Counted from the first letter of the whole stretch, positions 1 through 54,098 are shown. The stretch: 54,098 nt of DNA, filler included, from Dimargaris cristalligena (GCA_003614675.1; 3 parts of 3 records of this genome joined end to end with filler, not necessarily neighbours in it), one strand, 5' to 3'. The notes: generated by a model from the letters alone, not told the origin. Program-made: numbers and translations.

Positions 1-1780
1 CGGGGGGTGAGAGCCATGAGTCAATGGCCTGGAACTCGACATTAGGGAGGGCCTGCCGAATGGCATCAAGTCGGACCTGGTCAGCTGTATTAGTTAAAAT
101 TAGCTGAATACCACAGTCGTCCACCATATAGTGGATACGGTCACTGGGGAAAGTCGGGTCAATTGGTACAATAGCTGCTCCTGCCAAACCAACGCCCATG
201 TAGGCTGCGATGGTGCTGGGAACCCGGTCGATAATTAGGCCAATGGGCGTTTCCCGCTTGATCCCCTGTAGCAGTATGTGGCGGGCTAAATTCCTGGACC
301 GGCTGTACAAATCCTGATAAGACCATTGTAAGTTATTAAACTCGACTGCTGGAGCACCTGGGACTGAATGGGCCGTTCGGGTGAATAGTTCAGGTACACA
401 TATCTCACAGTCAATGGCTAGGTAGGGGCGGGTAAGCTGTTCAGTGACCAAGGCCTTTTCACTCGAGGAGAGCATCGTAAGGCCTTTGGTGGACACCTGC
501 CCATCGGAATTGGCCAAGGTGGAGACCAGGCCAGAAAAGAGTGCGATTAGGTGGTGGGACAAATTCTCAATGTAGCATTTGTCAAACGTGGACGAAATCC
601 AGTTCAAATTCACCGTAAGTTGACCGTGTTCGACTTGTGTAATGACGGCCAGAGGGTAGTCCGTTGACTCCAAAACGGCCGTGTCCGTGAAAGTAACCGA
701 GTGGTTTAGGTTATCTAAACCGGTGTCGGGATAATTTTCGTACACTAGTAATGAGTTGAACATATTACTTGGGCGAACGTCGGTATTAGTCCACTCATTG
801 ATCTTGGATAAATGCAGGTGCTCAAAGGGGACCATTTTTTGAGAATCTCGATGTATCATTGTGACAAGTTCAATAACCGACATTTCGTATTTCAATGAGA
901 CTCGGAAAGGTACGGTATTGATGAAGCAGCCCAGGAGCGACTCAATACCGGGGAGGGGTAGGGCTCGCCCGGAAACCGTGTTGCCAAACACCACATCGGA
1001 CTGGTCGGTGTATCGACTTAGTAGGAGAGACCAGGCGGCCTTGATGAGGGTGTACGGGGTAATGTCCGCTAGACGAGCTACTCTATGCACCAGAATGGCA
1101 TCGGGGAACAGAACAAAGAAAAGCTCGCCCTTACCATGCCCATGTATGCTGGGTGGTTTCGGTAAAGACAGCTCAGTTGGCTGTTCCACTCCTTTCAAAT
1201 ATTCTCGCCAAAATGTTTCGGCCCCAGCTTGGTTTGAATTTTGTATATATGCCACATAATCATGAAATGAAGTCGTCGTAGTGGGGCTCTGTTCGAGATT
1301 CCCTTGAAGATGGGATCGGAGCTGGTCTAACAGAATGCCAATAGACCAGCCGTCAATAAGGGCATGGTGAATAGTCAGTAAATAGCGGAACGAGCTGGGG
1401 GTCAGCTGTTTAACGTATATCCGTAGGAGTGGCTCATTCGATTTGAACCCCCGGGCTAGGTTCACCTGTAAGAAATGTTCCTCGCTGGAAGCATCAAAAT
1501 CAGACCATTCATTAACCACATGCCAACCAAATCGAGGTTCTCGAACAACAACTTGGACGCCCTGGCAGTGGGGATTGCTCCAGGACGTTAAAAATACCGT
1601 ACGTAGAATGACGTGTTGGCTAATGACAGCCTTAGTAGCAAGTCGGAGCTGGTCAAAATTCGATACACCATTCACAGTGAAGGACATTTGAACCAGGTAT
1701 TCGGAAGGATCCTTAGCCGTGGCTGTCCACATGCCCTGCTGCATGGGCAGCATGGGGTAGAGGGCTTCGACATCATTCTC
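1..1780 (-). other. NRPS condensation domain after E3 (positionally DCL) and the start of adenylation domain A4 (cut by window edge)
   Basis: YPMLPMQQGM, HHALIDGWS (~1344-1370), DVVFGNTVSGR, GCFINTVP, YENYP, TDYPL; then WSYQDL and AGAAIVPIDP. Confidence 0.9.
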
Positions 1781-4700
1781 GGAAAGGCCAACGGTTATCA
1801 GCTCAGCCTCGAGTTTAGCCAGTTCAGGTAAAGTGGCTTGTAGGTCAGTAAAGTCCGACGGGGTCCAAACACTGGGGGCAGGGGTCACATCGAGAAGTTG
1901 CACCATATTGGAAAGAGAGTCGCGGAAGTGGTTCAACAGAGTCTCAACCACGTACGTCGCAATGACATGTGGGCAGTATATAACCATGAACTTTAGCCCG
2001 TTCGGAGTTGGCAATCCGATAACCTCCAGCACCTGTGTCCGAAGCTCATTGGAGTCACAGACGGCCAGATCCGAAGTCAATTCTGGGCGAACTACCCAGG
2101 GAGCTCGGCCGTGCATAGTCAAGGCCCCACCATTTGTTGTGTTCCCCAGGTAGTTAAAGCAGACCTCCATAGGTGAGAGTGGCTGTCCATTAGATAACCC
2201 ACCTTGGGAACGGCGAAGAACCTGTTGAAGACCATGCTGCAACCCGCAGGTCCCAGTTAAAGATCGGAGGGTCTGTTTGGCCTGTTTGAGGAAATCTAAT
2301 GGTTTCGTTTCAGTATTCACCTGGGCTTGGCAGGGAGCCATAGAAGTGAACCAACCGACGGTGCGGCCAGGATCGAGACTGGGCTGCCACGGATGCCGGC
2401 CGTGGGATTCATTGAAAACGGTGATGGTCGGGGCCTGTGAAATACAGTGCAGGGCCTGAAACAGGCCAGCGAGCATCAGCTCTAGAGGTTGAATACGTGT
2501 ACTGTCAGGTTGCAAAAGGGCATCCGACAGGACTGGGTCTAATATTATTGATTGGCACTGGCTGTTGGCCTGGATGTTAAAAGCCAGGCAGTCCGGTCCG
2601 GTGAAGGGTAAAAACGATACCGGTTGAGTAGTTGGTGGAAGGTCGCCTTCAATGTCAGGCATGGTCAGTTTAGCCCAGTTAATCAACTCTGTTGCCCAGG
2701 TAGCAAATGAAATGGGCTGCGGCACGGGTGATTGTCCATCTAGGAGTTTAGCCAAATCCTCCAGTAAAATCGACCAGGATACCAAATCTACCACTAGATG
2801 GTGGATAGTCAGGAATAGCAATTGACCCTTAAATGGCTGAGAAATAGTGGCTGAATGAGAGGTCTCGGATGCTGATGCGTTACTATCATCATCCGAAAGG
2901 GTAAAGAGACCTGCTGCCAAATGATACCCCTTAGTAATATCAAGCGATGCCTGAATGGTAAGTAGCTGACCAGATAGATCGGAAACTGATGTACCGAGCT
3001 CCACAATTGGAATAGGTAACTCAACGAAAGGAGGAACTATTTTTTGAGACCATTGGCCGGGATTACCAGTCGGATCTCGGGTGAATTGACTGCGTAACAT
3101 GTCATTGCCGTTAATTAGCCGGAGCAAGGCGGAGGTAAGTTCAGCGGCAGTTAATGGCCGGGACAATTCTAAGGCAAACGACTGGTTGAAATGGTTCGGG
3201 TTGGACCAGGGGTGGTCAAAGAACCACTGTTGAATCGGGGTGAGCGGAAATTTCGCGTGGTATTCCACGGGCTGAAATTGGCTGGTTATGTTACCTGCTG
3301 ACGAAATCAGGTGCATTTTCTTGGCGGCGTCGCGTAAGGGACCGGATCCCAGTAGGGCGGCGGTAGGCAAAGTAAACCCGAGTTGACGACACTTGGATGA
3401 GACTTGGATGGCTGAAATGGAGTCACCCCCAATCTTCACAAACGTCAGGTCCAGATTAATTTGATTGAGTGGAAGGCCGAGTACCTCTCCCAGGGACTGC
3501 ATCAATATGGTTAGCGGCTGATCCCTTTCAGACAAGTTATCCAATAGCAATAACTGTTGCCGATGAGTGGTTAAATACTCAGCAAAGTGATTTTGGAGAA
3601 ACTGGGTATCGCATTTGCCATTGTTGGTAAGAGGTACGTTTGGAAGACTCAAAATATAACTGGGCACCATATATGACGGAAGCTGGTCGGCAACGGAAGC
3701 ACGCAGGGTATCCTCACTACCAACAAAATCTGGGAACACGTAGCCGACCAAGAACCGGTCGCGGACGAAAATGGCACAGTCCTGGACGCCGGGCTGGCGC
3801 ATCAAGACACTGCGAATCTCATCCAGTTCGATACGGAATCCCCGCAGTTTCACCTGGCTGTCCATGCGCCCCAGGCAAACTACTTGTCCATCAGGTAACC
3901 AGCGACCCAGATCACCGGTCCGGTAGATTTTACCGCGTCCTGTGAATGAATTATCAACGAATTTGGCCAGAGTAAGGTCCGGTTGATTAATGTAGCCGAG
4001 GGCAACACCGATACCACCGATGCAAATCTCACCGACGGCACCAATTGGAACCAAACGCAGGTTTTCATCCAAAATGTAACACTCGTAGTCGGCCATTGGT
4101 CGGCCGATTGGAACACAACCAGAGGGTGGAACCTCCGTCATTAGGCAGGCAATGGCGGCTTCGGTTGGCCCGTAGACATTGTGAAATGCAGTAACCGCTG
4201 ACCACTGATTTGCCAATTCCCGGGGTAAATGTTCACCACCAACTAGCAAACTGTTCAGGTTGGTATAGTCGTGGGGATTCAGGGTAGAGATGATGGACGG
4301 AAGCAGAATAGTCTGTTGTACTGTCTTCAATGTGCCCGGAAGATCATCGCCGTAGAAAACCAAGGTAGACCCGAAGCATAAGGGAAGCAAGGTGTTCAGG
4401 AAAAAGACGTCAAACCCAGCAGCCATGCCGTTCATGGTGCGAGTGCCAGGCTGTTGCAGCATCTCGAGAGTAGGGCTGGTAAGTATATTCAAAAGGCTGC
4501 GATGTTCGACCATGACACCCTTGGGGAGACCGGTGGATCCCGAAGTGAAGACAATGTAGGCCAGGTCTGTTGGTTGAATGGGGTGGAGGGAGGATGCTGT
4601 GGTGGTAGACTCGATACTTTTGGCAAGGTCGTCAATGTTGATTACTTCGCACCACTCTGCGTCCACTCCTGATGCATTCACAATACACGTACAACCAGCC

Positions 4701-7700
4701 GTGTCGACAATGTACTTTTGACGGGCAGTCGGGAGCTTGTGATCCACCGGTACATAGACGGCCCCGACACCCCAAACAGCCAGCATGCACATAACCGCAT
4801 CTGGGTGATTGGCCACAATAACACCCATCTTGTCGCGTGGTTTGACATTAGCACGTTGGAGACGCTCGACCAGTCCAAAAACCCGCTGAGATAGTTGGGC
4901 GTAGGTGTAGGTCTCATTGGAAATTTCAGTGGCCACTCGATTGGGATATTTTTGCACCATTTCCGAGAATAAGTCTAGAACACTTAGATGGGGATTGTCC
5001 CGTGTAACTGAATTAGGAGGTCCGAGAGCGAATTTGCCCAAGATGAGGCTGGTCTCGGCTGGACACACCAGTAATGCCGTGGACCACGGTTGGTGGTCGA
5101 CCACTACTGAATGGGCATAGGTCAGGAAATTGTGAAGTAGGCGGTTGGCCGTGTCATCGTTGAAGAGAACCTGGTTAAACCTCAATTGGCACATAGGTGT
5201 ACGGTTATGGCAATCAAAGACAAGTTGCAAGTCGTAAGGGAACATCGTCCGGGGCAATCGGGGCCTGGTACAGCGGACTGAAGTATAATTGTCCCCGGGT
5301 CCGAGCGGATAGTGGAATACAAGTGATATACAAGATAAGCCGGAAACTCTGTGCTGGCCTTCGAGAGACAAGTGGGTGACAAGAATGTCCATCGAAGGTA
5401 TGGCGTGGAGCTGGGAGTCTTCGATCTGGCGGGTCAGTTGGCCGATTAGTTCAGGGAAATCTAATGATAAATCCCCCTTCACTCGAAGAGGTTGTCCCAG
5501 TGCCAACGAGGCTTCTATATCCGCAGAAGCACCACTATTCTTGACAGCCGGACTACTTATGTCCACAATTAAATCAGTCTTCCCCGTCAGGCGCAACAAG
5601 AATGTCGCAAATAGAGACGACCAGATCGCATATTCCTTAACCGACTCATTCGAAGCCTGTACCTGAATAGCTTCAAACAATTGCCCCTCAACTCCGGTTT
5701 CGGCCAAGCTGCAAAAGAAAGAGGGCACTAGGGGGCGAGGTCGGTCAGTCGGAAGAGCCAGTTCAGCGGGTAAGTTCTGAAGAAGAGTTTTCCAATAGTT
5801 GAGTTCTGATTTAGTAGGCTCACTAGTATCGCAGCTTTTCGTACATTGGACATCGGGTAGACTGGGTGAATGTCCTACTAATTTGTAAGTGAGGGCCCGC
5901 ACAATCTCTTCAAATTCCCTGGCGGATCCGAAGATTTCGTGGACACGAATTACAATTACCGAGGAGTTGTTATCAGCTGTGCCAGTGGGCAGCTGATACA
6001 AGTCGAGCTGGGCCAACACACCTTGATTCAAATCAAATTGAGGCGCATTCACGTCCAACTGGTCGCCATTGAATACTTGAGAACTGGTAAACTGGTGTTC
6101 AGTCACGCCAACTGGCACTCGTGGTAAAACATTACAGGTGAGAGCACCTCGAACTGATAGAAACCGACAACGAAGGGATTCAAATACAGTGGTTAAGTGG
6201 TCGATAGACCGCTGGACCTCCGCCAACTGAAGCGAAATCGTGAAAGTGATTGTACACTGGTGATAGAAGACAGATGAAGGATTGCCCAGTCGACTGAGGG
6301 ACCAGACTCGTTGTTGATGGCTAGTGACTGACTTCGCATGAGTATAGAGAGGCGATGAATTTGGAGGGGAAATATCGGTCGCTTCAATGGTGAAATCAAG
6401 GGAATGTTCATCCACACCTCGCTTAATAATGCCCTTGATGATTGAGGCTAAAATGCGAATCTCGGTGTGTTTAACCAATTCATCTAAACCAACGGTGATG
6501 CCAAATTTCTGGCGAATACGATACTGAATTAGGTCCAGTTGGGCCAGCGGAACCTTTGATGTGGACATAAGAAGTTTGGTATCACTACTAGCAACTGAAG
6601 AATGGTCGGAGGATGCGTATAGCTCATTCACTACCACCATCAGCCACCATTCATACTCTGATAAGGACTGGGATGATCGAGCTGTAACGGTGGCTAGATA
6701 TGCTTGGGCAAAGTGCGGGAGAAGCTGGTCGTCAAGCTCAGCCACGTGTGGGAATGCACTGGCCGAAATAATCTCATCGGGCACGAGAGTGGCTGGAATG
6801 GCAGGCGGGACCATAATGGACTTGAGTCTAATTAATTCTGCCTCGGTGGTATTGGAAACGAGCACCACCAGCCGGTCATCAGATAAGACCATGCAGAGTG
6901 GATATTGGGCACTGGCTTCAGATAATGCCCGAACCAGAGTACCGAGATGGACCTGCCGGTGCTTAATGGCCACCCGCTGGCTGACCGGCCCCAGAATATG
7001 GACAAAACCGGCGGTATCGCGGTAGCCAAGTACTGATTGCAAGAGAGGAGCCGAGCAATAGGGAAACGAAGTGCCCAAGAATGCCAGTCGACCAACTACT
7101 CCAGGGGGACAAAGATGGCCATGTTTACCCAACACATTCAAAGCGTAGCCATCATTGGATGGTTTGTCTACAATAGGTAAAGAGCGGGAAGCCAGTTGCT
7201 CTAGGGTGATACGCCGATGCCCATGGAAGGTGGATTTGATAAAAGCTAGGCAGGTATCGGTTGATTTGACCAAACTTTCGACATGAGGCCAGGCGTCCTC
7301 GTTTAAGTCCCAGAGAACGAGCCGGTCACCCACTGCCGAACAGTGCGTTAAGGCACCGACAGTCAATACATGACAAGGTGAAGATCTGGCATTATCGTGC
7401 GTAGACGGATCAAGGGTCGAGATGATTGCTTGTAAGGTTAGGCACGATAGAGTAAACCAAACGGCCTGTGGGCTGTCCAGGGCCAAGGAATCATCCAAAG
7501 TATACTGCCTCTTGCTATCGATAAAGGGCCAGGTTGAAGCAAGGGTATATTGGATGCGCGGGCCATCAATACTTGATACCACCGGATCAGCCGAACTGCT
7601 ACGGGATGCAAACACCAAGGAGGGATCTTGTAAGTCAGTCGGCTGCTTGAATCGACGAGTGACTCGGGTTTCGCTGATCTTCTGATCAATTGAGTCTGGT

Positions 7701-10700
7701 ATACCAACCATAGCAATATCACTATCCAGATAAGGGCGTACATGCTCAATGTCGGTGGATGGTAGCCACACTATTTGCGCACCAATCGCTTTAGAACACG
7801 CCGATAGTTGACCAATGGTATAGGGTGATGCCCGAGGTAGGAGTCGAGCCCCCAATTTGATTGCACTCACTAGGCAGATCAGTAATTGTTCGACGCTGTC
7901 TACTACGGCCACGACCGTTGGGTGGGGGAGTAAGCCAGATTGACTGGATTGAGCGGCGAGTGAATCGGCCAGCTTGTCAAGCTGACTATATGACAGGCTA
8001 CGTGAGGCTGAAATATAGGCCAGGCTATCTGGTTTCTCCAACAAAGAGCCATTCCAGATGTCTTTTAGTAGCGGGCGAGCTGGGACAATCGTAGGGCTTC
8101 TCGATTCTTGATCAACGTGAAGGTGGCAGTTTGCCGGAGTATTTCCAAGTTCGAGTTGGTCCATGGGTGTGCTCATATCTGCCGCTAGAATCTGCGTGAG
8201 AACACACTGAATCATATCGACTACCTGACTGACGGATCTTTCAGAATAGATGGATGTATCGTAGAATACCTTGGCCTTGATGCCATTAGAGCTGTCGATA
8301 AAGTCAATGGCCAGCGGGTACTCCGTAAACTCGTGTATATGCAGGTCACATAACACCAGGCTGTGTGCCGGATTAGCCACAGGAACAGGAAAATTCTCGA
8401 ACCCTAGAATGGTTTGGAACAGTGGTCCAGATTGGTCTGTGGAAGCCCACTTAGAAATGTCAGTTAAAACTGAATGTTCAAACGGGATCATGGCCACTTG
8501 ACCTTGATGGACGGCCTTCAACCAGTCCGCCATTAAGTGATGGTCCAGACGCACCCGGGAAGGTAAGGTATTCGTACAGGGACCAATCGTCTGGTCGATC
8601 CCGGGCAGGTTTAGATTACGTCCGGACAGAGTCACGCCGAACACCACTTCGTCCTGGTCGAGTAGATAGCCTAAAACTAGGGCATAGGCGGCCCGGAATA
8701 AAGTGGCCAAAGTGACCCCAAATCTCTGCGAACATTGGGTTAACTGGGTTTTGGAAAGATCGACACTGGTTAAATAAGTCGTCCAACCAGGTGACCCAAT
8801 GTAGCCGGGGGAGAGAAGAGGGGCGGGTGACTTTGGTGCATCTTTTAGATAGTCACTCCAAAAGGACTCGGCCGGCTCCGGATTGAACTGGCTGACACAC
8901 TGAATAATGGATGGAAAGGGGGCCAATGGAGAACTCGTCTCCAGGTTGGGATGGTGATAGGCCTCCATCCACGCCTGGAATAAAAGAGGCAACGACCACC
9001 CATCGCACAGAGAATGGTGGAAGGTAATAACGGTATCGTGTACCTGGCTATCAGTGGTAGGGAACACATAATTGCGAAACATATGCTCCTGCAGTGTAAA
9101 GCCGCGCTGGCGGTTCTGGACTAAGAACTCGTCAAGTGACTTTAAGGGTTGATCAGAGACAGTCCAGGTGGTGGGACACGACCGAAGGACAGCCTGGATA
9201 TACCCTTGAGACTGTTTCGATGACGACTCGAGAAATACGGTGCGCAGGGGGGCGTGCTGCTGGACAACTGCCTGCCAGGCCTGGAGCAATCGACCAGCAT
9301 TAAGCGGGCCATTGAATTTAACGGCAATCTGCACCAAATAGGCGGTGGCGTCAGTGGATAGTCCTGTCAATAGACCACCCTGGAGAGCAATACAGGGAAA
9401 CAAGTCCTCCACTTGATCCAATGGAATGCGACGTCGATGGAACTCATCAATAATGTCCTGGAATTCGGAAGCGGAAAGTTGGAGGTGGGTAAAGTCAAAT
9501 CGTGTAAGGAGTGGCTCCACACTAATGGACCGCGGCTGGTTTATGTCATTGGCGAGCTGGACGAGACTTCGGCGCCATTGGACCATGATTTCATCGACAA
9601 TGCTTCGGCGATACACCAACGGATTGTACTCCATGATTAGGCGCAAGCAATCGCCGACCACTGTGGGCATGGGATTAATGTCATAAATAACCTTGTCCTG
9701 GGGGGCAAAGTCGTGCAGACCGAAATAGTCGGACCACTCGATGGATAACAAATCGTCGCTTAGATCTCCACCAGTATTGCTGAAACGGCCGAAATAATTA
9801 AATTGGACGTCTAGGCGGGTCGGGGTCTTGGCCTCCAGCTTGACCCGCTCTTCCACTGAAACGCCAGGCATGTATTTCAACAAGGAATAGGGAAATCCTT
9901 TCATTGGAATTTGCTGTAGGGCCTCTTTGGTGTGGCGCAGTAGGTCCAGTAAGGGCTGGCCAGGTCGAACCCGAAGAACGAGGGGGTAGAGAGAGGTAAA
10001 CCAGCCCACAGTGCGGGTTATGTCCTGATTAGATAACCACGGCTCACGACCGTGTCCTTCCATACAAAAAGTAACTTGGTCCAAGCCAATGGTAGTGGTA
10101 AAAGCCTGGGTGAAGGTGGCCAGAAGTAGGTCTCGCGGAGTGACGCGTAGCTGCGGGGCCAATTGGAACAATAGTGAGTGCGTGGATTCAGAGCCAAATT
10201 CGAAAGACGTGGAGAGACGGGCAGCCTGGGAGCCGGTACCATCCAATTCTGGCGGTGGAAGGAAGTCATATATATTTGGAATAGGCTTGTCAGGGTCTAC
10301 TTGAGTGGGCCAGATGTCGGCCGATAGGGTTGCTGCATAGTCGTCGAGCTGAGAGGCCCAGACTTGGAAAGGCAATGCCTTCGGTGGAAGTGAGGCGCCT
10401 CGAAGAAGGGTATTTAAATCCTCAATCAGAATGCGCCAGGCAACCAGGTCCACCAAGACGTGGTGGATGGTGATGAAAAGGCGGGACGGGGATGAACTGT
10501 CTGAATCATGGATCAGGGCCACTGCCAACACAGGGCCTGTGATAAGGTTAAGGCTTGACTGGACCCGCAGAATAAAGTTGGTATAATTTTCGGAAGAAAC
10601 TGTCTCTTCAAATACCAGAAAGTCGGTGGGGAAGGCCTTGGCTGTAGGTATCGCCTGGACCCACAGCTGGTCGCCATTACTTGGCTCGAATCGGGCCCGG

Positions 10701-13399
10701 AGAATGTCGTGGTGGTTGGCCAGGGTCACAAAGGCATCGGAAATGGCCGCCAATGATAAATTGGCTTTGGGGTTTATATTCAACGTAAACGACTGGTTAA
10801 AGTGGTGGGGGTTACGAAGACCAATGGCACTGAACCAGCACTGGATAGGTGTCAAGGCCACCTCGCCTAGGATTTGTTCCTGGTAGGTGGCATAGGCATT
10901 GGCTTGGTGACTAGAGGTCCTTTCAGTGTGCCGGGCCAACTGTCGGAGTTCTGGGTACTGGTAGATTAATGGTACGGTTAGTTGATATCCAATCCGGCGA
11001 CCCTTGGACACGAGTAAAATGGCCGAAATAGAGTCACCACCGATTTGGAAAAAGTGGTCAGTAGTACTGATGCGGTCGGGGTCTAAGTGTAGGACCTGGG
11101 CCCAGATCCGGCAAAGGTCATGTTCGGAATCAGATTGGGGAACAATAACTTCGGACATCGTGGAGTCGGCGCTAGTTGGGCTGGTCAGTAAATGGTCGAT
11201 TGGGGGTAAAGACCTGCGGTCCAATTTACCGCTGGCTGTGGTTTTAAATTCCGTGACAAGCACTACTAGGCCAGGTACCATCTGCTTAGACAACCGCTCC
11301 TTTAGATAGCTCAGCAGGGCCAGCTGGTCCAAGTCCGCAGGGCTAGCGTAAAGCACCAGGGTGTCCTGTTTTACTGACGCCACGCATTGCTTGAGATCTG
11401 GAAAGTGGCTACTAACCGACTCAATTTCTTCGAGCTCGATGCGATACCCGCGCAGCTTGACCTGGTTATCGATACGGCCCAGGAAGTCGATTGTGCCATT
11501 AGCCAACCAACGGGCCTGGTCCCCGGTCCGGTATACCCGACCCGGTCCGTAGGGATTGGGAATGAATTTGGTTTGGGTAAGTTCCGGGAGGTTTTGGTAG
11601 CCTCGGGCTAAACCAATCCCACCAATGAGAAGCTCGCCGGGAACTCCGACAGGTACTAATTGAAGCTGGTCATCCACGATGAAACAAAAAGTGTTGTGTA
11701 TGGGCCGACCAATGGTAATGTCATCGTCAGAACCGATTTCAATCGAATGGCTGTAGATTGTCGCTTCCGAGGGCCCGTAATAGTTAATCATGTGGCACCG
11801 GTGAGCCCAGTTTGCCTGAATTTCGGGAGTGATGGGCTCGCCAGCCATCCCAATTAACTCCAGATTGGGGTAGTCATTAGGGTCGAGGCGGGCCACAAAT
11901 GAGGGAACAAATGACCCGCTAGTGAGAGTGCGCATGTCTTCCAGGATATTATCACCGGGGACCACCAGTGTACCTCCGTGACATAGGGTGCGTAAGGTGT
12001 CGACCAAGAAGGCGTCAAAGATCACAGACATGCCCTGAATGGTCCGTTTACCTGGCCCAAAGTGGTCCGCTAGATAAGGGTCGGTAATCAGACTTGCTAC
12101 CCCACTATGTTCCACCAAAACCCCTTTGGGGCGACCCGTCGTACCTGACGTGTAGATCATATAGGCCAGATCGCTTGATTTTGACGGATATGGGGTAAAT
12201 GAAGAAATCTCGGGGATTTTGGAGTGTTCAAGGTAGGAATCTACAATAAGAGCTGTTGCAGTCGACTCGGCCGGCAGGCGGTCATAGGTGGTGCTGGTGG
12301 CAATAACCATGAGTGCGCCACTATCCTCGAATATGTACCGAATACGTTCAATCGGATATTCGGGGTCAATGGGAACATAGGCGGCACCCGACTTGAAAAT
12401 CGCCAGCATGGTGATGTTGAAGGCAGCGGACTTGGGTATGAAGATGGCAAATCGCATCTCAGGTTGGGCTCCATATTCGTCCACCAACACTCGGGCGAGA
12501 TTGGAAGTAACCCGGTCCAGTTTGGAGTAGGTCCATTCATCGGGGCCATAAGCCAGGGCCAGATGGTGGGGGTAGCGCTGGGCACACTGACTGAACAGGC
12601 AATGGGCGGGTAGCCCAACTGTTTGGACAGGCTCATTCATGCGAGAGAACTCCATCAGGCGGGCTCGTTCATTGGCGCTGACCCAGGGAATATCACGCAC
12701 CAAGACAGGCTGGTCTCGGCCCAGGGCCTCCACTACGGACGACAAAACAGTGACCAGTTGGAGGGCAAACTCAGCTACAGCCGATCCACGGTATTGAGCT
12801 CGAGGATAGGTGACGGCGATTAGGACCTGATCATGATACCACTCGCAGCTAACCATGAGTCGGGCGGTTGTCTCAATCAACATCGCAGAAAAGGACGGGT
12901 CAGCATCGGATTCACCAGGCTGCCCAATATGTTCAGCTAGGGGGGACGTTGGTTGATGTTTACTTGGCCCAGCGTTGTCGACACGGAGAATGACTTCAGC
13001 CACCAGGTCGGTGGAGCTGGGCAAATGGTCTGACCTGGCCTCCTTCAGGATGGAAGAGTCGAGCGGGACATCCGGCTCTACCTGGGCAAGAACTAAGCGA
13101 AGTTGTTGACCGGCTGCTTCGCCTTTCTCAATTGGACCTGTCCATTGAGTGAAAGCGACGGCGGGCTGGCGGTAGTAGCGACTCAGGAGAAGTGCAAGGG
13201 CTATTTGGCAGGGTGGAGTGAGGTCAAGCTGTCTGCCTCCTAGCGAGGCCGGAAGAGGAAAGGGGTGCGACCAGTTGGCATAGCCTGTCACACATTGGCG
13301 GGGTTTGCCAAGAGGCAAGTCAGCCGCGGGCTGATAATCAACGGGAACCGTGGGCATACGAACGCGCGTGTTATCATTGGGGTCCACTGACGAATACAT
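1..13399 (-). CDS. Multimodular nonribosomal peptide synthetase, single exon, 3'-truncated at the window/contig edge (>=4,466 aa): C*-A1-T1-E1-C-A2(degenerate)-T2(degenerate)-C(degenerate)-A3-T3-E3-C-A4...
   Basis: Manual translation from ATG at 13399 (MYSSVDPNDNTRV...) stays in one frame with no stop found down to base 1. Motifs read: LAYMIYTSGTTGRPKG, YGPSE, YRTGD, GRIDNQVKLRGYRIELEEIE, FFQIGGDSI, HHVLVD, EGHGRE, RTVGWFT, HHSLCDGWS, LAYIVFTSGSTGLPKG, YGPTE, IGGDSI, HHLVVD, HHALIDGWS. Probably absent from the ORF track because it has no stop codon in the window. Confidence 0.96.
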   Translation of the reverse strand, partial: MYSSVDPNDNTRVRMPTVPVDYQPAADLPLGKPRQCVTGYANWSHPFPLPASLGGRQLDLTPPCQIALALLLSRYYRQPAVAFTQWTGPIEKGEAAGQQLRLVLAQVEPDVPLDSSILKEARSDHLPSSTDLVAEVILRVDNAGPSKHQPTSPLAEHIGQPGESDADPSFSAMLIETTARLMVSCEWYHDQVLIAVTYPRAQYRGSAVAEFALQLVTVLSSVVEALGRDQPVLVRDIPWVSANERARLMEFSRMNEPVQTVGLPAHCLFSQCAQRYPHHLALAYGPDEWTYSKLDRVTSNLARVLVDEYGAQPEMRFAIFIPKSAAFNITMLAIFKSGAAYVPIDPEYPIERIRYIFEDSGALMVIATSTTYDRLPAESTATALIVDSYLEHSKIPEISSFTPYPSKSSDLAYMIYTSGTTGRPKGVLVEHSGVASLITDPYLADHFGPGKRTIQGMSVIFDAFLVDTLRTLCHGGTLVVPGDNILEDMRTLTSGSFVPSFVARLDPNDYPNLELIGMAGEPITPEIQANWAHRCHMINYYGPSEATIYSHSIEIGSDDDITIGRPIHNTFCFIVDDQLQLVPVGVPGELLIGGIGLARGYQNLPELTQTKFIPNPYGPGRVYRTGDQARWLANGTIDFLGRIDNQVKLRGYRIELEEIESVSSHFPDLKQCVASVKQDTLVLYASPADLDQLALLSYLKERLSKQMVPGLVVLVTEFKTTASGKLDRRSLPPIDHLLTSPTSADSTMSEVIVPQSDSEHDLCRIWAQVLHLDPDRISTTDHFFQIGGDSISAILLVSKGRRIGYQLTVPLIYQYPELRQLARHTERTSSHQANAYATYQEQILGEVALTPIQCWFSAIGLRNPHHFNQSFTLNINPKANLSLAAISDAFVTLANHHDILRARFEPSNGDQLWVQAIPTAKAFPTDFLVFEETVSSENYTNFILRVQSSLNLITGPVLAVALIHDSDSSSPSRLFITIHHVLVDLVAWRILIEDLNTLLRGASLPPKALPFQVWASQLDDYAATLSADIWPTQVDPDKPIPNIYDFLPPPELDGTGSQAARLSTSFEFGSESTHSLLFQLAPQLRVTPRDLLLATFTQAFTTTIGLDQVTFCMEGHGREPWLSNQDITRTVGWFTSLYPLVLRVRPGQPLLDLLRHTKEALQQIPMKGFPYSLLKYMPGVSVEERVKLEAKTPTRLDVQFNYFGRFSNTGGDLSDDLLSIEWSDYFGLHDFAPQDKVIYDINPMPTVVGDCLRLIMEYNPLVYRRSIVDEIMVQWRRSLVQLANDINQPRSISVEPLLTRFDFTHLQLSASEFQDIIDEFHRRRIPLDQVEDLFPCIALQGGLLTGLSTDATAYLVQIAVKFNGPLNAGRLLQAWQAVVQQHAPLRTVFLESSSKQSQGYIQAVLRSCPTTWTVSDQPLKSLDEFLVQNRQRGFTLQEHMFRNYVFPTTDSQVHDTVITFHHSLCDGWSLPLLFQAWMEAYHHPNLETSSPLAPFPSIIQCVSQFNPEPAESFWSDYLKDAPKSPAPLLSPGYIGSPGWTTYLTSVDLSKTQLTQCSQRFGVTLATLFRAAYALVLGYLLDQDEVVFGVTLSGRNLNLPGIDQTIGPCTNTLPSRVRLDHHLMADWLKAVHQGQVAMIPFEHSVLTDISKWASTDQSGPLFQTILGFENFPVPVANPAHSLVLCDLHIHEFTEYPLAIDFIDSSNGIKAKVFYDTSIYSERSVSQVVDMIQCVLTQILAADMSTPMDQLELGNTPANCHLHVDQESRSPTIVPARPLLKDIWNGSLLEKPDSLAYISASRSLSYSQLDKLADSLAAQSSQSGLLPHPTVVAVVDSVEQLLICLVSAIKLGARLLPRASPYTIGQLSACSKAIGAQIVWLPSTDIEHVRPYLDSDIAMVGIPDSIDQKISETRVTRRFKQPTDLQDPSLVFASRSSSADPVVSSIDGPRIQYTLASTWPFIDSKRQYTLDDSLALDSPQAVWFTLSCLTLQAIISTLDPSTHDNARSSPCHVLTVGALTHCSAVGDRLVLWDLNEDAWPHVESLVKSTDTCLAFIKSTFHGHRRITLEQLASRSLPIVDKPSNDGYALNVLGKHGHLCPPGVVGRLAFLGTSFPYCSAPLLQSVLGYRDTAGFVHILGPVSQRVAIKHRQVHLGTLVRALSEASAQYPLCMVLSDDRLVVLVSNTTEAELIRLKSIMVPPAIPATLVPDEIISASAFPHVAELDDQLLPHFAQAYLATVTARSSQSLSEYEWWLMVVVNELYASSDHSSVASSDTKLLMSTSKVPLAQLDLIQYRIRQKFGITVGLDELVKHTEIRILASIIKGIIKRGVDEHSLDFTIEATDISPPNSSPLYTHAKSVTSHQQRVWSLSRLGNPSSVFYHQCTITFTISLQLAEVQRSIDHLTTVFESLRCRFLSVRGALTCNVLPRVPVGVTEHQFTSSQVFNGDQLDVNAPQFDLNQGVLAQLDLYQLPTGTADNNSSVIVIRVHEIFGSAREFEEIVRALTYKLVGHSPSLPDVQCTKSCDTSEPTKSELNYWKTLLQNLPAELALPTDRPRPLVPSFFCSLAETGVEGQLFEAIQVQASNESVKEYAIWSSLFATFLLRLTGKTDLIVDISSPAVKNSGASADIEASLALGQPLRVKGDLSLDFPELIGQLTRQIEDSQLHAIPSMDILVTHLSLEGQHRVSGLSCISLVFHYPLGPGDNYTSVRCTRPRLPRTMFPYDLQLVFDCHNRTPMCQLRFNQVLFNDDTANRLLHNFLTYAHSVVVDHQPWSTALLVCPAETSLILGKFALGPPNSVTRDNPHLSVLDLFSEMVQKYPNRVATEISNETYTYAQLSQRVFGLVERLQRANVKPRDKMGVIVANHPDAVMCMLAVWGVGAVYVPVDHKLPTARQKYIVDTAGCTCIVNASGVDAEWCEVINIDDLAKSIESTTTASSLHPIQPTDLAYIVFTSGSTGLPKGVMVEHRSLLNILTSPTLEMLQQPGTRTMNGMAAGFDVFFLNTLLPLCFGSTLVFYGDDLPGTLKTVQQTILLPSIISTLNPHDYTNLNSLLVGGEHLPRELANQWSAVTAFHNVYGPTEAAIACLMTEVPPSGCVPIGRPMADYECYILDENLRLVPIGAVGEICIGGIGVALGYINQPDLTLAKFVDNSFTGRGKIYRTGDLGRWLPDGQVVCLGRMDSQVKLRGFRIELDEIRSVLMRQPGVQDCAIFVRDRFLVGYVFPDFVGSEDTLRASVADQLPSYMVPSYILSLPNVPLTNNGKCDTQFLQNHFAEYLTTHRQQLLLLDNLSERDQPLTILMQSLGEVLGLPLNQINLDLTFVKIGGDSISAIQVSSKCRQLGFTLPTAALLGSGPLRDAAKKMHLISSAGNITSQFQPVEYHAKFPLTPIQQWFFDHPWSNPNHFNQSFALELSRPLTAAELTSALLRLINGNDMLRSQFTRDPTGNPGQWSQKIVPPFVELPIPIVELGTSVSDLSGQLLTIQASLDITKGYHLAAGLFTLSDDDSNASASETSHSATISQPFKGQLLFLTIHHLVVDLVSWSILLEDLAKLLDGQSPVPQPISFATWATELINWAKLTMPDIEGDLPPTTQPVSFLPFTGPDCLAFNIQANSQCQSIILDPVLSDALLQPDSTRIQPLELMLAGLFQALHCISQAPTITVFNESHGRHPWQPSLDPGRTVGWFTSMAPCQAQVNTETKPLDFLKQAKQTLRSLTGTCGLQHGLQQVLRRSQGGLSNGQPLSPMEVCFNYLGNTTNGGALTMHGRAPWVVRPELTSDLAVCDSNELRTQVLEVIGLPTPNGLKFMVIYCPHVIATYVVETLLNHFRDSLSNMVQLLDVTPAPSVWTPSDFTDLQATLPELAKLEAELITVGLSENDVEALYPMLPMQQGMWTATAKDPSEYLVQMSFTVNGVSNFDQLRLATKAVISQHVILRTVFLTSWSNPHCQGVQVVVREPRFGWHVVNEWSDFDASSEEHFLQVNLARGFKSNEPLLRIYVKQLTPSSFRYLLTIHHALIDGWSIGILLDQLRSHLQGNLEQSPTTTTSFHDYVAYIQNSNQAGAETFWREYLKGVEQPTELSLPKPPSIHGHGKGELFFVLFPDAILVHRVARLADITPYTLIKAAWSLLLSRYTDQSDVVFGNTVSGRALPLPGIESLLGCFINTVPFRVSLKYEMSVIELVTMIHRDSQKMVPFEHLHLSKINEWTNTDVRPSNMFNSLLVYENYPDTGLDNLNHSVTFTDTAVLESTDYPLAVITQVEHGQLTVNLNWISSTFDKCYIENLSHHLIALFSGLVSTLANSDGQVSTKGLTMLSSSEKALVTEQLTRPYLAIDCEICVPELFTRTAHSVPGAPAVEFNNLQWSYQDLYSRSRNLARHILLQGIKRETPIGLIIDRVPSTIAAYMGVGLAGAAIVPIDPTFPSDRIHYMVDDCGIQLILTNTADQVRLDAIRQALPNVEFQAIDSWLSPP
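1880..3520 (-). other. NRPS T3 carrier domain plus epimerization domain E3; boundaries approximate
   Basis: FVKIGGDSISA (~3410-3445); LTPIQQWF, HHLVVDLVSW (~2774-2803), ESHGRH, RTVGWFT, FNYLG. Confidence 0.9.
3590..5000 (-). other. NRPS adenylation domain A3 (intact); boundaries approximate
   Basis: YTYAQL, GAVYVPVD, YIVFTSGSTGLPKG (~4517-4560), FDVF, NVYGPTE, GEICIGG, YRTGD, GRMDSQVKLRGFRIEL, LPSYMVP, NGKCD. Confidence 0.93.
5110..8080 (-). other. Degenerate A-T-C tridomain (pseudo-module) kept in frame inside the NRPS; boundaries approximate
   Basis: A remnants LSYSQL, IKLGARLLP, CPPGVVGRL, GYRDTAGFVHILG...RQVHLGTL, but no TSGxTGxPKG, YGPTE, TGD or A10 Lys. T-like segment without GGxS. 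C-like segment with VHEIFGS in place of HHxxxDG but retaining YWKTLL...LPTDRPRP. Confidence 0.8.
8180..9420 (-). other. NRPS condensation domain after E1 (positionally DCL), intact; boundaries approximate
   Basis: LQGGLL, LRTVF, HHSLCDGWS (~8993-9019), VVFGVTLSGR, GPCTNTLP, FENFP, TEYPL. Confidence 0.9.
9560..11130 (-). other. NRPS T1 carrier domain plus epimerization domain E1; boundaries approximate
   Basis: DHFFQIGGDSISA (~11025-11060); LTPIQCWF, HHVLVDLVAW (~10436-10465), EGHGRE, RTVGWFT, FNYFG. Confidence 0.92.
11200..12610 (-). other. NRPS adenylation domain A1 (intact); boundaries approximate
   Basis: WTYSKL, KSGAAYVPID, YTSGTTGRPKG (~12121-12160), FDAF, NYYGPSE, GELLIGGIGLARGY, YRTGD, SGKLD. 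Confidence 0.93.
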
Positions 13400-13558
13400 A
13401 ATAGAACAACGTGAATTGGGGTTGTCGATAAATATGAAATGGATTGCTAAGAGAAACTAAGGGCTAAATCGGACAGCTAATGAGTAAGGCGGTTGATCAA
13501 TACTAGAATAAATGTATTGGGCTATAAGTAAATTAAACACATTGGCGATGCTCTACAC

Positions 13559-13566
13559 TTTATATA
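13559..13566 (-). promoter_or_regulatory. Candidate TATA box of the NRPS gene
   Basis: TATATAAA on the minus strand ~160 bp upstream of the NRPS ATG. Confidence 0.35.
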
Positions 13567-13993
13567 CACATGCTATTATTATAATAGCCCAAAAAAATGC
13601 TGCTCACCACTCAACTGGGAGGCAGAGTGTAAAGAGCCTCACCAAATGATGTGGACTTGGTGGGAGTGGTATGAATTCGTCATCGCTTACAGATATGTTC
13701 ATATCAACGCAGATACTGGGCAAGTGATTTCATTATGTATCGGTTAGCTGAAGCCGATTGGGCATAACAACTAGTCATACGTGCAGTTCCGCATCATATC
13801 CGCCCTGTGGACAACAAGACAGAATTACAACTGACTGTCTAGCGGTTCGAAATACCCGCCTACCAAGACGGAAGATTATAAATGAGTGACCCTAATGGCC
13901 TGGATACAAGTATCCTGTATGTGTGATTCATACCCGGTGCAGGTCGGCATGAGGATTCCCCCTGAATGCTTGGAAGTGGGAGATCATAGCTAT

Positions 13994-14370
13994 TGTAACG
14001 ATATAAGAGTTAAGAGAAAACCTCACTACGTTCAGCGTCAATGTTGGAGTTGAGTCAAGGGTTTATTCGAGGTTTTTAAATAAGATAAGTAAAAGTAATC
14101 AAACAGGTAAAAGAACTGTAAATATGATGGTGTGAATTGTCGGGGATGATGGTGATAGGTCTTACTCGACGTCCATTGAGAACGTTCGTTATACAGTATT
14201 GATGTGGTTGTTTGGGCCGGGATGTAAATATGGCGTGCTGTAGTAAAGCCAGGATACCCCGGAAGAATGTAAGTCATTAACAGCTCAGGCTATTGAATAA
14301 TAATAGAGGAGATGCAGAGAGACACGTCAATAATTGATTGTATGTTATACATGTAACGTGAAACGTCACA
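13994..14370 (-). mobile_element. Solo LTR (377 bp) with 5-bp target-site duplication GCTAT
   Basis: Starts TGTAACG and ends CGTCACA (near-perfect inverted termini). GCTAT flanks it at 13989-13993 and 14371-14375. AATAAA on the minus strand near 14062-14067 suggests orientation. Confidence 0.75.
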
Positions 14371-15023
14371 GCTATGTTAAGTTGCCACTTGAACTTGTGG
14401 GGAATAATCTCCTTTTGAGAAGCATTAATCCTACTGTTGAATAGTGCCTCCGCATTACTCCCAGATACTTAGACTAGTACTTTTTTCTGATTGAGTCAGT
14501 AAGTACACCAGCCAGCCTGCAACCGCTAAGAGGGACGGCCGACCTAGGACGAAACCCATCGTTTGAATTTCTGCACCATGGCCGCCTACCAAGCGGGGCG
14601 CGAACAGATTCCAACCCGATTGAGCCCAATGAGCAAACCTAGAGCATAAAACCTAATGGATCTACCATAACCCCGGGACCCTCGTGTCTTAATAAACTAA
14701 TAATTTATACTTTACATCTAAATTAGTGCCTACCCGATTTCCCCCCTCGGACCCTACTACACGGTTAACCACCGCCCCCTACCGGTCCCCCTCGACCGCT
14801 ACGTTATAAACCGTTTGCATTCCCACTTTGGCCAGGTTTTTTTTGTGTCTGCTTGCCTTATTTTTTACTTACTTCTCACACGCTTCGACTATATTGTTTC
14901 AATTTTCTAGCACTGGCTCTCTGCCCTGGTCATTGTTTGCGGCTCGATGTTGTTTACCTATGGCCGTTTTATAATACTTTACAGGTATTTATAATACTTC
15001 TTGCCTATGGGATATATGTATAC

Positions 15024-15573
15024 TGTGGGGGGGGGGGGCTTGGGCGGGCCTTATTTAGTGGCTTAGTTATTAGAAAGAACAAACCAGCACCGCTGTTGCT
15101 AATATTATGCCAATCCCAACGCAGCTAATTAACGCCAGAACTCATAGACAAGGTATATCCTCTAACTTATGTTTACATTTACGTTTACGTTTACTACGAC
15201 AAATGTTATTGATGCGTATATAGCCTGTAGGGCAGTGGGGGTACAGGGTCTTTGTGGGGAGCTCGGGAGGGACACGGGCACAGGGCGGAAGGGTTTCCTG
15301 CTACCAATAAAATGGGGATAGATGTAATATGGAATAGTAAATATGCTCGGAAAGACACTAAAAACACTAATAAGACTTGGGTAAATGCTAGGAAATTCGG
15401 GTAAACACTAATAGGCTCGGAAAACACTAATGGAACTCAAGAAACTCAAATAGCTCAATAACTCGATAATAACTCAGATAACTCTGGTAAATACTCGGAA
15501 AATACTCAAAAGGCTCTGGAAACACTAGAAAAGATACTCGGGACAGGAACTCGTTTTCCTGGAGACGTTCACA
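15024..15573 (-). repeat. LTR-like relic with an internal degenerate tandem array (ACTCGG/AAACACTAATA-type units, ~15340-15545)
   Basis: TG...CA-like ends (TGTGG / TTCACA), short imperfect repeats, TATA-like CTATATA on the minus strand near 15217-15223; no TSD found. Confidence 0.3.
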
Positions 15574-16384
15574 TAAAATTGGACTCATTTTATTAATGGG
15601 TTGGAACGACTGACGCTATTTATACAACGGCAGTGAGCGAGATGCAAGTAGCGAGTTATAGCAATTTAGCAATGGAGACCAGATGTTAGATATGGCGGAT
15701 TCGTTAGTAAATGACCGCAGCACAAGGGAAATATGAAATGAATGGAACCATCAGAGTTCCGTCATCAATTTGGAAGACGAAATAACCGGGTTAAACCAGT
15801 AGCGACTAGGGTGGGCCCATGTCTAATCCAGTTTGACATACATGCCGCGGACCGCAGCGGAATTTCCAAGTAAAAATTGAGGCCGAAATAGTAAATACGT
15901 TTCAGTTATGATTATACTAAGGGGGCCGATGATTACCATAGGTCTATCAAGCGGGATGACTAAATGCTTAAAATAAGTAGAATTCGACCCAGAAATATGA
16001 GGAAACGCATGATATATATATGGGAAAATAGGTTGGTGATAATATTTCAGACAGCAATATTCGCCCCATCCAACGGATTTTTAGTCATAGCCTAGTTGGA
16101 CCTCTCCTGAATGATTTTTAATTAAAATATGTCGGAATCCAGATAGCGGGCGCTATATTTTTTATTATACCCTGGGTTCTTTTACAGGGCCGATTGTGTT
16201 AGTAACCATTTACTGTTATTTCGGCGGCGCATTCTCGCTGGTAAAGCCAAATGGGCCACCGGCGGCTTTTGCGGTTGGCTTATTATTATACCGGTTTTTA
16301 CATTACAATACGACATTCTTGCCGCGACCTTATGCCTCTATTCGGAAAGTATGGAATTACTGGCATTCAACAACAGTGTCCTAT

Positions 16385-16998
16385 TGTTATATTATGCTTA
16401 ACCATTGATTACCGTACATTATGGGAATAAAATAACTATATAACCTGCCCAGTCCACCGCATCTGACCACGTATCAGTGTTTATTTCCCGACACCTATTA
16501 CCTGGCGGGCTGAATCATGCAATGCGATTACAATGAGTGCATGCGCCATTCTCTCCTTCTTTTTAAGTTAGCTTTGGACCGATATGCTGATATTACCTCT
16601 ATCCCGGCGGCTGAGGCAAATACAAGATCTCCACCGGTGGCTGAGACTAGCCCTGTCAATTGCGACGAGATAGTATCCTTACCAGAGGACAACATGGCCG
16701 AGAATCCAATGAACCAGGGCTCTGGTCATTCAGACACCCCGGTCATCGAAGAATGACGATCTCGCATATATATGATAGAGAACCTATTGCACGGAGTTCA
16801 CTGGATTACAAGGCTAGCACTTCAACCTCGACGCGATAGACTTTATCTGACTATATAAAGGGTATTCGGCCAGGAAAACTGATATCCTCTTAGTTTACTA
16901 GCGTTCATACCCTCTATTACTTTATTCACGCTATACATTCCAAATAAAAACCGCTCCTTACATTCGCTAGTCCAACATTGAGATTTAGAAGTTCTACA
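16385..16998 (+). mobile_element. Probable solo LTR (614 bp) with 5-bp TSD CCTAT
   Basis: TGTTA...CTACA flanked by CCTAT at 16380-16384 and 16999-17003; TATATAAA at ~16852 followed by AATAAA at ~16942, the U3-R-U5 order. Confidence 0.55.
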
Positions 16999-17968
16999 CC
17001 TATAGTCATCATTGAATGCATGTTCGATTAAGTATGATAAAATCAGACGAAGGCTTCTATAGGACCCTAAATAGACGTACCACGTTACAATATTTAAGGT
17101 ATTTTTAGGGAATCGTTAAGTAATACATAGGATCCATGTGCAGGTAATTGGGTCACAATTCATCAATACAGGGAGTCTGGCGGTGGGGGGGTATTGGGAT
17201 CTATAATGTGACATGGAAGCAGGAGACCAGAAGAAATGTGATGTATTACCCACAGTCCTATTTATTTCAACCCCTGGTCTTCAAAAAACTAGTTATAAAC
17301 CAGTATAGTGTACTAACCGAGGCCTAAATGCCTTGGTTGAGTGTGTTTTAACGCAGAGGGTTGGGGAACTACTTCTATTGCAACCACTGGCCCATGCCAA
17401 GCACTAAATACCTGGTTGGGGACCTTATTCCTCCAAACGAGAAATCACCGCCAGAGAGGTAGTCAAGTTATAGGTCCAATTTGCCTCATAATGAGAAGTG
17501 TGTTGCCAACGATTTGAGGGACTCTGCTGGTTTGCCTTTGGGAGAGTCGGCAGGAGGGGGAACCTCCGGTTTCTTTCCACTAGACGGCTCGCCATATTTC
17601 GTCATATAATGCGGAGTGTTGGACTTTGCTGGGTTCGAGGGGGTTGAGACCAAGGTGACCTTGGGGAAGTCGCCGCTGAGTTCCTGGTCGTCCATTGCGT
17701 CGTACGTTGTCGTCTCACGTCGCTGGTCGTTAAGAAAAATATAAAATATAAAAAACGTTATAAGAAAAACGTTATGATCAAACGGTGTAATCAATTTAGT
17801 ACTCGGGGATACCAAAACTTCGAACTGAATAGATGAAAATAATGAAGTAAAATAGAATTGGCAGTAATAATAATCAAAGTAAAACTGTGTAAAGGGTAAT
17901 CGTCGATATCGTTGGGTGAAGTTAAAACAGATATTTATTCATTTATCTCGAAACTAACTTGTCCCTTC

Positions 17969-18068
17969 NNNNNNNNNNNNNNNNNNNNNNNNNNNNNNNN
18001 NNNNNNNNNNNNTTAATTAATTAANNNNNNNNNNNNNNNNNNNNNNNNNNNNNNNNNNNNNNNNNNNN
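17969..18068. other. Artificial contig-joining linker (N44-TTAATTAATTAA-N44)
   Basis: 100-bp N run with a central six-frame stop cassette, same as 36034-36133. Confidence 0.97.
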
Positions 18069-18177
18069 TCAGGGGCAGGGGCAGGGGCTCATTCACTCGT
18101 CAGGGGCGTACTTCCGATAAGTGCGAAAAATAGATAAAAAATAAAAGTAGGTAAAAAAATGTGGTAAGTTCACCACA
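18069..18177 (-). mobile_element. LTR family A terminus (CpG-intact copy)
   Basis: Matches 18884-18990 and 36477-36583; ends ...GTTCACCACA (TGTGGTGAAC on minus). Confidence 0.75.
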
Positions 18178-18436
18178 ACTAGTCAGATTCTTTAGCTTAT
18201 TCTTACTCCCTAGTTTACCTCAATAAACTCCATATATGCTCACCACCCTTGTATTGACTAGTAAGTGTGCTCACTGCATGTCCCTTATCTGTACCTGCAT
18301 TTTGTAGCCTTTATTAGTTAGTACCATGCCTATACCTAACACTAGGACCCACTTAGCTAAGCCCAAAGCCCTATCCACCATTAGAAGCCTATCCTTGGGA
18401 CTCTTGACAGCCTACGAGTGGTAAACCCAGGTGACA
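18178..18436 (+). mobile_element. LTR family B 3' portion
   Basis: Reverse complement of ~36741-36995 (solo LTR B); contains AATAAA and ends ...GGTGACA. Confidence 0.75.
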
Positions 18437-18990
18437 GATAAAAAGGGAAAGGTAATGAAAGACTTACTGTTCCAAGAGGTAGCAGCAAAGGGGAGTATTT
18501 ATACTTAAAAGGGGGAGCTTAAATAAAAAGATAAATAAATAATAGAGAAAGGGAGAGAAGATCCCAGAATATTGGATGACTAAGCAGAGGGAAAGGGAGG
18601 GGAGTTCCTAGATAGTAATATTAGTCATCACAAAGGATAGGTAATACTCAGGTAACCAATAAATTTTATGTGAAACAATAGAAGGGAAAAAGGGAAAAAG
18701 AGAAAGCTATTTTTAACTATACTTTGAATATGGGTGCAGTTAGTCTAGGGGCAGTGTGAATATAGGGGTACAGTCTGGTCTGGGGTAGGGGTACAGCTTA
18801 GTTAAGGGTATATAGGAAAATAAAATATACTTATGAATAAAATACTATTATTAATGAAAATATAGTAAAAATGACTATACACATCAGGGGCGGGGGTAGG
18901 AGCTCATTCACTTGCTAGGGGCATACTTCTGATAAGTGTGAAAAATAGATAAAAAGTAAAAGTAGGTAAAAATATGGTAAGTTCACCACA
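18437..18990 (-). mobile_element. LTR family A, older CpG-depleted copy
   Basis: ~18516-18990 aligns by eye with 36134-36583; same TTCACCACA end; TATAAATA on minus near 18496-18503. Confidence 0.75.
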
Positions 18991-20713
18991 AGTGTAAGGA
19001 CTGAAAATAGATAATAAATATATAATTATTTATTTTAAAGACAAGGTGCAAATAGTCAGCTGCTCCAGTCAGTGTATCTTATTCTTTGAGATGAGGTGTT
19101 GTTCTAGTGCTGTTGGGGTAGAGGTGTCCTCTTCCAGTGGGTGGTCCATGTCCTCATCTGGTGGTTCTTCCTCACTCAGGTGAGGAGTACTGTGGGGAGG
19201 ATTGGCCTCTTGTCAGTGGGTGATGGTGGCCTCCCTCAGTTGCACTAGGTTGTCTGGGCCCCTCCCAATAGTTACAATATGGGAGAGGTTCAACTAGGTT
19301 TATAGAAAAATAATTACTAGATGATGCACATATTACTAGTTATCAAATAATCACCTGCCTATTTTCCCATACCAATATTGATGCAACTGCTATACAGTTG
19401 GTTTGAACATTCCCCACATGGTACATTGAGGCCTAGAGCAGGAAGCAAATGAGGTAACTGCTGGATAATCTTGTGCCCCATATTTCATTACCCACTATTA
19501 TAAGTATTATGGAATGTAAGATACTACAAAACAATGGAAATACTGGCCAAACAGGCTGCCAAATAGCTAGAGTCCTACACCAGCTATGGGCAACTGGTGT
19601 TTATACTTGCATACCTTAGTAGCTATCTGGCCATTTATTGAGAGTATAGTGGGTTTACTTAGCAATGTTAACCATAATGAGTGCTGCCATTTTGTTAGTA
19701 CCTACCCAGTATGTCCATTATATCTTACTTTTCTAACACACACATCAATACTGAAAGGGTATGGGCAAAATTTGAGCCAACTATATGAGATCTAAGTTGA
19801 CATGGGCTTGGAACAGCATGTAGGATATATATTTATCCCCAATGACAATGGCTTGAACAGGCAAACTTTCACTATACAACCTGCTCAAACCTCTCCCACA
19901 TACCCATTATCACCCTGTCTTCTTAAAACAAAAGCGAGATTTACTATTTTTGACGAAATGCAGCATACATGCATTATTTGATTATTTCAGTTTTTCAAAC
20001 ATCACCTTTCTATTCTTTCGGTATAATTAAGTGTTGACTGCCCTTAGTTGCTACTATTCGTACACGAAATATGGCAACTTACTTGCCCGTAGTGATTTAT
20101 ATTTAGAAATGAGGCTCAGTGATCACTATCTCCATCCTCCTATTTATCACGTGACCGTCCCAATCAAAGCCATCTTTCTACTTGATATTCCAATCTGAAC
20201 TAATCGTCGAATCGGGAGGGTGCCTTTTTACCTCCCACAGTGACTCCCCTCCTATGTATGCGAGTGCCATTGATTTCCAAACGAATGTGAGGTGGCAACT
20301 GCTATATGGGGAAAACCCACCAAACATAGTTTAGCCAAAATTTGGTATCTTCTATTCTACCGAAATTTAGGCACCAGTAAAGAGCCATCCAGATTCGTGG
20401 ATAGCACTGCCCCTTCCCCCTCTCCCCTCCCAGTGGACGACTATATACATTTTTCCATTTGAGACACTAGGCTATATGAAGGTAGAGTAACCTCTAAAAA
20501 ATTCCTTTAGTTCCTTCTCTTTATCTTCCTGTCAGTTTGTTTTACGAAATAGTATATATATATTTAATTTCCTCTTCCATTTTTTAAGCAACATATAATT
20601 ATTATCACTAGAAGATACTGGCATACTGCATTAAGGGGCGTTCATTCTGCTGTCATTTTTCTATTTTGCCAACGTAGTTTTACTGGGTATACCCCGTACT
20701 TATATACTCAGGG

Positions 20714-22224
20714 ATGGCTCTTGGTATTCCTATCCACGACGGAAGTCAGGCACCATGCATCGCCGTGGTTCACTTAGAGGGCCGGGGACGGGGGGTCGTA
20801 GCCACCCAGGGTATTCCCAAGAACACTACTGTAGCCGTTTGCCAGTCTTTCTCGTCCGTGGTAGCGCACGACTGGCTAAAGGTGCGCCATATTGAATGCA
20901 ATAAGCATACTGTCATGGCAGAACCATTACCCCCCTTGCACACACCACCTACGGAATTATGGCAATAATGTGCTACTTTTTTTTTCACCCCGACCACTGA
21001 GTTGACTGCCCCTCTCCACCCACACTACCCACTCTGCTATAAAGCTGTTGTCGTGTGGTATTTGGCGTGTTGGTACAATGGGTATTGTCAATGTACCCAC
21101 CTGTTAACCCGTCCTGTACGCTGCACCCCCCCCCCCCTACCCTTCATATACTTTTTTAGAATTGCTGCGCGAGTTGCTTCGATAGCAGTGCCAAACTTAA
21201 GTTAGGTTGTCCACATTGCCAGTATGCCTACTACTGCACCCCGGATTGTCAAATACGTGATGCAGCCGCCCATACCCTTAGTTGCCCCATCTGGCAGGAG
21301 CTTCGGCAACGGTGGCCCAGTATCCGCAAAGGTCCACCGGTACCACGATCGTCCCCCTCCTCGAGCGATTCCACCCGGAACTTACGCCCCCAGGCATTCA
21401 CCCTAGCCAAGCCCGACTTGGACCATATGCGGTGGATCGTCCAATGTTTAGCCCAACTTCAGCTACGCGCCGCCGAGTCACCGTCACCACTGCCACTACC
21501 AAGGGAGGAAACTAATCCGGGTACCATTCCAACCGCTGCCGACTTGGTTGGGTTAGCATCCGTTCAGGTCAACGATACCCTTCTGCCGGCGAAGGCCCAT
21601 CTCTGGTCCGGTGACTACGTTCCTTCAACATCCGATTTTATGGCCATGCAGAGCTGTCAGTCGACGTGGAACCAGACCGTACTGCCGGAAGACGAGCACC
21701 GCCCCCCGGTTGGCAATGCTTCCGCGAATTCCGATACTGCTCGCATAAATTCCTTCACCCCGAATGAAAAGGAACCTACCGGGGAACCAGCCCCGCTGAC
21801 CGACGGGTCAATTTTCCAGTACATGTCGGATTGTTTAGCCTCCATCATCGGCAGTTTCACCTCCACCACCACCACCTCGATGACTTCATCCACGGGGGGT
21901 TTAGTGTTTTCCCAGTCCCTGTTCGACGCCATCGTGTACCGCGAAAAGGCCAACGCCTTCGGTCACTGGGATGACTCCCACACCGAGTTAGTGGGTTACG
22001 GCGTATTTCCCCAGGCCTGCTATTTTAACCACGCCTGTGAGCCGAATGTCCGGAAGTGGGTGCACCGGGGGCCAGTGGTCCAGTTTGTTACAGAACGGCA
22101 TATTGCCAAGGGTGAGGAGCTGTGTATATTCTACGGCCAGGGCCCGGATGAGCTCCAATCCGAGCGACAGGCACGGTTATTGGCGAACTACTTCTTTCAT
22201 TGTCAGTGCGCCAAATGCCAGTGA
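20714..22224 (+). CDS. SET-MYND (SMYD-type) lysine methyltransferase; exons 20714-20881 and 21160-22224
   Basis: Exon 1 GRGRGVVATQGIPKNTTV (N-SET). GT..AG phase-0 intron. Exon 2 has a MYND finger (CASC...CPHC..AYYCTPDCQ...H..SC), YFNHACEPN, ELCIFYG and post-SET FHCQCAKC. Confidence 0.9.
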
Positions 22225-22755
22225 GTTGAATCATCTTTTTATTTTTAGACCCATTGGACTAAACATTTTATCCGAATAGTGCTGAACAAGGCGCCATACG
22301 TTATTCACTATACATCTGTTTCGGCCCAATTTTATATATATATATAAAGGTGGTGTATATTTGGCTTTAATCGAATAGTATCGAGAAAGAGATGCAATGA
22401 GGTAGATGGAAGAAAGACGATATAAAGGTGTGATTCCATCAATATTCCTTAAAAACATTGAACGGGGTTGAAATTTGGTGGATACCCAAACTGAGTGGGG
22501 CATGGAATAGACAATGTCCGCTTAGGCAATAATCTGCCTGTAATTCAGATTGGCGTGGTCCAAAGTAAGGCAAGTTATAAGGGAGGGGAAAGAAGGGGTT
22601 ACGTATTTAAATCAAATCACAATACATAGATAGGATATATGGTACGCGAAGGATAGTTCGGACAAAAAGGACAAGAAATAACCATCGTCAAAAACACAAC
22701 AGCAATACACATAGCTAAACAAGTAAGCCCGGCCATAATATAGAAGTGACTGCGA

Positions 22756-25700
22756 TTACGAATTTTTGTCTGTAATATTCTGGATATTTTGGTCCGAATA
22801 GATAAAGGCCTGGAACCGGCCCGTCATGTGGGGATCCCAAGCCGCTAGAGTAAGGACGTATTCCCCAGGAGCTTCGGTCAAGCGGGTCATGGGTAAAAGT
22901 ACCCCTTGAACAGAATTAAGAAAAGCACCAGAATTAGCTAGTTCGGCACCACAGCCACCGTGGGCACCGCCATCACCTCCTACCCCAGGACTACGAGTCT
23001 GTAATTCCGGGATGCGTAGACGACGGTGTAGCGAAATTCTAAGGGCAGGCACGGGGTGCGTATCCAGGGCTTGTAAACGGACGGTTAACTGGGTGGGTCG
23101 GGTCAGGGTGAAATAGTAATAGTAGGTTGAGTGGTTGGGGGTAGAAGTAGTGGATAGTGTACCGATTGAGGTCGGTGGTTGTGAAAGTGGTCGGCTGCCC
23201 CAATTTCCCCGAACCGTTCGTTTGTAGAGTCCGGCACCCTCCGCCGGCAGTCGGGTAATGTCAAAGGGGCCATCAAGGTCCACTGTCAATGAAAAGGGGC
23301 CAGTTTGACCTGGCTGAAGGGTTGAGGGAACTACGGTGTATTCCCCCGGACTTAGATTCTCGAGGGGACAAAAGCACGTTGATTCACAGTAGGCCCCCGA
23401 GTTGGATACCGTGTTACGGAAATTGAAATTAGTGACGCGGACACCCCCCCGGGCCAGCGTCAGGTGAACGGACTTGGGGGCCGCGGTATTGAGGGTTAGG
23501 ACCCCATTGCTAACTGAACTACCGTTGCTATGGTGATTGAACGCAGCGATTCCCGAGCCGGGCCGCCCTCTTTCCCTCTCTTTAACTACCAATCGGTATT
23601 GATGATTGGAAATAAATGACGGATGTTCCAAACTGCCCCCGGCCGTATCGGTGGTCCATTCGTCATCAATGGTACGTTGGTGCGCTACGGGTTCGACGGG
23701 TTCTAATTCCACGGGCGCCATGGACAATACCCGTAGAGTGTAATAAAAATCCCGGGTCTTCTCAAATTGTAAAGCGACCACGGTGAAGAGGGACACCCCC
23801 CCAGGTGGCACGTTGAAGCGCACCAACACATGGGGACTATTGATAAAGTCGCTCGACACAAAGGGTTGGTCGGGGCTGTAGATGCGCTCCCCGCTGGTCT
23901 TGTCATAGACGAACAGGGAAATGTAGTCCTTGTTTTCTTCCTTGCGGGTAATGTGCTTCGTTAACAGCAGCCAAACGGGGGCGGTGCCGGCCGCTGGTCC
24001 GCCATTGACAGAAGGGGGTGGTTGATGGACCACCCGTAAGCGGTACTGCGGATTTCCGGCTAAATTATAAAAGGCGTTGGCGGGGCCTGCGTCGAGGGGC
24101 CAGCGGGCGTGGTGTGTACATCGGTAGGTAAACAATTCGGGATTCCAGTTGAGATGGATCGAGCTGAACCGTTTACATAAAGATTCGTAATCGATCCAAA
24201 AGATACCGTCGTCCCGGTAGGCGGACTTTTGGGGGTCGTAATTGAGCCGCTGGCAGAGGGAAGGTGTCCACGCTTGTCGGTCTAGGTGGCTGTACGGACC
24301 TTTCCAGCCCCGGATACTCCAAGGGTTTTTCAACTGGAGCAGTCGGACCCCATTGACTACATCGACATTAAGCACTGCATAGGCATGTGAAGAGACCAGC
24401 CCGTACCGTTCGGCCTCATCGGGTGTCATATCGCCCGTTGCAACTGTCACGAGGGTATCGCCGTAGCGGAGGCCTTCGTACATGCGGTCCCACTGCGTAT
24501 CCTCCTTGAATCGTTCGTCATGCATGAGAATCTGTTCGGGGATCCAGCCCGTGAGTGTATAAAGGTCGATACTCGAATTGGAGCCAGGGAAATCGTAGCC
24601 GCCCATTAGTTTCATGTAGGCCTTTTCAATCAGGCTGGGCCAGAGTTCGGTTTGGTTTAGGGTATAGGTACACATGAGCTTTCCCTCCCGCGATACGGGG
24701 AACTGGTCGTCGATGGCTATAATGGGAGTATATATCAAAGTTGATGGTTAGAGCGGCTGCCTGATTAGTTGTATGATACTGGTGGAGATAAGCATTGCAA
24801 TATACAATGCGTATATAAGTAAACCAACTACAAAGCTATAGGAAAAATACCACACAGGTTACTGATAAGGAATAACATAAGCGGGGGCGATAGTTAAGTA
24901 TGAAAACCTTACCAATCTGACAAAAGTGGGAGTTTGTGTTTTTCGTCGGTGGTCGATTATAAAATCATATGATACCGAGTTATTATAACGTGGAAACAAA
25001 AGGAAGATGGTATAGAGAATAGGTGATAATTAGAGTGAGTTTAGCAGTGATTTAAAGTGGGAAACACGCCACCCACATAGCTGGGGTAGCTGTGTGGAAT
25101 TTAAAACCTCATATGATATGTTATAAACCGCCTTACCCGCCTCAGGATGCCGTTATATAAAAGGCGAACGACGTATTTGCCACTGGGATTGTACATGGGG
25201 TGTCGGGCTTGATTCTGAGGATAGATACAACTAGTGATCAACTAGGATGTTTATCCAGCGTATAGTATAAATAGACAATTAAGGGGATTAGAACACGTTC
25301 AATATTTAGCATAGCTGGTTAACCAAGGAGGGATAGTGACGTTGAGACAATGGATATTGGTGAAGTAAGACTTACTTTCTTATCGAATCGGTTCTCGTAG
25401 GCGGCAGCGATACACAAAGACGCCACAAATGAACAATCGGTCACCACATCCTACCAGATAGGGAGGGTTCGTACAAAATGGTGCGAATAAATACAGCAAG
25501 AAACTTGACGGGATGAGTTGAGGATAACACCCGGTCGATACTAACCTATAGAAAAATAGACCAAATGCCCCTTGACTATGCCAGGGTTGTATCCATAGTC
25601 ACGAATAAGCATCCACAAACATACCTGTATAATATCGAGACTTTAAGGCATAGGACAACAACAGAAAGGGGCCATGTAATGGGAAGGCATACCAATATAT

Positions 25701-27251
25701 ACCATTCGTTAGTTATCGATATTCCGGCCATTAGCCGGGATATACAAGTCCTCCGCAATATGGAATGACTCAACGGTAAAGCTACAATCGGAGGGATGCG
25801 TTTCCGGTCGGGTAATAATCCAGAGCTGAAATTTTAAATATATATATATATTATATACTATATAACTTACCACGAAACCTTCTTGATAACTTGAGGGTGG
25901 GACATGAATTGCTTGGGACGTCTCCAGAAGCCCCATTTAGCAACTTGCTTTTCCGACAGGGGAAGGGTGCCGTCGGGGTCACTGATAAGAAGTTTTTAAA
26001 AAACAGCGATGAAATATTACGAGGTATGGGTGAGCCAACATCATCTTTTCGATGGCGCCTTGGGCCATTTGGGCTTGCAATGCCTGCAACGGATGAACCC
26101 AGCTGGAATTTAGGAGGCCATTAATTGGCGGGAGAGGGGCAGCGGAATAAATTCACTAACCTCTCGCACTTGCAAGATGGAAGAATATATTTACCTAAAT
26201 GGGTGGGCAAACGTGAAGGGTTCGTAAGCGTCCGAGTCACTCCAAGGTAAAAAGATCATATCGTTGATTTTGGATGTATGGCGTAATACTTCCAATTCAT
26301 CATCGGATAATGACATGGACGGAAGTGGAGAGCGTGGGCGGTAAAGAGGGGCCACCATTGTCGCCGCAGGGGTCTGCACAGAGCTGCTCTCCACCACACG
26401 GGGTGGTACCAGTATATTTTGGGTTTTGGACGGTTGTAAAACTAGACGAATGACACCGTATATTTCATTTCCAGGTAATTAACAGGGGAGTATTAGTAAG
26501 TGTGCTCAAAGAAGGAAGTAATGCACAATGGGGCCATAGGCGCAACTCAGGGATATTAGTAAAATATATTTATGAGTAGGGAAAACAGCGTGGATCACCT
26601 ACCCGACGGCGACTGGGAATTTAGAATAGCCTTGAGGGATTCGGCCTGTTTTAAATTTAAATCAATTAGTTGTTTGATGGGCTTTCTTTGGGACTGATTG
26701 GCAACTACCCCCGGGTGTTAGGTGGGGATGTCATAAGGGGATGGATTTGTACAAAAGAAAACGGACATTAGTTTGGCTCGTCCAGTACATAGAAAGGTGA
26801 TGGATGAATGACCGATAGGTCAACCAGAAAAGAAAAACCCAGAGGGAGGGGGAGCGAAATCCCCAAATATCATGAATTGAACCCAAGGATCACTTACCGC
26901 CATAAGCATTCATCAGGACTTCGACAGCCTCGCATAGGTGGCGAATCGCGGTCTGCTGGTCCCCTTCGTTCTTCTGGGCTGAGTCCGCCTTGGACTCGAT
27001 GGCCTAAAATATACAGTCGGATTGGTTTAAAGGTAATCGGTTGGTGGACCATACCATGTAATGCACGGTTAGTCTATCCATAGCTAAGATTTCAGCGGTA
27101 AGTCGATATAGCGATAGCGGCTAACTAAATGAACTACAAGAAGACACAACCGGTGGAAAACGAGGGCACATGGGGGGATAGTGAGTTGAGTGAGTACCTT
27201 AGCTTGCATCAGTAATTGTCGGCATTTGGAAGAGGCGGCACCGTCGGACAT
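22756..27251 (-). CDS. palB: Calpain-7 / PalB / Rim13-like cysteine protease; predicted exons 27251-27198, 27003-26898, 26704-26603, 26441-26195, 25981-25871, 25640-25625, 25450-25376, 25241-25137, 24916-24913, 24716-22756
   Basis: All introns are GT..AG with consistent phases. Catalytic triad QDVVTDCSFVASL / SSHAYAV / LKNPW; LWPSLIEKAYMK.MGGYDFPGSNS; two calpain-III-like C-terminal segments; MIT-like N-terminus. Confidence 0.92.
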
Positions 27252-28859
27252 AGTTTCCCAGACGGGGAAAGACAGGCGATGTATTCGATGGCGGGCTGGG
27301 TTGCGAATGGAAAATAGGACTTGAAAGAACGGTTAAGATAAAGAGGGGCTCGATGTGCTGGCTGGCTGGCCCTGAACTCGGGGGTTTTGGTTAGAGTAGT
27401 AAAGAAAGACGAGGGGGGGGGGGTACTCGGGCCTATTCAATTGGGTAACCGGGTAAAATGGACCGGGGTATTTGAGCGATTAAGAAAAGGGAATGCTCGG
27501 AATACTAAAGGGGTCGCTAGGAGAGCGGTTAATAGATAGTCGAAAAGTCTCGCCGGGTTGGAAAGGAATAGCCAAGCGATAGGGGCAACGAACAATGAAT
27601 AGTTGAAGATTAGAAGGAGAGGTAAAAAGAGCATCTCTTTAAGAGATTCGCCACCACCTTCACTTTAGCCGGGGCCCGGTATATAGTATATGTGAATTGG
27701 GAGAGGGTGAAATATAGTGCAATGTGCTCTATTGTATGGGAAGTACAGAAAGGCAGCCGCCACTGGAGTCAGGTGGAAGGCGGGCGTGCGACCCATTGTT
27801 GGCTATAACGGGGCTTGGTAATGTAAATCATTTATAAGGTCTTTTATATACTAGTCCGGGGTGCAGCAGCCTACAGTGTCGGACAGTAATGGATTCCGTG
27901 GCCATTACCCGAATTGCCCTTGAATTACTCCCCGGAGTTTACGCTGATTATTGTTCCGAGACCTAATTATACCTCATCTTAGGTATAGCTTCTCCTGGGT
28001 CCGCGACCGGGCTATTTATCATTTACCAACTGTGGGAACGACAATACTGGTAGCGAGGGTGATAATGATAATGATGATGATATGCCCAGTTGAGCTGCCC
28101 ATTTGATTTTCCTACTCTACATAACCACTACCCGACATGTCCTCTTCTTCCCGGGCATTCGTTTCTATACACCACCCCTCTGTATAAACTATCGGACAAT
28201 GTTTACCAAATTGCCTACCTACTCCCTATCACCAGCCCCAAAACCATTCTTGAACGAGAAAATGGTTTGTTAAGGACACTTGACAAGGCAACACTCACTT
28301 ACTATTTCATCCGCTCATGGTTTCTGCTATTAACAGCTACCTTGGCTTTGTAATGGATTGGCCGTTAAATTTAATATTTCTCGGTATGCTGGAGTAAGAC
28401 TTATTGAGGGCTATTTGTCCTGGTCAGACTTGGCCTGGATGCACCTATATATCAGAAAATACCAATTATATTCTAGGCTACGGTGTTTGTACATGACCAT
28501 ACAGTTCGAATAAAAGCCGGTATGGTTATATATTATGTATGTATATTCTACGAGTGGGGTCGGCCAATGCCTGGAAGCCTCGCCCAATTGTTAATTTTTT
28601 TCAACATTTAAAGTAATCTAATGCTTGGGCTGGTCATCCAACTATTAGCCAATCAGCGTCCCATGGTAATTGGTTTATTGAGCCGGGATAGAATTTTCCG
28701 CCTATGTCGAGAGGTAAAGGGCACTCCAGTAATAAAGGGTTAAGTATAGTATATTTCCTGATAAGCCCCCATTGGATAGTGGGAAAAACGGGAAGTGGTC
28801 CAGCACCGTATCATAGCGAGTTGTAAAATTGCCTATAACCGTGGTAATCCAACACGGGG

Positions 28860-30701
28860 CTACGTATATAGAGAGCTGGTGTCCTGTCGATCCTGTCTAC
28901 TGGCGCGAGCAAGGGATTTGGCATCAGACAACGAAACCGAGTCGAAATCCGACAGCAACGGTGACTGGGTGAATAACGACGAAGCAAGCAGTGGCTGCCA
29001 GGCATTCAGCCGGGGGGTCTCGTCGTGCGGGTTGACCAAAAGGTACGCCGACCGCTGCTGCATCTCGCACTGTGCGGGTGGACCATAACCGGTTCATTAA
29101 CCATGGATATATAAAGTTGCGGAAGGGAAGGATTAGCGTGGGCAACGTGCTGGAATATGGATATATTCTATATCGGTAAATGCTGCGTGCCTCAAAGGTT
29201 TATTAAGGAGTGCGGTGTAGTTGATGCGATCTCGTTTCAAAACACCGAGTGGGTGTAGATATATCAGAATGCGTGACTTACCTGGGTGAGCAAAGCGGCA
29301 CCTACTCCCTGGACCATTAGATTACCGCGGGTAGTTACTTCGGATGCAAATGGTAGCTAGATTAATAGCGTGTAGGAAATATATAATCAAAGGGCACATA
29401 TAATATTAAACATTGGCCCCGCCCGTAGATATGCCAACCATACCTAATGGTGAAGGGCCCACTTAGTCGAATAGACCGTATAGCCCATTCGATGCTGAGT
29501 GGCTCTTGTTAGGTATATACCGCAAGGTGCTCTACCAGATCACCGCATCTCTTTACACGGTCTTTCTCATTAACCGCCCACTTGGGTGCGTTGATTGAAG
29601 GCGCCGCTACGGGTTTGGGCTAAATTGCGCTTTTAGAACTTACCTCAGGGGCAACGTGGGATTTGAGGTAGCACAGGAGCTGACCCTGCCCAGGGGTGTT
29701 TGAACCCCGGTGGGATTCCAGACTCTCCAAAAGCGGGGTGCGCTGAAGGGGGTCAAGGGACTGGATTACCACCACACTAACATTGAAAGTCAAATCCGGA
29801 TTCAATAGGGGGGGGGGTTCCATAGAGTGGTTATAGAATTGGGTATAATGGTACATTAGTGCCAATGACCCAGTGGGTAGCGGGTTGGTATTCCCCGGGG
29901 TAGGCAAAAAAACCCGGATATCCTTCAAGGCAAGTATTAATTCAATATATAGATATTACGGATAATATATAGTGTGGGGCAAGACTTACCGTTGGGGGCG
30001 AGTTTTGCGGAGGAGAACGTGGGCCCAGCTGTGCTGACTTGGCCCTTCGATCGACTGATTAAGCCATACGAACCCTGTCCTTGGGTTGCTCGGCTGAATA
30101 TTGATGCAGTAGGATTCTGAGCGCTCGGTGGGGGGCTAAATGTCGTAATAATACACCAATATGGGGCCAATGGGTCGTTAGGAATCGACCAACCGAGAAA
30201 GGGGGGGATGTGGCCTTAGATGGACGACTGATCTGTACCCTACGGCTTAATATGGGAACTGGCGAAATACTCTGGATCGGTTATACGAACCAGCCAAACG
30301 GCGGCCAACCTAGCCTGCGGAACATTCAGCCAAGCTGGGATAGGCCAACCGTTGCTTTTTAAAAGGCAAGGGTATATATATAGCTGCGTACTTACCGGGT
30401 TAGGCGTGAATGGAATGGCAATGGCCAGGGGTTCCAGAGGCGAAGCAAGTACCCGCGCCCAATAGCGACAGAGTTCGGGACCTACCACAATGACTAGCGT
30501 AGACAAACCCTCGTCAAGCACGGCCTGCCATTTGGGAGCAACGCGAAAGATGACCGAGCGACTCCAGTCGGTACGGACCGGGCGCCGGCGGGGGGTCTTG
30601 GCGGGGCCGGGGGCAGCGGACTCGCTCTCGCCCTCGGAGTTCGAGTCGGACTCGGAATTGTCGTAACGACTGGGGGGATCGTGTTCGTAGAGAAAGTCCA
30701 T
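28860..30701 (-). CDS. Proteasome assembly chaperone 1 (PAC1/PSMG1/Pba1)-like, multi-exon; internal exons only partly resolved
   Basis: Acidic N-terminus MDFLYEHDPPSRYDNSESDSNSEGES; spliced NLMVQGVGAALLTQ|CEMQQRSAYLLV resembles the PAC1 C-terminal core; ends SSLYT-stop, an HbYX motif. Confidence 0.65.
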
Positions 30702-31715
30702 GTTTCACTGAACTGGGCGGCTGGGGAAGTTTACAAGGGCTGAGGTATAGTCTGGTGGAGGAATACTGACCAAGGGGACTGATAAAATGGTTAATGGCGG
30801 GAGATGTGGCGGGAATGCGGGGGGGGGGGGGGTAAGGGTGAGGACCTGAAATAAAGGGAGGATTGGAGTAAGAAAAACTGTACCTGAGTAAGCCTGGCCT
30901 GTATATAGAGAAGGAAGGGGGTGACTTCCGAGGCTGAGTAATAGGCACCACACGTGGATAAGCCTTCCTCCCCAAGTATGACTCCTCCTTTCCCCAGCCA
31001 TTATTTGTATGGCCCACAAAGGGAGGATATATGCTGTGGCAAGGTTTCAACTCTAGAGTTCTCTTTAACCCTTTTGCCTTTCCTTTACACTAACCAACCT
31101 ACCTGGCGTCTGCCTACCGCACTTTCACTTAAACAAATAACCAACTTTTATGAACCTCTCGCGACTACTTCTACTTATACACTATATTATTCACCCCTTC
31201 AGTATTGGTGGGAGTCGACGCATTTAGTATTGCTTGACTTGGGCAGTCACGCGCCATTCCCTTCTTCGTTGAGCCGAACTACGGTGGTTCGCCACGGCCT
31301 TCTACTCGAAATTCCCGCCACTACCTTGCTGAATAGACAAGTCGGTTGCTGACTTTAGACCCCGCCTTCAGGATTAGTATACCACGGTTCGCAATCCAGC
31401 ATGCCTCTTGCTTACCGACTGGCAGCTCTCGTAAGTCTTTTTATATGCTGTTCCATTCCCAACTCAGACCACCCCACAACAGGGCTGCAGACCTCTGGAT
31501 ATTCCCTAGGCACCCCGCCGACTTTCCCTTGTACTTCATGCTAGGTTGGTTTAACCGGCTGTTGCGGAACAATATGCTACCCCTGAGACTCATTACCAGT
31601 TTAATACCCTTGATAATACCTGGCTGCACTATGTACTGCATTTCCCCGGACAATGATTCCTCCACCATAGAAGGGTGGTGCGAAATGGCCCCGGCTTCCT
31701 GGCCATTCACGGCCC

Positions 31716-34326
31716 ATGTCAGCACTCGTCGATAGGTTGTACCAAGGCATTAACCAGGGGCAACGGGCTGCCCTCTCCCAGGCCATTACTCTTGGTAAGT
31801 CCAGCCACCCCTATCTATGGCCCCATGTGGGAAAATCATTACTTGATATTCCCTTACCACCTATGATCTTTCACTACGGCTGGGCTTACATGTGGGATTA
31901 GGTCGGTGCGGTTATCTATCGACAGTCCCATTATCGTATTAAGTAATACGGTTCCATCCATAAAACTGCGGCGGACTATCTAGTGCTTCGGGCCGCATGT
32001 CCACTGGGACTGTCCCCTAGACCACTCTAAACCTAATTGGATCACCAACTCTAATGGCAACCGGTATAATGGTGTATTATTCCCGGACGACCCGATAGTG
32101 GAATCCACGAAGTTTGAGCACCGACAAATGGCCACCGACCTCTTGCAGCGGTTTCTCGATGATACCCACGGGACCCAGCACCATTCTTCTGCCAACCCCC
32201 CAATGCGCTCGTTTCGCATCGGTCTTTCAGGCCCACCGGGTGTGGGTAAATCTACTTTTATCGAGGCGTTTGGCACGCTTTTAACCGAGCAGGGTTACCG
32301 GCTCTCCGTCTTGGTAGGTTCGACGTGCTTGTCTTTGGCCCGCTGATTTTGTTGTACTTGTATTAGACCATGCCCTCTCGAGGAATACAGGGCCCAAATT
32401 ATAAAAATATTTACACCGTAGTCTCACGTATGCCACCCGACCATTTGCTTACTTACTTTTGGAATATATAGGCCATTGACCCATCTTCGATTCTAACTGG
32501 CGGGTCTATACTGGGAGATAAAACCCGTATGCCCAATCTATCCCGGAATACGAATGCATATATTCGACCATCGCCCAACCGTGGGACATTGGGTAAGTCG
32601 ACCAAACCATCACCATGGATAAACGCCATGTAGCTCTTGCAAAGGAGGTTATTTAAAATATAATAGCTGTGTCAATTCATCCAGCCACCTTCCACCGCAT
32701 ACAGGAAAAATAAATGTACCGCAATATCTTTAATGCATACCCTTATAGTTTTTGTATCAATTACGGAAATTAGGCGGTGTGGCTCGCAATACCCATCAGT
32801 CAATGCTCCTCTGTGAAGGTAATGTGAATTTGGTTTTACCATTTTGGTGAACTGTGGAGTAATATATTGCGCTCACCCCCATTGTGATTCAACCCGGCAT
32901 TTAAGGCCTGATCGCTGACATTCGGTGCCCCTGGTACTGTATCATCAGATGCTGATTTAACTACTTGCTCTGTTTAATCTGTATTTTTTTGGGGGGGGGG
33001 GCAAATTTAAAATATGTGTACGCTAAATCGGATCAGCCGCTGGATACAACGTCTGCCTAGTTGAAACGGTCGGTGTAGGTCAATCTGAAACGATGGTAGC
33101 TGATATGGTTGACATGTAAGTACAACTTGATTTGGAAATACAATTATATACTTTCCCATAGCCAGCGTATTAAGTTTTTCTTTATATTAACTAACTTATC
33201 GTTTCCGATTCACAACATAATCAACCATCTGTATGTAGGTTTGTTTTACTTGTTCCGCCTGGAGGTAAGTGAAGTGACACTCGATAATTCAGATGAATCA
33301 TGTTTATCATATTCATCACCCCCCTCCAAGACCTGTGGCAATAGTTGAAATATGCTACTCTGCTACTTTAAAGTGACATAACCTAACATGATATATGGCC
33401 ATTATATTACAATGTTCGCTCGCGTAAATAAATAGGAGGAGACGAGCTGCAGGGCATGAAAAAGGGGATTATGGAGATTGCCGATATGGTCTTGGTCAAC
33501 AAGGCCGACGGGGATCTATTAAATGCGGCCCGTCGTGCCCAAATCGAATACACCAGTGCCCTCAAATTTATGCACCATCGATTTTCCTCCTGGCGCCCAC
33601 CAGTGCTGCCCGTATCATCAATGCAAAAGGAAGGGCTTAAGGAGGCCTGGTCATCCATGCTCAAGTTCAAGAACGAATTTGAGGTAAGTATAGTATAATA
33701 ACAATTACCAATAGTTAATATATACTATTACAAGTATAGCCGATCCTTTCCGACTTCTGGCTACGCAGTTCGCCATATCGGCATTCGCGGATACTAACGG
33801 TTAACATGAATTTTAACGCTGTGTTCCAATTATAACCTATAACAATATTATCCATAGGCGGACGGCAGTCTCGAGCAAGTAAGAGGGTCCCAACGAACCA
33901 AGTGGATGTGGAATGAAGTATCTAATCTCCTAACCTATAGGTAATTATTGGGCTTCAACCCCGTCAGTTATTTAATAGAACTCCCCAATAAATATTAAAT
34001 AATTGGCCATAATCCCAAGCGTTTTTCAGGACGTTGCGATGCTCCTTAACTATGGCAGAAATAGTTGCGTCGATAATACGTATATAAACACAATACCACT
34101 ACCTCAGAATCTAACTTGCCATTCCCATCTGCCACCTCTCATTATATATATATATTATTTTCCTAACCATAGACTAAATTCCGACAAAGACCTCCGTAGG
34201 GCATCCGGTCAAATAGAGGACCAAGTCTACCACGGTCGAATTACACCCAACAAGGCCGCAAATGATATCCTCATGACACTTTTAGACAAGTGGAAATTGA
34301 CGAGGGATACAGCTAAACTTCTTTAA
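31716..34326 (+). CDS. MMAA: MMAA/MeaB (ArgK-family) GTPase, chaperone of adenosylcobalamin-dependent methylmalonyl-CoA mutase; predicted exons 31716-31794, 32099-32313, 32472-32592, 32774-32818, 33037-33115, 33239-33264, 33436-33683, 33858-33940, 34173-34326 (true start may lie further upstream)
   Basis: Spliced translation gives [97 protein letters not shown]. Confidence 0.93.
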
Positions 34327-35721
34327 GGGCCTTCCAAATTCTCTAGTTTTGCTTGCTTACTGTATCGCCTACAGCCTTAGACTATTTCTCAATACTGGCC
34401 AATTATTCCCGGTCCTACTGTTTCAAAGGACCTGTAGTTTACCTAGACACCAAATATATAAAATTTAAAATTTTAGACTTGAGTGCAGTTCTAGCTACTT
34501 TACGTACCAGTGGGCATTATATTCTAACAGGGACTATACAAGTAACAGCAAACTATGGCAAGTCTGGGGACTAGTTCCGTATACAATATCTGGCTGACAC
34601 ATCCCATGAGGTTTAATTAGGAACGGCATAACTCAATATAATGGATCACTCACCCACCAAACCGGCCAAGTCATGGCATTAACGATAATCTATGTCGGTA
34701 GGCCAGGCTATAACCCTAATAACTTACATATATAATGGTTAAATAAAACCCATATAAAAAAAATCAAGATCACTTTCACTCGGCCATGCCCCATACCAAC
34801 ATTATAGCACTGATATCTAATTACACAACTAGGAGGAGATAATCACTAATTGATGGAGGTTAGTGCATCCCTTCATAAGAAGGTATATGGTTTTGGTTTG
34901 GAACTAAGGTCCATGAGTTAGGTATAACTAGGCAAGACCTGGCTTTGTGGATGGGTCGAGAAAACAAGGCGATTACTGCGCGGGAGACGGTATTTCTATA
35001 TAGTATTGAACAAATCAGTGGATTTATAATGGGGGTGAGAGGGATATTATCGTATTCTACAATAGTTTTATACGACTGTCGGTGATATAAAAGGGGTTAG
35101 CACTGCCAATAGATGTCAAGTGGTGGGTGTATATGAATATTTGAGAAATTCGGCATAACTGCATAAGATTTGAAATGATAAATATGTGGGAAAATAGGCG
35201 CGTTATTGATTTTTACCCAGTAGGAGTAGCTTCATTCAACGGATTGTTCGCTAAATAGCCCAGTTGAACCCTAGCCATATGAAATTGAACCAGACAGTTA
35301 ATCGAAAATATGGATAAGTAAGTAGCTTGGGTGCAGCCAAATAAATAAAAGGGGTCGGGTAATTCATCGATCCCCCACTCAATGCGACTGGCGAATGCAA
35401 GAGGCGATTATATACCTCCAGACAAGCCCCACCTTCAAACAAACAGGTAGATTGGACAGTGAGGACCGGCGCTCGTTAATATCATATATCATGAAAAACC
35501 ACAAAAAAAAACAAATAACAATATTAGCATGGTGTTAGAGTAGTCAAAAATGAAATTCAGGGCTTCCCAACTGCTATTCAAAGGGGAATTATAGAGAAGA
35601 GTAAATAAGCCCTACCCTTTGGGGGCGAAGATGAGCACTGGAGTAAGGGTACACCAATGACCGGTAAAAAGAACCGAGGGGCTCAATGAATTAAAAAAAA
35701 GACAAAAAATAGAAAGATAGT

Positions 35722-35794
35722 TGGAGGACCAGGGTATCGATCCCCGTGCCTCTCGCATGCTAAGCGAGCGCTCTCCCATTTGAGCTAGACCCCC
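35722..35794 (-). tRNA. tRNA-Ala (anticodon AGC), intron-less
   Basis: GGGGGTC-TA-GCTC..GAGC-G-CTCGC TTAGCAT GCGAG-AGGCA-CGGGG ATCGATA CCCTG-GTCCTCC-A; G3:U70 alanine identity pair; T-run terminator downstream; one U:U mismatch in the acceptor stem. Confidence 0.95.
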
Positions 35795-36033
35795 CGCTTC
35801 ATTTTTATGTACCCAAATTTTTGGCTACTCGTTTTCGAACCGTTCACGACTATCCATCCATCGATTTCGACCCTTCGGGCACCCGCAAGACTGCCCGGAA
35901 CGACGCCCCGACTGTCCGACCCGTCCACCAGAACGACGATTACGTGGACACCCCGACGATCTATTGAACATTCCGCCGATTCTGTGAACATTTCGAAATT
36001 CGCATCTCAGATCTGAGATCTCATTGAAAGAGG

Positions 36034-36133
36034 NNNNNNNNNNNNNNNNNNNNNNNNNNNNNNNNNNNNNNNNNNNNTTAATTAATTAANNNNNNNNNNN
36101 NNNNNNNNNNNNNNNNNNNNNNNNNNNNNNNNN
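36034..36133. other. Artificial contig-joining linker (N44-TTAATTAATTAA-N44)
   Basis: Same structure as 17969-18068. Confidence 0.97.
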
Positions 36134-36583
36134 AAGCCTAAATAAAAAGATAGATGGATAATAGAGAAAGGGAGAGAAGGTCCCAGAACATTGGATGACT
36201 AAGCAGAGGGAAAGGGAGGGGAGTTCCCAGATAATAATATTAGTTATCACAAAGGATAGGTAATGCTTGGGTAACCAATAAATTCAATGTGAAATAATAG
36301 AAAGGAAAAAGGGAAAAAGGGAAAAAGAGAAAGCTATTTTTAACTATACTCTGAATAGGGGTGCAGTCAGGCCAGGGATAGTGTGAATGCAGGGGTGCAT
36401 CATAGCCAAGGGTATATAATATACTAATAGAAAAAATACTATACTAATGAAAATGGATGAAAAATGACTATACTCATCAGGGGTAGGGGCAGGGGCTCAT
36501 TCACTTGTCAGGGGTATACTTCTGATAAATGCAAAAAATAGATAAAAAATAAAAGTAGGTAAAAATATGGTAAGTTCACTACA
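36134..36583 (-). mobile_element. LTR family A, CpG-depleted copy cut by the contig start
   Basis: Aligns by eye with ~18516-18990; ends GTTCACTACA. Confidence 0.75.
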
Positions 36584-36740
36584 GATACTACTAAGATTTA
36601 GGGGATAGGTAAATAAGCTGACCAGACAGCTGTAGATATCTGGAAGTCTCTTAGAGGTAACCAGAAGAGTCTTTGGATCAGTACTGGAGTAACTATAGGA
36701 AGGTTAATATGGTATTTTAAGGCCTATTATGGCTAGACAC

Positions 36741-37290
36741 TGTCACCCAGGTTTACCACTCTTAGTCCACCAAGAGTCCCGGGGATAGGCTTCTAATAGT
36801 AGGCAGGGCTTAGGCTCGGCTAAGCAGGCTACTAGTATTAGGGAGGGATTGGTACTGACTAATAAAGGATAAGCACAGGTATATACAAGGGATGTGCAGC
36901 AGGCACACTTACTGGCTAATACAATGGGTAAGTATATAAGAAGTTTATTGGGGTAAACTATGGGGGTAAGGAATAAGCTAAGGAACTGAACTAGTCCCAG
37001 AGGGGCCCAGTTATTTATATATGGGGACCTCTCATAATAAGGGGTCCTTAAGAGCAATGGGATGACTAAAGAAGAGTCAAGGGTTGGGGCCTTAACCAGG
37101 GGGCTTGCATCTGGAAGACTCCACTAAGAATGGGGGAACATTGGATCAGCCAGTGGATCATTGTGTGAGAAGCATTGGGGCCCAGTCATAGTGGGCTATA
37201 TAGCAAGGGAAGAGGAATATGATGCAATAAGGTAAGGTAGGTCAGGATGATCAGTATTCCTGTATTTAGGGAGGATTAGGTGGGCGTACA
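36741..37290 (-). mobile_element. Complete solo LTR family B (550 bp) with 5-bp TSD GACAC
   Basis: TGTCACCC...GGGCGTACA flanked by GACAC at 36736-36740 and 37291-37295; TATATAAA and AATAAA on the minus strand; homologous to 18178-18436. Confidence 0.85.
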
Positions 37291-38364
37291 GACACTAAGC
37301 CAACCAGATTAAGGTGGATTAGATAATCTGATAGAGTATATCTAATTAAATTAAAAGTAGGTTATATTTTATAATACATTAGCAGTCATATCACCAAATC
37401 CCAGCAGATGCTAAGATACTGACACTAAGGAAGAGTATACTATAAAAAACACTTGAGCTATAGCTATGGTATGCATTTTATAGGTAGTAATGGTGAAGGA
37501 TTTCAAATATATAGCTAACCTAACTGATGAAGGGGGTAATGGATACAGCTAAGAATGTTTAAACATGCTTCTAGTATATGTTTCTTCATTCTACAATAAT
37601 GAAGATAAGGTTGTGGCTAATAAATATATAATATGTGAATTAGATGGCAGTATTGGCCAAAAGGTGATGCTTCTTTTGTGAATATATTACTGCGCCTTAT
37701 TAATGGGACTTGGCAATGGTGTCTCAAACTCAATGATAAGCTAACTTATATCTCTTTAGTGACTAAGCATAACACTTATAGATAAATATAGAGGAATGTG
37801 GTAACTATAGTTCAAATAGGCGTGGGTCCTAATCACCTTTATTATGTTGCATCGTAGTCAATCCCCATCTAGTACATGTCTAATGTTTTTAAAAGTCTTG
37901 CCACAAGGAATAACTACCTAACCCATTAGAATAACACCGAAATCCAACGATAGGAGTAAATCCTGCAAAATCATAACTAACAATGCCAAGAAGCAACTCG
38001 GATGGCATGAGTAACACACAGGTGGGCTATACCCATGATATCCGTCGAAACATCGAAACACTAATGGGGATAATAAATATCATATATAATAGTAAATACA
38101 TCGAAATTCCAGCCACTTAATCATTACTCAAAAACCAAACTTCATGCACATGTATATCTAGATAATCAAGCGAACAAAGGATAGTTGAAAATGCACTAGC
38201 GCAACGACATGGACACCTAGTCAGAAGGGTATGGAAGGGGGGTAAAAGCTATATAATCCAAAAAAATAAAGGGGGGGGGGGGCGCAGCGAATAAATCAGT
38301 GAGCTTCCCTTCCGACTAATATCGGCCCTTTAATCCATATATTCACCCCCCTTCCTTTTCCTTT

Positions 38365-40596
38365 TCACGCCACTGCACCATAAGACCTGACTCGCGAGAA
38401 ATAAAAGGGCCGGAAATCAGTCAATGAATATGTGACCACCTCGTCCGGGTATTTCAAATTCATACTAGCGTATGACAACCAGTTGAGTTTGTTATGCCGT
38501 CCCCGCTGGGCGGAACTTTTGGCCTGGGCGTGGATAAAGAAGGTCAGGGTAGGTCGGTCGGGATCGCATACGACCGCCCATAGTTGGCCTTGGGTACTCA
38601 CGGCGTAGGTACCATACATGAGACCTTTGCGTCGGGAACCGATCGACATAATTCCCTCGCCACTCCGGAGGGACCCGTGACCCCCTCCCCCTCCACCACT
38701 ACCACCATTAGTACTCATGCCCATTCCGATGGAGTTCGTCACCGGTGTGGAATCGGAATACGTCGCATGATACGCGGCCCCGACCAGTGGATCCCATTTC
38801 AAGGCCTTGATGGCTTTTTTGGGTTCGTCGGTCGTTAGCCATTTCAAACACCGACCGTCGCGGTAAAAACGCATATACCGGTAATAGGTAACCATATGAA
38901 CCGGTTGGTACCACGTATTTTCGGTACGTCCCGGGCGGGCGTAGTAACAGGTGGATACGTAGACTCCGTCCCAGCGCACCCGGGGTTGGCCCCGAAACAG
39001 TTGGCACCAATTCCCGCGGTACCGGCGGTCGAGCACCAGGGAATTGAAGCGGTGCGAGAGGGCGTAGAACCGATCAGGATCAAGACCGTGTAAGATTGAT
39101 TCGGTGGCGGTGTAGGCAGAGGCCAATGGTCCGCCCAATCGAGTTGGGGAGGGGGCGGTGATGGGATCCAGGTAAGGGGCCGTTAGGTACCGCTGGTTTA
39201 AATCCGACCGCACCGCCTCTAATTGACCCACGGTCAATGATCCTCCTTCCTGCATTTCATCATCCACGGCGGTTCGAGTTATCCGATCCCTGCGATCACT
39301 GGCATCATTGGCAATTCCCCCGGAACTAGGTTTGGCCGCCCCGTCGGTTATTTCTAAGGCCGGCGAACTAAATACGTATTCACAGGCCCACCGCCAGAGG
39401 GCGGTTTCCTGGGTGAGGGCCCGAAAGGTTTGGCATACCTGGGCGAACCGGGACACCGAGGCGAGGTCCATGACGAGTAAATGGCGTAGGATAATCACTT
39501 GCAATTCCCGCGGCAGTTCGGCTATCCAGCAGGGCTGGTCGGGGTTTAAGGGTTCAATCGGGAGGGGGAGGGGTTGATTTGACCCAGTGCCTTGATCTAG
39601 AACTTGATCTCCATTATCAAGGGCAGCGGTGACGGGAGGATAATCTACCTCATCCTCCTGGTCATCCCATGGCGCCTCCACCGACGTAGATGTTGTTTCG
39701 GGCTCGGGGTGGCCTCTTTCACCCCCGTCGCTAGGACCATTCCCTCCTCCGGGCCGAAGTTTAGTACCAGTACCCGAGAACCCGGGGGGTGGACAAGGTC
39801 GGGTGCGGGAAGAATCTAGTTTAAGGTTGGTCAAGTCACTCGCCAGGTGATCGGGTGTAGGGGTGACGTAGTCGTCGCTACTCGCAGCCACCCCAGTGGT
39901 ATAGGGCCGCCGCGACTTCGATGAGTTACTGTTATTTGGCTGGGCCAACTTCGATGGTACTTTCTTGGTGCCATCGCCCACATGAACCATTGATTTAGTG
40001 GAAGATGGTCCGGCGGTAGTGGTGATGGTGGCAGGATTAGTAGTGACCTTGAGCTGGGTTACTTTGCGGTATAAATTGTCCACGTGGCCATGCAGACGAA
40101 ACGCCCGTTGATAACACTGGAGCGCTTCCCCTAATTGGCCTTCCTGTTCGAATGCAATGGCCTGACTATAGAGGCCCAATGCCGAATGGTCCTTGGACGA
40201 TAAGCTGGAGGTCCAACTACCCCAGGGATTGGCCGGTCCAGCGGCTGACGTGGACACCGAAGTGGAAGAGGATGCTGCCAATGAACCGTGCCCAGCTGTT
40301 TCTGTTGCCGTTATTGTTGCAAGTGGTGTGAGCTGCTGGGACGCAGAATTAGCGGACCCGGTCGACGGTAATTTGGAATGGTCAGCGGCCGAGGCCAATA
40401 TATCACCGCTGCCACTACCACCGGACGGTGCAACAGTGGTGGCGGACGTTGCTGGGGTTATGCCAGGGTCGGTGGACTGCTTTCTGTGCGTTTTGGCCCG
40501 AACCTCAGCTTGCCATTTGCGGCGGAATGCATCGAGGTCCGGATTCTCCTCCCGAGGGATGGGATTAGTCGAGGCTGGGGAATGGTGGTTCGACAT
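38365..40596 (-). CDS. HRT3: F-box protein of the FBXO9 / Hrt3 / Pof7 family, single exon
   Basis: ATG at 40596 inside the 803-aa track ORF. LDAFRRKWQAEV; TPR-like ALGLYSQAIAFEQEGQLGEALQCYQRAFRL; F-box IAELPRELQVIIL...FAQVC; C-terminal PRVRWDGVYVSTCYY.RPG, VHMVTYYRYMRFY.DG, RHNKL.W, PFYFSRVRSY. Confidence 0.88.
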   Translation of the reverse strand: MSNHHSPASTNPIPREENPDLDAFRRKWQAEVRAKTHRKQSTDPGITPATSATTVAPSGGSGSGDILASAADHSKLPSTGSANSASQQLTPLATITATETAGHGSLAASSSTSVSTSAAGPANPWGSWTSSLSSKDHSALGLYSQAIAFEQEGQLGEALQCYQRAFRLHGHVDNLYRKVTQLKVTTNPATITTTAGPSSTKSMVHVGDGTKKVPSKLAQPNNSNSSKSRRPYTTGVAASSDDYVTPTPDHLASDLTNLKLDSSRTRPCPPPGFSGTGTKLRPGGGNGPSDGGERGHPEPETTSTSVEAPWDDQEDEVDYPPVTAALDNGDQVLDQGTGSNQPLPLPIEPLNPDQPCWIAELPRELQVIILRHLLVMDLASVSRFAQVCQTFRALTQETALWRWACEYVFSSPALEITDGAAKPSSGGIANDASDRRDRITRTAVDDEMQEGGSLTVGQLEAVRSDLNQRYLTAPYLDPITAPSPTRLGGPLASAYTATESILHGLDPDRFYALSHRFNSLVLDRRYRGNWCQLFRGQPRVRWDGVYVSTCYYARPGRTENTWYQPVHMVTYYRYMRFYRDGRCLKWLTTDEPKKAIKALKWDPLVGAAYHATYSDSTPVTNSIGMGMSTNGGSGGGGGGHGSLRSGEGIMSIGSRRKGLMYGTYAVSTQGQLWAVVCDPDRPTLTFFIHAQAKSSAQRGRHNKLNWLSYASMNLKYPDEVVTYSLTDFRPFYFSRVRSYGAVA

Positions 40597-43500
40597 GACA
40601 GTGGAATGAAACAAGGGGAATAGGAAACAGTATAGGTTGTCCAAATGCAAAGGGTTGAACAAATAAGAGGACAACTTGTGCCATTGGGTGGGAGTCGTCA
40701 CCAAGAATATCCCACCAAGTAAGGTTATGCGGTGTGGGTCACATTGTGGCAGTGCAAGGCCGGCGGAATAGACCAACTGGGGCCGAAGTGGTAGTTCTAC
40801 TAATACACCTAGGGAAAGGTCACCTGGGCCATAGCAAAGGAAGGCCTTGTAAGAATCAATAAACTGGAAATCGAGTTCAGATATTATTAATTGGGTACTT
40901 TATAATACATAAAATGGAGTATGCATAATTGTAATGGTCCGATGAGTCTTAACATTTCCCCTGAACAAAATTACACAGGGATAAAACCTATGTACGGAGT
41001 GTTGTTCCAAACCCTGGACAACTATTAATCGGGGTGGGCAAAAAAACACAAAATGCAAAAATACAGGGATATAGACTAAACGGTGTGAAACAGAAATGAT
41101 AAGGCTAAAGTGTTTTGGTACAATAATACCAGTCAAACTGTACATCAGTTTATCTGCAATCTAGGCGGTATTCAATGAATTGAGATCTGAGGATCCTCCT
41201 AATTACCCTCGTATTTTATAATCAATTGATCGTTACTTCAAGCTCAAGACGTATCTGATGAAGGTCAGTGAGCCCCTCTAGTCCCCAATATTAACAGGAT
41301 CAACCTCCGGTTCTTTACCGTTTAGTTTCGCCCCATGACATACCGCCTTGCAGCATTGTTAATTTTTGGGAAATATCCGACCCCATGTGGCCGATGGACC
41401 TTAATTATTGTTGAATGGCATTGCTAGTGAAGCGTGGCTTAGTGTTTCCCCGGAATCCAAAAGAAGACAGTTGGCGAACTCGGCCAAGTGGCGAAAGATA
41501 CACGTGCAAAAGTTACAATGGCCGGGGGGATGCAAGGCAGAAATGAGGAACAATAGCCAGGTGGCAATGTGGGTAGATTGGGTGGTAAAACTAGTGGTTA
41601 CAGGCTAGATGTGTTAAATAAATAAGCCGACTGGTGTATATTATTAAAGTGAAAGAGAATAACCTGTTACACAGCACTGCCTATCTATTCTTATAATTAG
41701 ATCGTAGGTTGTAAGCGAAATGTCACTTTTCTCTCCAGTAAAACCACCTCGGATGCTGGCTGACAGAATCAGTAGGTTCCACCAAATTGGGCACAGCTAA
41801 TTTTAATATAACACTCCCCCCCCTTCATTCCTAAGTCCTCACAGAGTAGATGGTACGCAATAATCCCCATAATGGAGGCCGAAGACTGCTGGAACTAATG
41901 TGTCTAGGAGTATTATGGAGTAATTATTACTATTTTAAAAGAAGAAGGAAGATATTACCGCCAAGACTGACCATGGATAATCTACGAACGATGTAGTCAA
42001 TATGGCAGGAGTTCATCCAGGCTGTATAATGAAAAATCCATTTGATGAGGTAAATATTACTGGTCAAAAGTTATTCTCCCACATATTATCCCATATATAT
42101 ATGGTGTAAAATCTTATACAGTTGGGTTGAAGTTCACCCATATGCAAGGAAAGCAATTTACCACGCCAGTCGATCTTGCTCTACAAGCACAATCTTAAAT
42201 TTACCCAACTTAGCCCATCATTACAGTGTACCGCCTTTCTTTCAGTTTCATAGGAGAATGGTTCGAAACGTACATCTAATCAATTTAGAATTAATCCACT
42301 GTGTCAAATACTATATTGCCATTCGCTACTGACTCTATCAACTCCCCTCCCCCATTTCCCCCTTTATTAATACCCCCGAAATTGGAAACTTCTGTGCCGT
42401 CCCCATATTTACGGTCTAGAGTGGTGGGTGGTCCATAAAATGGGGAGGGGGCTAAGTAGCCAATCACCAATGATCTATAATCCCTCCCCCCCTCATTTTT
42501 ATTCGCACAAAGGCGGGTAATGACAGTGGCGCCTCTGAAAACGGCCTCGTCGGTCTTTATGGACTTAAATAATGGTGGCTATTGATTGCCAAGGATTAAA
42601 GGGCACATCCCCTTTTATTTGTCGTGAACATCCTACCCCTTCACCATTGGTGGGTAGTAGTGTAATGACCGTACAGGTAATACTAACTAGCACCCACAGA
42701 ATATGGGCTGTTTATTAATAGAGGGCGGGCATCTGCGAATTAAAAATGAGTTGGCACTGTCTTTTTTAGGGCCAGTCAAATATATGGCCCTTATCTAAAT
42801 TTGCAGCACCCTCTATCATTCCCCAATCTCCGCGTCACGTCTCCCTAACCCTTCTTTCTTTCTACCCAATATTGGGCATTTTTGGCTTCCAATCAATCGT
42901 TCGATATATGTCGGATATTCGAGTTAATTATATGACGAATAACACTCGTTTAAAGTGATGGGGTTTACTGGTTAATAAGTCGTGTTTAATTTCACCCATA
43001 TTGGGTCAGAAGTGTGAGATTACCCGTTATCTGATACGTGTTTTATCCAGAACGATACCCTGTGGCTGCAAAAAAAAAAAAAAAGACACACACTTTGCAA
43101 ATCTAAGAGTAAAAAACCAATACAAATAGACATGTCGAATAATAATCGTGGTAAAAGAGAATACGGATAGTAATAAGTAGTATTTGTCCATACGACTAAC
43201 TTGGACATTGATTTGCACTATGAATAAAAACCGGTTTTGCTTACTCAATTATTACACAATAGCTAGACTGATAACATGAAAAGAGGGAAGACGGGTCTAA
43301 TCGTTATAGGCCATAGCAGCCAGTATCTCTCCTCTCGTACTCTTCCTTTCCTTGTCCATACTCCTTCCTACGCCCAAGCCATATACGTCTACCATGTGAT
43401 GGTAGGTCGGAGGTATGGAAGATAGACCACGGCAATGCTTGGGAAACGACTTGGTTATTTCGACCTACCAGGCTTGAGTCGGCCAGGTAATGAAGTCACG

Positions 43501-44246
43501 GGCATCTATGAAGGGCGGCGGAAAACGGGGGGGGGGGGGTAAACTATCCAACTATATCCTTAACGAGGTAAGTTTGAGTGTTGAATACTCACCACCTCCT
43601 CTGACTCCAGGTCATCATCATGGCTTAAAAATCCGAACCTTGGTAGTAGATGATCAGATAAACAGGAACACATTCGTCAGCCCGAGTGAGTGCACAATGG
43701 GAACTCGCTGAGTGGAAGAGTGTGGGAGTGGAGGGAACTGGGTGAGCCATTAGGAAATACGTAACAAGTAAATATTAGTAAACAACAGCGAGTGGGAATC
43801 ACCGCCGATGTATTTGGTCCACTCGTCCTTGGGGAGTGTTTCCATAGGTAATCGAGACTATCCAGGAGTTGGCAACGCCTGCTTTAATTGGAAAGGCAGA
43901 TCCTCCGGAGATTTCGCAACCATAACCTAATGAATAAATTGGGTTATAATTGTAAAATGTTAATGCCCATAAATGTAAACTGGTCTCCTTGCGGAGGGTG
44001 GGGAGGGGTGATCGTTTTTCCCTTGGTGTCTTCCCTCACAAACTCCCTACCTCACACTTGTTATTACCTAATTTAGGGAAATAGTATCGTATCCACACCT
44101 ATTTGGAAGCCAAAAACGGCGAGGCACAAAGTGAATAGAGTGGGAGATGGGTAATTAGTCGGACTGTTGGGCTGACTCCTCACCCCCCACCCACCCGATA
44201 CCCCTATTTTTAGGTTCTATATTTATAAGCCCGGTTGGCGGTATCT

Positions 44247-44284
44247 GATCGTAATTGCTGGTGGGGATCGTAATTGCTGGTGGG
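44247..44284 (+). repeat. 19-bp perfect tandem duplication GATCGTAATTGCTGGTGGG x2
   Basis: Read directly. Confidence 0.8.
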
Positions 44285-47200
44285 ATTCGTGGGGAATAGC
44301 GAGGGGTGAGACGATACACAACGGGATAATAAAAAAACAATAAGCCCTAAGGACGGGTAGGAAGGAACAGTAATGGAATATTAGTTAACCCGGTTAGATT
44401 GAAGGCAGTCCATATGCCTGGCCAATACAACTGGCCTAGGCGTAAGGCGTAGGGAGGAGTGGACAGTGTGAAACACTGCCCAACAACCGCCAGCGCTTCA
44501 TTCGCCAGATCAGCAACCCGGCTGGATAAATGTCGACTACCCCCGCTCACCCAGATTCGCCACTGAGTACACTAACACGGCCACATGCCTCCGATAATAG
44601 GTGGCCAGTGTGAGCAAATGGGAACATGCCTGGTTCACATAATGCATGTTAGACTTATATGTAAAGAACATTTCCTGCAAGTAAGCGGAGGAAAAAGGGC
44701 ACCCGTGTTAAGGTTGGGCCTCCAATTCCTCAGAAACGATGAATCAGAAACCTTTCCCTACTCATGCAATTGCCCGGCATTACTATCAGTTTCGTCACTG
44801 ATTCTTGGTCATCGTGCGCTGGTTACGTCCGACCCGATGTCTCTCTAGTCCTGGGCTTTGGGAGAGCGTGACTTGAAACTTAGTCATCCTTTCCCACCCC
44901 CACGCTACTCACACCCGCTTTGTTGGGTTACACTCTATTCCATGGTTTGTGCTCCACAGTGTCCCATTTGCAAGCATGGGTGGTAAGGACTAATATGCCG
45001 TACTCCCTAGCCTAGTATTCTGCGTATATATTTATATATATAAACTTACTAAATGGTGACGATTAATTACTAGCAGATAAAGCCTGCGGTCACTCTAAAT
45101 TAGTGCCATTGGGGCGGCTGCCGACATGGTACTGACCGCCCTTGCAGAACGGGGTGAATACTCTCGCCCTTGTACCAGAATGGACATCTAGGCCAGGGTA
45201 GTTCATGCTGTGGCAGTGAATCGTGCGCCATCGGAACAGTTCTGTTATTCCAGCCCCCCATCGCCAAGTACAGTCGAGCATTCAAATAAGCGGATATTCA
45301 TTTCATTTTTATGGCATTTTTGGTATCATTACTGGCTCATCTTGGTTTTGGTGCCCGCTTCATATCCGAACACTACGGTTTGGGCCATCTGGGGTTCATA
45401 TTAAATGCAGCTGCATACCGTAAGTAAGATTCCCGAATTATACCGTCATGGCGGTCTCTGTCTCTCTATCTGTCCCTCTCCCACCTCCTACCCCCTTCCC
45501 CCATTTCGGGGCCCCAGTTCTTCGGCATTGAACCATGGGCTAAAGGGGGAGGGAAGGGAAACGGGGTCGAGAGAAAAATTACCAGGAGTAAAATGTAGGC
45601 GGAAATAGGAAGGGGCCTGGCACATTCCTCTCCCAAATAAAATCCAGTAGAAAAAGAACCATAATGCCAGTTAGTCAGCCAGCTAGTGATCTGCATACTC
45701 GCCTCTCAGCATTCACCTACATAAATTGCTCTCCGGTCTAGATGGCCTGTCATTGGGCTCTTCTTTATTAAATACGCTGGTGGTCCATCAGCACAGTCAA
45801 TTGCACACTGTCCGGGTCCTCCCCAATGCCCTTGGGTCCCTGCACAATATGGCCATTGGGTTGGTTTTATCACCCTCCTCACCCTTATCCTGACCCATTA
45901 CTTGTTTCGCTGGCTAGATTTAATGTCCCCCAATATACATGGCAAATCAACCCACCTGGCCAAGTACGTGTTTCCCCTCGTCTCTCTCTCTCTCTCTTCC
46001 ATTTTCCCGCCCAACTTATTGTAGAGGGGGCTAGCGTTGCATTGATTGATGGCCGGCCTTGCTGAAGACACAAAGGCCGAAACAGACTAATTTACCCAAT
46101 GCTAGGGTGACTGTAATGTGACTGTGGTTAAATGTGGCAATCAACAGGGCATAGATACCAAGAGGAGGAGAGGTGAAACAAGGGGGAGTGTAAATAAGGT
46201 GGTCCCATAGATCCAATGGTTATGCAAGAGTTCTCAAATGATTTATTCAAGGCAAGTTATTTAGAATTCTAAGCCAAGACTCCTTTCCCTCTCCATATTT
46301 TTGTTGCCCATTAGCTCTAGAGAGAAGAGGGGGAAGGCAAGTGTAAAGGGTAATAGTAACGCCGTCCTCTATAGGCCGTCGTCGGCTTTTCCCGGTTTAT
46401 GGGCCACCGACAGCTAGATGTACTCCCCATAAGGCACTCTATGTACATTCGCTACAGTGCCGGCTGAATCTCCCGAAGTATGTGACCAAGGTAATCTAAT
46501 AGAATTGGCAAATCCGGCTAGCCCGTTTTCGGGGAGGGTAATTATGTAGCGTTAAAAAAGAACCGCGCAGGGGGGAAGGGCTTTTTTGAATGGCAGGGCC
46601 CAATTAGATGTAGGTGATCCAGGTAAGCGAAATCCTGTCGATGATCCCATACGTTCTCTAGAAGGGGGAGAGGAGGGGAAAAGGGGGATATAGCACTAGA
46701 TTGAGGGGAATGGAAGGCTCTGGTAATCGGTGGTTTGGCGCCACGGATTCCGATCCCCAGAACAATGAGGGTGAAGAGGCCAACCAGCGGTGGCAGTGTA
46801 TGGTGGCAACATTGACGCACAAGGGCATGTCGTTGAGGCTACGGGCATGGCAAGTGCAGTAGACCAATAAACAATGGATTACCTATCATCCCCTTTCGCC
46901 GCTTCCGTCAGCCTCTGATCCCACCGCCTAATCAAGCGTACAGGATTCAGGTGGTTTAGAACAACTACTTGATTACGATAACCAGTGGGTTCCTTTCTTG
47001 AGTCTTACTAGTGTGAGTGGGTAGCTCTAATGGGCAGAGTGCTTCCTAGCTCCACCTAGCAGATTACTGAAACCACGACTAGGGCAGTCACTGTTGATAA
47101 ATTAGTGAAGCAAGATTGAGCCGAGGGAAAGAGCGAGGGGGGGGGGTATAGATTCTCACCCATCCCCATGATGCTTGTCATAGTGAGATGGGGCTGGCAA

Positions 47201-48589
47201 TGGCCAATATTGTTAGAATATGGGAAAGATCGACGTCCAAGTATAGAGGCATGTATTACCTTTTCGGGGTGTAGTCCGAATTCGAATTTAGGTTTAGGGA
47301 GGCTCTATGGACAGTAAATTAGTTGGAATCATTTTATTTATTTATTTTAAAAAAACAATATACACACACACACACCTTCACGTTGTTTCAATAGCTACAT
47401 CTACGGGTATGTTCGAGACTGCTGCAGGTCAGAGAAGTCCCGCCCTGCACCGATGATGCCGTAAGTGAGGGGAGGCGTGGATTGCATGGTGAATACAGCC
47501 AAGTGTGGCATAGAAATCCGACGTGATCTGACCACACCGATTTTTAAGAAAAAAAGGGGCTGAAGGACAGTGGTGGAGGCGCGCAAAAAAAGAGTAGGTC
47601 GGGGACCTAAGTATGGTAATTAACGAACCAGAGGCGGAGGGAGGGTTAAACCCAAGTCCACCCGAAACAATTGCCGGATAGTTTTTTTTTTTTGGTTAAG
47701 AAGAGACGGTCGAAATCACTGGCATGAATGTCCTTTACTCAATAATGGCCGACGCAGGACAAAGTGGGGGCCGATCCGCCACACTCCGAACGAGAGCGGC
47801 AGTCGCAACGACGACCAGGGCAACGGTGAAGTCGGCCAGACGAGGGAGAAAGGCGAGGCGAGGGAAGTTGGAGCGCCCGGAGGTTGAGAGAAGAAGAAAA
47901 GGAGAGAGAGCCGGATAACCAGAAAGCGGATTAATAGCCAATCCACCTAATCCAGACGTTGGGCCAGTCATCAGATAAAAGTTATCAGTTGGAGCACCAA
48001 TGCCCCGCTTGGCTGGGTTCCCACTGGTTTCTATCTGGACCGAATCAGATAAACGCTTCCCAGCCAGCGAGCGAATCACAGAGACTCCCCCAGCCCAGTT
48101 CTCTCGCCACTGTTAGGCCGCCACACTGTGTTAATGAATAAAAAGACCTTCGCACTTGATTGTTTTGTGCGGGTCTTTCTCTCTCTCTCTCTCTCTCTCC
48201 CATGCCTACTTGCTAGCCAGCAGGACAAGTTGGCCATCAAGTTGCATAGCAGCAGTGGAGGGCCTTTTTGAGCGAAATACCGGATTTTCACACCACCGCC
48301 ACCCCCCCTCCTCACACTCTCACACTGCTAGGGTCAAGACGCATCGCTTTTATCCCTCCCATTAGGCATGCGTAGTAATGATAGCGTAGGCGTAAAATAA
48401 GGATTTCGTCCTACTTACCCACCTCAGTCTGATGTGCCCTCACACAGACACCCCTCGAGCCGGGATGAGTATGAGTATGATATATCTTTGGGTAACCTAT
48501 ATTCTACGCCACGTTACTCGGAGAATCCTCGTGAAAGTCCACCACCAACCCACTTGGTTGAGTGAGACGGAGTCGACACAGAATATGCT

Positions 48590-48612
48590 CATATAGATAT
48601 AGATATAGATAT
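48590..48612 (+). repeat. (AGATAT)n microsatellite; a (CT)n tract also lies at ~48178-48199
   Basis: Read directly. Confidence 0.7.
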
Positions 48613-49905
48613 AATAGAATGAGGGAGGAAAGGAGGGGGGCCCGAACCCACTTCGTGAATGCGCCAACTGGAATATCTAGCCCTCTCCCCGAACTTGACT
48701 CGGCCGTTGTAGCAGCCGGAATAGACGAAAAAGCGGTGGAGGAGGAGGCCGTGACGAGGGTCCTTAAATTTTCAGCTGCAATTATCTCCCCTCCCTCACT
48801 CCACACCATTCACCCACCCACCTTCGTGCGCCCCGCCGGTGTTGCCATTTACGTAAGGATGGTTTTATATTGCAGGTAGTTTTTTCTTGATGCTGCCCGG
48901 GGAGGCGAATCAAGGCGGCACCTGCACAGAGCCATAGTTTGTGGTGGCGGCCCTATATAGCATACATAGACTGTATGCGGGGCGTATTGGGAACAGTGTC
49001 CAGCCAATCAGGCCTGGTCGTCTCTCGGCATTTACCTACGATCACCCGAAACGACGCCGGGGGGAGGCTATATGCTGTTGCTGCTGTATTCCCATGCCGT
49101 GAGAAGCCATGCCATGGGTATATGCTCCTTCTCTCCCCAACACTCCCATTTCTTATAAATACCCCCATTCCCTTTCGCGCAATGACTTGATCCAGAATAT
49201 CCATCATCACTTCCTTACTTTCTCTCCCCCTCCCTCCCCCCTCTAACCTGCGTGGTTCTTTTCATTTTCTTATAGCGTGGTCGTCGGTCGCTCCCTTTTG
49301 CTCGCTGTCAAAGGCCGCCACACTGATTGCTGTTCCCTTCTCGCCACCCATGTCAAGGGCACTACTCACTCTCTATCCTACCCCCTCTCCCTTATCTATA
49401 CTCTGAACTACTCTATCTGCTGTGTCTTTGTTGGCTGGTGCACATCACTGCCATTTGTTCTACTGCATCTTGGCCACCCCCCCTGCAATTGTCTCAGTCC
49501 CCTCCTCCCTCTTATGCTATCCACCCCCCTCCCTCGTTCCTACTTTAAACCCCTCCCCACCCCCACATTGGCGCATAAGGCAATCTACCCGGAGCTCGGC
49601 TGTATGTTAACACCCGAAACTAATCATTTCTATTTAACCTCCGCCTTCCCCCGCCCCACCGTCATACCCTACCGTTTAATCTTTTGAGTTATTCAATGAT
49701 TGCCCCTCTCTTCCTTCTATATACCCCCCATATACCTTTGCCCTCCCCATTCCTTATCACCACTATTCATCACCACTGAATTCCAATCTACCTAGATATA
49801 CACCAGTGCTTTATCCCTCCCTCTACCCCTCGCTATTTTCTGCCGCTATTATTGCTGCTTCCTCCTGTACCAATTCATTATTAACCACTTGGGCATGCGG
49901 ATACC

Positions 49906-52114
49906 ATGAAAGGCCGGGTGTTTGACCACTTCATTCACTATTCCAGACCAGACCAGCCTGGTCTGAAGCGGCGCAGTTACGCCTGTGACAATTGCCGCAG
50001 GAAGAAGATCCGCTGCAATGGCGAGCAGCCCGCCTGCGATAACTGCACCCGAAAGAAGCTCGACTGCACTTACCCCGTCCGGAGGAATCGCTCGTCGCGC
50101 AACTCGCCGACTACCACTCACTCCACTCCCACCACCCCCGGTGCCTTTGCTACCTCCCCCACCTCGCCTCAAATGCCCTCCCCGTCGCCCCAGCGCCACC
50201 ACCTGAGTCCCCATACCCTGTTGACGCCAAGCAACCCCTGCCACGGTGCCCGGTCCTGCAATACTTCTGGCTCCTTATCAACTTCACTATCACCCTCCCC
50301 CTGTTTGTCCTCCTCAACCTCTTCCCACTTATCCGCCTCCCCCGCTTCCACACCGGACCGACCGGCCCCGTTATTGGGCGCTTCGGCGTCGCCGTCGCCG
50401 TCCCGTCCCGACTATCTGACCGCCCCGAGCGTCTCCAGCACCTCCGCTTCCCCTTCACTATCGCGTCTCTCCCCCACTGACTCGATCCTTTCCGACCACT
50501 GTAAGTTCTGTTTTATGTACCACCAAGGCGTGCCCCTCCATTGCATACTCTGGCTTGTGTACGCCACTATATCCTTATTTTGATACACATACACACCTTT
50601 GATACCCCAACTTGTACGCACAATTCTACTTGTCAAATGATTCTAGAAAATCCACTCGTGGTTCCTTGTCTCACATTTCAGTGATATATATATATTAAGG
50701 TCCTATCTAATGATTATTTTCCGCTCCCTCTCTTCCCTATCTCCTATCTTTCCTATCTCACTATGCCTCCGCCTCCCCCTGGCTTCCGTTTACATCAATT
50801 ATCATCCACCCCTCTACGCACACAGTAACTAAAATTCAGGAAGGCATGGTCCATCTTATGGAAATGCCCAAAACCCTTATTGTCCAGTCCGACATTCAAG
50901 TCCGGCACATAATTGACTACTTTGAATATGTTCACCCCCAGATCCCCATGCTGCACAAATGGTCCTTTTTACAGCGGTTAAATCAAAACCAATTACCACC
51001 CGTACTCCTTTATAGCATGTATGCCGTAGCCGCCCGCTTTTCCAAGCGCCCGCAGGTGGTATTACACGACGGGCCCACTGCCGGTCACCGCTATTTGCAT
51101 CTAGCCCTAGATATAATTCAAAGAGATCATCACCATCCCACCTTGGATGTCTTTCAAGCTATTGTTTTGTGTAGTGTCGCCGCCGGGGTCGCGCTCGATA
51201 TGGAATCTGTTGCCTTTCTCAGAGATGCTTGTGCTACCACCATGCGCAATATGGAAACACCCATTTACCAGCTCCACCAAGTGACACCCACCTATTTAGC
51301 CTCTCTCAGCGAGGCGGAAGGCATTGCCCTGGAGTCTCTACGTCGCACTGTCATCCTGGCCACCGGCCTGGCCATTGTGGCGGGTATTGTGTACGAGAAA
51401 GTAGAAATGCAACTCCATTACCCCACCAGCCTCATTTGGACGCATGACGAGACTCTGTGGGAGGCCACTACCCTTGATCCCGCCACCTTAACCGTACCAC
51501 CACGGCTAGCCAGTTTCGCGGCCGGTTCCTTCCCGGCCCTATGCAGCCAAATCTCGCACCTACAATCACTCTTTATCAAGCTTGAACGCTGTAAATTAAT
51601 CCCGGTTGACTCGCCCTACCCAATGACCTACAGTCGGATGATGAACGTTTTGCTTGAGGATCTCACGGCGCTTCGGCGGGGCGACCAACGTGTGGCTGAA
51701 TTATTTTCTCAGTCAGGTCCACCTCACAGCGATGCCGACCGCGCTCGTTGTGCGGGAATTCAGGCCATTTTACCCCTGGCCGAATGTCAAGTCAATCGAT
51801 TGATTCTCGACATAGCACTCCCATTAAATCTCACCCCGGCACAGATTCATAGCCATGAAGCCCTGCTAGTGGATGCCGCTGACCGTATGTGCCGCATTGT
51901 CCAGCGGAATGCCAATCTCCTAGTGGAGTACACTTATACATGGATCCCCCATTTTGTCTTTATGGTGGCCCGGATATTGCAGCAGTCCTGGGTGCGCTCA
52001 GGGTTGGACCCGGGTCTCCTCACGTTAATGGGTCAACAACACGGCGTTCTCACATTTTATCAAGATACTTACAAAAACCATTGGAACACTAACTTCTCCG
52101 TTAATTTTACATAG
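49906..52114 (+). CDS. Zn(II)2Cys6 fungal transcription factor with Fungal_trans-type middle region; exons 49906-50500 and 50826-52114
   Basis: ACDNCRRKKIRCNGEQPACDNCTRKKLDCTY; Ser/Pro-rich linker; phase-1 GTAAGT..CAG intron joins it in frame to the 422-aa ORF with IDYFEYVHPQIPMLH...PVLLYSMYAVAARFS. Confidence 0.92.
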
Positions 52115-54098
52115 ATTTGGTTTTGCCTTTTTTTTTGTTGAATCATTTCCCCCCCGAACTACAAAATTCACTAGGGTTCGTTGATCTGTTCTGTATTATA
52201 GATGAGCTCATGTCCCTGAATCACTTCTTCTTTTGGTGAATTGGTGTTTATATAACTATTTATCTTTCCTTTATATGGTACCTACTCCGCTATCACGCTA
52301 GATCCTTACCACCCCTCAACCCTGCAACGTGTTATATACCTTGTAGCATTTCCGATTCCCGACTGGGGGACTGTATAGTAATTAATTGGTTGTTGGATCG
52401 GCACAATACTTGGCCTTATCTATATTTCATACCACTGCATGTTATTCTGGAGGTTGGGCAATCCAGTTGATGAATAAAACACATTTATAATTCTAAATAT
52501 TAGTATTTGCCCATTTTAGTAATGTTGTCTGATACTTGGACGTCATATTATACTGTACTGTTATTTCCATGAATAGCAATATTCGGCCCATCAAACTAGG
52601 TCCGTGGCTCCGCCACGCTTCCACTTCCACTCCCATTCACCCCACACTCGTTGCTTTTTTAGTATGCCATTACTATTCGGGATGATAGTATACCTGCTTT
52701 GCCGCCTACAGTACTCGTAGTATTTGTTCTGTTGTACCAATCCTTTTTGCCATCAGCTTACCAAGCTGTTTCAACATTATATGAATAATGACTTACATGG
52801 TGGAAGTCCTTAGTTACACTGGATGTTCCTGTTGCCAAATTTATGGCTGGCGACTATCAGAAAGGTAGTATAAAACAAACTAAACACATTGGCATGCACT
52901 AGTGATGCTGGCTGCCCAAAAACTACTTTCGGTAAGTAATGCCGATTGGATGAAGTAAATGCACACCCCTTCACCCGGCCTGGGCAAATGTGTGTCGGCA
53001 TTGATATTAAAGTAGTTCATTGAAGTCAACTATGAGTTAGTCGGCCGGGTCATATCTAACCAACAGGGTCCCAGTTAGAGGTAGGACATTAAATGTACAT
53101 AAAACCATTCTTTGTTTGTGTATGTTATTTAGAAACCCCTGGGCAATGCCGTTCAAGTGACCGGGGTTACATCGATAGATTAAAAAACTCATTAAGTGGG
53201 GCGGAAATTATATTGATTTTCGACTTACAAACAGAAGCAAAGGGCTAACTGGATTGAAATGCCATGGACTTAGTCTCGGATATAGATAATTGAACGCTGA
53301 TCCTCACAAGACCACCAATGCATCAATATTCCCAGCCTGGGTGATTTTCCTTAGGAAAAACCCCCAGTTTGTCATAAATCGGAGTGTTTGGGCTCCTCGT
53401 CGGCGAGTAGGTTTAGTCAGGCCAGTATCCTAATTAGAAAGTGGATCCTGAAATAATCGACAAGCCACTCAATCTATATAAGGCAATAGGCCGACAGTCC
53501 AGTCATTTAGGGCGGCATTTCTTTTTGTGACAGGCTAAATGTAATATACGCCCCTTGTAGGTATAGGATAAATCTGACCCATTTACTTAATCGAAAACCA
53601 TGGTGTCCAGAGCGCCGATTCAGTATGCCCGTATAGGTTCGGAACCAATCCACTATCTAGCCCTCCTTCCACATAGCAACGTAGAGATATTCAGTGTTGT
53701 GGCCGGGCCTACTTAATCTTTAGTAGTATATCCCGGCCAAACTATTTTTAGTTTAGAAAAGATGAAGAACATCACTGAAGGCCAGTCTTTATCTTTTCTT
53801 ATCCATTTATAGGCCATTCGGTGGCTTAGGCCACCTTTCCATTATTCATTATTCATTATTCATAGCATTATTCGTAGTTCGAGGATGTTTTAGTTATAGA
53901 AGTCTGGGGTGTATCCCCAGCCTTTGCACCTCCAAAGCTGCCAGCATTGGTGGCCTTCATTATTCTATTATCTAGTATCATTATAGCACCAGTAAGTCGC
54001 TATGTCCCATTTTATATAAATACCCGTTGGGTATTCTCTTAAATAAAGACAAGCAGTTTTTACATGAGTATAGTTTACTATTCAGTTTTATTTCGATC

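Follow-up and report, generated by a model that had tools for sequence, protein, structure and literature searches.

Module skipping reportedly occurs in the Trichoderma peptaibols and in myxochromide S, where a point mutation of the carrier is said to cause it, and it has also been proposed for PlmJ of penilumamide. In the glycopeptide NRPSs the last module ends in a single X domain. This X domain (Tcp12, PDB 4TX2/4TX3) is described as having the condensation fold with a broken HHxxxDG motif and as being kept for a non-catalytic purpose (PMC10510592). The same account describes an inactive C-terminal epimerisation-like domain in LgrA. The fungal siderophore synthetases (NPS6/SidD type and the second module of Sib1 of S. 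pombe) are described as having an A domain without core motifs that is conserved in all homologues (Bushley and Turgeon 2010, PMC2823734; Bushley et al. 2008, PMC2644324). In these dA-T-C modules both T and C are taken there as working, and a neighbouring A domain would charge the carrier (Schwecke et al., cited in PMC2644324). The NRPSs of the family studied in this work are, in the account of Reynolds et al. (2023), almost without match to known clusters (PMC9866270).

The module in this work is similar to the dA-T-C modules, since it belongs to a fungal NRPS and its A domain is without core motifs yet conserved. However, its carrier serine is gone in 21/22 homologues and its C motif is broken in 21/21 homologues, and therefore charging by a neighbouring A domain cannot apply here. 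As in module skipping, the A-T-C module would add no residue. However, the skipped modules of myxochromide S, the peptaibols, and PlmJ are nearly intact, whereas all three domains are heavily degenerate here, a condition that has become fixed throughout a gene family and five species. Transfer via the carrier is excluded in those homologues where the serine is missing. The degenerate condensation domain is, by its sequence, like the X domain in its family and in its broken HHxxxDG motif. Unlike the P450-binding X domain, it is accompanied by A-like and T-like domains that are kept too, and it stands mid-line. The likeness to LgrA is that of a putatively inactive condensation-superfamily member kept in an NRPS, but LgrA has one such domain at the protein end whereas a whole module is found between two active ones here.

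The window, which is the whole stretch of 54,098 nucleotides that was analysed, contains an NRPS frame on the minus strand (13399..2) that consists of 4,466 codons with zero stops and is open at the 3' end. The original prediction of ~3 kb without a stop or frameshift agrees with this frame, which is BJ085DRAFT_35489 of Dimargaris cristalligena (100% identity). The domain order is N-A1-T1-E1-C2-[A*-T*-C*]-A3-T3-E3-C4-A4, where asterisks denote degenerate domains, and all domains are on the minus strand. The N-terminal region before A1 (residues 1-260; 12620..13399) is conserved in the family. The intact adenylation domain A1 (11165..12619) matches AMP-binding with 228.6 bits and has TSGTTGRPKG at residue 417, YGPSE at 541, TGD at 625, and GKLD at 724. 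The intact carrier domain T1 (10910..11137; PP-binding 50.3 bits) has GGDS at 787. E1 (9530..10882; Condensation-family match of 165 bits, HHVLVDL at 979) is presumably an epimerisation-type domain, as we take it from its position in the chain. The intact condensation domain C2 (8150..9502; Condensation 157.2 bits) has HHSLCDG at residue 1461 (window 9019-8999). The degenerate module is followed by the intact adenylation domain A3 (3575..5032; AMP-binding 224 bits, AMP-binding_C 38.5 bits), which has TSGSTGLPKG at 2952, YGPTE at 3076, TGD at 3161, and GKCD at 3261. The intact carrier domain T3 (3305..3532; PP-binding 32.4 bits) has GGDS at 3324. The epimerisation-type domain E3 (1880..3277; HHLVVDL at 3533) lies inside the Condensation-family stretches of window 2-3499. 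The intact condensation domain C4 (470..1822; HHALIDG at 4011) gives the best Condensation stretch of the protein (3878-4302). The gene leaves the window at the start of A4 (2..382), where the last part of the frame matches AMP-binding (79.5 bits, profile positions 1-118). The motifs and the Pfam matches thus place the module between two epimerising modules, as had been predicted. The intact TSGxTGxPKG, YGPxE, TGD, and GGDS motifs are found only at the positions given above, all outside A*-T*-C*.

The A-T-C module covers residues 1775-2770 (window 8077-5090) and is without the P-loop of motif A3, YGPTE, the A10 lysine, and the phosphopantetheine serine. All motifs quoted in the original prediction were found in place. 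They start at residues 1802 (LSYSQL), 1847 (IKLGARLLP), 1927 (SLVFASRSS), 2097 (CPPGVVGRL), 2125 (GYRDTAGF), 2218 (HVAELD), 2486 (VHEIFGS; window 5944-5924), and 2549 (LPTDRPRP). The degenerate adenylation domain A* (residues 1775-2235; 6695..8077) matches Pfam AMP-binding (PF00501) with 36.5 bits (cut-off 29.9 bits; A1 228.6 and A3 224 bits), and only its first ~100 residues are covered (profile positions 7-112 of 384). The phmmer search of A* against PDB also matched residues 16-132 only, to LgrA (E 1.8e-8). The core motifs compared are A5 (YGPTE), A7 (Y(R/K)TGD), the hinge Asp of A8, and the catalytic Lys of A10. At these positions A* reads STDTCLAF, LGYRD with a deletion, LGPVSQRV, and FPHVAELD, none of which is canonical, and the position aligned with the lost P-loop, which has the pattern (T/S)SG(T/S)TGxPKG, reads SLVFASRSSSADP. 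The degenerate carrier-like segment T* (residues 2236-2335; 6395..6694) aligns with T1 and T3. In the alignment to A1-T1 and A3-T3, Pro2284 fills the column of the phosphopantetheine serine, and the Pfam search of window 6341-6790 gave no family at E<=10, the carrier family PF00550 included. The degenerate condensation domain C* (residues 2336-2770; 5090..6394) matches Pfam Condensation (PF00668) with 70.5 bits (E 1.5e-19) over profile positions 6-434 of 456, compared with 165 for E1 and 157 for C2. Its closest solved relative by sequence is FscG PCP-C 7kvw (E 8.9e-12). The HHxxxDG motif (C3) of C* is broken and lies in RVHEIFGS, where the second His (H2487) is retained.

Judged from these motifs, the module can no longer adenylate because its ATP-binding and catalytic motifs are gone, and it can no longer carry a substrate because its phosphopantetheine serine is missing. 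The predicted loss of catalytic motifs holds for the P-loop, YGPTE, TGD, A10, the serine, and the first His. It does not hold for the second His of motif C3; C* still has this catalytic-motif residue and need not be inert. Residues 1775-2770 are best explained as what was once an elongation module (A-T-C) in an NRPS of several modules.

The search among paralogues and relatives identified 22 homologues that have the same pseudo-module in an unchanged position. They come from five Dimargaritales species, namely D. cristalligena, D. xerosporica, D. verticillata, Dispira simplex, and Tieghemiomyces parasiticus. The hmmsearch with a module profile located the module directly after C2 in 18/18 head-bearing Dimargaritales proteins and also in N-terminally truncated ones. 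As far as the searches show, the NRPS gene family is confined to the mycoparasitic order Dimargaritales. A regular expression found the P-loop in the module of 0/22 homologues, and 18/20 have a P-loop downstream of it. Ser occupies the carrier column in one of the 22 homologues, D. xerosporica P0321 (LGGSLAE). Among the 21 homologues compared at motif C3 of C*, the first His is retained in none, the second His in all, and the canonical Asp in none; Arg2485 is retained in 20/21. HHxxxDGWS of C2 is retained in all 20 homologues that contain C2. The module is 35-70% identical to its paralogues and 25-27% identical to those of the other genus, and it is colinear over ~1,000 residues. One 355-bit stretch of Tieghemiomyces spans module-profile positions 11-1012. 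These comparisons show that the module had decayed before the members of the family diverged and that it has stayed in frame and colinear ever since.

The three domains had been predicted to be near full length, and this is correct for the present copy. However, six Tieghemiomyces gene models are without the A* core and P0004/P0007 are without ~150 residues of it, and therefore A* is no indispensable partner of C2. Automatic gene prediction underlies many of the homologues and has evidently introduced false in-frame introns, so the apparent deletions may be artefacts. E1 is absent as a whole domain in the models of P0008, P0009, and P0289, and none of the gene models compared is without Asub*-T*-C*. 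The constant part of the module, as these models read, is Asub*-T*-C*.

The relative rates were estimated on one tree with edge-proportional partitions. The rates among eight Dimargaris proteins are 1.24 for A*, 1.05 for T*, and 1.31 for C*, and those of the active domains are 0.70 (A1), 0.48 (T1), 0.77 (C2), 0.71 (A3), 0.95 (E3), and 1.01 (C4). Among ten proteins of two genera, A*, T*, and C* have rates of 1.39, 1.31, and 1.53, and A1, T1, E1, C2, and A3 have rates of 0.97, 0.54, 0.53, 0.78, and 0.81. The original prediction would have been refuted by neutral decay unique to this copy, and the outcome is the opposite. The decay is shared by 22 homologues, and the pseudo-domains evolve only 1.4-2.4 times faster than their active counterparts, which is too slow to erase the module. 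The rate variation among sites is strong (lnL -18857.9 for LG vs -18639.1 for LG+G4), and it is flatter in the pseudo-domains (alpha 1.5-2.6) than in the active domains (0.7-1.5). The invariant columns number 67 of 984 well-occupied ones on a tree that is 7.6 substitutions per site long. The dN/dS of active NRPS domains is assumed to be well below 0.4. From this assumption and the protein-level relative rates, the module is read as being under purifying selection.

The AF2 model of A*-T* has a mean pLDDT of 60.5, with residues 31-130 and from 370 onwards confident and residues 130-370, the centre of the A* core, poor (pLDDT 28-54). The predicted N-terminal subdomain of A* aligns with the A domain of FmoA3 in VIA-align (Z 13.1, rmsd 2.4 Å, 103 residues aligned), and all 50 among the matches listed are adenylate-forming enzymes. 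These listed matches span model residues 25-464 and so barely reach the helices of T*. The model places four helices in T* in the expected order (474-490, 511-525, 531-536, and 540-553; block pLDDT 78-90), and Pro2284 is model residue 510, one residue ahead of the second helix, at whose start the serine of GGxS stands in carrier domains. The AF2 model of the whole module is weak (mean pLDDT 45.4, pTM 0.30). C* alone was modelled by ESMFold2 with pLDDT 74-75.

The reading that we prefer, and to which we give about half of our confidence, is that of a skipped, non-catalytic scaffold module, where C2 joins the T1 donor to the T3 acceptor. The D-configured residue from A1-T1-E1 would go straight onto the residue loaded on T3. 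C2 is proposed as the catalyst of this coupling because no other condensation domain between T1 and T3 has its HHxxxDG motif intact, and the retention of HHxxxDGWS in 20/20 homologues favours skipping via C2. The dead module would be retained as folded architecture, with C* as the usual N-terminal platform partner for A3 and Asub*-T* as a tether linking C2 and C*. However, a purely structural C* need not keep His2487 and Arg2485, and their retention counts against it.

In a different and unlikely reading, C* is still a catalyst via its second histidine, making the bond onto T3 or acting in transfer or gatekeeping, and C2 has another role. H2487 is present in all homologues compared, across five species with ~25% identity between genera, and is among just 67 invariant columns; the Condensation profile is matched at full length, and C* occupies the position of the condensation domain of T3's own module. 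In HHxxxDG the first His and the Asp have roles in condensation domains, as does the Arg in the RHExLRT-type motif, but all three are absent in C*, where the latter motif reads VFESLR. Furthermore, no donor carrier adjoins C* because T* is without its serine, C* is the fastest partition in both data sets, and the perfect motif of C2 would be left unexplained. Somewhat more doubtful is that the dead module serves to dock a partner protein or an enzyme acting in trans, by analogy with the X domain that recruits P450s. This would suit the family-wide conservation and the invariant non-canonical motifs that are specific to the module (CPPG..G, FPH, AYL, WL, and RxH), and 4tx3, the X domain with OxyB, is at rank 39 among the Foldseek matches listed for a low-confidence model. 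However, the six larger ORFs tested over the 40 kb upstream include no P450 and no candidate partner; they account for a calpain, an F-box protein, a SET-domain protein, a Zn2Cys6 factor of two exons, and a product that matches no family. In addition, most of these NRPS genes are described as standing alone on short contigs (Ahrendt et al., PMC6784888).

We consider it improbable that module 1 is uncoupled, with A1-T1-E1-C2 releasing its own product or using a soluble acceptor, the peptide starting at A3, and C* being a vestigial starter-type domain. C2 and A3 are indeed ~1,000 carrier-less residues apart, and a similar vestigial region may stand before A1. The N-terminal region gave no Pfam family at E<=10, is 41-73% identical among Dimargaris paralogues, and has a head HMM that matches 18 of the 21 Dimargaritales proteins searched. 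By hhalign against the C4 alignment (N 176-241 on C 383-449, E 1.7e-4, probability only 49%), it may be what is left of a condensation domain's C-terminal lobe. However, the head is still fused to the rest in every one of the 18 proteins, from several species, that have it, no sign of a release function follows C2, and C2 is of the same kind as the in-chain C4 that follows E3 (32-33% identity). Plain degeneration, with junk held in frame only for the sake of the downstream modules or removed from the mRNA, is the reading to which we give very little credence. The downstream modules would explain the intact frame, the pseudo-domains are faster and flatter in rate variation, and gene predictors cut pieces from the module in P0002, P0006, P0007, P0010, P0011, and P0012. 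However, the same predictor also cut 49 codons of the intact C4, and therefore these cuts are no evidence of introns; the models of P0003, P0004, and P0005 retain the piece that P0002 is missing. The identity to paralogues and to the other genus over ~1,000 colinear residues, the single Tieghemiomyces stretch, and the invariant columns despite the tree length also count against degeneration. Kept in place by the relatives, the dead module probably works as a scaffold rather than being a case of simple decay.

The complex of C* with the A3 core, as proposed for the skipped scaffold module, was predicted with an ipSAE of 0.41 (best of three controls 0.00), a score that may reflect likeness rather than binding of this copy because solved C-A didomains exist. 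At least 92% of contacts are shared between the runs, and the pLDDT of the partner is at least 74. In the calibration, the mark was reached by 51/78 solved complexes and 2/108 mismatched pairs, and scores at or below 0.60 comprise only 5 of those 78 solved complexes together with all 4 passing mismatches of 180. The prediction lends weak support to a contact between C* and the A3 core. Conservation extends across the entire module and peaks at the C*-A3 junction, with 0.39 between genera.

The NRPS frame of the window carries a whole adenylation-carrier-condensation module that has lost its catalytic motifs and is kept throughout a family of homologous proteins. The organism, D. cristalligena, is a mycoparasitic fungus under Kickxellomycotina, and the organisms that carry the family are mycoparasites. 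Nine ORFs of at least 150 aa are found in the 54-kb window. The NRPS frame consists of 4,466 codons (window 13399 to 2, minus strand) and its 3' end is open. Over the part that aligns, its translation (P0001; the other P-numbers denote homologous proteins, many of them automatic gene models) shows 100% identity to D. cristalligena BJ085DRAFT_35489 (P0002).

The domain order follows from motif positions and from Pfam scans run piecewise along the frame. The N-terminal region (residues 1-260; window 12620-13399, minus strand) matches no Pfam family and is conserved across the family. By hhalign, its residues 176-241 match the final 66 residues in the C4 alignment with a probability of 49% (E 1.7e-4). 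This is a weak hint that residues 1-260 may be what is left of a condensation domain's C-terminal lobe. Such a remnant would be comparable to the degenerate condensation domain described below. A1, T1, E1, and C2 were assigned by Pfam and motifs on the minus strand upstream of a degenerate stretch (residues 1775-2770; window 8077-5090, minus strand). According to Pfam, that stretch consists of a weak adenylation-like domain, a piece that belongs to no family, and a weak condensation domain. They are referred to here as pseudo-A, pseudo-T, and pseudo-C. A3, T3, E3, C4, and the start of A4 lie downstream of the stretch on the same strand (Pfam and motifs). P0004 (7,380 aa) and P0008 (7,319 aa) are full-length relatives with more modules beyond A4. 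The motif counts in P0004 are five for the P-loop, five for the carrier serine, and seven for HHxxxD. The gene in the window, which is cut at A4, is probably similar in size to P0004 and P0008.

The original prediction described a dead A-T-C module that stays in frame between two intact D-amino-acid modules. All of the motifs it quoted were found at the coordinates it gave, and the frame is indeed open across the segment, with no stop in any codon of the frame. The claimed loss of catalytic motifs also holds, as the P-loop, YGPxE, TGD, and GGDS are confined to modules 1 and 3. The Pfam matches are weak as expected. Pseudo-A scores 36.5 bits for AMP-binding over profile positions 7-112 only (A1, 228.6; A3, 224), and pseudo-C scores 70.5 bits for Condensation over the whole profile (E1, 165; C2, 157). 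The pseudo-T stretch matched no Pfam family even at E<=10. The segment is colinear with a complete A domain and a carrier domain when aligned to A1-T1 and A3-T3. In the alignment to A1 and A3, the P-loop position is occupied by SLVFASRSSSADP, the YGPTE region by STDTCLAF, the YRTGD site by LGYRD plus a deletion, and the A10 lysine region by FPHVAELD. The column of the phosphopantetheine serine is occupied by Pro2284 in the alignment to T1 and T3. These residues show that pseudo-A can no longer bind and activate a substrate by the canonical route and that pseudo-T of the window protein cannot be phosphopantetheinylated.

The C3 motif of pseudo-C reads RVHEIFGS. The predicted loss of HHxxxDG stands for the first His and for Asp-Gly, which are missing, and does not stand for the second His, which is present. 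The observation is confirmed with this His as its one qualification. The nearest solved relatives of pseudo-C by sequence are FscG C3, Txo2, DhbF, Txo1, and TycC. The idea that pseudo-C was copied recently from C2, C4, or C5 was rejected because BLASTP against the C domains of P0004 returned only its own counterpart at E<=1e-3.

The structure of the module was also predicted. The AF2 model of the whole module (seven sequences) has a mean pLDDT of 45.4 and a pTM of 0.30. The Foldseek matches of that model are led by A-PCP-C and multi-module NRPS structures with low TM. The top match, the DhbF A-PCP-C cross-module fragment 5u89 (E 2e-22, TM about 0.2), was taken as colinearity only. The AF2 model of pseudo-A and pseudo-T (twelve sequences; the first ~30 query residues are misplaced into C2 in its alignment A2) has a mean pLDDT of 60.5. 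It is confident at residues 31-130, the N-terminal subdomain of the A core, and at residues 370-555, which comprise the small C-terminal A subdomain and four carrier-like helices. It is poor at residues 130-370, the centre that would hold the nucleotide site. The model aligns by VIA-align to the FmoA3 A domain (Z 13.1, rmsd 2.4 A, 103 residues), all 50 VIA-align matches listed are adenylate-forming enzymes, and the top Foldseek matches are A-PCP structures. In the AF2 model, Pro2284 sits directly ahead of helix 2 in the carrier-like bundle.

Ten further D. cristalligena gene models are 35-70% identical to the segment (query residues 1774-2764), and the next-best matches of the same query are bacterial NRPSs with 21-29% identity. 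The module profile (from the alignment labelled A1) was searched against 1.84 billion representatives. Tieghemiomyces parasiticus proteins match profile positions 11-1012 in a single 355-bit stretch. Among the 150 matches listed, those whose best stretch starts before profile position 300 are P0009, P0012, P0122, P0125, P0140, and P0175, and P0006 starts at 334. All seven are named Dimargaris or Tieghemiomyces. The head query (N-terminal region and A1-T1, residues 1-830) added proteins from Dispira simplex, D. xerosporica, and D. verticillata and further T. parasiticus proteins. The same pseudo-module, which the original prediction proposed to seek in paralogues and relatives, lies directly after C2 in all 18 head-bearing proteins (hmmsearch with the module profile). 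It is present from the start of pseudo-A in 12 of the 18, with an internal gap in P0004, and starts at profile position ~391 in six, all from Tieghemiomyces.

The motif states were tabulated over 22 homologues from five species. No homologue has a P-loop in pseudo-A (0/22), and that region is absent or truncated in nine. The carrier column holds Ser in one, Thr in six, and Pro in 14 of the 22, with a Thr-Pro-Lys context in Dispira (the tallies other than Ser were read off the table). The first His of C3 in pseudo-C is found in 0/21 homologues and the second in 21/21. C2 retains HHxxxDGWS in 20/20, the T1 serine is present in all 19 homologues covering T1, and a P-loop is found downstream of the module in 18/20. 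The Tieghemiomyces proteins group with D. cristalligena P0011, and not outside all Dimargaris copies, in the unrooted and untested two-genus tree. This grouping suggests that part of the duplication in the family may be older than the split between Dimargaris and Tieghemiomyces.

Several models lack parts of the module. Six T. parasiticus models pass directly from the C2 linker to the A8-like region, so that the whole pseudo-A core is apparently absent and the small C-terminal subdomain of pseudo-A, pseudo-T, and pseudo-C are kept. The junctions lie at about 1735-1760 in P0336, 1210-1235 in P0289, and 1715-1745 in P0351, and such a junction falls where the A core naturally hinges on the small subdomain. 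P0004 and P0007 exhibit a gap of ~150 residues in pseudo-A. These six models and this gap argue against pseudo-A as a required neighbour of C2. The part that is never missing among the homologues runs from the small subdomain to pseudo-C. The interpretation in the original prediction is partly supported: the module is dead family-wide, but a full-length pseudo-A does not seem to be general.

The public model P0002 omits 69 in-frame codons of pseudo-C (window 5171-5377, minus strand) and 49 codons of the intact C4 (window 1148-1294, minus strand), and the frame is open in both places. It also starts 14 codons later than the window frame and ends differently. The piece of pseudo-C that it leaves out is present in models P0003, P0004, and P0005. 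The gaps in P0002 are probably false introns, and gene callers appear to mishandle the segment by cutting such introns into it. E1 is absent between T1 and C2 from models P0008 and P0009 (D. cristalligena) and P0289 (T. parasiticus), P0008 and P0009 are also without a recognisable T3, and P0010 and P0011 miss parts of pseudo-C. The gaps in these five models may also be false introns. If the E1 and T3 gaps are real, whole-domain deletions occur in the family.

Selective constraint was gauged by relative rates at the protein level, using one tree with proportional branch lengths per domain. The rates among eight Dimargaris proteins are 1.24 (pseudo-A), 1.05 (pseudo-T), and 1.31 (pseudo-C) for the pseudo-domains and 0.70 (A1), 0.48 (T1), 0.77 (C2), 0.71 (A3), 0.95 (E3), and 1.01 (C4) for the active domains. 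The rates among ten proteins of two genera are 1.39 (pseudo-A), 1.31 (pseudo-T), and 1.53 (pseudo-C) for the pseudo-domains and 0.97 (A1), 0.54 (T1), 0.53 (E1), 0.78 (C2), and 0.81 (A3) for the active domains. As protein rates, the pseudo-domains are ~1.4-2.4x faster than their active counterparts, and within Dimargaris they were judged not to exceed E3 or C4. Their gamma shape is 1.5-2.6, vs 0.7-1.5 for the active domains, and larger values would follow from the loss of the sharpest catalytic constraints. Rates in the module still vary strongly, as the addition of a gamma distribution gains 219 log-likelihood units. Over a tree 7.6 substitutions per site long, 67 of the 984 module columns are invariant. 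Identity is evenly spread along the module (0.14-0.39 between genera, 0.30-0.57 within Dimargaris); the linker between C2 and pseudo-A is the only near-random stretch and the junction between pseudo-C and A3 has the highest identity. A neutral pseudo-module at 1.4-2.4x would require a dN/dS of 0.4-0.7 for the active domains, which we regard as implausible for active NRPS domains. By this argument, which was reasoned and not computed, we infer that the module is under selective constraint that is only moderately relaxed. Polymorphism between assemblies (P0003/P0006, P0004/P0007, P0011/P0012) was dropped as a measure. The raw differences (62 in 1,590 pseudo-module sites vs 17 in 4,988 intact sites) cluster at gene-model junctions, the long HSPs are 96-100% identical, and the differences were judged to be an artefact.

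A module with a dead pseudo-A and a pseudo-T that lacks the serine would add no residue and pass no chain through pseudo-T. The chain on T1, epimerised by E1, would thus reach T3 directly or not at all. We propose that C2 would join the T1 donor to the T3 acceptor, since it is the only condensation domain between T1 and T3 with an intact motif and that motif is kept in every homologue scored. This would amount to a bypass made by the upstream C domain, which Heard et al. (PMC10549243) list as one of two ways in which a module is skipped. The dead module would then be retained as architecture, which is our own reading, and pseudo-C would remain the usual N-terminal neighbour of A3. The junction between them is the best-conserved part. 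In the complex test, pseudo-C folded alone by ESMFold2 has a pLDDT of 74-75, and its complex with the A3 core has an ipSAE of 0.41, where the best of the three controls gave 0.00. The runs agree to at least 92%, and the partner's pLDDT is no lower than 74. In the calibration of the test, 51 of 78 solved complexes and 2 of 108 mismatched pairs passed the mark. Those that passed with 0.60 or under were only 5 of the 78 complexes and all 4 of the passing mismatches (of 180). The prediction lends weak support to a contact between pseudo-C and A3, and its score may reflect likeness only, because C-A didomains have already been solved.

The retention of the second His bears on the alternative that pseudo-C may have a residual chemical or binding role, as this His2487 is kept in 21/21 pseudo-C domains and Arg2485 in 20/21. 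The reading of the module as a dead scaffold is also opposed by one homologue with Ser at the carrier position, D. xerosporica P0321, where this Ser follows Gly-Gly (LGGSLAE). The pseudo-module of P0321 (1450-2475) has a pseudo-A and a pseudo-C that are as degenerate as in the other homologues. Retention as architecture could be taken further. The stretch from the small subdomain to pseudo-C, with the pseudo-A core in most members, might be a non-catalytic 'bridge module' of ~110 kDa on which Dimargaritales NRPSs depend. It would have been made from a dead module and would form a new class of NRPS building block rather than a relic, in which Arg2485-x-His2487 may still bind or handle the pantetheine-linked donor; we consider this unlikely. 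Such a bridge module would set the T1/E1/C2 head against A3/T3 so that the bond is formed across the missing module.

PMC2823734 and PMC2644324 describe the fungal siderophore synthetases NPS6 (dA-T-C) and Sib1, whose degenerate A domains are kept in all homologues. Those synthetases resemble the window module in having a degenerate yet conserved A domain, but their carrier and C domain are in use. Myxochromide S and peptaibols provide known cases of module skipping, as cited in PMC10549243, and PMC10510592 describes two inactive C-like domains with a new role, the X domain and the E-like domain of LgrA. An expansion of NRPS genes has been reported for D. cristalligena and other Dimargaritales: PMC6784888 gives 27 genes and 'modular synteny', PMC7466969 gives 21 NRPS, and PMC9866270 gives up to 89 for T. 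parasiticus. No description of such a degenerate module was found in the accessible portions of the literature on Dimargaritales NRPSs or module skipping; Supplementary Fig. 7 and Table 6 of Ahrendt et al. (2018), on 'modular synteny', may show domain maps. What is new is the combination: a module with three dead domains is fixed through an expanded five-species family and is apparently under constraint that is only moderately relaxed.

NRPS engineering and genome mining work on the assumption that each module adds a single residue and that a domain lacking its motifs is noise. A whole A-T-C module that is dead across an expanded multi-genus family yet conserved departs from that rule, and automated predictions for Dimargaritales NRPSs would be one residue too high if the dead module is counted. 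Were the module a required scaffold, it would be a natural experiment on how far apart donor and acceptor carriers can lie and on what in a module serves architecture rather than chemistry. The variants seemingly without the pseudo-A core would then be a ready-made deletion series.

The neighbouring genes are ordinary, and none of the six ORFs scanned in the window was seen to encode a tailoring enzyme, a transporter, or a PPTase. Window 21418-24738, 38365-40776, and 49906-52114 jointly hold genes for a SET-domain protein, a calpain-type protease, an F-box protein, and a Zn2Cys6 factor. The Zn2Cys6 transcription factor is in two pieces (Zn_clus at 49906-50583 and Fungal_trans at 50846-52114). 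Window 14001-20000 and 34001-38000 have 36-42% G+C and no long ORF, and the NRPS gene has about 50% G+C.
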